34,280 nucleotides of DNA, from assembly GCA_035280085.1 (NCBI GenBank), contig DATEGM010000204.1, forward strand, positions 1 to 34,280, read 5' to 3'. Source of the DNA: Terriglobales bacterium. GTDB lineage: Bacteria; Acidobacteriota; Terriglobia; Terriglobales; Acidobacteriaceae. This document shows positions 1-34,280 of the stretch, piece after piece. The notes under the pieces were generated by a model. That model saw only the letters and a program-made list of their open reading frames with translations. It did no database searches and was not told where the DNA came from. The position numbers were made by a program, and so were the translations under genes. Numbering within the stretch: the first letter of the stretch is position 1; every line of letters starts with the position of its first letter.

Positions 1-589
1 CCCAGAATTCCTGGTTTTGGGAAAACGTGCTGATTATGAGTTCACGCCGTAACCAATGAAATAGTCCGTCCTTGGCTCTGGCCCAAGCCGTTGGCGAACC
101 GATGGGTGCCCCCCACAGATAAAAAACCGGCTCTCCCAGCCTGCATCCGCTCCACGCATAGGCGCGGTCCGTCGTCGCTGCTCTCCAATCGTAGCTCTCC
201 CGAGTGATAAAGAATCGTGTAGGCGTTCCCGAGGAACCTCCCGTGGCTTCGGGGAGTAATTTCCCCGGATAGTTGTTCGCACACAGCTGCGCGCGATGTT
301 CGTTAACTTCCTGGCGAGTAAGCGGCGGAACACGGGCGAAATCGTCCCAGCTCTTTAAGTCTGCCAGCGCGATGCCGGCGCTAGCGTACTTCTGGCGGTA
401 GTAGGGGACATTCTCGAAGGCATGTTTGAGAAGCTGCTGTAACTCGTTCCATTGAAATTCCCGCATCCGTTGTGGTGACCACCACTGGCTTTCTTCCAGA
501 AATGCTCGATGCCGAAAGTAGGAACGCCCTCGCAAACGGTTGTAGCTAGGAATGAGAACGGATTCCAGCAACCGGTTGTATAAACTCAA
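1..589 (-). CDS. Adenylate-forming enzyme of the phenylacetate-CoA ligase (PaaK)/CapK-like family; N-terminal part only, gene runs off the left edge
   Basis: Absent from the supplied ORF track because there is no stop inside the window. My reverse-complement translation of 589->1 is stop-free (196 codons): MSLYNRLLESVLIPSYNRLRGRSYFRHRAFLEESQWWSPQRMREFQWNELQQLLKHAFENVPYYRQKYASAGIALADLKSWDDFARVPPLTRQEVNEHRAQL...LLPEATGGSSGTPTRFFITRESYDWRAATTDRAYAWSG... The NVPYYR / VPPLTRQE / TGGSSGTP (Ser/Gly/Thr-rich AMP-binding loop) pattern fits COG1541 PaaK/CapK-type ligases. TTG start at 589 has GGAGGA (complement of 596-601) 6 nt upstream and an in-frame TAA further upstream (641-643). Confidence 0.8.
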   Translation of the reverse strand, partial: MSLYNRLLESVLIPSYNRLRGRSYFRHRAFLEESQWWSPQRMREFQWNELQQLLKHAFENVPYYRQKYASAGIALADLKSWDDFARVPPLTRQEVNEHRAQLCANNYPGKLLPEATGGSSGTPTRFFITRESYDWRAATTDRAYAWSGCRLGEPVFYLWGAPIGSPTAWARAKDGLFHWLRRELIISTFSQNQEFW

Positions 590-795
590 AAGGATTCCTC
601 CGCGGGGGAATGCTGCGGGCGAGAATGACGGGCGCAGCGATTATAGCACTGGGTTGCAGCGCGCAGGCAGAAGTACAGACCGCCACTCCACTTGTACTTC
701 GCCTGCCCCGGCTGCGCGTAGCTGTGGTGCTTTTCTTAGCCCATCGGGAATCGCTGGCGGACGGACCTCAGGTAGTAAAATAACGACCTTCAACT

Positions 796-2130
796 ATGCA
801 ACCCAGGTCCACTCCTCAGGTGCTGATAAAACAGTACGGTCAGCCCGACGGCGATGAACAGACCAGCGTGTTATTCGCGGGCGATTTTTACATCAGGCCT
901 GATCATTCCTTGCGTCGTGGCGACGACCTTTTCGACCCGGCCATCATTCAACTTATACGGCAGTCCTCGTCTTCACTCGTAAACTTTGAGGGCACTCTCA
1001 ACCAGCAAGGTTACCCGGGGATCCTCAAGGAGGGCCCTCGACTAGCCCTCCATGCCGGCGCTCCTGCGCTCTTGAGTTCAGCGGGTTTTCGCGCCGTCAC
1101 CCTGGCCAATAACCATGCTATGGACTACGGTGCGGAAGGGCTCGCGGACACCATCCGGGTCTGCACTGAGTCCGGTCTTCAGCATGTGGGTGCCGGCAGA
1201 AACCTGCAAGGGGCAATGGAATCGCTCCGCTTGTGCTTACCAGGAAATTTGCGTTTACAGATCCTATCCTTCTGCGAACGCGAGTTTGGAGTCAGTACCG
1301 GTGGTTCGCCGGGCACCGCCTGGCTTACCAGCCCACAGGCGGAGAATGCGATCCAACGAGCAAAGCAGGAGAGCGATGTTGTCATTGTCTGTTCGCACGG
1401 GGGAAATGAGTTCATGCCAGTTCCCTCTCCCCAGCGCCGGCGCCAATTACAGAATCTGATTGATGCCGGTGCGAATCTGGTCATCGGCCACCACCCGCAC
1501 GTTCCCCAAGGCTGGGAGCAATATAGAGACTCCTGCATCTTCTACAGCTTAGGAGATTTTTATTTCGATAGCCTCGACGGCAATCGCTATAAGTGCCGGG
1601 ATTGGGGATTCATGGTTCGTGTCGGCCTTGCAGCAGGGCGCATCAAGAGCCTGAAGATTCTTCCTTACGAGCGCGTGTCCGACAAAATTGTTCCTCTCGG
1701 CCAGCGGAGGGATGCAGGAACCTGCCTGGCTTTTCTCGAGAGAATCTCAACTATCCTTACCGCCCCCAATTTTGAAGGCTACTGGCAGCAGCTGGCGATC
1801 GATCGGCTAGCTGACTACCGGCCGTTCATGCGCCAGGCGCGAGCATATTCCCGTGCCTCCTTCCGCGAGTGGGCTAGCGAGAGCTTGCGGAAGGGCCGAG
1901 ACATGTGGCGAGGTTGGTTCCCGGCGAAAGGAGATTCGACAGAAAGGCACACAACGCCTGTTCAACAACAAGCGCTGGGGACCCTCAACGTAATTCGTTG
2001 TGAATCGCACCGCTGGGCCTTGGAAACGGCGCTCGCGGTTCTTTCCGGCGACTGCAAGGATCTGCGCACTGATGAGATTAGAAAAGAGCTTGAAACTATG
2101 AGGCCTTTTTACACCTACGAGAGTTCATGA
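796..2130 (+). CDS. CapA/PGA_cap-family metallophosphatase-like protein with a ~150-aa C-terminal extension
   Basis: 444-aa ORF. It has the ordered motifs of the CapA (PgsA) family: LFAGDF, NFEGTL, LANNHAMDYG, VCSHGGNE, IGHHPHVPQG. No N-terminal hydrophobic anchor or signal peptide is visible. Confidence 0.75.
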   Translation: MQPRSTPQVLIKQYGQPDGDEQTSVLFAGDFYIRPDHSLRRGDDLFDPAIIQLIRQSSSSLVNFEGTLNQQGYPGILKEGPRLALHAGAPALLSSAGFRAVTLANNHAMDYGAEGLADTIRVCTESGLQHVGAGRNLQGAMESLRLCLPGNLRLQILSFCEREFGVSTGGSPGTAWLTSPQAENAIQRAKQESDVVIVCSHGGNEFMPVPSPQRRRQLQNLIDAGANLVIGHHPHVPQGWEQYRDSCIFYSLGDFYFDSLDGNRYKCRDWGFMVRVGLAAGRIKSLKILPYERVSDKIVPLGQRRDAGTCLAFLERISTILTAPNFEGYWQQLAIDRLADYRPFMRQARAYSRASFREWASESLRKGRDMWRGWFPAKGDSTERHTTPVQQQALGTLNVIRCESHRWALETALAVLSGDCKDLRTDEIRKELETMRPFYTYESS

Positions 2131-2184
2131 AGTGCCTTTGCTTGCGAACTGAGCCCATGATCGGCGCGCCCCGCCCGCAAACTC

Positions 2185-3249
2185 TCACGATCCTAAACTC
2201 ACCCCCCGAGCGCTGGCCTCGGCGACTGCTCCCGTTCTAGCCCCAAAGAAACCTGACATCGTCCCTGCCGCGTAACAGCTGTGCATCAGGAAAAACACAA
2301 TTGCCACCCGCCAGAATTGCCGGGATGGCCTGGTATAAACAGCCGCTGCAATTGACCCGGCAGCGTATGTGCCCAGCAGCGCACAAAATAGTACGCGAGC
2401 AGGAAATATGCCCGCGAGGCCGAGAAGACCCGCGATAATTAAGACAACATAAAACCCGAACGGAACAATATGCCGCAGGCCGAAAGGAAAACTGCGCAAG
2501 AGAATCACGGTTTTCGAAACCCATCGCCCGTTGTGAAACATTTGCGAGGCGACGCTGCCTAGAGTCGTTCGGGGATGATAGGTTGCCGTGGTCGCGGGAT
2601 AGAAAAACAGCTTAAATCCATTTTTTCGCAAGCGCGTGTGGAGTTCATTGTCCTCGCTTCGTCCCAGCGACTCATCAAATAGCCCCACCTGCAGCAGTAT
2701 GCTCCGGCAGTAAAGCGGCACGCCCAGAGTATCTGTATATCCGGGCGTGGCGCCCAGCCGATAAGTCGCGTTGCCTACTCCGAAGCGGGACGTTTGCGCC
2801 AGCGCAATCGCTTGCGCCCAGCTGTCGGTTGTGGTCGAGGCCGAAACTCGTTGTCCTCCCACCGCTGCAACCGTGGAATCAGTTTGCCGAAGCTCCAACA
2901 GCTTCTCCAGACAGCAGCGAACGTAGTCCGGGTCTAGACGGCAGTGCACCGCATCCAGGCGGAGTATGTACTCTCCGTTCGCGGCGCGAATGCCAACGTT
3001 CCAGCCGCTGGCCTGGATGAGGCGAGGATTATCCAGCAGGCGGATGGGAAACGGGAGCTCCCTCCGCCCATACGTCTCTACCAGTGCCCGTGTGTCATCG
3101 CTGGACCTCCCGTCCACAACCAGAACCTCGAGCGGCGCATAGTCCTGCTGCCGAATTGATTCCAGCGCGCCAATTATGTCGCGGGAGCCATTACGTACCA
3201 CGATGAGGATACTGACCAGCGGGCGATCCATGTTTCCCGCAGGCATCAT
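2185..3249 (-). CDS. Family 2 glycosyltransferase with C-terminal transmembrane helices
   Basis: 354 aa. N-terminus VSILIVVRNGSRDIIGALESIRQQDY...LEVLVVDGRSSDDT is the classic GT2 (GT-A) signature. RLDAVH supplies a DxD-like element. The C-terminal ~110 aa are strongly hydrophobic (FGFYVVLIIAGLLGLAGIF..., LLGTYAAGSIAAAVY..., VAIVFFLMHSCYAAG). Confidence 0.85.
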   Translation of the reverse strand: MMPAGNMDRPLVSILIVVRNGSRDIIGALESIRQQDYAPLEVLVVDGRSSDDTRALVETYGRRELPFPIRLLDNPRLIQASGWNVGIRAANGEYILRLDAVHCRLDPDYVRCCLEKLLELRQTDSTVAAVGGQRVSASTTTDSWAQAIALAQTSRFGVGNATYRLGATPGYTDTLGVPLYCRSILLQVGLFDESLGRSEDNELHTRLRKNGFKLFFYPATTATYHPRTTLGSVASQMFHNGRWVSKTVILLRSFPFGLRHIVPFGFYVVLIIAGLLGLAGIFPARVLFCALLGTYAAGSIAAAVYTRPSRQFWRVAIVFFLMHSCYAAGTMSGFFGARTGAVAEASARGVSLGS

Positions 3250-3387
3250 AGCATCGGCGTTCCTGCGGCTAAAAGCCTCGCATCGGCCCTTTCACGCAAA
3301 CCACTAGCTAAGCCTGGAGCTGGTCAAAAGCCGAACCTCCTCTTGGTGAAGTTTTCTGATGTTACTCGGCGATTACCAAGGGGCCAC

Positions 3388-3416
3388 TTGCGAAGTTTTT
3401 CGTTCTTAGGGATAAT
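3388..3416 (+). promoter_or_regulatory. Candidate sigma70-type promoter for the MBOAT operon
   Basis: TTGCGA (3388-3393), exactly 17 nt spacer, then GATAAT (3411-3416), in the 328-bp divergent intergenic region ~160 nt upstream of the ATG at 3578. Sequence match only; promoter consensus for this (unknown) taxon is assumed to be E. coli-like. Confidence 0.3.
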
Positions 3417-3577
3417 CTGACGAATCCGTGTTGTGCGGAACTGCCAGCCCCAAGGCTGGAGCCTATGCCCCCTGTTCTGCGCGACTCCTGAGAGCTTGTG
3501 CGCAACTCCGTGGGTCTGCCTGGGGTACGGTTGTGCCGAAACTGCAGGTCTTACCAGAACTGGTGGTAGGTTCATAA

Positions 3578-4996
3578 ATGTGGTTTGACACCCCGGCCTA
3601 CGTCTTCTTCCTGATTCTGGTGGTCGCCATCTACTGGCGGCTGGGACCAAGGCATCAAAACCTGCTGCTGCTCGCCGCCAGCTATGTTTTCTATGGCTGG
3701 TGGGACTACCGTTTCCTGCTGCTGATGATCGGCAGCACGACCATTGATTTCTTCATCGCACGCGCCATCGTCAAATCAGCTTCCCCAAGGGTCCGCCGCA
3801 CCCTGCTGATTGTCTCGCTGGTATGCAACTTCGGCATCCTCGGCGTCTTTAAGTACTTCAACTTTTTCGTGGATTCGTTCACCCACGTGTTGAATACGGC
3901 CGGCCTGCACGCCTCGCGGCCGTTCCTGCGCATCATCTTGCCGCCCGGAATCTCCTTTTACACCTTTCAGGAAGTTGCCTATGTGGTCGACGTTTATAAG
4001 GGCAAGGTCAAGGCCGCGGAGCGCTTCGTTGACTACGCGCTTTTCATCAGCCTGTTCCCCCACCTGATTGCGGGCCCGATCCAGCGTCCCAACCACCTGC
4101 TGCCGCAAGTCCAGGGCGCTCGCTCTTTCCGCTCCGACCAGTTCTTCGACGGCATCATGCTCATACTCCTCGGCCTATTCCGAAAGTGCGTCATAGCCGA
4201 CAACTGCGCTCTGCTGGCTGATGCCGTGTTCTCCGGCAGCTTCGGTAAGCCGGACCTGTTCCTCGCCGCCATTGGAGCGTATGCATTTGCCTGGCAAATC
4301 TATGGCGACTTCAGCGGTTATAGCGACATTGCCCGAGGCAGCGCGCAACTGCTGGGATTCCACTTCATGGTCAATTTCCGCCAGCCCTACCTCGCCACTT
4401 CCCTGCGCGACTTCTGGCGCAGATGGCATATCAGCCTGAGCACCTGGCTGCGCGACTATCTCTATATCCCCCTGGGCGGAAGCGCGGAAAAAGGGTACCG
4501 AACCTATCGCAATCTGCTCATCACCATGCTGCTGGGCGGATTGTGGCACGGTGCCAACTGGACTTTTGTGATCTGGGGCTGGCTGCACGGCGCGGTCCTT
4601 GCCGTGGAGCGCTACCTGAACGAACACATCAAGGCCCTGCGGCACATTCCCAATCTCAAGGGCATGCGCACCTGGACCCAGCGCATCGTGATCTTTCATC
4701 TGGTTTGCCTGGGCTGGATCTTTTTCCGTGCCGACTCGCTGGCCTCGGCGGTTGATCTGCTGCGGGGATTGGGCACCCTCTCCTGGCATCCCGAATATTT
4801 CATCGCTTTCAAGCTTTTGGCGCTTTTTGCGGTGCCTCTGTTTCTGGTTGACTTGTATCTGGAACACACGCAAGAGGAGTATCCGTTGGAACATCGCGCG
4901 CCTCTGCCCCGCATAGCGTTTGCGGTAAGCGCGCTGGCATTGATCGCATTCTTTTCGGCAAATCAGGCTCATGCGTTCATCTATTTCCAGTTCTAA
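3578..4996 (+). CDS. MBOAT-family membrane-bound O-acyltransferase (AlgI/DltB/PatA-like)
   Basis: 472 aa and polytopic. Family hallmarks are present: N-terminal FLILVVAIYW...ASYVFYGWWDYRFL, central FPHLIAGPI, and the histidine-containing block FWRRWHISLSTWLRDYLYIPLGG...LLGGLWHGANW. Confidence 0.9.
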   Translation: MWFDTPAYVFFLILVVAIYWRLGPRHQNLLLLAASYVFYGWWDYRFLLLMIGSTTIDFFIARAIVKSASPRVRRTLLIVSLVCNFGILGVFKYFNFFVDSFTHVLNTAGLHASRPFLRIILPPGISFYTFQEVAYVVDVYKGKVKAAERFVDYALFISLFPHLIAGPIQRPNHLLPQVQGARSFRSDQFFDGIMLILLGLFRKCVIADNCALLADAVFSGSFGKPDLFLAAIGAYAFAWQIYGDFSGYSDIARGSAQLLGFHFMVNFRQPYLATSLRDFWRRWHISLSTWLRDYLYIPLGGSAEKGYRTYRNLLITMLLGGLWHGANWTFVIWGWLHGAVLAVERYLNEHIKALRHIPNLKGMRTWTQRIVIFHLVCLGWIFFRADSLASAVDLLRGLGTLSWHPEYFIAFKLLALFAVPLFLVDLYLEHTQEEYPLEHRAPLPRIAFAVSALALIAFFSANQAHAFIYFQF

Positions 4997-6020
4997 GCCG
5001 CCGGCCAAGGCCCACATTGTGCTCGTTCTGGCACTGTGCACGCTCTTCTGCCTTAGTGTCGAGGTTGTCACCGCGTACTTTTTTGGCCGGGTGAGCCGTA
5101 TCGAAAGCCGCCGAGAAGGCGAATACCGACAGGCAATGACAGTTCGCTCCGGCAAGCCGCGCGGAAAGCTGTCGGTACTGGTCGCCGGCAATTCCCTCTT
5201 GCTGCACGGCGTGGACTTCCCGGAATTACAGCGGGAGCTGGGACCGGAAGTGGAGCTTCATCGGGTGGTCTTCGAGGACACCTCCTATCTGGACTGGTTT
5301 TATGGCCTCAACCACATTTTCCGTCGGGGCGCCCGGCCGGATGTCGTGGTGCTGCTGCTCTCCCCGGTCCAACTCACCGATGATGCGACCGAGGGCGATT
5401 ACGGCGCCCATATGCTGGTAGACCACCGGGACATTCTCTCCTATGCCCGCGACGTCGGCGCGGACCGTAACCGTACCAGCGTGCTGGCCCTCGATAATCT
5501 CAGTTTCTTTTTTGGAACGCGCACCGAGATTCGCACCTGGATTTTGGGCAAGCTTCTGCCCGATCTTCCCCGCCTTACGCGCTACTTCCGAGGCAACTCA
5601 GATGCTCCCGCGTACTCCGTTCCAGTTGAGGTTGCCACCAGCCGGCTGGCGCGGTTGCGCGCGACCTGCGGCCGTTACGGAGCCGCTTTTGTGTTGACTG
5701 TCCCGCCTACCAGAACGGACTCTCCCGCCGATACCCGGGTAGTGGAAACAGCGGGCGCCAGCCTGGGTGTGCCTGTGCTGGTCCCGGTAGACGAGGGTGT
5801 GCTTCCGCAAAGCGATTACGCTGACCTGGTGCACCTGAATCCCCATGGCGCTGCCCGGTTCACGCCGTTGTTTGCCGGTAGGTTGCGGCCATTCGTCGGC
5901 GGAGGCATGACGGCGCAAGCAGCTACTGCGCCGGCGACGCAACCCTCGGCTTCCCTGCGCGTCACCGCCAGGGAAACGGACGGCGGACAGTTAACAAGCT
6001 CATCAAATACACCCAAATAG
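4971..6020 (+). CDS. Membrane-anchored SGNH/GDSL-like protein, putative acyl-transfer partner of the MBOAT
   Basis: 349 aa. The start overlaps the MBOAT stop by 26 nt. Positively charged N-terminus followed by one TM (IVLVLALCTLFCLSVEVVTAYFF). Block-I-like VLVAGNSLLLHG (Asn replaces the usual Asp of GDS) and block-V-like DLVHLNPHGA (DxxH). Family assignment is by motif only. Confidence 0.5.
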   Translation: MRSSISSSKPPAKAHIVLVLALCTLFCLSVEVVTAYFFGRVSRIESRREGEYRQAMTVRSGKPRGKLSVLVAGNSLLLHGVDFPELQRELGPEVELHRVVFEDTSYLDWFYGLNHIFRRGARPDVVVLLLSPVQLTDDATEGDYGAHMLVDHRDILSYARDVGADRNRTSVLALDNLSFFFGTRTEIRTWILGKLLPDLPRLTRYFRGNSDAPAYSVPVEVATSRLARLRATCGRYGAAFVLTVPPTRTDSPADTRVVETAGASLGVPVLVPVDEGVLPQSDYADLVHLNPHGAARFTPLFAGRLRPFVGGGMTAQAATAPATQPSASLRVTARETDGGQLTSSSNTPK

Positions 6021-6054
6021 CTGATTTCGTGGTGGAAGCGCGCCTGGTCTGGAA

Positions 6055-7242
6055 TCACTTGGTAATCTGCCGTTGAATGACGCTTTGATAAGCCTCCATC
6101 AAGATGCGGGCACGCGCTTGCGGCGAGTACCGCGAAGTGATCAGTTCGCGGCCATGAAGCGTGATGTTCTTACGCAAGCTGGCATCCGTTAACACGCTCT
6201 GAAGAGCCTGCGCCATGGCCCGGGGATCGCCTGGGGGAACCAGTAGGGCAGACTTTTTGTCCTCTACCATTTCTGGCACCCCGCCAACCGCGGTTGCCAC
6301 CGTAGGGACACCAGCGGCGAGGGCTTCCAGCAGAACGTTAGGCGAACCCTCGCTGGTGGACGAGATGGCCAGCACATCCGCGGCCCGAAAGTAAGGCCGC
6401 ACGTCGTGAACATGGCCCGGCAACGTTAGGTTTCCCAGCAAGTGCAGACTGCGCGCGCGCTCCTCAATGCGCGGCTTCTCTGGGCCCTCCCCCGCGATAA
6501 TGAGCCGAATCCGCGCATTGGGTGTCAGATCTCTCAGTTGGGCCACGGCTGCGACCAGGTCGGGAAATGCCTTCTCCCGGGAGAGGCGGCCGACAGCGAG
6601 AATGGTGCGCTCTCCGTCCCCCGGGGCAGATTCAGCGCAAGCAGCCGGGGGCTCAGCGTGATTTTGCGGAACCGCACTTATCCAATCCTCTGAAATAGCG
6701 TTGTAGACCACGGAAATGCGCCACGGCGGCACTCCGATATCGCGGAGCTGCTGCGCGAACGGCTCACACATGGTGATGATCTGAGCAGGCAGGCGCAAGG
6801 ACCATCTATCCAGTTGGTTGTAAACCAGGGTCCTTCTCGCATCTCGCGTATAGCCATGATGAAAGGCAATCCACGAGCAGCTTCGCCAAGCTCCCGAAAG
6901 ACGCACCAGGAAATGCGACTTCACGTGGTGGGTTTCAATGATGTGCGGCCGAATCTTTCTCACCAGATCGCGCAATGCGGGGAGGATCCTTAGATCGAAG
7001 GGAAACCGCTCATGAATCGGTTCCATCTCCAGGCCGAGCTCACGCGCCGCGTCAAACAATCGATTGCTGCCTGCCTCTTGACCGGAAGAACGTACAAAGC
7101 CCGCCAGGGTGACCGCCGGCGGCGCATCCGTGCTGCGGGAAACCGCACAAAATTCCAGAACATTTCTGGCCGGGCCGGAGACATTCTCACCCTCCAAAAG
7201 AATGAGCACGCGAAGAGGCCGCGGTTGCGAGCGGTTATCCAT
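6055..7242 (-). CDS. GT4-family (GT-B, Glycos_transf_1) glycosyltransferase
   Basis: 395 aa. C-terminal half carries VGRLSREKAF...IIAGEGPE...ISSTSEGSPNVLLEALAAGVPTVATAVGGVPEMV (E-x7-E motif region). Start overlaps the stop of the upstream GT4 by 8 nt. Confidence 0.85.
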   Translation of the reverse strand: MDNRSQPRPLRVLILLEGENVSGPARNVLEFCAVSRSTDAPPAVTLAGFVRSSGQEAGSNRLFDAARELGLEMEPIHERFPFDLRILPALRDLVRKIRPHIIETHHVKSHFLVRLSGAWRSCSWIAFHHGYTRDARRTLVYNQLDRWSLRLPAQIITMCEPFAQQLRDIGVPPWRISVVYNAISEDWISAVPQNHAEPPAACAESAPGDGERTILAVGRLSREKAFPDLVAAVAQLRDLTPNARIRLIIAGEGPEKPRIEERARSLHLLGNLTLPGHVHDVRPYFRAADVLAISSTSEGSPNVLLEALAAGVPTVATAVGGVPEMVEDKKSALLVPPGDPRAMAQALQSVLTDASLRKNITLHGRELITSRYSPQARARILMEAYQSVIQRQITK

Positions 7243-8509
7243 GACGTTGCGCCAGCAAATCGTGATGCACGCGGTAAAGGGACTCGCCCAGAGCAGCCCA
7301 GTCGTAGCGCGCCGCTACCAGTTCACGGCCGCGGGCGGAAAGCTGGCGCCACAGAGCCGGTGAGCCGTGAAGGCGAGACACGGCGGCGGCGATTTCATCG
7401 GGAGTATCGCCGAGAAGAAAATCCTGCTCGGGCTTGACCTCCAATCCTTCCGCGCCGATGCGGCTGGCCACCACCGGCACACCGGCGGCCATCGCTTCCA
7501 GAATCTTCAGGCGCGTGCCTCCAGCAATGCGCAAGGGCGCCAGCGCCACCAGTGCTTTGCGGTAGTAGGGTCGGACATCTTCCACGGTGCCGGTCACGGT
7601 CACCCCCGGCACTTGCTCCAGTTTGCGCACCGCCGCCACCGGCCGGGAACCCACGATGACGAATTGCAATCCAGGAGCCGCAGCATGAATTTTCGGCCAA
7701 ACCTCGCGCCCAAAGTAAGTCGCGGCATCAACGTTGGGGTGAAAGTCCATAGAGCCGACAAAGACGATGCTGGCGCGTTCCTTCTCGGCGGTGTGCGCTT
7801 GTTCTGCGTAGAACCCCACGTCTACCCCGTTTTCGATAACTTGTGCGTTTATCTGTGGGACCATGCTGCGAAGCAGTTGCAGGTCGCGGTCACTCACCGT
7901 GACGTGAGCATCGCAATCGCTCAGGAACTTCTGCTCGGCAGCGCGCAGTAGGCCCGAAGTTCTTCTGGCGTAGATATTCTGCAGCCGATTCGGAGCATGT
8001 TCGCTGAAGCGTGCCATGCGGTTCGACTCCACATCGTGCCAGTCGCAGACAACCAGAGGACGTGACGGCGCGGAGCGAATTATGGGCAGGTAGCCCGCCA
8101 GATGAATACCTTCGATCTGCACGATGTCGAAAGAATGCTCGTTTACCAGGCGACGCAACTCGCCGGCGACTTTTTGATCGTGGTAGTTCAGGATGCTGAG
8201 AGGCGTGGGACCAACAAAGCCGCGCACCAGGTTCCATGCAGAGTATCGGCCGCGTTGCGCCACCAGCCGAATGGCTTCCGGCGGCAGATTCAAGCCGTTT
8301 CCTGACTGCGGCAGCGTATCGAACTCTTCTGCCTGGCAGATTCCCAGGAACGTGAGCGAGGCGCGAGAAGCCAATGCGCGCAAAAGATAATAGTCGCGAA
8401 TACGGGCGCCGCTGTCGGTTGGCCAAAAAATCCTGGGCGAAAAGAAAAGAATACGCATGCTGGCGGTTGCACTGTTCGCGGAACCCGCGGGTGCGCCGGC
8501 TGAAGTCAT
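7235..8509 (-). CDS. GT4-family glycosyltransferase
   Basis: 424 aa. MRILFFSPRIFWPTDSGARIRDYYLLRAL N-terminal GT-B fold signature and a C-terminal LKILEAMAAGVPVVASRIGAEGL nucleotide-sugar binding block. The ATG at 8509 has an AGG-containing purine run upstream. An alternative ATG at 8458 would give the typical MRIL... N-terminus. Confidence 0.8.
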   Translation of the reverse strand: MTSAGAPAGSANSATASMRILFFSPRIFWPTDSGARIRDYYLLRALASRASLTFLGICQAEEFDTLPQSGNGLNLPPEAIRLVAQRGRYSAWNLVRGFVGPTPLSILNYHDQKVAGELRRLVNEHSFDIVQIEGIHLAGYLPIIRSAPSRPLVVCDWHDVESNRMARFSEHAPNRLQNIYARRTSGLLRAAEQKFLSDCDAHVTVSDRDLQLLRSMVPQINAQVIENGVDVGFYAEQAHTAEKERASIVFVGSMDFHPNVDAATYFGREVWPKIHAAAPGLQFVIVGSRPVAAVRKLEQVPGVTVTGTVEDVRPYYRKALVALAPLRIAGGTRLKILEAMAAGVPVVASRIGAEGLEVKPEQDFLLGDTPDEIAAAVSRLHGSPALWRQLSARGRELVAARYDWAALGESLYRVHHDLLAQRHG

Positions 8510-8541
8510 TTTACCTGCCCCGGAAAGCGGCTCACTCTCTC

Positions 8542-9291
8542 CTACTCGCCCGGATTCTCCGAAGCTGGCGCCAGTACTCCTGCCGAATTATCTTCCAGAG
8601 TGCGCGCAAACAGCACCAACTCCACTCGTGACGACATACCTAGCTTCTCAAAAATGTGGAACAGGTAATTTTTAATGGTGTGTTCGCTGAGTTTGAGCTG
8701 CTGGGCGATTTCGCGGTTGGATAAACCTTCCGAAACCAGTTGAGCCACTTGCTGTTCGCGCTTGGACAACGGGACCTTGCCGCTGGCTTCAACCAAGCGC
8801 GGCGGAGCCACGCGGGCGAAAGCGTCCAACACGGATTCCAACTGCACGCTGTTGGCCCAGATTTGCCCGGCATGCACCGCCTCGATGCACCGGCACAAGG
8901 AGTTGAGAGAATCCTCCCGGCAGAAAATCCCCTTTGCCCCGGCGCGGAAAGCATCAATTACCAGCCCGGGTTCGGCGGAGTCCAACAGCAGAATGGTGCG
9001 GATTTCCGTGGATTGGGCGCGGAGTTCTCGAACCGCCGCAAAGCCAGACAGAGATCCGTCCTGCAGGCTCGCGCTAATGAGCGCTACGCTGGGTCGGTTG
9101 GCTCTGGCTCCGGACAGTATCTGCTCGGAGTTGGTGGCGCGGGCCACTATCTGTATGCGCCGATAGCGCTGCAGCGCCGTGATCAACAGCTGACAGTTCA
9201 TCCGGTTCCCATCCGCTACCAGTAAGCGGACAGTAGAGGAACGGAAATTCTTTGATTCCGAGCTGCGGATTGTGGCTCGTCTCTCTGGCAT
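8542..9291 (-). CDS. NarL/FixJ(LuxR)-type response regulator with an atypical receiver domain
   Basis: REC-like N-terminal half (VRLLVADGNRMNCQLL...PSVALISASLQDGSLSGFAAVRELR...TILLLDSAEP...GAKGIFCRE) plus a C-terminal LuxR HTH (LSKREQQVAQLVSEGLSNREIAQQLKLSEHTIKNYLFHIFEKLGMSSRVEL). ATG at 9291 chosen; the longest ORF starts at TTG 9309. Confidence 0.8.
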   Translation of the reverse strand: MPERRATIRSSESKNFRSSTVRLLVADGNRMNCQLLITALQRYRRIQIVARATNSEQILSGARANRPSVALISASLQDGSLSGFAAVRELRAQSTEIRTILLLDSAEPGLVIDAFRAGAKGIFCREDSLNSLCRCIEAVHAGQIWANSVQLESVLDAFARVAPPRLVEASGKVPLSKREQQVAQLVSEGLSNREIAQQLKLSEHTIKNYLFHIFEKLGMSSRVELVLFARTLEDNSAGVLAPASENPGE

Positions 9292-9342
9292 CGTGCGTAG
9301 AATTAACAACTTACAGCCATCTAGGGGAAACCACTGAAATGC

Positions 9343-9376
9343 CTCTAGTGGAGGCTGTCCTTGGCTCTAGTGGGGC
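9343..9376. repeat. Two copies of CTCTAGTGG(A/G)G spaced 22 bp apart
   Basis: ctctagtggag at 9343-9353 and ctctagtgggg at 9365-9375, about two helical turns apart. They lie just upstream of the response-regulator start, in the divergent regulator/PilZ intergenic region. Confidence 0.6.
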
Positions 9377-9420
9377 ATTGCTCCTTCCCATCCATCAGGC
9401 TTCGGAGTCTGGCTCATTTC

Positions 9421-9449
9421 TTGTAACCCCAGTTTTTATTTGGGATAAC
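9421..9449 (+). promoter_or_regulatory. Candidate sigma70-type promoter for the long plus-strand operon
   Basis: TTGTAA (9421-9426), 17 nt T-rich spacer, then GATAAC (9444-9449). It shares the layout TTGnnA-N17-(GG)GATAA with the candidate at 3388-3416. It sits in the most AT-rich stretch of the window (9420-9540). Confidence 0.25.
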
Positions 9450-9585
9450 GCCTAATAACAGAGAAATACTTCTCACCCAAGATACCACCCAAAGTGTGTG
9501 TAATAATACCATGCTTAATGCCCTGCTTGGAAGTACTAATCCAGCTAGAGAGGCGTAGGGCAGGGCTACAGAGTAGTTCCTTTCC

Positions 9586-10002
9586 TTGAAGCTTGGCGTG
9601 GTTCACGTAACATGCTTGTATCCCGGGTCCCTGCCGGCGAGAGCGGCATTTTCAGTGGAACGCCGAAAATCAACACGCTTCCGATTGCGCTGTGAAGTCA
9701 CCTGCATCTGGCACGATCGCCATGGTGTAGCCAACACCATCATCGGTGTTGCCCAGGACATCAGCGCAGGGGGCTTGTTTATTACTTCGCCGGGTTGGCC
9801 CTGGGTGGGAACCTTTGCAACGGTTGACATTCAACTGCCCAGCCGCGGTCCCTTTGCCCAGCAGCTGCAACTGCATGGCAACGGGCGGGTGGTGAGGGTG
9901 GTTCAGGATGGTGCCAAGAGCGGCTTCGCGATTGCGGGAAAGCCTGGCTGGACCATTACCAGGGAACGCAAGGCCGCGGCTGCAACACCTGTAAGCCGAT
10001 AG
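9586..10002 (+). CDS. Stand-alone PilZ-domain protein (predicted c-di-GMP receptor)
   Basis: Both halves of the PilZ c-di-GMP motif are present: RRKSTR (RxxxR) and DISAGGLFI (D/NxSxxG). The longest ORF starts at TTG 9586. An in-frame GTG at 9655 would give MERRKSTRFRL..., a more typical PilZ N-terminus. Confidence 0.8.
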   Translation: MKLGVVHVTCLYPGSLPARAAFSVERRKSTRFRLRCEVTCIWHDRHGVANTIIGVAQDISAGGLFITSPGWPWVGTFATVDIQLPSRGPFAQQLQLHGNGRVVRVVQDGAKSGFAIAGKPGWTITRERKAAAATPVSR

Positions 10003-10126
10003 TTTGCAATGGTTTAAGTGGTAAATGCTGGACTAACTGAGAGGGCGGAGCTGTGCTCGTACAAGGCTTGCAAATGAATTCGGCCCTGCCCCTGAAACGG
10101 CCTAAGCACGGGACTGGAGATTTAGC

Positions 10127-12397
10127 GTGAGCAAGAACTTCGAATTGCTGCGACAAGCAGGCATTAATGCCGACAACGGCAGCGCCTTGGCGGCGCCGCG
10201 CCGGGAAATTCTGGTGCCGGAACCGGTACCGGTGAACCCCCTTCCGCGAGTGCGCGAGAAGAGCGGAGCAGAGTGGCTGCGGGCCTTGGAAGTCCTGCGC
10301 AAACACTGGCATCTTTCTGCGCTATTTGCGGCGGCAGTCATCTGTTCCGTGATCGTGGTAACTTTCAGCATCAAACCGGTTTACGCTCCCGTGGCCCAAC
10401 TGGAAGTGGATCCGCCTGGCGAGACCTTCTCGCTGGATGGAGGAAACCAGGGATACAGCGATTCGGAATATCTGGAAACTCAAGCCAAGAACCTGAAAAG
10501 TGACAGCCTGGCTGTGAATGTAATTCGCCGGCTACATCTGGACCAGAATCCGGCTTTCGTGCGCAGCGCCGAGCCGCGGCAAACGTCCGCAACTGACCCC
10601 GCCAACTACCAGCTGTCGCCCGCAGAAAACTCCGCCCTGGGCGCTTTCCGGGCGCATTTTACGGTGAAGCGCGATACTTCCAGCCGCCTGATCGCGGTGA
10701 GTTTTGCCAGCACGGACCCGAAACTGGCGGCGCTGGTAACCAACACAGCGGTGGACACCTTCATTGACGACACTTACCGGGACCGCCACGACGCCATCAT
10801 GCGCTCTTCGGCATGGCTGGCCCGTCAACTGGACGATATTCGCACGCGCATGGAAGAGTCCAACCGCGTCCTGGCCGACTATCAGAAATCCATCGGCGTG
10901 GCCGACGTGGATGACAACAAGAGCACGTTCACCGAGGAGATGGGCGAACTGAACCGGCAACTGACGCAAGCCCAGGCCGATCGCATTCAGCTCGAAGCGC
11001 TGCTGCGCAGCGTGCAGGCGGGAAGCCCGGATGTTCTGCCGGAAATCCGCAACAATCCTGTAGTGCAGCAATTGAGCACGCAGCTGGCGCAAGTGCGGGC
11101 GTCGCTTTCACAGGCGCGGGTCATCTACGGAGTAAACCATCCCAAGGTAAAAGAACTGCAAAATCAAGCTGACGAGCTGCAGTCACAGCTGGAAGGGCAG
11201 AAGACAGCAGTACTGGGCTCCATCCGCAGCAGTTATGCCGCAGCCAAGGCCCGCGAGCAGTTGATGAATTCGGAAATCAAAGGTACCAGCGACCAGCTGA
11301 GCCAGATGGCCCGCTACAACGCCCTCAAGAAAGAAGCGCAGGCTAACTCTGACCTGTACAACAACCTCTATGCGCGAGTGAAAGAGTCGGGAATCGCGGC
11401 TGCGTCAAAAACCAGCAACTTGCGCATGGCTGATCAGGCGCGGGTGTTGGATTCTCCCAGCTATCCCAACCGGCCTTTAGACATTGGCCTGGGCATCCTT
11501 GTCGCTCTGGCCGGCGGCATTGGACTGGCGTTTGTGCGCGAGCAGTTCGACACCCGGCTGTTCACGCCCGAAGACGTGCGCGACTGGATTGGCACCTCCA
11601 ATGTGGCCATTGTGCCGCTGTTCTTCGGCAGCAACGGGCAACCGCTTCCTCCTGGCCAATCGCGCTCCGCGGTTGCAGCGGGTGCCTCCGCAAACGGCAA
11701 ACTTGCTCCCGGTGTCCGCTTCCTGCTGGATCGGCCGCATTCTCCTGAGGCCGAAGCTCTGCGCTCCCTTTACACATCGGTCATGCTCTCCCGCCCGGGC
11801 AATCCGCCCCAGGTGGTCCTGGTTGTCTCCTCCTTCCCCGGCGAAGGCAAGACCACCGTGGCAGTGAATCTGGCGATGGCGATGGCGCAGCACGGCACAA
11901 CCTGCCTGGTAGACGCTGACCTGCGGCGCGGAAGAGTTGCTTCTGCCTTCGGAATGAGCAGCGAAGTGGGCCTGAGCGATGTCCTGATCGGCACCAGCAC
12001 TCTGGAGCAGGCGATGGTTTCTGTGGCCAGCGTGCCTAATCTGAACGTAATTCCGGCCCACGCCGGCAGCGTACAGGCCGGGCAACTGGTGTGCTCGGAC
12101 TCCATGCGAAACCTGCTCGAAGAACTGCGGCAGAGGTTTCAATTTGTGGTGGTGGATTCTGCTCCTATCCTTCCCTTCGCTGACGGCCGCGCCTTGTCCA
12201 ATCTGGCTGATGGATTGATTTTCGTGGGCCGTTCGGGAATGACCACCAAGGACGTGGTGCTGCGGAGCCTGGATTTGCTGCGCGAAGTGCACTCCGCCCC
12301 GGTGCTGGAGTTTGTGCTGAACGCGGCCGATCTCAACGCGCCGCAATACCGCTATTACCAGTACGCGTACGACTACTATCAGCCGGCGGCCAAGTAA
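10127..12397 (+). CDS. Wzc/GumC-like polysaccharide co-polymerase fused to a bacterial tyrosine (BY) autokinase
   Basis: 756 aa with GTG start and GGAG 8 nt upstream. TM1 (LSALFAAAVICSVIVVTFSI), a long coiled-coil-like periplasmic Wzz region, then TM2 (IGLGILVALAGGIGLAFV). The cytoplasmic P-loop domain has Walker A SSFPGEGKTTVAVNLA, Walker A' LVDADLRRG and Walker B FVVVDSAPILP. The C-terminal tail QYRYYQYAYDYYQPAAK has 7 Tyr in the last 17 residues. Confidence 0.9.
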   Translation: MSKNFELLRQAGINADNGSALAAPRREILVPEPVPVNPLPRVREKSGAEWLRALEVLRKHWHLSALFAAAVICSVIVVTFSIKPVYAPVAQLEVDPPGETFSLDGGNQGYSDSEYLETQAKNLKSDSLAVNVIRRLHLDQNPAFVRSAEPRQTSATDPANYQLSPAENSALGAFRAHFTVKRDTSSRLIAVSFASTDPKLAALVTNTAVDTFIDDTYRDRHDAIMRSSAWLARQLDDIRTRMEESNRVLADYQKSIGVADVDDNKSTFTEEMGELNRQLTQAQADRIQLEALLRSVQAGSPDVLPEIRNNPVVQQLSTQLAQVRASLSQARVIYGVNHPKVKELQNQADELQSQLEGQKTAVLGSIRSSYAAAKAREQLMNSEIKGTSDQLSQMARYNALKKEAQANSDLYNNLYARVKESGIAAASKTSNLRMADQARVLDSPSYPNRPLDIGLGILVALAGGIGLAFVREQFDTRLFTPEDVRDWIGTSNVAIVPLFFGSNGQPLPPGQSRSAVAAGASANGKLAPGVRFLLDRPHSPEAEALRSLYTSVMLSRPGNPPQVVLVVSSFPGEGKTTVAVNLAMAMAQHGTTCLVDADLRRGRVASAFGMSSEVGLSDVLIGTSTLEQAMVSVASVPNLNVIPAHAGSVQAGQLVCSDSMRNLLEELRQRFQFVVVDSAPILPFADGRALSNLADGLIFVGRSGMTTKDVVLRSLDLLREVHSAPVLEFVLNAADLNAPQYRYYQYAYDYYQPAAK

Positions 12398-12404
12398 CCC
12401 TTTT

Positions 12405-14396
12405 ATGTCTATCTTGAGCACACCTCGACTGCAGCAACAATCAGTGGACCGCGGGGAGCTGAACTCAGCTTTTTTGCGCTATCGCACCTGGCTGATCATC
12501 GCCTCCCAGATTGTCCTCATCATCTCCTGCTACTACTGCAGTTTCGGTTTGCGTCTGGACTGGCCTCTGAATCACGCCGATGACCTGGTATTTTGGCGGA
12601 CTCTTCCTCTGATACTGGTCGTTAAGCTCCTGATCTTCCATCGCTTCGGCCTGCTTCGCGGCTGGTGGCGATACGTGGGCATGAGCGATGTGCTGAACAT
12701 CGCAGAAGCGGCCGGGCTAAGTGCTGCCGTCATTTACGCTGTGGTCGTACTCGGCCTGGGGGTAACCGGCTATCCCCGCTCGGTGGTGTTCATCGACATG
12801 GCGCTTAGCATGATCTTCGTGGGCGGCGCCCGTTTCGTGGTGCGCGCCTACACCGAACGCGCCCGCCGCTATGATGGGCAGAAGAACACGCTGATTGTAG
12901 GCGCGGGACAAGCCGGGCGCACCATTGCGCAGCAACTTCGCTCCAACGCCGAAATGCCCTACTTCACTATCGGCTTTGTGGATGATGATCCTTCCAAGCT
13001 GGGACTGAACATCGGTGGGCTTAAGGTGCTTGGCACCACGAACAACTTGAGCGAATTGATCACCAAGTACCAGGCGGAGTGCGTTCTGATTGCCATTCCT
13101 TCCGCCCGCGGGCCGGTGGTGCAGCAGATCATAGACAAGTGCCGGGAAAGTAAGGTGACTTTCCGCATCCTGCCACCTATCAGCGAGATGCTGGACCGGA
13201 CCGCACCAGTGCGGGCCTCCATCCAGCAAACACGCAAACTGCGCATCGAAGATCTGCTGGGCCGGCAACCGGTGCGGCTGGAACTGGACAGGATTCGGGA
13301 GCGGGTTCAGGACAAAGTCCTGCTGATTACCGGAGCGGGCGGCTCGATCGGCTCTGAACTGGCGCGCCAAGTGGCGATCTTCCGGCCGCGGCAACTGGTT
13401 CTTCTGGACCGCTCGGAGAACGACCTCTTCAAGGTCGGAATGGAGCTGTCGCGCAAGTTCCCTGATTTGAATTACGTTCCGGTGGTAGGCGACATTCTGG
13501 ACGTTTCGCGCCTGCGCGAAGTATTCAGCTTGTACCGGCCCAGTTCCGTCTTTCATGCGGCGGCTTACAAGCACGTGCCCATGATGGAGCGGAACTGCTT
13601 CCAGGCGGTTACGAACAATGTCTTCGGGACCTACAACGTGGCGCTCCTGGCGCGGCAAGCGCATGCCGAGGATTTCGTCCTCATTTCGTCTGACAAGGCG
13701 GTCAATCCCACCAACATCATGGGAGTGACCAAGCGGATAGCGGAGCTGATTGTCCTGGCCCTGCAGCATAACAAGACCCGCTTCATGGCGGTGCGCTTCG
13801 GAAACGTGCTGGGCAGCAATGGCAGCGTGCTGCCGATTTTCGAGGAGCAGATCGCCAGCGGCGGGCCGGTAACCGTGACCCATCCCGAAGCCAAGCGCTA
13901 TTTCATGACCGTGACGGAGGCGGTACAACTGGTGCTGCAGGCCTCAACCATGGGCCAGGGCGGGGAGATTTTCGTGCTGGACATGGGAGAGCCGGTAAAT
14001 ATTGCCGATTTGGCAAAGCGGATGGTGCGGCTGGCGGGCCTGGAGCCCGGGCGGGACGTCGAAGTGGTGTTCACTGGGCTGCGCCCAGGAGAAAAGCTGT
14101 TCGAGGAATTGAAGCTGGACGGCGAAAACATTAAGCCCACTCCGCACGAGAAGATTCGCGTATTCGAGGGCGGAACTGTAGCCTTCGAACAAGTGCGCAC
14201 GTGGCTGGAGGATCTGTCGTCGCTGGTAGACGCCAGAAACGTCCACGAACTGGTTGCTAAGTTGGTTTCGATTGTGCCCGAATACTGGCCGAGCAGCGAG
14301 ATCATCGAGCTCTCGGAGGTGGACAGGCACGACCAATCCCTCGCCTACCGGCGCGCGCGTAATCTCCTGGCATCCTCGGCCAAGGAGATCGCATAG
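12405..14396 (+). CDS. Membrane-bound CapD/PglF/WbpM-like NDP-HexNAc 4,6-dehydratase
   Basis: 663 aa. Four N-terminal TM helices, a first Rossmann-like domain (LIVGAGQAGRTIA), then the catalytic SDR domain with LLITGAGGSIGSEL, FHAAAYKHVPMME, ISSDKAVNPTNIMGVTKRIAE and FGNVLGSNGSV. Confidence 0.9.
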   Translation: MSILSTPRLQQQSVDRGELNSAFLRYRTWLIIASQIVLIISCYYCSFGLRLDWPLNHADDLVFWRTLPLILVVKLLIFHRFGLLRGWWRYVGMSDVLNIAEAAGLSAAVIYAVVVLGLGVTGYPRSVVFIDMALSMIFVGGARFVVRAYTERARRYDGQKNTLIVGAGQAGRTIAQQLRSNAEMPYFTIGFVDDDPSKLGLNIGGLKVLGTTNNLSELITKYQAECVLIAIPSARGPVVQQIIDKCRESKVTFRILPPISEMLDRTAPVRASIQQTRKLRIEDLLGRQPVRLELDRIRERVQDKVLLITGAGGSIGSELARQVAIFRPRQLVLLDRSENDLFKVGMELSRKFPDLNYVPVVGDILDVSRLREVFSLYRPSSVFHAAAYKHVPMMERNCFQAVTNNVFGTYNVALLARQAHAEDFVLISSDKAVNPTNIMGVTKRIAELIVLALQHNKTRFMAVRFGNVLGSNGSVLPIFEEQIASGGPVTVTHPEAKRYFMTVTEAVQLVLQASTMGQGGEIFVLDMGEPVNIADLAKRMVRLAGLEPGRDVEVVFTGLRPGEKLFEELKLDGENIKPTPHEKIRVFEGGTVAFEQVRTWLEDLSSLVDARNVHELVAKLVSIVPEYWPSSEIIELSEVDRHDQSLAYRRARNLLASSAKEIA

Positions 14397-14489
14397 CGGG
14401 ACCATACAGCCAGGTATTTGCAGGCTCAGGTCTGGTCGCGCTGTCGGAACTCCCCTGGTTCAATTCAATCGGAGAAATTTCACCCAAAA

Positions 14490-15674
14490 ATGGCACAGAA
14501 TTCATATATTCCTTTCCACGTACCTTCCGTTGGCGACGAAGAGGTCGAGGCAGTAGAAGGCGTGCTGCGGTCGGGCTGGCTAACCACCGGGCCGGTAGCT
14601 TTAGCGTTTGAAACCGAATTTGCCCGGTATGTGGGTTGCAAGCACGCCCTGGCCGTGAATTCGGGCACCGCCGCGCTGCAGTTGGCGTTAGACGCCATTG
14701 GCTTGAGAGAAGGGGATGAGGTCCTCATACCGACTTACACATTCACAGCCACCGGGGAGGTCATTACCTATTTCGGGGCGAAGCCGGTCCTGTGCGACAG
14801 TGTGAGCGGGGGATTCAATCTTGACTCCGAAGCCGCCGCAGGCCTTATTACCGAACGCACACGCGCCATCATCCCGGTGCACGTTGGCGGTGAAACATGC
14901 AACATGACTGCTTTGCGAGACCTGGCTAAGCGCTACAACTTAAAGGTACTCGAAGATGCGGCGCATGCTCTGCCCGCCAGCTGGGAAGGACAGCGAGTCG
15001 GCACTATTTCCGAGTTGACCGCCTTCAGCTTCTACGCCACTAAGACGATCACAACCGGCGAAGGCGGCATGCTGACCACCGATGATGACAGCTACGCCGA
15101 GCGGGCCGCTACCATGCGCCTGCATGGTATCGGCAAGGATGCGTGGAAGCGTTATACCCGAGCCGGCTCATGGGACTACCGGGTTCTGCACGCCGGCTAC
15201 AAGCTCAATCTCCCGGACGTCCTGGCAGCGATTGGACGAGCCCAACTGACCAAGTGTGACCGTTTTTGGCAAGAGCGTAACGCGATTGCACAGTTCTACC
15301 TGGAAAATCTCTCCCAAATTGAAGAACTCGAACTGCCGCCGACGCCGGTCAACGTCACGCAGCATTCGTGGCACCTCTTTATTTTGCGGATCAGACCGGA
15401 ACTCCTGCAAATTGGGCGCGATGAATTCATTGAGCAATTGAAAGAACTGGGAATCGGCACCAGCGTCCACTTCATCCCTCTGCACCGGCACCCGCTTTAT
15501 CGTGAACGGTTTGGATATTCGGAGGATGGGTTTCCGAACGCAGAAACTTCGTTTCAACGCGCCCTTTCGTTGCCGATCTACCCAGGGTTAATGCCGGATA
15601 TGCAGCACCGCGTGGTGGAAGCGGTCACGCAGATCGTGCACAAGAACCGCAAGCGGAACGCTGTTGCGGTTTAG
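14490..15674 (+). CDS. DegT/DnrJ/EryC1/StrS-family PLP-dependent sugar aminotransferase (ArnB/PglE-like)
   Basis: IPFHVPSVGDEEVEAVEGVLRSGWLTTGP, AVNSGTAALQLAL, IPVHVGG, LEDAAHAL, and FSFYATKTITTGEGGML (PLP lysine block). HSWHLFILRI and GIGTSVHFIPLHRHPLYRERF parallel ArnB-type enzymes. I chose ATG 14490 (MAQNSYIPF...) rather than the longest-ORF start 14418, which would add 24 non-conserved residues. Confidence 0.9.
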   Translation: MAQNSYIPFHVPSVGDEEVEAVEGVLRSGWLTTGPVALAFETEFARYVGCKHALAVNSGTAALQLALDAIGLREGDEVLIPTYTFTATGEVITYFGAKPVLCDSVSGGFNLDSEAAAGLITERTRAIIPVHVGGETCNMTALRDLAKRYNLKVLEDAAHALPASWEGQRVGTISELTAFSFYATKTITTGEGGMLTTDDDSYAERAATMRLHGIGKDAWKRYTRAGSWDYRVLHAGYKLNLPDVLAAIGRAQLTKCDRFWQERNAIAQFYLENLSQIEELELPPTPVNVTQHSWHLFILRIRPELLQIGRDEFIEQLKELGIGTSVHFIPLHRHPLYRERFGYSEDGFPNAETSFQRALSLPIYPGLMPDMQHRVVEAVTQIVHKNRKRNAVAV

Positions 15675-15677
15675 GCT

Positions 15678-16349
15678 ATGACCAAAGCAGCACAGGTTTT
15701 GAGCCAAGCGTCTTATCCGCCGGCCAGCGGCTTCACTGGGTGGAATAACTCATACCGCAAACGGCTCTTGGATCTGGCGCTGGCAGGCGTTCTGCTCATC
15801 CTCCTCTCCCCCCTGTTCGTCATCGTTGCCATAGGAGTCGCCCTCGACTCATCCGGACCGGTACTCTTCCGCCAGAAACGCATGGGCAAAGATGGGCGGC
15901 TGTTTTGGGTATTCAAGTTCCGCACCATGACGCATGATTCGACGGGTAACGGTCTAAAGATCACCCGCGCCGGAGACTTACGAATTACGCGTCTGGGCCG
16001 GGTGTTGCGGAAGACCAAACTAGACGAACTGCCGCAGCTCTTTAACGTGCTGCGGGGAGATATGAGCTTCGTAGGCCCCCGGCCAGACCTTCCGGAATTC
16101 CTGGAATCTCTGACGCCGCCTCAAGCCGACATTCTGTGCCTTCGGCCGGGAATTACTGGAATGGCGTCCATTCAGTACCGCAATGAAGAACAGTTGCTCG
16201 CCAATGTTGAACCGGAAGCCTTGCCGCGGTATTACTCCGAGCATGTTCTGCCGGTCAAAATAGGGATCGATCTGGAATATGCCCAGCGAGCAGGATTTCT
16301 TAGCGATATTGGCGTGCTGTTTGGAACTGTTCGGGCAATGCTGGGTTAA
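15678..16349 (+). CDS. Small (PglC/WbaP-C-terminal-type) polyprenyl-phosphate sugar-phosphate transferase, initiating enzyme
   Basis: 223 aa. One N-terminal re-entrant hydrophobic helix (LALAGVLLILLSPLFVIVAIGVAL) followed by GPVLFRQKRMGKDGRLFWVFKFRTM and KTKLDELPQLFNVLRGDMSFVGPRP, the bacterial sugar transferase family signature. Confidence 0.9.
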   Translation: MTKAAQVLSQASYPPASGFTGWNNSYRKRLLDLALAGVLLILLSPLFVIVAIGVALDSSGPVLFRQKRMGKDGRLFWVFKFRTMTHDSTGNGLKITRAGDLRITRLGRVLRKTKLDELPQLFNVLRGDMSFVGPRPDLPEFLESLTPPQADILCLRPGITGMASIQYRNEEQLLANVEPEALPRYYSEHVLPVKIGIDLEYAQRAGFLSDIGVLFGTVRAMLG

Positions 16350-16458
16350 TGTTGCAGGGTTTTATCGGAGACAAGTTTCCAACTCGCTCTGCCTTGCACG
16401 GTGAGTGAGAGGCCGCCACCTGTAGTGGCAGCGCCAAGCATACAAGGACAACTAAAGA

Positions 16459-17937
16459 GTGTTTTCCCGAATCGCAACGCAGAGATTCTCGAGGTTTTCC
16501 AGGCCATCTACGCGACCCTTGGCCGCAGGTTCGCGCTCGCATTCCGAAGCATGGCTGAAATCGGCTAGCGGTATTCTCGCCATTCTTGTGCTCGCAATCA
16601 CAACCGGCAATGCTATCGCGACCGAGAAATGGGTTTACGTTCTTATCGCGGTGGCGGCCATCGTCGCGGTGCAATGGCCCATTGAAGCTGCCTTAAGCCT
16701 CTATGCTTTTCTCGTGCCCTTTGAAGCGGTCAGCGCCCTCGGCTCCGGCAATGCAGGGGTCACCCTCAACTGGGCGGTTGGAGCGTTGGCCGGCATGGGG
16801 TTGCTTGTGGCTGGCATTGCCAAGCAACGCCTGTCAATGCCATCGCGCACGGTGCTGCTGTGGCTGGCTTTCTTGTTCTGGGGAATACTGACCATGGCCT
16901 GGGCGGTCGAACCCGCGGCGGCTAAACAAATCCTGCCCACCGCCGTCGCCCTGGTCTTCCTGTATGCACTGGCGGCGTCCTGGACGGTCACGAAAAAGCA
17001 ATTACTGCTGCTCTGCGGTTTCGCAGTAGCGGGCGGATTCCTCGCCGCGATTGCGGTCGTCTATCTGTACAGGTCAGGCGTGACCTATGGGACCTGGACA
17101 CAGACCGCGCGCGCATCCCTGATCGTAGCCAACCGGGAGACGAACCCGAACGGAATCGCCGCCGAGCTTCTGCTTCCGATTTCTCTTGCCGTTAGCTGGT
17201 TCATTTCCGCCCGCCGCCGGAGTGCAATGGTGGCAGCGTTCGTTATGTTCGCCATTATGAGCTACGCTGCCTTTCTGACCATGTCGCGGGCGTTTGTCGT
17301 TGCCTTCGCGGTCATGTTCTGTGTTTTCATCTGGAGGCTCAGGCTCAACCGCCGTCTTGTCACACTGGCCGCTGCCATTTTGGCTCTGGCTGTTTCTCTA
17401 CCTTCCCTCTTCTTCGTCCGACTTCAAGAAGCGCTCGCAACCCATGGTGCGGGCCGCCTTGACATCTGGCAGGCCGGGTTTGCTGTTCTGAAGGCCTACT
17501 GGCTGCCCGGCGCCGGCCTCAACAATTTTCCCGTCGTTTACCAGGCCTATGCGGGATACGCGAACGAGTTTACCGGCTTCAACCGCGGTTCTCACAACAT
17601 GTATCTCAATGTTACGGTTGAGCTCGGAATTGTCGGTTTGGTATTGATGTCGGCCGCTATGCTTAGTGAATTTCGTGCCGTAACCAAACTTCGGTCGGCT
17701 CTCGGCGGCACTCTGCCGCTCGTCACCCTGGGTCTGGAAGCCGCTTGCTGGGCAGTCTTGGCCAACGCTTTCTTTGGAGACATCTTGTGGAGCAAGCCCT
17801 TTTGGGTGAGCTGGCTGTTGCTGGCTATGGCGGTTCGGCTGGGACGCGAATCCGCCGCATCCAAGGAACCCGTAAGGGTGTCGGAGCCGGATTCTGGAGA
17901 GTTTTCTACCCGCTACCAGCCTTGGAGGGTCATTTAG
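16459..17937 (+). CDS. O-antigen ligase/polymerase-like (Wzy_C family) polytopic membrane protein, probable repeat-unit polymerase
   Basis: 492 aa with roughly 10-12 hydrophobic segments. A loop with AHNMY-like motif (FNRGSHNMYLNVTVELGIVGL) is typical of the O-antigen ligase/Wzy family. Context is next to wzx and wzc-like genes. GTG start. Confidence 0.7.
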   Translation: MFSRIATQRFSRFSRPSTRPLAAGSRSHSEAWLKSASGILAILVLAITTGNAIATEKWVYVLIAVAAIVAVQWPIEAALSLYAFLVPFEAVSALGSGNAGVTLNWAVGALAGMGLLVAGIAKQRLSMPSRTVLLWLAFLFWGILTMAWAVEPAAAKQILPTAVALVFLYALAASWTVTKKQLLLLCGFAVAGGFLAAIAVVYLYRSGVTYGTWTQTARASLIVANRETNPNGIAAELLLPISLAVSWFISARRRSAMVAAFVMFAIMSYAAFLTMSRAFVVAFAVMFCVFIWRLRLNRRLVTLAAAILALAVSLPSLFFVRLQEALATHGAGRLDIWQAGFAVLKAYWLPGAGLNNFPVVYQAYAGYANEFTGFNRGSHNMYLNVTVELGIVGLVLMSAAMLSEFRAVTKLRSALGGTLPLVTLGLEAACWAVLANAFFGDILWSKPFWVSWLLLAMAVRLGRESAASKEPVRVSEPDSGEFSTRYQPWRVI

Positions 17938-17983
17938 TAAGGACGTAGAGCCGTAAACTCCTTGGCTTTCAGGATCTCCTTTC

Positions 17984-19324
17984 ATGCCTCAGCTTCTTCT
18001 CATTGCTTATGGTTGCCCGCCGCGCATTGATGCGGGATCAATCCGGCCCACCGGCATCATGAAGTACCTCCCTCGCTTTGGATGGGAGGTTACAGTGCTT
18101 ACGCCCGAATTGCCGCCGGGCCCACGACCTCCCGCAACCATCATTGAAACCGGGTACAGCAATGTCCTCGATGAGTGGAAGGCTAAGATCGGGCTGGACC
18201 CGAAAAGCACCGTGCACGAGCAATTGCGGCTGTCGCAATCAGCCAATCCATCGTCCCGGCGGCTCCACACCACGCTTCTGGAAGCTGCCAAATGGGTGAT
18301 TGCTTATCCCGATGAGACCAAGGGTTGGATTCGGTTTGCAAAGGAAACTCTGTCGCGGGTGGGCCGGGAACTCAGGTTCGATGCCATACTGAGCACTTAC
18401 CCGCCGGCGCCCAGCCCCATGATCGGCGCCTATGCGCGCCAGGTTCTGAACTGTCCTTGGATTGCGGATTTTCGGGACCTCTGGGGCCAACAACGTCACT
18501 GGGGCGTGCGCCAGATTATGCAGCCTTTTTATGCCCGGCTGGAACGAAAAACCTTAAGAAAGGCTGATGCACTCGTCACCGTCTCCGAGCCTTGGGCGCT
18601 TCGGCTCCGGGAAAGGTTCCCGACGAAGCCCGTGTATACCATCACTAACGGTTTTGACCCGGCAGATTTTAGTACGGCTCGCCCGCCCCTGACCAAGCGC
18701 TTTTCAATTACGCACGCGGGATATCTTTACGATGGCATGCGTGATCCTCGTCTCTTGTTCGAAGCGCTGCGTGAGCTGATCGCTAAAGGTATGGTGGACC
18801 GGAACGATGTCGAAGTGCGCTTCTATGGCCCAGCCGAAGCCTGGCTTTTCCAACTTGTGGAGAAGTATGGATTGCAGGGCGCGGTGAAGGTGTGCGGCGT
18901 GGTTCCACGAGCGGAGGCCTTGCAGCGTGAGGCTGAGTCTCAGATCCTCTTGCTGCTGGGCTGGTCTGACCTTCGTGAAACCGGCCAGCACACCGGAAAG
19001 CTTTTCGAATATTTGGGCTCGGCCAGACCTATTCTCGCGCTGGGCGGTGCTCGCGGGGTGTTGACCGAAACCCTGGAGGAAACCCAAGCCGGCAGGCACG
19101 TTCAGAGCGCTGAGGAACTGCAGCAATATCTGCTGGCAGCCTATAACGAGTTTAAGCGCAGCGGTTCGGTTTCCTACAATCCTGACCAGCGCGCGATTGC
19201 TCAGTACACACATGAGCAGATGGCGTGCAGGTTCGCCGAAGTATTAAACGCGACCGTGGAAAATCGCCGCGCAGACTTGTCGAATTTGTCCTGCGACGAT
19301 GCTGTCGCGCACAGCCTTAGCTGA
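17984..19324 (+). CDS. GT4-like (GT-B) glycosyltransferase
   Basis: 446 aa. N-terminus LLLIAYGCPPRIDAGSIRPTGIMKYLPRFGWEVTVLTP and C-terminal GKLFEYLGSARPILALG block resemble GT-B sugar transferases. Confidence 0.7.
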   Translation: MPQLLLIAYGCPPRIDAGSIRPTGIMKYLPRFGWEVTVLTPELPPGPRPPATIIETGYSNVLDEWKAKIGLDPKSTVHEQLRLSQSANPSSRRLHTTLLEAAKWVIAYPDETKGWIRFAKETLSRVGRELRFDAILSTYPPAPSPMIGAYARQVLNCPWIADFRDLWGQQRHWGVRQIMQPFYARLERKTLRKADALVTVSEPWALRLRERFPTKPVYTITNGFDPADFSTARPPLTKRFSITHAGYLYDGMRDPRLLFEALRELIAKGMVDRNDVEVRFYGPAEAWLFQLVEKYGLQGAVKVCGVVPRAEALQREAESQILLLLGWSDLRETGQHTGKLFEYLGSARPILALGGARGVLTETLEETQAGRHVQSAEELQQYLLAAYNEFKRSGSVSYNPDQRAIAQYTHEQMACRFAEVLNATVENRRADLSNLSCDDAVAHSLS

Positions 19325-19387
19325 TCACTCCACATAAAACGACGTTTTCAGGACCGGGCCGCTTGCGCCCGGATCTTCAGGGCTCAC

Positions 19388-21559
19388 ATGACAGGCAATA
19401 AGAACGGCAAGGTCGAGATCAAGCCGCTCCGCATCGGGATCGCGGGCTGCGGCAAAGTCGCACGCTATCATGCTCAATTCATCCGGGAACAGAGCGACGC
19501 CAGGCTGGAGGGCGTGGCGGATGTTGCGCAGGACGCGGCTCGCGCATTCGCCGCCGAATACAACATTCCGGTTGTGAAGGACTGCGTTACTTCCCTGCTG
19601 GACGACGTTCCTTTGGATGTGCTGCATGTGGTAACCCCGCCTGCCTACCACTACCAGTGCGCCCGGGCTGCTCTGGACCGGGGCGTGCACGTGTTCCTGG
19701 AAAAGCCCATGGCCTTCACCGCGGCCGAGGTTACCGATCTTTACGAGCGGGCCGCGGCCGCGGGCGTGTTGCTGTGCCCGGACTTCATTCATCTCTTTCA
19801 CCCTCGCATGCGGGAATTGCTGGGTGCCGTGGAATCAGGAAAACTGGGCAAGCCGGTGCACGTTGAAAGCCGGCTGTGCATCAATCTGGAGGAAGAGACC
19901 CCGGATTTGCGGGAGGCCGTCGGCCTGCATTGGAGCCATCTGCTGCCGGGAGGCATGCTGCGCGATTACGCGGCACATGCGCTTTACCTTGCGCTTTACT
20001 TCGCCGGCTGGCCCAGCCAGATCCAGGTGACCAGCAGAGCTGGTGGCATTCTGCCCCAGGGGCTTCCTGATCACCTGACGGTTCAGATAGACGGAACCCA
20101 ATGCACGGCTACGGTTCTGCTTTCCTGCGGAATCAAGCCCTCGTCTCTTGGTGTGCGTGTACTCTGCGAGCGGGGTTCAGCCGAGGCCAGCTTCGACACG
20201 CAAACTGTCCTGGTGCGGGGGCAGAGCCCGCTTCCGCGACGCATTGCGCTGGCCACTTCGAATTTCACCGATTCCTGGCGCCTCTCCACTACCGCCGTGA
20301 GCAATATCGCGAATTACTTGCGCGGCAAGGTGGTCCCCTACGCCGGACTTAGAAGCCTGCTTCCCGCTTTCTACGCGAGCGTCCGCAATTCCGATCTGCC
20401 TCCCATCCGCCGTGAGTTAGCCAGCGCCGTCAGTATGGCGGAAGAGACAATTTTTGCGAATGCGCCGCAGGTGGCTACCCAGGGTGTTGGTTCGCCCTCC
20501 GTACAAACTGACCTTCGCCACAAGGAAAAAGTTCTGGTAACCGGCGCTGCCGGATACATAGGCAAAGCCGTGGTAACCGCGCTGGTGCAGAACGGCTATT
20601 ATGTGCGCGCGCTGGTTCGACCCACAAGTTCAGTGGAGGCACTTAAGCGGCTGGGCGTGGAAATTTTCTTGGGCGACGTTCGATCTTTTGAAGACCTGAA
20701 TGCTGCAGCGGCCGGGATGGATCTTATCGTACACCTGGCTGCGGGGCTGCGTGGTTCCGAAAAATTCGTAGTGGAGAGTTCGGTGCAGGGCACGCAGAAC
20801 GTCTCGCGGGCCGCCCTCCTGCAACGGGTAGAGCACGTCATTTACATGAGCTCCATGTCGGTTCACGATATGGCTGCCATGAAGAACCGCCAGACTATCC
20901 GCGAGGATAGCCCGCTGGAGGCGAACGCTGAGGTCAGAGGCGCCTACTCCCTGGGCAAAAGACGGGCCGAGGACATCGCGCTGCAGCATTTGGGAGATAA
21001 AAGCCCGGCGTGGACCATTCTCCGCCCCTCCCTCGTTGTGGGGCGTGGCGGGGATGCCACCGGAGCGGCGGGATGGATGCTGGGCCGCAATCTGGTTTGC
21101 CTCAGCAGCCCGCGGAAGCGCTTGTTGCTGATCCACGTGGAGGATGTCGCGGCCGCGATCGTACAAATCATCCAGCACAAAAGCACGCGCGGGAGAATCT
21201 ATACTCTCTCCCAGCCCGAACGCATTACGCTGCGGCAATACGTGAACGCGTGCATTCGGACGCAGCACGACGTGCGCGCCATCTATGTTCCCTACTGGGT
21301 CGCCATGCTGGGAGTAGCCGCAGCCAAAACAGCTAAGAAACTACTCGGACGCGGACCCAGCCTGAACCGGCGGCGGTTACTCTCTGTCTATCGCAATTTG
21401 AATGCGGATTGTGAACGGCTACGCCAGGACACCGGCTGGCAACCCGCCCCAGGGTTGCTGCAGCGGCTGGGAGCTGCTGGCGAGAGTCAGGTTATTGAAC
21501 AGCAGCCCGCGATCAGCCAGATGACTGCGGCCGAAATTGATGTCCCGACCACGACCTAA
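19388..21559 (+). CDS. Bifunctional fusion: N-terminal Gfo/Idh/MocA oxidoreductase plus C-terminal NAD(P)-dependent SDR epimerase/dehydratase-like domain
   Basis: 723 aa. N-terminal half has LRIGIAGCGKVARYHAQFI...VVTPPAYHYQCARAALDRGVHVFLEKPMA (Gfo/Idh/MocA Rossmann plus EKP motif). From about residue 378 there is KVLVTGAAGYIGKAVVTAL (GxxGxxG), LIVHLAA, and YSLGKRRAE (YxxxK). Confidence 0.8.
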   Translation: MTGNKNGKVEIKPLRIGIAGCGKVARYHAQFIREQSDARLEGVADVAQDAARAFAAEYNIPVVKDCVTSLLDDVPLDVLHVVTPPAYHYQCARAALDRGVHVFLEKPMAFTAAEVTDLYERAAAAGVLLCPDFIHLFHPRMRELLGAVESGKLGKPVHVESRLCINLEEETPDLREAVGLHWSHLLPGGMLRDYAAHALYLALYFAGWPSQIQVTSRAGGILPQGLPDHLTVQIDGTQCTATVLLSCGIKPSSLGVRVLCERGSAEASFDTQTVLVRGQSPLPRRIALATSNFTDSWRLSTTAVSNIANYLRGKVVPYAGLRSLLPAFYASVRNSDLPPIRRELASAVSMAEETIFANAPQVATQGVGSPSVQTDLRHKEKVLVTGAAGYIGKAVVTALVQNGYYVRALVRPTSSVEALKRLGVEIFLGDVRSFEDLNAAAAGMDLIVHLAAGLRGSEKFVVESSVQGTQNVSRAALLQRVEHVIYMSSMSVHDMAAMKNRQTIREDSPLEANAEVRGAYSLGKRRAEDIALQHLGDKSPAWTILRPSLVVGRGGDATGAAGWMLGRNLVCLSSPRKRLLLIHVEDVAAAIVQIIQHKSTRGRIYTLSQPERITLRQYVNACIRTQHDVRAIYVPYWVAMLGVAAAKTAKKLLGRGPSLNRRRLLSVYRNLNADCERLRQDTGWQPAPGLLQRLGAAGESQVIEQQPAISQMTAAEIDVPTTT

Positions 21560-21587
21560 GTTTTTCTTGAACCTGCTCCGTTTCTAA

Positions 21588-23144
21588 ATGCCCTCAAGAC
21601 CGCGCATTCGACGCATCGCCGGGAATATCTTCTCCAACTGGGTCGCCCTGGTCCTGGGGATGATAGTGGCATTTTTCCTGATGCCCTTCGTTGTCCATCA
21701 CCTGGGCAACGTAGCCTATGGCGTATGGGTACTGGTAGTTTCGCTGAACTCCTACATGGGGTTGCTGGATTTGGGGCTGCGCGGAGCAGTAACCCGTTTC
21801 GTTTCGAAGGGCGCCACCCAGGGAAACCATGATGAATCGTCGGAGGCCGCTTCCGGCGCTCTCTGGATTCGACTCTGGTTGAGCATTGCCATCCTGCTTA
21901 CCAGCATCGGATTCGCATCGGTATTTACCCGTTTGTTCCAGGTTCCCCCCAGCCTGGCCTGGGACGCACGCTGGGCAATTCTGGCCACCGCCGCTGGCTT
22001 GGCGGTCACCCTCTGCAGCGGAGTTTTCGGCGGGGTCCTGGCGGCGCTGCACCGCTTTGAGCTTCTCAGCACCGTCTCCATTACGCAGAACCTTTTGCGA
22101 GCCGGCGGAATTGTGCTGCTGCTCGAGTACCATCACGGCATCCTGGCTCTGGCGTTGTGGGAACTCACTACGACCATAGTGGCCAGTTGCTTGCAAATTT
22201 ATCTTTGTTTCCATGGCTATTCTGAGCTCCGGATCCACCTGGGGATGCCAAGTCGGGCAGTCTTGCGCAAGCTCTGGGGCTACAGTTTTTATGTGTTCGT
22301 CATCAACGTCGCGCTGCAATTGGTGTACTACACCGATAACCTTGTGGTGGGCGCCTTCGTCAGCGCGACGGCCGTAACCTTCTATGCGATCGGGGGAACG
22401 CTAATCGGCTATGCAAGGCAGGTGGTGGGTTCCATGACCACTACCTTCACACCTTTAGCCAGCACCTTCGAGGCCGAGGGCAGTGAACGTAGTCTGCGGC
22501 AGTTGCTGATCCATGGCACGCGCGCCGCTCTGGTCGTCTCCTTGCCCATTGAGCTTGCCCTCTTCCTGCGCGGCGAGACATTTATCAATTTGTGGATGGG
22601 CGCCGAGTATGCGCGCTCGTCGGGTACGGTGCTGCGGGTTCTGTTGATTTCACTGATCGTGAGCACCGGGAGCGCCGCCGCCTGCGGCATCGTGTATGGC
22701 ATGGAAAAGCATCGCCGGGTGGCGCTGTGGGGAATACTGGAAGGCGCCGCCAATCTGAGCCTGAGCATCTTCCTGGTGCGCCGGATCGGGATATACGGCG
22801 TGGCTTGGGGTACCACCATTCCCAGCGTCTTCGTCGAGCTCTTCCTATGGCCGCCCTTTGTTTGCGGCCTGGTTGCCATTTCCATCCGCCGGTATTTGTG
22901 GCAAACCTGGGGCCGAACAGGACTGGCGGTGCTGCCCTTCGCCGTGGGCTGCTATATGACGGAGCGCTTCTGGCCGGTTCACAGCCTGCCCTTCTTTTTT
23001 ACTCAAATTGCAGCTGTACTGCCGCTGTTCGCGCTGGGGCTGGCCGTGATGTACCGCAAAGAAATTATGACGATATGGAGGGCGCGCGCGAAGTCAGCAG
23101 CGCCCACGCCGGAGCTTGTCGCTGTGCCGGCGAGGAACGAGTAA
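21588..23144 (+). CDS. wzx: Wzx-type oligosaccharide flippase (MOP/polysaccharide biosynthesis protein family)
   Basis: 518 aa, about 12-14 TM segments. The N-terminus IRRIAGNIFSNWVALVLGMIVAFFLMPFVVHHLGNVAYGVWVLVVSL is the typical Polysacc_synt/MOP start. Confidence 0.8.
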   Translation: MPSRPRIRRIAGNIFSNWVALVLGMIVAFFLMPFVVHHLGNVAYGVWVLVVSLNSYMGLLDLGLRGAVTRFVSKGATQGNHDESSEAASGALWIRLWLSIAILLTSIGFASVFTRLFQVPPSLAWDARWAILATAAGLAVTLCSGVFGGVLAALHRFELLSTVSITQNLLRAGGIVLLLEYHHGILALALWELTTTIVASCLQIYLCFHGYSELRIHLGMPSRAVLRKLWGYSFYVFVINVALQLVYYTDNLVVGAFVSATAVTFYAIGGTLIGYARQVVGSMTTTFTPLASTFEAEGSERSLRQLLIHGTRAALVVSLPIELALFLRGETFINLWMGAEYARSSGTVLRVLLISLIVSTGSAAACGIVYGMEKHRRVALWGILEGAANLSLSIFLVRRIGIYGVAWGTTIPSVFVELFLWPPFVCGLVAISIRRYLWQTWGRTGLAVLPFAVGCYMTERFWPVHSLPFFFTQIAAVLPLFALGLAVMYRKEIMTIWRARAKSAAPTPELVAVPARNE

Positions 23145-23150
23145 GGACAC

Positions 23151-24389
23151 ATGCTACAGGTTAACGCAGAAGCACCGCTGTTTCCGGAAGTTGGAGTTTT
23201 GGCGCTCGTCTCCGACCAATGGGGACCGCAGTGGCAGGCTCGCCATCAAATCCTGAGCCGCCTTTCTCATTACTTCCGGGTGGTGTGGATGAACCCTCCC
23301 ACAAGCTGGCGGCACGTGCTGAAAAAACGTGAGGCCGGCGACGGCCGCTACTACGGCGTGCCCAGCGGATGCTCTTTGGAAATCTACGAGCCGCAGCCCT
23401 GGCTGCTCGAGTTCGGCCGCCCGGGGTGGCTGGGAAATTTGACCTTCCGCCAACGCCTGAATCGCGCCGGCAAATTGCTGCGGCGGCATGGTTGCCGGCA
23501 GACTGTGCTTTACCTCTGCCAGCCCGAGTTCGCCCCTGCGCTCCATCTCCTGCCCCATCACTTGAGCGTCTATCACATTGACGACGAATATTCGTACTCG
23601 CCGCAAGAAAAGCCGGTTGCTAAGGCGGAAGCTCGCCTGATCCAGAGTGTCGGACAGGTCTTTATACATTCTCCGGCCATGTTGGAGAAGAAAGGCCGGC
23701 TGAATCCGAACACCGAGTTCGTGCCCAACGGCGTGGATTATAAGAGCTATTCCACTCCCGTGCCCGAACCCGAGGACTTGCGCCGGATTCCGGCCCCGCG
23801 CATCGGCTACTCGGGAATGCTGAAGCCGCAAATGAACTGGCCTCTTCTTCTGGAGCTGAGCGGGCGGCATCCGCAGTGGTCGTTTGTTTTCGTTGGCGCT
23901 GCCAGCCGAAGCTGGAATTCGGCGGAAATCCTGCAGGCCTTTTCCACCCGCCGCAACGTCCATTTTCTGGGCCCAAAAACGACGCGCGATCTGGCCCGTT
24001 ATCCGCAGCATTTTCAGGTATGCATGATGCCCTACCGGAACGACGGCTACACCAAATTCATCTATCCCCTCAAACTGCACGAATACCTGGCCAGCGGCAG
24101 GCCGGTGGTGGGTTCGCCTCTGCCCACCCTGCAGAAGTTCAACAACCTTGTCTTTCTCCCGGAGACGGTGGATGAGTGGTCCATGGCCATAACCCAGGCT
24201 CTCGATCAATCAGTGTCCTCCCCCAGCGCCGTTGAGGCCCGGCAGAGAGTAGCTCAGGCGCATGACTGGAGTGTTCTGGTGGCTAAAATCGCAGGGCAGA
24301 TGGCCCGGCGGCTGGCCCTGCAAATGCCCGAAGAATCCGGCGTGTGCTCTCCGGAATTCGGCGCTGCAATGTCGCCAGTAACACTGTAA
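23151..24389 (+). CDS. GT-B glycosyltransferase (Glycos_transf_1-like C-terminal domain)
   Basis: 412 aa. PRIGYSGMLKPQMNWPLLLELSGRHPQWSFVFVG...VHFLGPKTTRDLARYPQHFQVCMMPY...PLKLHEYLASGRPVVGSP is the C-terminal GT-B donor-binding pattern. Confidence 0.7.
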   Translation: MLQVNAEAPLFPEVGVLALVSDQWGPQWQARHQILSRLSHYFRVVWMNPPTSWRHVLKKREAGDGRYYGVPSGCSLEIYEPQPWLLEFGRPGWLGNLTFRQRLNRAGKLLRRHGCRQTVLYLCQPEFAPALHLLPHHLSVYHIDDEYSYSPQEKPVAKAEARLIQSVGQVFIHSPAMLEKKGRLNPNTEFVPNGVDYKSYSTPVPEPEDLRRIPAPRIGYSGMLKPQMNWPLLLELSGRHPQWSFVFVGAASRSWNSAEILQAFSTRRNVHFLGPKTTRDLARYPQHFQVCMMPYRNDGYTKFIYPLKLHEYLASGRPVVGSPLPTLQKFNNLVFLPETVDEWSMAITQALDQSVSSPSAVEARQRVAQAHDWSVLVAKIAGQMARRLALQMPEESGVCSPEFGAAMSPVTL

Positions 24390-24423
24390 CTTGGTTGAAG
24401 ATTCCAGGACGGCTGAAATTATC

Positions 24424-25377
24424 ATGGGTACTTGCATCATGAATTCAGAGGTTGCAGAGGCGAATACAGAAGTTCGCCCCCGAGTCAGCATCGGTGTGCC
24501 CGTTTTCAACGGGGAACGATATTTGGAGCAAGCCCTGGATTCGATTTTTGCCCAAACCTATCAGAACTTCGAGTTGATTATTTCGGACAACGGCTCCAGC
24601 GATGGCACGGAAGCGATCTGCCGCCGCTACGCTGCCGCTGATTCCCGCATTCGCTATTACCGCCACGACAAAACCCGGGGCGTGACCTGGAATTTTCGCC
24701 AGGTGGTGCTGCGCTCCACGGGAGAATATTTCATGTGGGTGGCGGCCGATGACCGGCTGGCGCCCGACTACGTCGAACGTTGCGTCGAAGTATTGGACCG
24801 TGAAAGCCAGGTAGTGCTGTGCTATTGCCGCTCCGTGGATATGGATGAAGACGGCACCGTGCTGCGCCGCGAGGAGCCGGAGCTGAACACGGGAGCCTCA
24901 CAGCCGCACCAGCGGTTTCGGGAACTGATCCGCATGGATCACAACTGCGCCGCCCTTTTCGGCCTGATTCGCGCCGGCATCCTGAAGCTGACCCCCATCC
25001 ATGGGGATTTTGCCGATTCGGACCGTTCTGTCCTGGCCGAACTGGCGCTTTACGGCAAGTACTACCAGATTCCGCAAGACTTGTTCTTTCACCATGACCA
25101 CGCAGAGCGCGTAACCCGCCAATTCCCTTCCCGGCAACAGCGGATGTTCAAGCTGCATGCGGAGCGGCCACCGCGCTTTGTGCTGCCTCATTTCCGGCAG
25201 TTCTGGGAGTACCTGGCAAGCATTCAGCGCGCGCCGCTGCCCTGGGGAGAAAGACTTCGCTGCTATTTGCACATGCTGGGCTGGATTCGCGACAATAGCC
25301 CCAGGTTGTGGAGCGACCTGCGCTTCGTAGCCTGGCAAATCCTGCAACCTTTGCGGCAGGGCAGTTCCAGCCAGTGA
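24424..25377 (+). CDS. Family 2 glycosyltransferase
   Basis: VSIGVPVFNGERYLEQALDSIFAQTYQNFELIISDNGSSDGTEAICRRY and WVAADDRL (DxD). ATG 24424 chosen; the longest ORF starts at TTG 24391, and another in-frame ATG lies at 24439. Confidence 0.85.
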   Translation: MGTCIMNSEVAEANTEVRPRVSIGVPVFNGERYLEQALDSIFAQTYQNFELIISDNGSSDGTEAICRRYAAADSRIRYYRHDKTRGVTWNFRQVVLRSTGEYFMWVAADDRLAPDYVERCVEVLDRESQVVLCYCRSVDMDEDGTVLRREEPELNTGASQPHQRFRELIRMDHNCAALFGLIRAGILKLTPIHGDFADSDRSVLAELALYGKYYQIPQDLFFHHDHAERVTRQFPSRQQRMFKLHAERPPRFVLPHFRQFWEYLASIQRAPLPWGERLRCYLHMLGWIRDNSPRLWSDLRFVAWQILQPLRQGSSSQ

Positions 25378-25443
25378 AACGCCGTCGCTGGTGGCTGGCC
25401 GCCTGAGATTTGGCTTCAGGATTGCGGTTTTGGAGGACTTCTG

Positions 25444-26253
25444 ATGAAGGTCGTGTTGTTCTGTGGGGGCTTCGGCATGAGAATCAAGGAGTTCTCCGAA
25501 GCTATTCCCAAACCGCTGGTGAACATCGGCTATAGGCCCATCCTATGGCACGTAATGAAGTACTACGCGCACTATGGCCACAAAGACTTCATTCTCTGTC
25601 TGGGGTACAAGGCGGACGCAATCAAGCAATATTTCCTGAATTACAACGAGTGCCTGACCAACGACTTTGTGTTAGCCGACGGAGGCAAGCAGGTCACGCT
25701 GCTCAACAGCGACATTCACGACTGGCGTATTACTTTTGTGGACACCGGCATTACCTCCAACGTCGGTCAGAGGCTCAAGCTGGTTGAGCCCCATCTGAAG
25801 AACGAAGAAATGTTCCTGGCCAACTACACGGATGGGCTTTCCGACCTGCCCCTGCCCGACTACATCGAGCACTTTCAGCGCCGCAAGAAGCTGGCTGGGT
25901 TCGTGTGCGTCAAGCCCAGCCAGAGCTTCCACGTGGTTACCATGGAAGATGGCGACCTGGTCAGCGACATCCGGCACGTGGAGCACTCGGGAGTTCGCAT
26001 GAACGGCGGATTCTTCATTCTGCGCAAAGAGATTTTCCGCTACATGCGGCCAGGTGAAGAACTGGTGGTCGAGCCCTTCCAGCGCCTGATTCCCGAGCGC
26101 CAGCTCCTGGCTTACAACTACGACGGCTTCTGGGCCTGCATGGACACCTTCAAGGAAAAACAGCAGCTCGAAGACCTGTACGCGCGGGGTGATGCGCCTT
26201 GGGAAGTCTGGAAAAACCCTCTTCCCTCCAAGGCTGAAACCATCCATGCTTAA
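25444..26253 (+). CDS. rfbF: Glucose-1-phosphate cytidylyltransferase (CDP-glucose pyrophosphorylase)
   Basis: 269 aa, collinear with enterobacterial RfbF. Matching blocks: MKVVLFCGGFGMRIKE..IPKPLVNIGYRPILWHVMKYYAHYGHKDFILCLGYK, VDTG, NGGFFIL, GFWACMDTFKEKQQLEDLYARGDAPWEVW. GGAGGA lies 7 nt upstream of the ATG. Confidence 0.9.
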   Translation: MKVVLFCGGFGMRIKEFSEAIPKPLVNIGYRPILWHVMKYYAHYGHKDFILCLGYKADAIKQYFLNYNECLTNDFVLADGGKQVTLLNSDIHDWRITFVDTGITSNVGQRLKLVEPHLKNEEMFLANYTDGLSDLPLPDYIEHFQRRKKLAGFVCVKPSQSFHVVTMEDGDLVSDIRHVEHSGVRMNGGFFILRKEIFRYMRPGEELVVEPFQRLIPERQLLAYNYDGFWACMDTFKEKQQLEDLYARGDAPWEVWKNPLPSKAETIHA

Positions 26254-26905
26254 GCTGCTCTTCTCCAGACCACGCAGCTCTGGCTATCGCATTTTGTGCC
26301 TGGGAGCCCATTCCGATGACCTCGAAATCGGCTGCGGCGGCACCATCCTGCGGCTGCTCAAACAGCATAAGAACGCGCATGTGCGCTGGGTGGTTTTCAG
26401 CTCTGACCGGACCCGGGCGAAGGAAGCGCGGCACAGCGCGGAGTTGTTCCTGAAGCGGGCGGCAAAAAAAGACATTACGATCAAGTCGTTTCGCGACGGC
26501 TTTCTGCCTTATACAGGCACCCAGGTGAAAGAGTTCTTTGAGGGACTAAAATCGTTTGCTCCTGACCTGATCCTGACCCACTATCGCCACGACTTGCACC
26601 AGGATCACCGGTTGCTCTGCGAGCTTACCTGGAACACGTTTCGCGACCACACCATTCTGGAATACGAGATCCCCAAGTACGACGGGGACATAGGAACGCC
26701 GAATTTTTTTGTTCCGCTGGAAGAAGAGATCTGCAGCCAGAAAACGGACTACCTGCTCGAAAGTTTCCAGTCCCAGCGCGACAAACACTGGTTTACAGCG
26801 GAAACGTTTCGCTCCATGTTGCGGCTGAGAGGCTTGGAATGCCGCTCCGAGACGGGATATGCGGAGGCGTTTTACGCGCGCAAGATTGTGCTCGAGCAGG
26901 ATTAA
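26246..26905 (+). CDS. PIG-L/LmbE-family N-acetylsugar deacetylase
   Basis: ILCLGAHSDDLEIGCGGTILRL (AHxDD metal-binding motif) and HYRHDLHQDH. ATG 26246 overlaps the rfbF stop (ATGCTTAA), implying translational coupling. The longest-ORF start 26189 lies inside rfbF. Confidence 0.8.
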   Translation: MLKLLFSRPRSSGYRILCLGAHSDDLEIGCGGTILRLLKQHKNAHVRWVVFSSDRTRAKEARHSAELFLKRAAKKDITIKSFRDGFLPYTGTQVKEFFEGLKSFAPDLILTHYRHDLHQDHRLLCELTWNTFRDHTILEYEIPKYDGDIGTPNFFVPLEEEICSQKTDYLLESFQSQRDKHWFTAETFRSMLRLRGLECRSETGYAEAFYARKIVLEQD

Positions 26906-26940
26906 CTCGGGCGAAGTAGGTTTCCAACAGAGGAGGATGA

Positions 26941-28026
26941 GTGAAAGTACTGGTCAGCGGTCATAATGGTTACATCGGGTCGGTCATGGTTCCCATGCTT
27001 CGCGCCGCGGGGCACGAAGTGGTCGGCATTGATACTTTCTTTTTTGAGCATTGCACATTTGGCGAGGATGCCCCGGCGGTTCCGGCCCTGCGCAAGGACG
27101 TTCGCGATGTCGAGATAAGGGACCTGGAAGGTTTCGACGCCGTCATACACCTGGCCGCGCTATCTAACGATCCTTTGGGCAACCTCAACGCGGAGTGCAC
27201 CTACGACATCAATCACCGCGCCTCGGTGCACCTGGCGAAAGTGGCCAAAGAGGCGGGCGTGCCGCGATATCTGTACGCCTCTTCCTGCAGCCTTTACGGC
27301 GTTTCAGACACGAATGCCATGCTGCGCGAGGATGCGCCCTTCAATCCCATAACCGCCTATGGCGAAACCAAGGTGCTGAGTGAGCGCGATATTGCCAAAC
27401 TCGCGGACGACCACTTCAGCCCCACCTTCCTGCGCAATGCCACGGCCTACGGCGCTTCCCCGCGGCTGCGCGGCGACGTGGTGGTAAACAACCTGGTGGC
27501 AGTGGCCTACACCACCGGCGAGGTGCTTATCCAGAGCGATGGCACGCCCTGGCGTCCGCTGGTGCACATAGAGGATATATCCAGCGCTTTCATCACCGTC
27601 CTGCAGGCTCCGCGGGAAGCTATTCACAACCAGGCGTTCAACGTGGGGCGCAGCGAAGAGAACTACCAGATCCGCGATCTGGCGGAAATGGTGCAGAAAA
27701 TTGTGCCCGGCAGCCATGTGAGCTACGCCCCCGGCGGCGGACCCGATCCGCGCTGCTACCGCGTGGATTGTTCTAAAATTGCCAAAGCGTTGCCTGAGTT
27801 CAAGCCGCGGTGGACGGTCGCGCGCGGCATGGAACAGTTATATGCCGCGTTCCAGAAATATGGCCTGACCAGGGATGAATTCCTGGGCGGAAAATATTTT
27901 AGAATTAAGCAGATCACGAAGCTCCAGGAAAGCGGCCGCCTCGATTCCAGCATGCACTGGACCGAGGATGGCGAAGAAAAAGCCGCGGCCGGCGCGCCGC
28001 TCGTTACCGCCGCCCGGCGCAATTAG
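26941..28026 (+). CDS. Extended-SDR NAD-dependent sugar epimerase/dehydratase/reductase
   Basis: 361 aa. GTG start 3 nt after GGAGGA (26932-26937). MKVLVSGHNGYIGSVMVPML (GxxGxxG variant), VIHLAA, SSCSLYG, YGETKVLSE (YxxxK). Confidence 0.8.
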   Translation: MKVLVSGHNGYIGSVMVPMLRAAGHEVVGIDTFFFEHCTFGEDAPAVPALRKDVRDVEIRDLEGFDAVIHLAALSNDPLGNLNAECTYDINHRASVHLAKVAKEAGVPRYLYASSCSLYGVSDTNAMLREDAPFNPITAYGETKVLSERDIAKLADDHFSPTFLRNATAYGASPRLRGDVVVNNLVAVAYTTGEVLIQSDGTPWRPLVHIEDISSAFITVLQAPREAIHNQAFNVGRSEENYQIRDLAEMVQKIVPGSHVSYAPGGGPDPRCYRVDCSKIAKALPEFKPRWTVARGMEQLYAAFQKYGLTRDEFLGGKYFRIKQITKLQESGRLDSSMHWTEDGEEKAAAGAPLVTAARRN

Positions 28027-28072
28027 TTCTCAAGCGCTACTCGTCTGAATCTTTTTTCCAGCAAGGTGATAC

Positions 28073-30265
28073 ATGCAAGGTTCCCCTAAGGCAGGTAAGG
28101 CATTTCTATTGTTCGCCGCGGTGTTGCTGCTGGTGACAGCGCTTCCCGCCCAGGTGTCAGTTCCGACGCAGTCGAATAACCCGGCTCGCACGGGCTGGAA
28201 CAACCAGGAGACCATTCTTAATACCTCCAACGTGAACATGGCCAATTTCGGCAAGCTTTTTGCCCTGAATGTGGATGGCTATATTTACGCCCAGCCGCTG
28301 TACGTGTCCAATGTCACGATTAACGGCACGACACACAACGTGGTGTACGTGGCCACTGAGCATAACAGCGTCTATGCTTTTGACGCCGACAGTCTGGGTC
28401 CAGCCCTTTGGCAGGTGAGTGTTAACGGAGCCGGAACGCCGGTTGACAGCAACGATATCTGCGCGGCCACGGGACAGGCGAACTATTGCGCCGACCTGAT
28501 TCCCGAGGTGGGCATCACCGCGACCCCGGTGATTGACCCGTCTACGAAAACTATGTATGTCGTTGCCGAGACCAAAGATTCCTCCTATCACTTCAAACTG
28601 CATGCGCTGGACATCACTTCGGGCGCGGAGCGGCCTGGCAGTCCGGTGGAAATTGATGGCAGCGACCAGACGCCCCCGCTCAACCAACTGATTCAGCTCA
28701 ACCGGCCCGGCTTGCTCCTGCTGAATGGTAAGGTGTACACCGCTTTCGGCTCCAACGGCGACTTTGCCGTAAACAGTGTGTATTGGCACGGCTGGATTTT
28801 TGCGTACGACGCAACCACCCTGCAACGAAAAGCTGTGTTTGACGTTTCGCCCAACAATGGATATCTGGCCGCGGGCGGCATTTGGCAAGGCGGCAAGGGC
28901 TTAGTCAGCGACGGTACCTACATCTATGTGGCCACCAGTAACGGCAGCTCTACCGACTGGCAAGGCGGGAATGACTACGCCTCCAGCTATTTGAAACTCG
29001 ACCAGAATTTGAACGTGGTGGATTGGTATGCGCCCAACAACCAGTCCTACCTGAACACCAATCCCGGCAACGTTGACATCGGCTCCGGCGGCCCGGTGCT
29101 GCTGCCCAGTTCCCCAGCCGTGCTGGTTGGCGGCGGCAAAGATGGCATTTTGCGGGTGATGAACACCGGTAACCTGGGCAAGTACAACGCAGCTAACGAC
29201 AATAACCTGCAGAACTTTCAGGCCACCAACGCCTACCCGAACGGAATGATTTTCGGCGGGCCCGTCTTCTGGAATAGTCCTCAGAATGGTGGCGTGCTTT
29301 ATCTGTGGGGTCCTGGAGATGTAATTAGAGGCTGGAAGCTGGTGGGTACCACCTTCCAGACTACTCCGGTCACACTCGGTACTATTCAAAATCAGCCGAG
29401 CGAGGATACTCTGGCTGCTCTGTCTATCTCCTCCAACGGTAGCCAGGCGGGAAGCGGCATTGTCTGGGCCTCACGCTTTCTGTCCCTGCCCCCTTCGGGT
29501 ACAAACAGCAAGGTTGCTCCCGGCGTTCTCACCGCCTTTGATGCCGATAATTTAGGCACTGAATTGTGGGATAGCCAGCAGAACTCCAATCGTGACGCGG
29601 TGAACGAGTATGCCAAGTTCGTGCCTCCCACGGTCGCGAATGGGAAGGTGTACCTGCCCACTTGGGTGGGGCCGAACGTTATGGGACAAAACTCTGGACA
29701 ACTGCTGGTCTACGGCCTGCTCAATTCCGTAAAGCAGGTTTTCAGTCTGAGCGGATCGCCCAGTGCCGTGACCGTCAGTCCGGGGCAGTCGGCAAAATAC
29801 ACCATCACTATTAACAGCAACGGCTTTAACGGCGCGGTTAACCTTGCCTGCTCGGCGCTGCCTGCGGGTGCGAACTGCCAGTTCGCCAGCAACCCCACCA
29901 ACGCAGGCTCGTCCACGACGTTGACCATTACTACCCAGGCGCCTTCCACCGCGCTTCTGCGGCCGGCGCCAGGAAAATGGAGCCTGCTCCCGTTGTACGG
30001 AGTGTTGTTGCCACCCCTCGGCCTCGTCCTGGCGGGTGCGGGCCTGGGCTCGCGCTGGCGCAAGCTCATGCTGGGGCTCTTCGCCGTGCTGCTGCTTTCT
30101 CTGGTTCTTGTGGCCTGCGGCGGTGGCGGTTCCTCCTCTGGTGGCGGCGGAGGTGGAGGTGGCGGCGGTGGCGGCACGCCCGCAGGCTCCTATAGCGTGA
30201 TCGTGACTGGAACTCCGAGCAGCGGCTCGCAGCAGTTCACCACCATAACTTTGACCGTGCAGTAG
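28073..30265 (+). CDS. Secreted PQQ-like-repeat beta-propeller protein with C-terminal Ig-like module interrupted by a hydrophobic hairpin (paralog 1)
   Basis: 730 aa. Signal peptide MQGSPKAGKAFLLFAAVLLLVTALPAQV. About 530 aa contain recurring beta-propeller blade signatures (VVYVATEHNSVYAFDAD, MYVVAETKD..YHFKLHALD, NGKVYTAFGS, WHGWIFAYD, YIYVATSNG, GKDGILRVM, ANGKVYLPT). Then comes an Ig-like beta-rich segment, two hydrophobic helices, poly-Gly, and a final TLTVQ strand. It shares many identical blocks with the next gene. Confidence 0.7.
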   Translation: MQGSPKAGKAFLLFAAVLLLVTALPAQVSVPTQSNNPARTGWNNQETILNTSNVNMANFGKLFALNVDGYIYAQPLYVSNVTINGTTHNVVYVATEHNSVYAFDADSLGPALWQVSVNGAGTPVDSNDICAATGQANYCADLIPEVGITATPVIDPSTKTMYVVAETKDSSYHFKLHALDITSGAERPGSPVEIDGSDQTPPLNQLIQLNRPGLLLLNGKVYTAFGSNGDFAVNSVYWHGWIFAYDATTLQRKAVFDVSPNNGYLAAGGIWQGGKGLVSDGTYIYVATSNGSSTDWQGGNDYASSYLKLDQNLNVVDWYAPNNQSYLNTNPGNVDIGSGGPVLLPSSPAVLVGGGKDGILRVMNTGNLGKYNAANDNNLQNFQATNAYPNGMIFGGPVFWNSPQNGGVLYLWGPGDVIRGWKLVGTTFQTTPVTLGTIQNQPSEDTLAALSISSNGSQAGSGIVWASRFLSLPPSGTNSKVAPGVLTAFDADNLGTELWDSQQNSNRDAVNEYAKFVPPTVANGKVYLPTWVGPNVMGQNSGQLLVYGLLNSVKQVFSLSGSPSAVTVSPGQSAKYTITINSNGFNGAVNLACSALPAGANCQFASNPTNAGSSTTLTITTQAPSTALLRPAPGKWSLLPLYGVLLPPLGLVLAGAGLGSRWRKLMLGLFAVLLLSLVLVACGGGGSSSGGGGGGGGGGGGTPAGSYSVIVTGTPSSGSQQFTTITLTVQ
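29951..30175 (+). other. Insertion-like segment inside paralog 1: TM helix, RWRK, second helix ending in lipobox-like LVAC, then GGGGSSSG12
   Basis: Encodes ALLRPAPGKWSLLPLYGVLLPPLGLVLAGAGLGSRWRKLMLGLFAVLLLSLVLVACGGGGSSSGGGGGGGGGGGG. An in-frame ATG at 30068 begins MLGLFAVLLLSLVLVAC|GGGG, which reads like a complete lipoprotein signal peptide (Cys codon 30116-30118). Confidence 0.6.
30119..30175 (+). repeat. Low-complexity GGN/TCN codon tract (Gly4-Ser3-Gly12)
   Basis: ggc ggt ggc ggt tcc tcc tct ggt ggc ggc gga ggt gga ggt ggc ggc ggt ggc ggc. Mixed synonymous codons mean this is not a perfect microsatellite. It generates the poly-Pro shadow ORF on the opposite strand. Confidence 0.9.
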
Positions 30266-30295
30266 AACCATTTTCCGAGGCTGTTGGAGAGGTAA

Positions 30296-33200
30296 ATGAC
30301 CCTTAAGGCCCTTCCCTGCTCTGTTGATCAACTACAAGGCTGCTCGTGCTCCAGTGGCGAACGCATGGCCAACCTAGTGCGCTGGCTACCTGTGCTGCTG
30401 GTGGCGTTGTGCCTTGTTCCTCTTGCCTCAGCCCAAACCTGCAACTCCCCTAGCCCTGTGCCTGTTTGGACCAACCACAACGACAACTGCCGTACAGGCC
30501 AAATCCAGGAGACCAGCCTTACTACTTCCAACGTAAACGTCAGCAACTTCGGCAAACTGTTCATGCGCACGGTGGACGGCTACATTTACGCCCAGCCGCT
30601 GTACGTGCCGGGGCTGACCATCGGCGGCAAGACCCGCAACGTGGTCTTTGTAGCCACGGAGCACAATAGTGTCTACGCCTTCGATGCCGATGATCCCACG
30701 GCATCGGCGCCGCTGTGGCATGTCACGCCCACGACTCTGGGAACCTCTGTGCCCAGCGGCGACGTGTGCATCGGCTTGTCCATTGCTGAATGCCCTTATA
30801 AGGACCTGCTCCCGGAAATCGGCATCACCGGCACCCCCGTGATTGACACGGCAAGCGGCACTATTTATGTGGTCGCTAAGAGCAAAAACACCAGCAACAA
30901 CACATACCACTTCAAATTGCATGCCCTCGACCTGGTAACCGGAGGCGAAAAATTCGGCGGCCCGGTTGAGATCACTGCCAGCGTATCCGGCACAGGGTCG
31001 GGAAGTTCGGGCGGCACCATTACCTTCAAGGCGCTGAACCAGATGAACCGGCCGGGGCTGCTCTTGCTGAACGGCATGGTCTACGTTGGCTTTGGCTCGG
31101 TGGGCGACGTGCCTCCGTGGCACGGCTGGATTTTCGCCTACACCGCTTCCAACCTGCTGGCAACTCCGACAGTATTCATCGCTACACCTAATGGCGACAG
31201 TGCGGGCTTCTGGGCCGCGGGACAGGGTCTGGCGGGCAACATCGTAAATAACACAGCGTGGATTTATGGCGCCACAAGCAATGGACTGTTTGATGTGAAC
31301 ACCGGGGGCAAGGACTATGGCGATACCATCCTCAAGCTCAACGCCTCTTCCGGCCTGACGGTGGCCGATTACTTCACGCCCCACGACCAAAGCTTTTTGG
31401 ATACCGGCAACGTGGATCTGGGCTCCGGCGGGCCGATGCTGCTGCCCAACACCACTGATCTGGTGAACATCGGCAAGGATGGATACTTGCGCCTGATGGA
31501 CACCACGACAGGAAAAATGGGCGGATTCAATGCCACTACGGATCAGAATTTGCAGAACATTTTAGTGACCAATGGCACAAATTCTTTCGCCTTCATGGGC
31601 AGCCCCATCTACTGGAACAGCCCTAATAATGGGCCGGTCATCTACTTCTGGGGCCCCGACGACTTCCTCAAAGCATATAAGTTTGTGAATGGATTGTTCC
31701 AAACTACACCGGTGTCGCAGGGCACCATCCAGGGCACGGCCGGCTATTCCAACAGCATGCCGCTGTCGCTTTCCGCGAACGGCAGCCAAAGCGGTACGGG
31801 AATCGTGTGGGCCACCGCTCCCCTGGGAGATGCCAGCGAGCAGACGGTAACAGGAATCGTGCGCGCCTTTGATGCCACCGACCTCGGCAACGAATTGTGG
31901 GACAGCAACCAGAATCCTGGCCGCGATGCCCTGGGCAACTATGCCAAGTTCACGCCGCCGACGATTGCCAATGGAAAGGTATACGTGCCCACCTTCTCTG
32001 ACGCGCTGGTGGTGTACGGGTTGAACCCTCCTGCGGCGAGCAGCATCACCTTTATGCAGGTGGCGGCCGCCACGCCGCAATCCAACTCCGCCAGTGTTCC
32101 GGTTGCTTACCCCCAGGCGGAAGTGGCCGGCGACCTGAACGTTGTCGTGGTCGGCTGGAACGACACGACCTCCTCCGTCAGTTCGGTCACCGATACGCTC
32201 GGGAATACATACACCCTCGCGGTCGGCCCGACCACCGCTTCCGGCGCGCGGCAGTCCATCTATTACGCCAAGAACATCAAGGGCGGCAGCAATACGGTTA
32301 CGGCCAACTTCACCCAAGCCGCGGTCTATCCTGACATTCGGGTTCTGGAGTACGCGGGCGCCGATACCACTAACCCTCTTGACGTGACTGCCGCTGCCGT
32401 CGGCAGCAGCACCACTGCGAACAGTGGCTCGGCCACCACCACCGCTGCCAACGACCTCATCTTTGGCGCCGACACTGTCGCCACGGGTACCCCCGGGCCT
32501 GGTGCGGGATTCACCACTCGCATCATCACTACTCATGATTCCGATCTCGCCGAAGACGAGATCGGCCCCACGCCCGGTTCTTACTCTGCCACGGCTCCGC
32601 TTTCCCCGAGCGGATATTGGGTCATGCAGATGGCCGCGTTCAAGGTTCAAGGCAGCGGCAGCGGCACTCCTGCGCCGACCGTTAGTTCGGTCTCGCCCAA
32701 CTCCGGCTCCACGAATGGCGGCACGAGTGTGACCATTACGGGCACGAACTTTTCAGCCGGCGCTACCGTCACCTTCGGCGGCACCGCTGCGAGCAACGTG
32801 AATCTAGTAAGCAGCACCTCAATTACCGCCACCACTCCGGCCCACGCCGCCGGCGCGGTCAACGTGGTGGTCACCAATAGCGGCGGGCCCAGCGGAACGC
32901 TGACGAACGGCTTTACCTACACTACGTCCACCGGCAATCCCATCACCTTCGTCCAGGTTGCCGCTGCCACGCCCCAGGGCTCTTTCGCCGCGGTTCCGGT
33001 GGGCCCACTAACGAAAGCTCAAACGGCCGGCAATTTGAACCTGGTAGTAGTGGGCTGGAACGACACTACGTCTTCAGTTTCTTCTGTCACCGATTCGTTG
33101 GGGAACACTTACTTCCTGGCAGTAGGGCCGACCACCGCTTCCGGCGCGCGGCAATCCATTTACTACGCCAAGAACATCAAGGCCGGCAGCAACACGGTAA

Positions 33201-33550
33201 CTGTAAACTTCAGCCAGGCGGCGGCCTACCCTGATGTTCGCGTTCTGGAATACTCGGGCGCAAGCACCACCAGCCCCATTGATCAAGTCATTCCTGGCGT
33301 CGGCAGCAGCACCACCGCCAGCTGCGGACCCCTAACCACCTCGGCCGCCAACGAGGTGATTTTCGCTGCCGATACTATCGCCACCGGCACTCCCGGCCCG
33401 GGCGCCGGCTTTACTGCCCGCATCATCACCACCCATGATTCCGACCTGGCTGAAGACAAGCCAGCAGCCACGGCCGGGTCTTACTCCGCTACCGCCCCCG
33501 TCTCTCCTGGTGGCTACTGGGTCATACAGATGGTCACCATAAAACAGTGA
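30296..33550 (+). CDS. Secreted PQQ-like-repeat beta-propeller protein with C-terminal [202-aa module]-IPT/TIG-[202-aa module] (paralog 2)
   Basis: 1084 aa. Blocks identical or near-identical to paralog 1: NFGKLF, VDGYIYAQPLYV, VATEHNSVYAFDAD, PEIGITGTPVID, YHFKLHALD, NRPGLLLLNG, WHGWIFAY, GSGGPMLLP, FQTTPV, NGSQSGTGIVWA, ELWDSNQN, YAKFTPPTIANGKVYVPT. ATG 30296 has GGAGAGG (30286-92) upstream. A canonical signal peptide (MANLVRWLPVLLVALCLVPLASA|Q) only begins at the in-frame ATG 30365. Confidence 0.7.
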   Translation: MTLKALPCSVDQLQGCSCSSGERMANLVRWLPVLLVALCLVPLASAQTCNSPSPVPVWTNHNDNCRTGQIQETSLTTSNVNVSNFGKLFMRTVDGYIYAQPLYVPGLTIGGKTRNVVFVATEHNSVYAFDADDPTASAPLWHVTPTTLGTSVPSGDVCIGLSIAECPYKDLLPEIGITGTPVIDTASGTIYVVAKSKNTSNNTYHFKLHALDLVTGGEKFGGPVEITASVSGTGSGSSGGTITFKALNQMNRPGLLLLNGMVYVGFGSVGDVPPWHGWIFAYTASNLLATPTVFIATPNGDSAGFWAAGQGLAGNIVNNTAWIYGATSNGLFDVNTGGKDYGDTILKLNASSGLTVADYFTPHDQSFLDTGNVDLGSGGPMLLPNTTDLVNIGKDGYLRLMDTTTGKMGGFNATTDQNLQNILVTNGTNSFAFMGSPIYWNSPNNGPVIYFWGPDDFLKAYKFVNGLFQTTPVSQGTIQGTAGYSNSMPLSLSANGSQSGTGIVWATAPLGDASEQTVTGIVRAFDATDLGNELWDSNQNPGRDALGNYAKFTPPTIANGKVYVPTFSDALVVYGLNPPAASSITFMQVAAATPQSNSASVPVAYPQAEVAGDLNVVVVGWNDTTSSVSSVTDTLGNTYTLAVGPTTASGARQSIYYAKNIKGGSNTVTANFTQAAVYPDIRVLEYAGADTTNPLDVTAAAVGSSTTANSGSATTTAANDLIFGADTVATGTPGPGAGFTTRIITTHDSDLAEDEIGPTPGSYSATAPLSPSGYWVMQMAAFKVQGSGSGTPAPTVSSVSPNSGSTNGGTSVTITGTNFSAGATVTFGGTAASNVNLVSSTSITATTPAHAAGAVNVVVTNSGGPSGTLTNGFTYTTSTGNPITFVQVAAATPQGSFAAVPVGPLTKAQTAGNLNLVVVGWNDTTSSVSSVTDSLGNTYFLAVGPTTASGARQSIYYAKNIKAGSNTVTVNFSQAAAYPDVRVLEYSGASTTSPIDQVIPGVGSSTTASCGPLTTSAANEVIFAADTIATGTPGPGAGFTARIITTHDSDLAEDKPAATAGSYSATAPVSPGGYWVIQMVTIKQ
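32045..32650 (+). repeat. Intragenic duplicated module, copy 1 (606 bp / 202 aa)
   Basis: ITFMQVAAATPQ...VVVGWNDTTSSVSSVTDTLGNTYTLAVGPTTASGARQSIYYAKNIKGGSNTVTANF...RVLEYAGA...GTPGPGAGFTTRIITTHDSDLAEDE...GYWVMQMAAFKVQ. It aligns without gaps to copy 2. Long identical nucleotide runs include ccgaccaccgcttccggcgcgcggca and tacgccaagaacatcaagg. Confidence 0.9.
32651..32941 (+). other. IPT/TIG-like Ig-fold domain between the two duplicated modules
   Basis: PAPTVSSVSPNSGSTNGGTSVTITGTNFSAGATVTFGGTAASNVNLVSSTSITATTPAHAAGAVNVVVTNSGGPSGTLTNGFTYT matches the IPT/TIG pattern (P.I..v.P..G...GGt.vtI.G.nF....v.fGg..a..v...s.t.i.c.tP......v.V.v...g......ftY). Confidence 0.7.
32942..33547 (+). repeat. Intragenic duplicated module, copy 2 (606 bp / 202 aa)
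   Basis: ITFVQVAAATPQ...VVVGWNDTTSSVSSVTDSLGNTYFLAVGPTTASGARQSIYYAKNIKAGSNTVTVNF...RVLEYSGA...GTPGPGAGFTARIITTHDSDLAEDK...GYWVIQMVTIKQ*. It is the same length as copy 1, offset 897 bp. By eye, roughly three quarters of residues are identical. Confidence 0.9.
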
Positions 33551-33591
33551 CGGTGATCTGAGCGCATTTCCTCTTGCGGTCCTCGTCTGCA

Positions 33592-34280
33592 ATGAACCTG
33601 TCTACCGTTACTCCTAAGCCGGCAAAGGTCATCCACGACGCGGGTTCCCCTCCAGCCACCCGTCAGAGTGCATCCCTGCCTAACCCTGCCCTCGTCAAGC
33701 TGGCCTGGGCGGCTGTGGGTCTCGGCTGCCTGTTGCGTCTGCTCGAGTACCTGTTGAACCGCTCGCTGTGGCTAGATGAAGCCTACCTGGCGCTGAACAT
33801 CCTGCATCGCCCCTGGGCAGGGCTGCTCCGGCCGCTCGACAATCACCAGGGCGCGCCCATCATCTTTCTGCTGCTGGAAAAATCGGCCTCTCTGTACCTC
33901 GGCTCGAGCGAATATGCCCTGCGGCTGCTGCCACTCGTGGCCGGCATCATCTCCATGTTGCTGTTCTACAAGCTTGCCGGCAAAGCCATCAGCGGCGTCG
34001 CCACACCCATCGCGCTCGGCCTTTTCGCCATCTCCCCGTCGCTGATTTACTACTCCTCGGAACTCAAGCAATACTCGTGTGACGTAGCGGTTGCAATTTT
34101 GCTTTATTTCCTGGCTATCGAGGGCAGCGATGGCAGCTGGAAACCGTTAAAGGTGGTGACATTTGGCTTAGCGGGCGCAATCGCCATATGGGTATCCCAT
34201 CCTGCCACCTTCGTGCTGGCCGGTATCGGCGCGACCCTCTGCATAGCGCTGATCGCGCAGAAAGACTGGGCCAGGCTGCT
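33592..34280 (+). CDS. GT-C fold membrane glycosyltransferase, PMT_2/ArnT-like (GT39/GT83-type); N-terminal part only, runs off the right edge
   Basis: Not in the ORF track (no stop in window). Stop-free translation from ATG 33592: MNLSTVTPKPAKVIHDAGS...LVKLAWAAVGLGCLLRLLEYLLNRSLWLDEAYLALNIL...GAPIIFLLLEKSASLYLGSSEYALRLLPLVAGIISMLLFYKLAGK...LGLFAISPSLIYYSSELKQYSCDVAVAILLYF. It has the SLWxDEAY first-loop DE motif and the following helix pattern typical of ArnT/PMT-like enzymes. Confidence 0.7.
   Translation, partial: MNLSTVTPKPAKVIHDAGSPPATRQSASLPNPALVKLAWAAVGLGCLLRLLEYLLNRSLWLDEAYLALNILHRPWAGLLRPLDNHQGAPIIFLLLEKSASLYLGSSEYALRLLPLVAGIISMLLFYKLAGKAISGVATPIALGLFAISPSLIYYSSELKQYSCDVAVAILLYFLAIEGSDGSWKPLKVVTFGLAGAIAIWVSHPATFVLAGIGATLCIALIAQKDWARL

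Follow-up and report, generated by a model that had tools for sequence, protein, structure and literature searches.

A conserved stand-alone PilZ leader gene of Wzx/Wzy-type exopolysaccharide loci in Terriglobales and its possible role as a locus-dedicated c-di-GMP input

The 34,280-nucleotide stretch of Terriglobales DNA analysed here (the window) carries a long polysaccharide locus whose first gene encodes a free-standing PilZ protein, and genes of the same kind lead related loci in several genera. The best explanation that we can offer, tentatively, is that this protein is a canonical PilZ adaptor, leader of exopolysaccharide (EPS) loci, that makes their output c-di-GMP-dependent through a partner at the regulatory head. 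Such a locus-dedicated c-di-GMP input is more likely to act there than on the Wzc-like neighbour, which an earlier reading of this DNA, made from the sequence only, had proposed as its target.

The longest open reading frame at the PilZ gene, 9586-10002 on the forward strand, opens with TTG 9586. The sequence-only reading had placed the gene there, and it was right about the PilZ protein but probably not about its start: because homologues have N-termini of the form (M/V)ERRKSTRF and the DNA 5' of the PilZ start has accumulated frame-breaking indels among orthologous loci, translation probably begins at GTG 9655, giving a product of 115 aa (9655..10002, +). No clear Shine-Dalgarno sequence was found at this GTG. 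The protein matches Pfam PilZ (PF07238) over residues 25-114 with 29.9 bits (E 7e-7; curated cut-off 22.5 bits), and both c-di-GMP motifs are intact, as had been claimed, in the form of RRKSTR (RxxxR) and DISAGG ((D/N)xSxxG); the two are also kept in ten homologues of 54-91% identity. A PilZ-profile sequence search of solved structures gave no meaningful match, so that a fold search was needed: the AlphaFold2 model (pLDDT 76.5) is a seven-strand barrel whose best Foldseek matches in the PDB are MotI/DgrA and the PilZ domains of BcsA, YcgR and Alg44 (TM 0.5-0.6). The gene is under strong purifying selection, with a dN/dS of 0.08-0.24 against four orthologues. The reading frame was thereby confirmed as a genuine stand-alone PilZ protein with a predicted PilZ-barrel fold, and we infer that it is a canonical single-domain adaptor able to bind c-di-GMP, a messenger whose signalling is present in this genome (15 GGDEF matches). 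It seems very improbable that the protein has ceased to bind c-di-GMP and now works, independently of the nucleotide, as a structural or regulatory subunit; the modest Pfam score would suit such a loss, as would the replacement of the Ser of DxSxxG by Gly or Cys in 4 of the 23 PilZ proteins found as leader genes of polysaccharide loci (head PilZ), but RxxxR is kept in all 23, both motifs are intact in the window protein and in every member of the three locus types (A, B and C) considered below, and purifying selection is strong.

From PilZ to the end of the window all genes are co-directional. The next one, 124 bp further on the same strand and with no terminator-like site in the gap, encodes a Wzc-like PCP-2a/BY-kinase of 756 aa (10127..12397, +), whose earlier identification was borne out: it has Wzz, GNVR and AAA_31 (P-loop) domains, passes TIGR01007 (tyrosine autokinase) with 117.7 bits against a cut-off of 108.05, shows a complete Walker A/A'/B set (Walker A GEGKT, also VDADLRR and VVVDSAP) and ends in a Tyr-rich tail, QYRYYQYAYDYYQ, with 7 Tyr. 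It is followed by genes for a PglF-like membrane dehydratase, a DegT aminotransferase and a small PglC-like phosphoglycosyl transferase (PGT; 12405..16349, +; Pfam Polysacc_synt_2, DegT_DnrJ_EryC1 and Bac_transf). Because a Wzy-like polymerase, a GT4 glycosyltransferase, a Gfo/SDR fusion and a Wzx flippase come next (16459..23144, +; Pfam Wzy_C; Polysacc_synt, Polysacc_synt_3 and MatE), the locus of this Terriglobales MAG is, by its gene content, of the Wzx/Wzy type; the array also includes glycosyltransferases. Flippase, polymerase, priming PGT and PCP are thus encoded together (Polysacc_synt/MatE, Wzy_C, Bac_transf and Wzz/GNVR, respectively), in agreement with the view that PilZ leads a Wzx/Wzy-type array. 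A Wza/OPX export protein had no match within the window, whereas the type C locus of the same genome, on contig C97, gave a Wza-like match.

At least 33 PilZ matches occur in this genome (66% complete), so that one PilZ-wzc adjacency could be a coincidence; chance association is ruled out because the synteny is conserved. In orthologous loci the order of divergent regulator, PilZ, wzc and pglF is kept down to a PilZ identity of 58%, and one tree cluster (support 88/86) holds all 23 head PilZ together with a single outsider. These head PilZ loci span at least seven genera and three paralogous locus types, B and C being found also in the genus of the window, and a genome may have up to three head PilZ copies, each leading a separate EPS locus. 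Among the ten best profile matches in 150 genomes sampled from the order, all from outside the genus, eight head PCP/BY-kinase loci and seven have the divergent regulator, as against none of the next ten, which show neither EPS-locus nor regulator context. The search for related loci with the PilZ alignment (A1) returned only 4 genome loci. The link between PilZ and polysaccharide loci is therefore not due to chance, and the dedication of PilZ to a Wzx/Wzy-type locus, as claimed at the outset, is upheld by orthologue synteny and by the single cluster; the head PilZ apparently form a small subfamily of single origin, found only in one Terriglobales family among the genomes searched. The large PilZ complement would also be compatible with a general c-di-GMP effector, acting for instance on motility or adhesion, for which the EPS locus supplies timing and not a partner, and two members of the cluster point the same way, one lying among acyl-adenylate and SDR genes instead of EPS genes and another leading the gene of a large Ig-repeat surface protein. 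Nonetheless, we consider this unlikely, given that the association holds over three paralogous locus types, several genera and multiple copies per genome, and that such a context is missing from all ten matches examined from further PilZ lineages in these genomes.

The comparison of loci bears differently on the PilZ-wzc pair itself, whose synteny is kept among those orthologues and absent elsewhere: direct adjacency occurs in 1 of 12 distinct architectures and is limited to the lineage of the window. In six of the 12 the gene after head PilZ encodes a UpxY-type antiterminator (NF033644 above cut-off), while in others Wza, an outer-membrane protein or a dehydratase intervenes, and the distance from head PilZ to the PCP/BY-kinase gene reaches ~4.5 kb outside the lineage of the window. 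Broadening the earlier proposal, one may suppose that PilZ-c-di-GMP acts post-translationally on the assembly machinery encoded downstream, either on the priming PGT or on the Wzc-type PCP/BY-kinase at its cytoplasmic face, and would thereby license polymerisation or export at high c-di-GMP only. This is possible, though on the unlikely side. It would fit the short terminator-free gap between PilZ and wzc, the presence of a PCP/BY-kinase in eight of the ten best out-of-genus PilZ loci as well as in types A, B and C, and two head-PilZ loci that have the machinery and no regulator. The cellulose synthase BcsA and the alginate co-polymerase Alg44 have PilZ domains that make polymer output c-di-GMP-dependent; these are post-translational switches in EPS loci and among the closest structural matches of the window protein, with which they share the fold, both c-di-GMP motifs and a place inside a polysaccharide locus; indeed, all characterised PilZ domains encoded within EPS loci that we know of (BcsA, Alg44) act on machinery. 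They are, however, fused to synthase-dependent machinery, whereas the 115-aa PilZ is free and belongs to a Wzx/Wzy locus, in which an ops-like site lies between it and the machinery genes. For a Wzx/Wzy pathway there is also a documented case of PGT activation by a small adaptor, the phosphorylated receiver EpsW of Myxococcus xanthus, which acts on the large monotopic PGT EpsZ (mBio 2025, PMC12802240). This post-translational control resembles the present case in relying on a small single-domain signalling protein, and differs from it in the PGT, here of the small PglC type, and in the input, for which c-di-GMP would stand in the present case. Against a machinery partner stand the single architecture in which PilZ directly adjoins wzc; the occurrence of both fused Wzc and split PCP plus kinase among head-PilZ loci, hence no constant form of the partner; one locus with regulator and PilZ and no detectable Wzc; and, in a search of 1.84 billion representatives, the lack of any fusion to a machinery domain among the 150 best relatives. 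Fusions that would name a partner in the Rosetta-stone manner were likewise absent from these 150 relatives, all of which are short and stand-alone except for one spurious match of 5745 aa.

A further argument comes from the DNA between PilZ and wzc. An ops-like element, CTGAGAGGGCGGAGCTGTG (10037..10055, +; core GCG-G-AGC), lies there and is a candidate for a site at which an antiterminator of the UpxY/RfaH type loads or transcription pauses; it includes the conserved GGGCGGAGCTGTG at 10043-10055, has 17 nt invariant in five type A loci whose PilZ are 58-86% identical, and occurs once in the genome. In the other locus types, too, the PilZ stop codon is closely followed by homologous elements; 13 of 25 loci have no more than two mismatches, against 2.6% of random windows, and of 44 regulator loci without PilZ, 11 have the element ahead of a UpxY-like gene. 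Its GCG-N-AGC core agrees with the published ops/opsX hairpin consensus GCG..AGC. RNA structure in the PilZ-wzc spacer amounts to eight weak pairs with essentially zero covariation, and the conserved element is therefore better read as a DNA/ops-type site. A gene for a UpxY-type protein (a specialised NusG paralogue) is absent from the locus of the window, the two of this genome being on contigs C97 and C252, and in paralogous loci such a gene lies directly 3' of PilZ. PilZ thus probably sits between the promoter region and an antiterminator loading site. Being upstream of the conserved ops-like site, it is placed with the regulatory elements and not with the machinery genes, from which its expression would be uncoupled; together with the rarity of direct adjacency, this makes Wzc the less likely partner, contrary to what adjacency in the window alone had suggested.

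On the other side of PilZ, a divergent gene (8542..9309, -) encodes an orphan NarL/VpsT-like regulator with a receiver-like domain and a GerE HTH (Pfam GerE, 68.7 bits; Response_reg, 31.2 bits, cut-off 30.2). Alignment with DevR places Ser at the position of the phospho-acceptor D54, DG at the acidic pair and Arg at the conserved Lys; the acceptor Asp is missing, and the other receiver changes recur, in 45 of 45 members of the subfamily examined. Judged by these residues, the divergent gene does not encode a phosphorylation-dependent NarL/FixJ response regulator, and since the acceptor is absent throughout the subfamily a non-phosphoryl input would be needed. VpsT of Vibrio cholerae, a LuxR/CsgD-type protein whose atypical receiver binds c-di-GMP, activates the Wzy-dependent VPS locus. 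The regulator of the window is like it in combining receiver-like and GerE domains, in its predicted independence of phosphorylation, in heading an EPS locus of the Wzx/Wzy type and in having a conserved GQIW segment at the position of the VpsT c-di-GMP motif; unlike VpsT, it reads IWANS and has no Arg where W[F/L/M][T/S]R requires one. The 45 subfamily members searched likewise lack the motif, whose fourth position holds S, N, G, K, T or A in them and rarely R. In the PDB, a sequence search with the regulator matched VpsT to its C-terminal half, and its middle segment gave weak DesR matches only and no VpsT alignment. If c-di-GMP is sensed at this locus, the neighbouring PilZ would, by analogy, be the candidate sensor, and the VpsT logic would then be divided over two proteins.

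This regulator subfamily leads EPS loci family-wide, and ~90% of the regulator-headed EPS loci in the sampled genomes have no head PilZ, so that the regulator can do without a PilZ encoded in cis. Hidden divergent PilZ ORFs were not found in the long leaders of PilZ-less loci, and the idea that regulators without a nearby PilZ might have retained the acceptor Asp or the VpsT motif was rejected, all 45 being equally degenerate. PilZ of other lineages lie within 2 kb on the 3' side of the regulator in 7 of 40 loci; most of these belong to one genus, so that they represent ~4 independent events, an enrichment too weak to serve as support. Regulator and PilZ share a divergent control region and leader (9310..9654) with a conserved non-coding block at ~9520-9600 in the alignment of five orthologous loci. 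A sigma-70 consensus promoter was not found in the region, and the possibility that the leader contains a known RNA, such as a riboswitch for c-di-GMP, was discarded, no Rfam family reaching its gathering score anywhere in the window.

We therefore favour, with the reserve expressed above, the regulatory head as the place of action. PilZ would be transcribed from the control region that it shares with the phosphorylation-independent regulator, a UpxY-type antiterminator would probably load at the ops-like site downstream of PilZ and, the gene being upstream of this site, PilZ would be made whenever the promoter fires, whether or not transcription reads through into the long operon. Most probably it would serve to make the output of this particular polysaccharide locus depend on c-di-GMP; the partner, the direction of the effect and nucleotide binding are here only inferred. 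Two partners can be considered. One would be the acceptor-less regulator, in the manner of HapZ, whose target is a receiver domain. HapZ (partner SagS, a kinase) and MapZ (partner CheR1) of Pseudomonas aeruginosa are PilZ adaptors that work solely by binding proteins in a c-di-GMP-dependent manner and are, like the window protein, stand-alone single-domain PilZ of ~100-125 aa; their genes, however, lie outside polysaccharide loci and the sequence kinship is limited to the domain. The second would be the UpxY-type antiterminator, although we know of no PilZ adaptor binding a NusG-like protein. The model here would be UpxZ, which binds UpxY at the heads of capsule loci in Bacteroides (Saba et al. 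2024, PMC11685472). Those loci share with the present ones long polysaccharide operons led by a UpxY-family NusG paralogue, a GCG-N-AGC site, a small locus-specific protein and the presence of several such loci per genome; unlike them, the locus of the window has the ops-like site and no upxY, and PilZ is a predicted c-di-GMP receptor upstream of that site, while UpxZ is not a PilZ protein and is encoded downstream of upxY. The two head-PilZ loci lacking a regulator, the missing UpxY gene in the window, the PilZ-less majority of regulator loci and the four losses of the DxSxxG Ser all count against the regulatory head. It is tempting to go further and speculate, doubtful as this extension is, that head PilZ are c-di-GMP-controlled counterparts of UpxZ or the detached sensing half of a "split VpsT". 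Each EPS locus would then make its own small PilZ from the leader, and the c-di-GMP-bound form would bind the acceptor-less regulator or the antiterminator, thereby choosing which of the cell's several polysaccharide loci is read through.

Control of polysaccharides by c-di-GMP is known mainly in two forms, receptors within synthase-dependent machinery and nucleotide-binding transcription factors. Synthase-dependent systems are typically c-di-GMP-controlled, while in Wzx/Wzy pathways c-di-GMP control is commonly transcriptional and post-translational control is poorly understood (mBio 2025, PMC12802240). Our literature search found no paper on a PilZ within a Wzx/Wzy locus, and what sets this case apart is a free PilZ hard-wired as leader gene of such loci, with an ops-like site and a regulator lacking the acceptor alongside. 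In soil, where Acidobacteria are abundant, their exopolysaccharides shape aggregation; to our knowledge, the regulation of these polymers is almost unstudied. The conserved module offers a testable entry point, with one small protein and four or five candidate partners. Should the partner be Wzc or the PGT, this would be the first case of a Wzy-dependent pathway switched by a PilZ protein; should it be the regulator or the antiterminator, a new link would be drawn from second-messenger signalling to locus-specific transcription control, and, if head PilZ do behave as UpxZ counterparts or as half of a "split VpsT", they would add an undescribed second-messenger layer to operon-specific transcription elongation or initiation.

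The open reading frame at 9586-10002 (+) gives a Pfam PilZ match of 29.9 bits against a cut-off of 22.5. In an alignment of 10 homologues (54-91% identity) conservation begins at (M/V)ERRKSTRF, the residues before that being variable, and the DNA alignment shows that, 5' of 9655, orthologous loci differ by indels that would break the frame if the region were coding; for these two reasons the GTG at 9655 is the likely start, predicting a product of 115 amino acids. The RxxxR (RKSTR) and (D/N)xSxxG (DISAGG) motifs are both intact and conserved among the homologues, AlphaFold2 (pLDDT 76.5) predicts an all-beta barrel, most similar among solved structures to the PilZ domains of MotI/DgrA, BcsA, YcgR and Alg44, and comparison with four orthologues gives a dN/dS of 0.08-0.24. 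Within the PilZ family the protein is unexceptional, and these data bear out the sequence-only reading of a small PilZ gene with both c-di-GMP motifs intact. That it is a non-binding derivative is a minor possibility, raised by the loss of the motif serine in 4 of 23 PilZ proteins encoded by leader genes of exopolysaccharide (EPS) loci (hereafter head PilZ) but countered by its retention in the window's protein. The four variants, from other genera (L075, L076, L077 and L078; PilZ at about 9000-9320 of each locus), carry Gly or Cys in DIGIGG, SVGLGG, DVGLDG and DICVTG, respectively, and keep RxxxR; their affinity for c-di-GMP may be weakened or altered.

A gap of 124 bp, with no terminator-like site, separates PilZ from a gene encoding a 756-aa protein with Wzz, GNVR and P-loop domains (Pfam) and a tyrosine-rich C-terminal tail, which passes the NCBIfam tyrosine-autokinase model. 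The rest of the co-directional array encodes a PglF-like dehydratase, a DegT aminotransferase, a small PGT, Wzy, Wzx and several glycosyltransferases, so that domain matches and gene order agree with the earlier description of PilZ as leading a Wzx/Wzy-type operon, just ahead of a Wzc-like BY-kinase.

The window's genome (metagenome-assembled, 3.68 Mb, 66% complete) contains 33 PilZ and 15 GGDEF matches; since with 33 PilZ matches a single PilZ/operon adjacency is no proof of association, relatives were compared. The fetched loci were mapped with tblastn, blastp and home-made profiles, a subset being checked against Pfam/NCBIfam, and assigned start codons are provisional; all loci come from a single bacterial family, many from near kin, so that the counts describe the sample and do not amount to statistical tests. 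Orthologues of the window's locus (type A; PilZ 58-91% identical), found in metagenome contigs and 4 species representatives, all keep a receiver-GerE regulator divergent from PilZ-wzc-pglF. The same genus carries two paralogous modules in which PilZ shares only about 30-35% identity with the window's: in type B the divergent regulator is followed by PilZ, a NusG-like gene and wzc, and in type C by PilZ, a NusG-like gene, wza, an outer-membrane protein gene, a PCP gene, a separate BY-kinase gene and a PGT gene. A type C locus lies on another contig of the window's own genome (C97), and a third regulator-headed locus on C252. When a profile of the three types was searched against a 150-genome sample of the order, 8 of the best 10 matches outside the window's genome (68.8-87 bits) headed PCP/BY-kinase loci and 7 had the divergent regulator, against none of the next 10 (56-65 bits) on either count. 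In a maximum-likelihood tree of the PilZ domains of the window's genome and the fetched loci, only moderately resolved because the domain is short, one cluster (support 88/86) holds all 23 head PilZ and just one outsider, with 2 label changes against about 20 when labels were shuffled. Taken together, orthologue synteny, the paralogous types, profile ranking and the tree indicate that the association of this PilZ subfamily with Wzx/Wzy-type loci is real and old; it was absent from all 23 sister-family genomes, and among the genomes searched is restricted to one family of the order. At one locus (L072, 7724-14122, in the relative genome G059) a Big_7 Ig-repeat protein of 1169 aa and a fragment of a transposase come after the regulator and head PilZ, in place of EPS genes; this is either a rearranged remnant or another output of the same head.

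The proposal that Wzc is the partner of PilZ, made from adjacency, was not supported by this comparison. Adjacency is kept in the type A orthologues; elsewhere UpxY, wza or another gene comes next. Across 12 distinct architectures, the gene following PilZ encodes a UpxY-family antiterminator in six (NF033644 above cut-off), is wza in two and wzc in one, that of the window's lineage; a membrane dehydratase, an Ig-repeat protein and an unidentified gene account for the other three. The PCP/BY-kinase is either a fused Wzc or split genes and lies up to 4.5 kb from PilZ. Wzc specifically is perhaps a rather improbable target. In types A and B, Wzc has an unusually long cytoplasmic N-terminus of ~65 aa preceding the first membrane helix and starting MS(K/R)NFELL (window 10127-10320; L025, a type B locus, 8345-8560), possibly a docking segment.

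Just 3' of the PilZ stop codon, in the PilZ-wzc spacer, lies the element CTGAGAGGGCGGAGCTGTG (10037-10055, +), of which 17 bases are invariant across 5 loci whose PilZ proteins are 58-86% identical, and which occurs once in the window's genome. Its core, GCG-N-AGC, equals the non-template hairpin stem of E. coli ops (GCGGTAGC) and Bacteroides opsX (YGCGNAGCR) (PMC11685472). Types B and C, and other genera too, have homologous elements after PilZ; at 13 of 25 loci there are no more than 2 mismatches to a 12-mer, a level reached by 2.6% of random windows. A weight matrix derived from these elements placed one upstream of UpxY-like genes at 11 of 44 PilZ-less regulator loci, scoring at least 19.9 bits (maximum of 1500 random windows, 17.1). 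The next-gene survey, the regulator subfamily and this element delineate, at sequence level, a common plan: a regulator and, divergent from it across a control region, an optional PilZ, the ops-like site, an optional UpxY-like gene, then export and assembly genes. In this plan PilZ is an insertion into the leader, 5' of the point at which an antiterminator probably loads. The site is present in the window's locus, which has no UpxY gene and also lacks a Wza/OPX export gene (1-34280); the regulator-headed EPS loci on C97 and C252 have both, including the genome's two UpxY genes, and the window's locus may rely on factors supplied from outside it.

Upstream of PilZ, type A loci share a conserved non-coding box containing TACAGAGTAGTTCCTTTCCTTG (window 9520-9600), and types B and C the box GTGACTTTCGGTTTCTTG, about 75-125 nt 5' of PilZ (L025, L029 and other loci); both could serve as promoter or regulator sites. 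The CTCTAGTGG repeat at 9343/9365, with its 22-bp spacing, lacks conservation among orthologous loci. At 9632-9648 (+) a GC-rich hairpin of 5 bp and the TTTTCA after it, scored as terminator-like by a simple scan and shared only in part by orthologues, end 6 nt 5' of the probable GTG.

The divergent regulator (8542-9309, -) belongs to a sharply delimited subfamily, which gave 89 matches at or above 183 bits among 127 genomes of the family and a single weak one (E 2.4e-31, well under the 183-bit line) in the sister family. Typically a member stands at the head of an EPS locus, as in about 24 of 40 further loci fetched, and is usually divergent from a Wza/UpxY/PCP operon. The window's protein is VpsT-like. 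The phospho-acceptor aspartate is absent from every member examined (window and 45 relatives, L091-L130 and C252), as is the VpsT c-di-GMP motif from the members examined; the position of DevR D54 is Ser, Asn or Gly, the conserved Lys is mostly Arg, and GQ(I/V)W is invariant. Some non-phosphoryl input would therefore be needed. A head PilZ is present at just one in ten or so of the regulator-headed loci sampled, which makes the cis-encoded PilZ an add-on rather than a requirement.

We regard the PilZ protein as probably a c-di-GMP receptor dedicated to the window's polysaccharide locus; that it is the effector of another process, merely co-expressed with the locus, is a minor alternative. Where it acts is a more tentative matter. 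We lean, with the odds not quite even, towards the regulatory head, where the acceptor-less regulator or a UpxY-type antiterminator would be the candidate targets. This is favoured because its position 5' of the ops-like site uncouples its synthesis from that of the machinery, because it associates with the regulator and UpxY gene and not with one particular machinery gene, because of the input that the regulator requires, and because there are precedents: UpxZ, a small head-of-locus protein binding UpxY (PMC11685472), the PilZ adaptor HapZ, which works with the two-component protein SagS, and the usually transcriptional c-di-GMP control of Wzx/Wzy pathways (PMC12802240). Action on the machinery, either Wzc or the priming PGT, is a less probable alternative, kept in view because characterised PilZ proteins within EPS loci are without exception machinery switches, because two loci retain PilZ while missing the regulator, and because EpsW-EpsZ (PMC12802240) offers a precedent for a small adaptor gating the PGT of a Wzx/Wzy pathway.

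In the literature searched we found neither an account of a PilZ gene within a Wzx/Wzy locus nor any work on c-di-GMP receptors of EPS loci in Acidobacteria. What is new here is the context, a stand-alone PilZ in the leader position of a Wzx/Wzy locus, beside an acceptor-less VpsT-like regulator and an ops-like site, and probably also the target on which this PilZ acts.

Follow-up and report, generated by a model that had tools for sequence, protein, structure and literature searches.

Exported propeller proteins of a Terriglobales exopolysaccharide locus as candidate carbohydrate-active proteins with a rebuilt quinoprotein pocket

What do two large exported proteins contribute to a locus that makes and exports a polysaccharide? 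The window analysed here, a 34,280-nucleotide stretch of a Terriglobales contig (DATEGM010000204.1), covers part of a slime-polysaccharide gene cluster of a soil acidobacterium in which two genes, here called P1 and P2, follow a Wzx/Wzy-type operon (Table 1). The first part of this operon encodes Wzz/BY-kinase, a PglF-like dehydratase, a DegT aminotransferase, an initiating sugar transferase, Wzy and GT4; the rest encodes a GFO-epimerase fusion, Wzx, GT1, GT2, a nucleotidyltransferase, a PIG-L deacetylase and an epimerase. GC content is uniform across the operon (0.57-0.62). A preliminary description of this DNA gave exactly the coordinates, lengths and strand that we recovered for the pair, and its gaps of 46 bp (28027-28072) and 30 bp (30266-30295) hold when the longest ORFs are used. 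Shine-Dalgarno-like sequences precede both starts (AAGGTGA for P1 at 28073, GGAGAGG for P2 at 30296). The longest P2 ORF places a 23-aa Cys-rich extension ahead of its signal segment, and an alternative start at 30365 gives a P1-P2 gap of 99 bp. Because the gaps are 23-46 bp and no terminator- or promoter-like sites were seen in those flanking P1 and P2, co-transcription with the neighbouring genes is plausible.

Table 1. Features of the P1-P2 region, with positions in the window
Feature	Residues	Position	Strand	Basis
Wzx/Wzy-type polysaccharide operon upstream of P1		10127..28026	+	Pfam
P1 gene (signal peptide, 8-bladed propeller, putative Ig-like domain, lipo-invert tail)	730 aa	28073..30265	+	ORF
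P1 propeller domain	~30-550	28160..29722	+	AF2, Foldseek, hhalign
P1 putative Ig-like domain	~556-625	29738..29947	+	weak sub-threshold Pfam hints, DUF11 and fn3_5
P1 lipo-invert C-terminal tail	614-730	29912..30262	+	NCBIfam NF058595, hydropathy
P2 gene (signal-like segment, propeller, module, TIG, module)	1084 aa	30296..33550	+	ORF
P2 propeller domain	~52-577	30449..32026	+	50% identity to P1 propeller, E=2e-153
P2 all-beta module, copy A	584-783	32045..32644	+	75% identical to copy B
P2 IPT/TIG domain	794-875	32675..32920	+	Pfam PF01833, 6.7e-18; NCBIfam CoaZ_rpt_PGGG, 3e-11
P2 all-beta module, copy B	883-1083	32942..33544	+	75% identical to copy A
Conserved polytopic membrane protein (GT-C / PMT_2-like), 5' part		33574..34278	+	ORF 23 bp past P2, cut by window end

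Hydropathy confirmed a canonical N-terminal signal in P1 (residues 5-32) and a hydrophobic signal-like segment in P2 (residues 27-46). The propeller domains of the two proteins align over 550 aa by BLASTP, a sequence similarity far above chance, and each of the blocks quoted in the preliminary description (VDGYIYAQPLYV, VATEHNSVYAFDAD, YHFKLHALD, NRPGLLLLNG, WHGWIFAY, ELWDSxQN and ANGKVYxPT) is found in both. Terriglobia MAGs hold proteins 90-93% identical to P1.

The AF2 model of the P1 propeller has eight blades, with an N-terminal strand (residues 59-67) closing the ring (pLDDT 80, pTM 0.85). Its best 19 Foldseek matches, with E from 1.4e-14 to 9e-11, were without exception PQQ alcohol/methanol dehydrogenases; BamB and tetrathionate hydrolase ranked next. 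When a 232-sequence family profile was aligned with nine true PQQ dehydrogenases over 456 colinear columns, hhalign returned probabilities of 96.1% (local) and 98.6% (global), figures that repeated motifs can inflate in repeat proteins. The earlier guess of a PQQ- or BamB-like propeller was thus borne out, and the alignment indicates homology to methanol, ethanol and glucose PQQ dehydrogenases across all blades. Eight-bladed quinoproteins (MxaF, XoxF, ExaA/PedH, quinohaemoprotein ADH and E. coli Gcd) resemble P1 and P2 in blade number, size, A-x-D-x-x-x-G-x-x-x-W blade motifs and periplasmic location, but identity is 11-17% and TM only ~0.5. The domain had no above-threshold match in Pfam, NCBIfam or PDB, in keeping with the earlier view of an uncharacterised family, and no biochemical or genetic data on any member turned up in the literature searched.

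The suggestion that the pair might be a glycanase or lyase fared less well. No propeller lyase or hydrolase appeared among the 50 Foldseek matches listed, and neither protein showed a signature of either enzyme class. The dedicated enzymes AlgL, PslG, PelA and BcsZ are likewise encoded within an exopolysaccharide locus and exported to the periplasm, and several polysaccharide lyases (PL11, PL22, PL24/25 and PL42) have a beta-propeller domain that is catalytic. P1 and P2 matched none of these proteins or families in sequence or, among the Foldseek matches listed, in fold, so that the likeness to processing enzymes of such loci would be one of position only.

Do P1 and P2 then act as PQQ enzymes? 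Strict alignment of the family profile to the dehydrogenases retained only 2 of the 13 positions involved in PQQ binding, metal binding or catalysis: N290, in the column of the Ca ligand N261 (N in 221/232), and K356, in the column of R331/K493 (K in 231/232). E55 is replaced by Tyr and R109 by Glu, the columns of E177 and D303 are variable, W243, N394 and W476 align to gaps, and the vicinal Cys-Cys is missing, with Cys in only 50/232 sequences. As read from this alignment, the homology to PQQ dehydrogenases stands but their cofactor site is not intact and the pocket is mostly lost. It could still be argued that P1 and P2 are genuine PQQ- or quinone-dependent dehydrogenases that oxidise sugars or the locus polysaccharide itself in the periplasm, with diverged cofactor ligands and an electron acceptor encoded by another gene. 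Such enzymes would explain the whole-propeller homology, the best structural matches and the essentially invariant N261 and R331 equivalents. Moreover, the invariant D335 and W271 and the near-invariant D230 lie 1-9 residues off the columns of D303, W243 and E177, and D335 has the same spacing to the next strand A (-6) as D303; if the alignment is shifted locally, as many as about 5 of the 13 sites could be recovered. Soil Acidobacteria and other phyla have also been described to contain PQQ enzymes that use carbohydrate substrates and occur in polysaccharide-locus contexts (10.64898/2026.07.10.737718). We nevertheless consider this distinctly unlikely, given the strict count and the absent disulfide. 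In addition, curated PQQ-dehydrogenase models did not match (PQQ_2 reached 17.2 bits, short of the Pfam cutoff of 27.6, and none of the PQQ-dehydrogenase families in NCBIfam appeared at E<=1), CXXCH haem motifs occurred in 1/147 family representatives, and the window and syntenic loci contained no cytochrome gene. In place of a cytochrome domain or partner, the family has Ig/TIG, lectin-type or membrane-anchor extensions.

Other positions are strongly conserved. Some 20 polar residues reach 95% invariance or more over six phyla. Invariance is at least 95% for D335, W271 and D508 among sequences 36-58% identical from these phyla, R211 is Arg in 230/232, and P2 retains 46 of the 47 family-invariant residues. 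A DSSP blade map placed 14 conserved polar residues in ~201 top-loop residues and 4 in ~88 bottom-loop residues, which is not a significant top-face enrichment relative to loop length.

Beyond the propeller the two proteins differ. The P1 tail matches NF058595, the "lipo-invert putative C-terminal anchoring domain" (7.1e-22, 77.9 bits, cutoff 37), for which we found no paper and which is known as a sequence model only. Like NF058595 proteins, it combines a TM helix (636-659), a basic cluster (SRWRK), an internal lipoprotein signal formed by a second hydrophobic helix ending in the lipobox LVAC (Cys-680), a Gly/Ser linker and a terminal beta-hairpin ending in ...TLTVQ. The same layout recurs in nine orthologs and in P3, a third anchored protein of related loci. 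The tail agrees with the earlier proposal that P1 is membrane-tethered, and its topology and processing are predicted from the sequence. The preceding segment may be an Ig-like domain, with its final strands apparently coming from the C-terminal hairpin beyond the membrane insertion. P2 instead carries two duplicated modules of ~200 aa either side of a TIG domain. Copy A is modelled with about 15 strands (pLDDT 96.8, pTM 0.93). The module has at least 1,485 homolog clusters, no relatives in Pfam, NCBIfam or PDB, and no match to known CBMs or lectins by sequence or fold; the module-TIG-module cassette is common to P2 and P3. The preliminary description had called these modules putative carbohydrate-binding modules; they are real domains, but this label found no support.

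These extensions bear on whether the pair might be non-catalytic glycan binders or scaffolds, such as BamB-like assembly factors, propeller lectins or matrix anchors. In that role they would hold the polysaccharide as it is made or, with P3 and Wza, organise the machinery that exports it across the envelope. The anchor shared by P1 and P3, the cassette shared by P2 and P3 and the adjacency of P3 to Poly_export suggest a physical complex. BamB (YfgL) is itself an eight-bladed PQQ-like propeller that lacks a cofactor, its structure matches strongly (TM 0.62-0.76 when normalised to the target) and its models weakly, and a degraded ancestral cofactor site would suit such a role. Even so, we think it unlikely. 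The ~20 invariant polar residues, which include quinoprotein active-site equivalents, exceed what a pure scaffold would lead one to expect. The ~520-aa domain has enzyme-like long top-face loops, with ~170 extra loop residues and other extensions, whereas BamB (~350-390 aa) has short loops and an N-terminal lipoprotein signal. Scores against the BamB equivalog were 15-23 bits (cutoff 285), and hhalign to BamB spanned one repeat at a probability of 20%; only a single BamB sequence was used, so this comparison is not like-for-like with that to the PQQ-dehydrogenase profile.

At E<=1e-30 the propeller family comprises 7,321 clusters of 50% identity, most of them from Acidobacteriota. The fusion partners seen in 49 diverse representatives with several domains included Malectin (4), Malectin_like (4), F5_F8_type_C (3), Lectin_legB (3), RicinB (3), PA14 (2), BACON (2) and WSC (1). 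Because fusion to sugar-binding modules is repeated, the family probably acts on carbohydrates, and its architecture resembles that of carbohydrate-active enzymes; such fusions would fit adhesins too, and lectin-type propellers could carry similar ones. The preliminary description had tied the pair to polysaccharide by synteny alone, and the fusions provide a carbohydrate link that is independent of synteny.

The synteny itself proved specific to one subclade. P1 and P2 had been described as the distal genes of the operon; however, in six related loci the ORF that starts 23 bp past P2 leads on to further genes of the locus, as far as a Wza-type exporter. The window therefore ends inside a cassette, and the pair is not distal. 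This ORF scores 25.8 bits with PMT_2 (1.4e-5), just under the cutoff of 26.1, and is also below cutoff with TIGR03663 (1.5e-7). Full-length orthologs (~535 aa, 53-60% identical) lie directly 3' of P2-type genes in L002, L004, L007 and L088, and L102 and L104 have a size-matched gene at that position, the L104 copy being pre-annotated as a weak PMT_2. In all six loci the order is Wzx, GT, P1, P2 and the GT-C-like membrane protein, continuing in the orthologous subclade with P3 and Wza. The first gene of each pair best matches P1 and the second P2, so the pair is orthologous and older than these lineages. Six of 12 close homologs occupy this identical position and 5/12 lie beside other polysaccharide genes (Poly_export, Wzy plus exosortase, PMT_2, deacetylase, GT2 or GH16). 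Among 80 species-level relatives of the broad family, by contrast, no synteny was conserved (Wzx 0/80, any neighbour family at most 9/80). The exopolysaccharide association is therefore that of one clade rather than of the family, and a single inherited locus type could account for it.

P1 and P2 might have nothing specific to do with this polysaccharide, being general periplasmic or surface members of a highly expanded paralogous family that happen to be inherited within the locus type, or glycoprotein substrates of the GT-C-like enzyme. The scattered broad family, the close homolog P0034 (without polysaccharide context), the origin of all canonical loci in related Terriglobia, which could be one vertically inherited locus, and the constant PMT_2-like gene 3' of P2 are consistent with this. 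We regard it as highly unlikely, since the P1-P2-membrane protein triad is intact at 50-64% identity while the gene order around it varies, which argues for selection on linkage: sugar-nucleotide genes precede Wzx in L004, L007, L088 and L104 but follow Wzx in L102 and the window, and only some of the loci have carbamoyltransferases. Solitary P1-type genes also still adjoin polysaccharide genes in five cases.

The explanation we favour, taken as a whole, has about an even chance of being right. P1 and P2 would stem from an ancient duplication and be exported by Sec to the periplasm, where they would act on the polysaccharide of this locus as carbohydrate-active proteins and probably as enzymes. 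Their ~520-aa core would descend from the catalytic propeller of PQQ-dependent alcohol/glucose dehydrogenases, with the cofactor pocket rebuilt, and members of this very large, mainly acidobacterial family would typically be extracytoplasmic carbohydrate-active proteins. Catalysis rather than binding is suggested by residue conservation and by the resemblance to CAZyme architecture, with the periplasm as the presumed site and the locus polysaccharide as the presumed substrate. Acidithiobacillus tetrathionate hydrolase (PDB 6L8A/7CQY) works without PQQ. Its eight-bladed PQQ-dehydrogenase-like propeller matches P1 by Foldseek (E about 1e-9) with no detectable sequence relationship, and it sets a precedent for reuse of the PQQ-type fold in other chemistry, although its substrate is inorganic sulfur and it is not tied to carbohydrate-binding modules or polysaccharide loci. 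One clade of the family would have been recruited into Terriglobia Wzx/Wzy exopolysaccharide loci as a fixed cassette. Once repeat units have been flipped across the inner membrane and polymerised on its outer face, P1, held there by the lipo-invert tail, would act on the nascent polymer, most likely as an enzyme that modifies or trims it. P2 would act in the same way, directed by its two all-beta modules and TIG domain, and the predicted active centre of both is a top-face funnel lined by the family-invariant D68, T95, T151, R211, W271, N290, D335, K356 and D508.

The open reading frames of the two propeller genes, P1 and its paralog P2, had exactly the coordinates and lengths proposed in the preliminary description, and the 46-bp and 30-bp gaps ahead of them were likewise as described, with an NAD-dependent epimerase gene preceding the pair. 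Shine-Dalgarno-like sequences lie ahead of both genes. BLASTP aligned the two products at 50% identity over 550 residues (E=2e-153), in agreement with the proposed paralogy, and every sequence block quoted for them is present in both. Signal peptides had been assigned to both proteins; that of P1 is canonical, but P2 has a hydrophobic signal-like segment (residues 27-46) behind a 23-residue, Cys-rich extension in its longest ORF, with an internal ATG at 30365 as an alternative start. The extension (MTLKALPCSVDQLQGCSCSSGER, with four Cys) has a strong RBS; a long N-terminal extension also occurs in the P2 ortholog of locus L088 and is lacking in those of L002, L004 and L007. The pair had been placed at the distal end of its operon, which did not hold, as a further forward-strand ORF begins 23 bp past P2 and leaves the window. 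No terminator- or promoter-like sites were found in the three short gaps around P1 and P2.

Pfam searches identified a complete-looking Wzx/Wzy-type gene set upstream of the pair. Proteins from metagenome-assembled genomes of Terriglobia are the nearest in the databases, at 90-93% identity. GC content is uniform across the locus, and because of this uniform composition we rejected a horizontal-transfer island. Several other genes in the window were noted (see table). A 138-aa PilZ-domain ORF (Pfam 7.2e-7) lies directly upstream of the Wzz/BY-kinase gene and could feed c-di-GMP signals into the polysaccharide operon. An MBOAT acyltransferase gene is overlapped by an ORF of 349 aa with no Pfam match; it is only an idea that this arrangement may resemble polysaccharide O-acylation pairs. 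A LuxR/GerE-type response regulator is encoded on the reverse strand, and orthologs 45-46% identical to it lie close to solitary P1-type genes at two further loci.

Features of the window and of related loci (coordinates refer to the window unless a locus is named)
Feature	Coordinates	Strand	Details
MBOAT acyltransferase	3578-4996	+	
349-aa ORF	4971-6020	+	overlaps MBOAT gene
LuxR/GerE-type regulator	8542-9309	-	orthologs L089:18547-19377, L090:13321-14049
PilZ-domain ORF	9586-10002	+	138 aa
Wzx/Wzy-type set	10127-28026	+	Wzz/GNVR BY-kinase, PglF-like dehydratase, DegT aminotransferase, initiating sugar transferase, Wzy, GT4, GFO-epimerase fusion, Wzx, GT1, GT2, nucleotidyltransferase, PIG-L deacetylase, epimerase
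NAD-dependent epimerase gene	26941-28026	+	directly before P1
P1	28073-30265	+	ORF, 730 aa
Lipo-invert tail of P1	29912-30262	+	also L088:20170-20499
P2	30296-33550	+	ORF, 1084 aa
P2 N-terminal extension	30296-30364	+	23 aa
P2 all-beta modules, two copies	32045-32644, 32942-33544	+	AF2 pLDDT 96.8
P2 IPT/TIG domain	P2 residues 794-875		Pfam PF01833, 64.9 bits vs cutoff 20.9
GT-C/PMT_2-like polytopic membrane protein, 5' part	33574-34278	+	Pfam PMT_2 25.8 bits vs cutoff 26.1
P3 genes	L088:17773-20499; L104:17023-19956; L090:3767-6529		
Carbamoyltransferase pair with DUF5989 mini-ORF	L001/L002:2513-6374; L088:196-4212; L104:652-4351		
P0034 subfamily and flanking genes	L005/L006:6983-9175, 17302-19572		618 aa, propeller-TIG
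Recurrent 574-619-aa genes	L004:18579-20345	-	
	L102:12140-13999, 14097-15821	-	
	L007:15681-17414	+	

The ~550-aa domain shared by P1 and P2 received no assignment from Pfam or NCBIfam (PQQ_2 reached 17.2 bits against a cutoff of 27.6), the NCBIfam PQQ-dehydrogenase families gave no match at E<=1, and PDB searches with the P1 sequence and the family profile returned low-complexity or chance matches only, with no quinoprotein among them. An AlphaFold2 model built on a 32-sequence alignment (pLDDT 80, pTM 0.85) folded into eight four-stranded blades, with an N-terminal strand closing the propeller. In a Foldseek search of the PDB with this model, the best 19 matches were PQQ-dependent alcohol and methanol dehydrogenases, including 1KV9, 8GY2, 1YIQ, 1KB0 and 4AAH (E=1.4e-14 to 9e-11, TM ~0.5, 11-17% identity), and BamB and tetrathionate hydrolase came after these. 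The model and this ranking bear out the earlier guess of a PQQ-like or BamB-like propeller. P1 is distinct from BamB itself, scoring 15.5 bits with TIGR03300 against a cutoff of 285.2; BamB is an N-terminal lipoprotein of ~390 aa, whereas P1 combines a non-lipoprotein signal at its N-terminus with a propeller of 520 aa.

The proposal that the pair encodes glycanases or lyases found no direct support. No propeller lyase or glycosidase (PL11, PL22, PL24/25, PL42 or GH propellers) was among the best 50 Foldseek matches, which extend down to E=1.8e-7, out of 546 significant ones, and none matched in Pfam. Because neither structure nor sequence matched, we rejected membership in a propeller polysaccharide lyase family; lyase activity is a possible mode of action.

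To compare the family directly with quinoproteins, we gathered Gcd and BamB of E. coli together with eight annotated, plasmid-borne PQQ dehydrogenases of the methanol/ethanol family (one an MxaF followed by moxJ), in which the classical methanol dehydrogenase (MDH) active-site residues are conserved. Aligning a 232-sequence family profile with a profile of nine PQQ dehydrogenases in hhalign gave Prob 96.1% (E=3.7e-9) in local mode and Prob 98.6% (E=9.6e-15) in global mode, with 456-457 colinear columns, which makes the propeller family a true, distant relative of the quinoprotein dehydrogenases. The nine-sequence profile was needed for this homology to show, as alignments with Gcd, MxaF or BamB as single sequences covered one blade motif each (one repeat in the case of E. 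coli BamB).

An intact cofactor site had been named in the preliminary description as grounds for abandoning its hypothesis, and we therefore examined the site directly. Homology to PQQ dehydrogenases was found, but an intact site was not. By strict hhalign alignment only two cofactor-site positions are kept: the metal ligand N261 (MDH numbering) corresponds to N290 of P1 and is Asn in 221/232 members, and R331 corresponds to K356, which is Lys in 231/232. Elsewhere E55 is replaced by Y72, R109 by E145, T159 by R211 and S174 by N228 (mostly His across the family), and W243, N394 and W476 fall in gaps. The metal ligand E177 aligns with the variable F231, next to the near-invariant D230. The catalytic base D303 aligns strictly with the variable Y326; an invariant Asp, D335, lies within an adjacent 6-residue insertion and has the same spacing to the next strand as D303. 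The columns of Cys103-Cys104 hold C139 and A140 in P1, the first being Cys in 50 of 232 members and the second variable, so that the vicinal disulfide over PQQ, a trait of the methanol/ethanol family, is absent. This Cys pair is missing in Gcd too, and hence is not universal to quinoproteins.

One reading of these data is that P1 and P2 are genuine PQQ-dependent dehydrogenases with diverged ligands. The invariant D335 and W271 and the near-invariant D230 lie 1-9 residues from the D303, W243 and E177 columns and could be their structural equivalents; sub-profile re-alignment of the three pairs used segments too short to inform. No cytochrome gene was found in the window or the syntenic loci as a candidate electron acceptor, and a CXXCH motif occurred in one of 147 representatives. 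With most of the classical site replaced, we consider a PQQ dehydrogenase improbable.

The family is very large. Searching 1.84 billion representatives (50% identity) with a profile recovered 36,666 proteins at E<=1e-3, of which 7,321 reached E<=1e-30, amounting to thousands of sequence clusters, with several paralogs per genome. Among one-genome-per-species contigs the relatives are mostly from Acidobacteriota, with others in Verrucomicrobiota, Myxococcota (including a complete Sorangium genome), Chloroflexia, Armatimonadota and Planctomycetota. Source annotations read 'hypothetical', 'PQQ-binding-like beta-propeller repeat protein', 'BamB' or 'IPT/TIG domain-containing'. Our literature searches for the family, the P1 tail and the P2 module found nothing relevant and no characterised family member.

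Approximately 47 positions are at least 95% invariant among the 232 members (36-58% identical to P1), with D68, T95, T151, R211, W241, W271, N290, D335, K356 and D508 among the polar ones, and P2 retains 46 of the 47. The concentration of conserved polar residues on the top face of the propeller was insignificant given loop lengths. In 49 diverse multi-domain representatives, Pfam identified fusions of the propeller to malectin, malectin-like, F5/8-type-C, legume lectin, ricin-B, PA14, BACON, WSC, DUF1349 and DUF4082 domains, with Ig, FN3 and TIG spacers. Such fusions are standard architecture for carbohydrate-active enzymes, and these sugar-binding partners tie the family to glycans by evidence other than gene neighbourhood. 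Because many polar residues are invariant, two active-site equivalents are kept and the fusions are like those of carbohydrate-active enzymes, we favour an enzymatic role for P1 and P2, to which we give roughly an even chance.

P2 carries two modules of ~200 aa, 75% identical to each other, on either side of its TIG domain. Homologs of the module form at least 1,485 clusters. Its AlphaFold2 model is an all-beta fold of very high confidence (pLDDT 96.8), and it has no match in Pfam or NCBIfam at E<=10 and no significant Foldseek match in the PDB (best E=1.6e-3, TM<=0.34). As it lacks a relative in these databases, its identity as a carbohydrate-binding module is a hypothesis. It occurs in P2-type propellers, in the propeller-less protein P3, in small proteins where it often stands alone or is linked to TIG or FN3 domains, and once with a glyoxal-oxidase-type domain (P0277).

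The C-terminal tail of P1 matches the NCBIfam model NF058595 (lipo-invert; 77.9 bits against a cutoff of 37). It comprises the end of an Ig-like domain, a hydrophobic helix, a basic cluster (SRWRK), a second hydrophobic helix ending in the canonical lipobox LVAC, a Gly/Ser linker and a beta-hairpin ending in TLTVQ. This anatomy is kept in nine P1 relatives, whose lipobox reads L-[AS]-[AG]-C, and in P3. Its order looks like that of a stop-transfer helix and, after it, an internal signal peptide of the lipoprotein type, which would be processed at the lipobox Cys, and the terminal hairpin seems to complete the preceding Ig-like domain. Among close family members, 58 of 120 carry the tail signature, as do 11 of 147 among the diverse ones.

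Synteny with polysaccharide genes was examined in the broad family and in the close homologs of P1. For 80 species-level relatives (36-54% identity, up to 10 kb per side), tblastn with 20 EPS proteins of the window detected essentially no co-occurrence (Wzx in 0/80 loci), and all-against-all clustering of 1,177 neighbouring ORFs yielded no family in more than 9 of the 80 loci; judged from their sequences, the recurrent neighbours looked like generic, abundant families. The propeller family as a whole is thus dispersed. Among 12 close homologs at least 51% identical to P1, six occupy a window-like position in the order Wzx-GT-P1-type-P2-type-membrane protein (P0002, P0009, P0010, P0012, P0060 and P0062), of which P0002 is near-identical to the window and so not independent. 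Another five adjoin Poly_export and P3; Wzy and exosortase EpsH/EpsI; PMT_2 and a beta-helix protein; a deacetylase and a Pel9A-like protein; or GT2, deacetylase, GH16 and glyoxal oxidase genes. One, P0034, has no polysaccharide context.

In the propeller-TIG subfamily of Ca. Sulfotelmatobacter represented by P0034, the flanking genes encode two histidine kinases with weak PilZ matches and a MacB-type permease, with no polysaccharide genes.

At the canonical loci, P1 is the best match of the first propeller gene (50-57%) and P2 that of the second (57-64%); the duplication is therefore an old one whose two copies have both been kept. The order of sugar-nucleotide genes varies among loci, and the triad of P1, P2 and membrane protein is constant. 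Some loci carry paired carbamoyltransferase genes and a DUF5989 mini-ORF; their absence from the window suggests that the polymers of these loci are decorated differently.

The full-length membrane protein is ~535 aa and 53-60% identical in four loci, with sub-threshold similarity to PMT_2/Agl23 (GT-C-type). In related loci its orthologs always directly follow the P2-type gene, so the window ends inside the locus. A fusion of DUF2079 in one family member had suggested a Rosetta-stone link to the GT-C-like protein, which we dropped because phmmer found no relationship. Genes for proteins of 574-619 aa recur 3' of the membrane protein, with no Pfam match in L004 and L007 (scanned) or L102 (pre-computed annotation). 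It might be that P1 and P2 have no specific connection to the polymer, as the dispersal of the wider family would allow, or that they are glycoprotein substrates of the GT-C-like enzyme; set beside the polysaccharide context of the close homologs, we regard this as very improbable.

P3 (909-977 aa) has the arrangement module-TIG-TIG-module-Ig-invert_tail, that is, the C-terminal cassette of P2 without a propeller joined to the anchor of P1. In related loci its gene lies beyond that of the membrane protein, directly upstream of Poly_export (Wza). With such a partner, P1 and P2 could be non-catalytic binders or scaffolds working with P3 and Wza. The invariant polar residues point rather to catalysis, and we judge a purely binding role unlikely.

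The data best support a reading of P1 and P2 as extracytoplasmic, carbohydrate-active members of a quinoprotein-derived family. They would have been recruited into the EPS pathway, where, on the outer side of the inner membrane, their target may be the polymer. A more far-reaching proposal has three parts: that the propeller is a new class of carbohydrate-active enzyme with a rebuilt quinoprotein pocket, either cofactor-free or reliant on something different from canonical PQQ/Ca; that P1, P2, P3 and the GT-C protein form an unrecognised periplasmic maturation step for Wzx/Wzy EPS in Acidobacteriota; and that the anchor of P1 and P3 is new, with an internal lipoprotein signal peptide splitting an Ig-like domain. 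Taken jointly these are possible but doubtful. The whole case rests on computation. The fold, the superfamily and the NCBIfam model of the tail were already known. New are the recognition that a very large family derives from quinoproteins and has a rebuilt pocket, the systematic association of this family with sugar-binding modules, the conserved P1-P2-membrane protein-P3-Wza cassette, and a widespread all-beta module without a solved relative.

The Acidobacteriota rank with the most abundant bacteria of soil, where their exopolysaccharides aid aggregation and carbon retention; to our knowledge, acidobacterial EPS machinery is almost unstudied. The cassette provides concrete candidates for periplasmic polymer maturation or export in a Wzx/Wzy pathway, and the all-beta module and the lipo-invert tail, both widespread, are each worth characterising. 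If the family is enzymatic, it would represent a large gap in the catalogues of carbohydrate enzymes and a further case of the quinoprotein propeller taking on new chemistry, and the ecological and enzymological upside is considerable.

Follow-up and report, generated by a model that had tools for sequence, protein, structure and literature searches.

Why should a bacterial protein end in an Ig-like domain that is interrupted by two hydrophobic helices, a basic cluster and what looks like a lipobox running into a tract of glycines? This question is raised by one gene in the window, by which we mean the whole 34,280-nucleotide stretch of Terriglobales DNA that was analyzed (contig DATEGM010000204.1), and the answer turns on whether the interrupted domain is real, whether its counterparts share it and what the inserted hairpin may do.

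The gene and its product

The features of the gene are collected in Table 1. Its start codon, ATG 28073, has an SD-like AAGGTGA 4 nt on its 5' side, and two orthologues at 92% (L001) and 89% (L002) identity encode proteins of the same length in which the frame is kept and substitutions are biased to the third position of the long frame. Hydropathy exceeds 1.5 in windows at aa 5-32, the AF2 model has a helix at 5-23 and the small residues of ALPA suggest that the signal peptide is cleaved after this motif. The passenger is predicted to be a beta-propeller: AF2 models it entirely as beta structure, for the most part at pLDDT 85-97, Foldseek placed it closest to propellers with seven blades and to sialidases that combine a propeller with Ig domains (TM at most 0.46), and there is a weak match to Pfam PQQ_2. 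A search of the PDB with the passenger sequence gave no match, and in public records the homologues bear no more specific name than "hypothetical protein" or "PQQ-binding-like beta-propeller repeat protein".

Table 1. Features of the tail-bearing gene and its product (window coordinates).
Feature	Coordinates	Strand	Residues and description	Basis
Whole gene	28073..30265	+	730 aa: signal peptide, beta-propeller passenger, terminal split Ig-like domain with inserted anchor	ORF list
N-terminal Sec-type signal peptide	28073..28150	+	about aa 1-26, MQGSPKAGKAFLLFAAVLLLVTALPA, predicted cleavage before Q	hydropathy, AF2
Beta-propeller passenger domain (predicted)	28190..29722	+	about aa 40-550	AF2, Foldseek
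Ig-like domain, N-terminal piece	29741..29941	+	aa 557-623, strands A to about E	unsplit-repeat HMM, AF2
Linker, Ig domain to membrane	29942..29977	+	aa 624-635, PSTALLRPAPGK	low pLDDT, outside Ig profile match
Helix 1	29978..30049	+	aa 636-659 (W636-G659), WSLLPLYGVLLPPLGLVLAGAGLG	hydropathy, AF2 helix, conserved pattern
Basic cluster SRWRK, cytoplasmic in predicted topology	30050..30064	+	aa 660-664 (S660-K664); also n-region of lipoprotein-type signal	
Helix 2, h-region	30065..30115	+	aa 665-681 (L665-A681), LMLGLFAVLLLSLVLVA, ends in lipobox L-V-A	
Cys682	30116..30118	+	putative diacylglyceryl-modified Cys, +1 of putative signal peptidase II site	function inferred
Gly/Ser tether GGGGSSSG12	30119..30175	+	aa 683-701	sequence, pLDDT <50
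Ig-like domain, C-terminal piece	30173..30262	+	aa 701-730, last two strands, ends protein	unsplit-repeat HMM, AF2

A single Ig-like domain in two pieces

Do the beta segments on either side of the hairpin belong together? The first-pass annotation had suggested that they are halves of one Ig-like domain, the first strands being set at F557-S625 (29741-29947, from the translation) and the last two in TPAGSY...TLTVQ (30176-30262), after which comes the stop codon. A profile HMM that we built from 300 copies of this Ig repeat that have no insert bears this out: model positions 1-68 align to aa 557-623 with 57 bits and positions 69-97 to aa 701-730 with 11.3 bits (i-E 1.8e-5), the two pieces being exactly contiguous in the profile with 77 residues inserted between them. 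AlphaFold modeling, which the annotation had proposed as a check, gave high confidence to both pieces (pLDDT about 90-98), with two helices between them and a disordered Gly tether; the strands of the N-terminal piece, which carries a conserved Cys pair (C593/C602), reach pLDDT 95+, and those of the C-terminal piece 93-98 in a model of the tail and about 89-91 in the full-length model. In Foldseek, single Ig domains of 99-109 aa align over 184-186 query columns (TMt 0.60-0.66). From the pLDDT values and these alignment spans, rather than from contacts, we infer that strands of the two pieces pair with each other. By profile homology, with the support of the AF2 model, residues 557-730 are a single Ig-like domain with a 77-residue interruption.

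The same split was found in 156 homologues, the inserts being 49-79 aa long (median 68). In homologues P0125, P0138, P0151, P0159 and P0105, the internal repeats are unsplit and only the last repeat has the insert. Conservation of the C-terminal piece relative to the N-terminal piece did not differ between split and unsplit repeats (ratio 1.13 vs 1.10). For the Ig repeat itself there are over 37,000 cluster representatives, and no match above cutoff to a family of Pfam or NCBIfam was obtained with its unsplit form.

The tail belongs to a catalogued family

A tail of this kind is already known, having been catalogued by NCBI as NCBIfam NF058595, "invert_tail" (lipo-invert putative C-terminal anchoring domain). 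That model matches aa 614-730 with 77.9 bits (E 7e-22; curated cutoff 37 bits) over positions 2-113 of its 113, ending at residue 730 of 730. The family also calls for a place at the extreme C-terminus and for an N-terminal export signal, and the protein has both (hydrophobic signal at aa 5-32). Judged by this full-length model match, the tail is a member of the lipo-invert module, having the same order of elements and no detectable difference from it. In a limited literature search, which does not establish absence, we found nothing on "lipo-invert" or "internal lipobox" and nothing relevant on "choice-of-anchor".

The tail is also widespread. About 180 homologues with varied passenger domains share the architecture in one reading frame. 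Among close homologues of the propeller, 107 of 119 carry the tail, with five more recognized by eye, all in one frame, and NF058595 also matches tails on FG-GAP, choice-of-anchor D, CoaZ and SBBP-propeller passengers with 63-117 bits. The observation is thus real and far beyond chance, given the E value of the HMM match, the recurrence in homologues and the frame kept in L001 and L002. In Bacteroidota, orthologues of the propeller carry a T9SS type A sorting domain (41-52.6 bits, cutoff 23) at their end in place of the tail, in keeping with a role of the tail as an anchor. On these sequence comparisons, the module appears to be a portable anchor used on many surface-protein passengers in Terriglobia.

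Two helices and a lipoprotein-type signal

Helix 1 has a 19-aa Kyte-Doolittle mean of 1.6-1.85 and a pattern, YAxWLPLxGLxLLGxG (with the variant LP(L/I)) followed by R/K, that is kept in homologues, although several family members, P0007 and P0010 among them, have no LPxxG pattern. It would serve as a Pro/Gly-containing hydrophobic stop-transfer segment running from outside to inside. We also observed that this helix is only moderately hydrophobic, rich in Pro and Gly, and modeled by AF2 with low confidence. Helix 2 is more hydrophobic (Kyte-Doolittle mean up to 2.75), and in 65 homologues the h-region is 15-24 aa long and the basic loop between the helices has a net charge of +1 to +7 (median +4).

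That helix 2 resembles a lipoprotein signal, as the first-pass annotation had recognized, agrees with the rules for such signals: RWRK would be the basic n-region, the 17-aa LMLGLFAVLLLSLVLVA an uncharged h-region (7-22 residues are allowed) and L-V-A-C682 the lipobox ([LVI][ASTVI][GAS]C), which is a strict one and matches a PROSITE-like lipobox regex. In a screen of 179 homologous tails that was blind to positions -3 to -1, position -1 was G/A/S in 173 (97%) and position -3 was Leu in 107, positions +2/+3 being mostly Gly. A Cys stood at the lipobox position in all tails examined, each screen or selection having required one. A strict DOLOP lipobox was present in only 99 of the 179, and a few homologues have poor LspA sites, with Arg at -1 in three (QARC, QVRC, LVRC) and Asn in one or two; P0224 nevertheless scores 93.8 bits on the NF058595 model. 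The conservation of CGGG exceeds what a lipobox needs. The tether beyond it is encoded by imperfect GGY/GGA 9-bp repeats and differs from the orthologues by one 3-bp indel. Lipoprotein signals belong at the N-terminus, whereas this one starts at residue 660 of 730, after another membrane helix. For a comparison with N-terminal lipoproteins of this lineage, roughly 200 kb of loci yielded just four doubtful candidates, too few to be informative.

A proposed mechanism

How might such a tail work? We assign a probability of roughly 0.6 to the reading that the last 117 residues form a lipo-invert tail, a hairpin anchor combined with a lipoprotein-type signal, that acts as follows. The hydropathy profile, together with the conserved pair of Cys residues, suggests that the signal peptide exports the propeller and the first five or so Ig strands. 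Helix 1 would then stop transfer, SRWRK would stay in the cytoplasm and helix 2 would re-cross the membrane from inside to outside, which would bring the tail of roughly 48 residues back to the outer face, where the last two strands would complete the Ig sandwich. Seen from the cytoplasm, SRWRK, helix 2 and L-V-A-C would look like a lipoprotein signal peptide misplaced near the C-terminus; accordingly, Cys682 would be expected to receive diacylglycerol from Lgt, and the conservation of the lipobox suggests that LspA probably cuts between A681 and C682. The passenger would then be tethered by its hairpin, by a lipidated peptide from the C-terminus, or by both; this peptide, linked through about 20 Gly/Ser residues, would stay in place by contributing two strands that are integral to the Ig domain. 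A hairpin that returns the last strands to the outside to complete the Ig domain had been proposed from the start, and of this proposal the split domain stands on the profile and the AF2 model, while the membrane topology is a prediction from hydropathy and the positive-inside rule. Because the split Ig is supported and helix 2 is lipoprotein-like, the hairpin and the cleavage at the lipobox are compatible with each other and with the name "lipo-invert".

Tentatively, the mechanism may be taken further. LspA would cut at Cys682, and a triacylated peptide of 49 residues would stay bound through the last two Ig strands as a non-covalent C-terminal lipid anchor that needs no transpeptidase; the remnant of the hairpin might be clipped, and Lol-dependent transfer, to the outer membrane or to the cell surface, would then be possible. 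If LspA cuts, the hairpin still holds the passenger, and the benefit of the lipid is then without explanation.

Weighing the alternatives

Could both helices simply stay in the cytoplasmic membrane as a plain hairpin, neither cut nor lipidated, with the Cys and the small residue at -1 serving helix packing or positioning at the interface? Two hydrophobic helices with a basic loop that obeys the positive-inside rule would anchor the protein with no further parts, and the homologues with Arg or Asn at -1 are incompatible with canonical LspA cleavage. Packing does not, however, predict a Cys at the end of helix 2, G/A/S at -1 in 97% of the tails, a Leu-rich -3 and a Gly/Ser tether, which together are the signature of a lipoprotein signal, and the curators' name for the family points to a lipoprotein-like feature as well. 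We therefore regard the plain hairpin as unlikely. Another idea is that a dedicated exosortase-, sortase- or rhombosortase-like enzyme reads helix 1 (LPxxG-like, then the basic cluster) and/or CGGG and excises the hairpin, leaving the passenger on a lipopeptide or on an acceptor in the cell envelope, where it might be displayed at the outer membrane or surface. The YAxWLP(L/I)xGLxLLGxG pattern with R/K after it does resemble tripartite C-terminal sorting signals, the excess conservation of CGGG would be accommodated, the same passenger bears a T9SS surface-sorting domain in Bacteroidota, and the gene belongs to an EPS locus in which the GT4 comes closest to XrtA-system families. Against this, PEP-CTERM and LPXTG membership was rejected. 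The PEP-CTERM model TIGR02595 had no match at E<=1 with the whole protein or at E<=10 with isolated helix-1 segments, the sequence at the would-be PEP motif is LLPPLG, and 71 residues follow helix 1 and 66 the basic cluster. The LPXTG model TIGR01167, which needs at least 15.9 bits and the motif, did not match the window's segment, and two homologue segments reached 13.4-14.6 bits over model positions 11-33 only, the TM/basic part. Neither an exosortase nor a sortase was found among the window ORFs scanned (for exosortase, 20 of the window's long non-overlapped ORFs, each of at least 150 aa), no candidate processing enzyme is shared by the neighborhoods of two other tail-bearing genes, and the absence of LPxxG from several members also counts against an enzyme that reads it. 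The first-pass annotation had tentatively linked the GT4 (7235-8509) to PEP-CTERM loci; its nearest family is indeed TIGR03087, an XrtA-system GT, but at 268.7 it falls below the cutoff of 316.65, and the window's other matches to XrtA-associated families (TIGR03018, TIGR03007, TIGR03097) are likewise under their cutoffs. The exosortase or sortase view of helix 1 was not supported, and dedicated processing of this kind seems improbable to us.

Is the tail perhaps not one protein at all? A nested lipoprotein gene of 65 codons could start at ATG 30068, the in-frame codon of M666 where helix 2 begins, and taken alone this sub-ORF resembles a small prolipoprotein; alternatively, an assembly error could have fused two genes. 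Yet the codon at 30068 is CTG in L001 and GTG in L002, a Met lies near the position of M666 in only 10 of 65 homologues and no SD motif precedes ATG 30068, whereas 28073 and 30296 each have one. The frame is single and unbroken in over 150 homologues, which come from independent assemblies, and the third-position bias applies to the long frame. Both ideas, which the first-pass annotation had raised, are effectively refuted.

Relation to known anchoring systems

Compared with the signals of the Lgt/LspA/Lnt pathway (PROSITE PS51257, DOLOP), the lipo-invert tail is alike in its basic n-region, uncharged h-region, L-V-A-C and Gly/Ser tether. It differs in that the signal lies at residues 660-682 of 730 with a membrane helix before it and only 48 residues after, and the product would be a lipopeptide and not a lipoprotein. 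Tripartite C-terminal sorting signals include PEP-CTERM/exosortase, LPXTG/sortase, GlyGly-CTERM/rhombosortase, MYXO-CTERM and the archaeal PGF-CTERM. The tail shares with these its C-terminal place on secreted passengers of the "choice-of-anchor" type, and helix 1 with its basic cluster is like their TM-plus-basic tail, whereas here there is no signature motif, no HMM match and no dedicated enzyme in the loci searched; moreover, helix 1 is not terminal, because a second helix and 48 more residues come after it. The T9SS type A CTD (TIGR04183) occupies the same place on orthologous Bacteroidota propellers, so the two may be functionally analogous devices for anchoring or sorting, although that domain, a beta-sandwich removed by PorU, is unrelated in fold and machinery and is absent from the 730-aa protein.

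In donor-strand complementation of the Ig-like pilins of chaperone-usher pili, and in engineered split Ig-like domains, an Ig-like fold is completed by strands of another polypeptide. The lipo-invert tail would resemble these systems only if LspA cuts, when its Ig-like fold would be finished by the strands of a separate polypeptide. It would differ from them in that its two pieces are one chain that would fold before the cut, with no chaperone and no polymerization.

Conclusions

We conclude that the tail is genuine and unusual-looking, yet covered by an existing curated NCBIfam model. Terriglobia (Acidobacteriota) rank with the most abundant bacteria in soil, little is known of how they display surface proteins, and a great many of their large proteins, of the Ig-repeat, propeller, FG-GAP and "choice-of-anchor" kinds, bear this tail. 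Provided that the lipobox is in use, C-terminal lipid anchoring would be achieved with only Lgt and LspA, by way of a split beta-sandwich, which, if true, would be both a useful design principle and testable cell-envelope biology. Should the anchor prove to be a non-covalently held lipopeptide, it would be the Terriglobia counterpart of T9SS and exosortase anchoring.

A single Ig-like domain with a conserved insert

The split-Ig region forms the final 174 codons of the 730-aa ORF (28073..30265, + strand), which begins with a hydrophobic export signal of the typical kind at aa 5-32, as judged by hydropathy. Each of the elements described there in the first-pass annotation was reproduced, at the coordinates it gave, by translation of the ORF, and they are listed below with three genes of the exopolysaccharide locus.

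Elements of the tail of the 730-aa protein and selected genes of the exopolysaccharide locus
Feature	Position	Strand	Basis or context
Ig-like beginning	F557-S625	+	translation; Cys pair C593/C602
Helix 1, hydrophobic, Pro/Gly-containing	W636-G659	+	Kyte-Doolittle 19-aa means 1.6-1.85
Basic cluster SRWRK	between helix 1 and helix 2	+	translation
Helix 2, strongly hydrophobic	L665-A681, then C682 (L-V-A-C682)	+	Kyte-Doolittle means up to 2.75
Gly tether	after C682	+	GGGGSSS then twelve Gly
C-terminal end TPAGSYSVIVTGTPSSGSQQFTTITLTVQ	after Gly tether, up to stop codon	+	translation
Wzc-like tyrosine kinase/PCP	10127-12397		exopolysaccharide locus
Priming transferase	15678-16349		exopolysaccharide locus
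DltB-like MBOAT	3578-4996		exopolysaccharide locus

That the two beta segments flanking the helices belong to one Ig domain, as had been proposed, finds support in both profiles and predicted structures. A 97-position HMM, built from 300 uninterrupted repeat copies found by profile search in large multi-repeat proteins, matched aa 557-623 with its positions 1-68 (57 bits) and aa 701-730 with its positions 69-97 (11.3 bits, i-E 1.8e-5); these stretches abut exactly in the profile and lie 77 residues apart in the protein. The homologue search likewise recovered the split architecture: the identical loop is split in 156 homologues, by inserts of 49-79 residues (median 68). In the multi-repeat homologues P0125, P0138, P0151, P0159 and P0105 the internal repeats are unsplit (e.g., '...TVTVTTSASTSVGTYALVVTGTSG...') and the insert is confined to the last repeat, and a Verrucomicrobial orthologue (L023) has the Ig-like domain in its unsplit form. 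In an AlphaFold2 model from a 28-sequence alignment, pLDDT is 95+ across the opening strands and 93-98 across the closing two, with two helices between the Ig pieces and a disordered Gly tether, and a full-length model (107 sequences) concurs. Single Ig domains of 99-109 residues found by Foldseek span 184-186 of the 186 columns in the tail model (target-normalised TM 0.60-0.66), an indirect indication that both pieces sit within one sandwich. The comparisons show one Ig-like domain with its break in a fixed loop, where the conserved insert comprises two hydrophobic helices, a basic loop and a Cys.

The unsplit Cys-pair repeat is itself abundant: 37,409 cluster representatives reached E<=1e-3 in a profile search, and one protein can hold as many as 63 copies. 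It has no above-cutoff match in Pfam or NCBIfam, and Pfam likewise gave nothing above threshold for the tail. In P0147 (1640 aa, residues about 1500-1640) an extra domain of ~85 residues, Big_2-like by eye, follows the lipobox Cys and precedes the last pair of Ig strands, and therefore the post-Cys fragment is able to carry a folded domain of its own.

Conservation of the lipobox and hairpin

Our tail screen, which was blind to positions -3 to -1 relative to the Cys, recovered 179 tails. All 179 have Cys at the end of helix 2, which is not an independent test because the screen required it. A, G or S stands at position -1 in 173/179 and Leu at position -3 in 107/179, and Gly occupies positions +2 and +3 in about 155-160 of the 179; the fit to a PROSITE-like lipobox is 144/179 and to the strict DOLOP form 99/179. 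The absolute 'CGGG' invariance of our first alignment partly reflects a word-indexed search, and CGES, CSGG and CRGR occur among homologues. Across 65 homologues, 15-24 uncharged residues precede the Cys, 32-60 residues follow it, and the inter-helix loop has a net charge of +1 to +7 (median +4). Helix 1 has a conserved YAxWLP(L/I)xGLxLLGxG pattern, then R/K. The Gly12 tract (window 30140-30175) is coded by an imperfect 9-bp GGTGGCGGC repeat (TRF score 51) and shows one 3-bp indel relative to both close orthologues, L001 (92% identity) and L002 (89%); tether length therefore drifts by slippage.

Alternative readings

Could helix 2 begin a nested lipoprotein gene, translated from the in-frame ATG at 30068? 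We rejected this reading: the codon is CTG in L001 and GTG in L002, just 10/65 homologues have a Met close to where helix 2 starts, and there is no Shine-Dalgarno sequence upstream of ATG 30068, while the 28073 and 30296 starts have AAGGTGA and GGAGAGG, respectively, ahead of them. Or did an assembly error remove a stop or frameshift that separated two genes? A single frame is kept in three independent MAG orthologues and >150 homologues, differences from the window gene fall mostly at third positions (34/47 in L001, 18/34 in L002), and the only indel relative to the orthologues is the 3 bp in the Gly tract, so this too was rejected.

The suggestion that helix 1 and the basic cluster form an exosortase or sortase signal was not supported: PEP-CTERM gave no match even at E<=10, LPXTG_anchor gave sub-threshold matches restricted to the TM/basic part, and the window ORFs that were scanned include no exosortase. 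The GT4 at 7235-8509, raised earlier as a possible link to PEP-CTERM/exosortase loci, does resemble XrtA-associated TIGR03087, but its score of 268.7 is under the cutoff of 316.65.

The tail-bearing gene stands at the end of the exopolysaccharide locus (window 1-28026), which also has a 4,6-dehydratase fusion, an aminotransferase, an O-antigen-ligase-like protein, a flippase and several GTs; many best matches here are XrtA/PEP-CTERM-associated families, every one under its cutoff. Next comes a gene for a paralogous propeller (30296-33550, + strand; 1084 aa) that lacks the lipo-invert tail and has instead a TIG/'choice-of-anchor Z' repeat (NF058597, 43.2 bits) between two ~200-aa module copies.

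A portable C-terminal module and its possible processing

Relatives of the propeller passenger number at least 7,977, and among the best 119 the tail is present in 107, plus 5 more by eye. Bacteroidota orthologues of the propeller end instead in a T9SS type A sorting domain (TIGR04183, 41-52.6 bits, cutoff 23) where the Terriglobales protein has its lipo-invert tail, and further proteins of the Ig-repeat superfamily have a lone TM helix or a T9SS-like domain at their C-termini. Such swapping is a hallmark of C-terminal anchoring signals, and the data show that purifying selection acts on a portable C-terminal module.

In another Terriglobales MAG (L006) the gene directly upstream of a propeller orthologue (2-370, + strand, for the upstream gene) has a lipo-invert tail as well, so genes with this tail can lie side by side. 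On two long-read MAG contigs (L010, 7917-10414; L025, 7946-10711) tail-bearing genes seem broken into 2-3 adjacent ORFs, e.g., a propeller divided at about 8285-8393 and a glyoxal oxidase + TIG + tail, which are probably frameshift errors or pseudogenes.

How might the tail work? We propose that the passenger would be exported by Sec, with helix 1 acting as a stop-transfer segment and the basic loop kept in the cytoplasm, and that helix 2 would re-export the tail so that the last strands complete the Ig fold outside the membrane. Together, helix 2, the loop before it and L-V-A-C would constitute a lipoprotein signal, Lgt would diacylglycerylate Cys682 and LspA would probably cut the chain, the lipidated peptide staying attached through strand complementation. 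That position -1 is almost exclusively G/A/S is a trait of cleavage sites, and it favors processing over a mere hairpin. Arg at -1, found in the propeller homologues P0224, P0234 and P0285 (among QARC, QVRC and LVRC), does not sit easily with canonical LspA cleavage; one or two further homologues have Asn there.

This is a genuine feature of striking appearance, and the curated family NF058595 ('invert_tail: lipo-invert putative C-terminal anchoring domain-containing protein') already captures it, matching aa 614-730 over model positions 2-113 of 113 (77.9 bits, cutoff 37). It also matches the tails of FG-GAP, choice-of-anchor D, CoaZ and SBBP-propeller passengers (63-117 bits), and P0224, the sole Arg -1 homologue tried on it, scores well. 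The homologues' public names are uninformative, and a literature search of limited reach found no paper on such a tail; the family name essentially states both the hairpin-anchor and the lipobox-cleavage readings of the first-pass annotation. Our demonstration of the split Ig domain adds mechanistic detail to this family, rather than a new kind of element.
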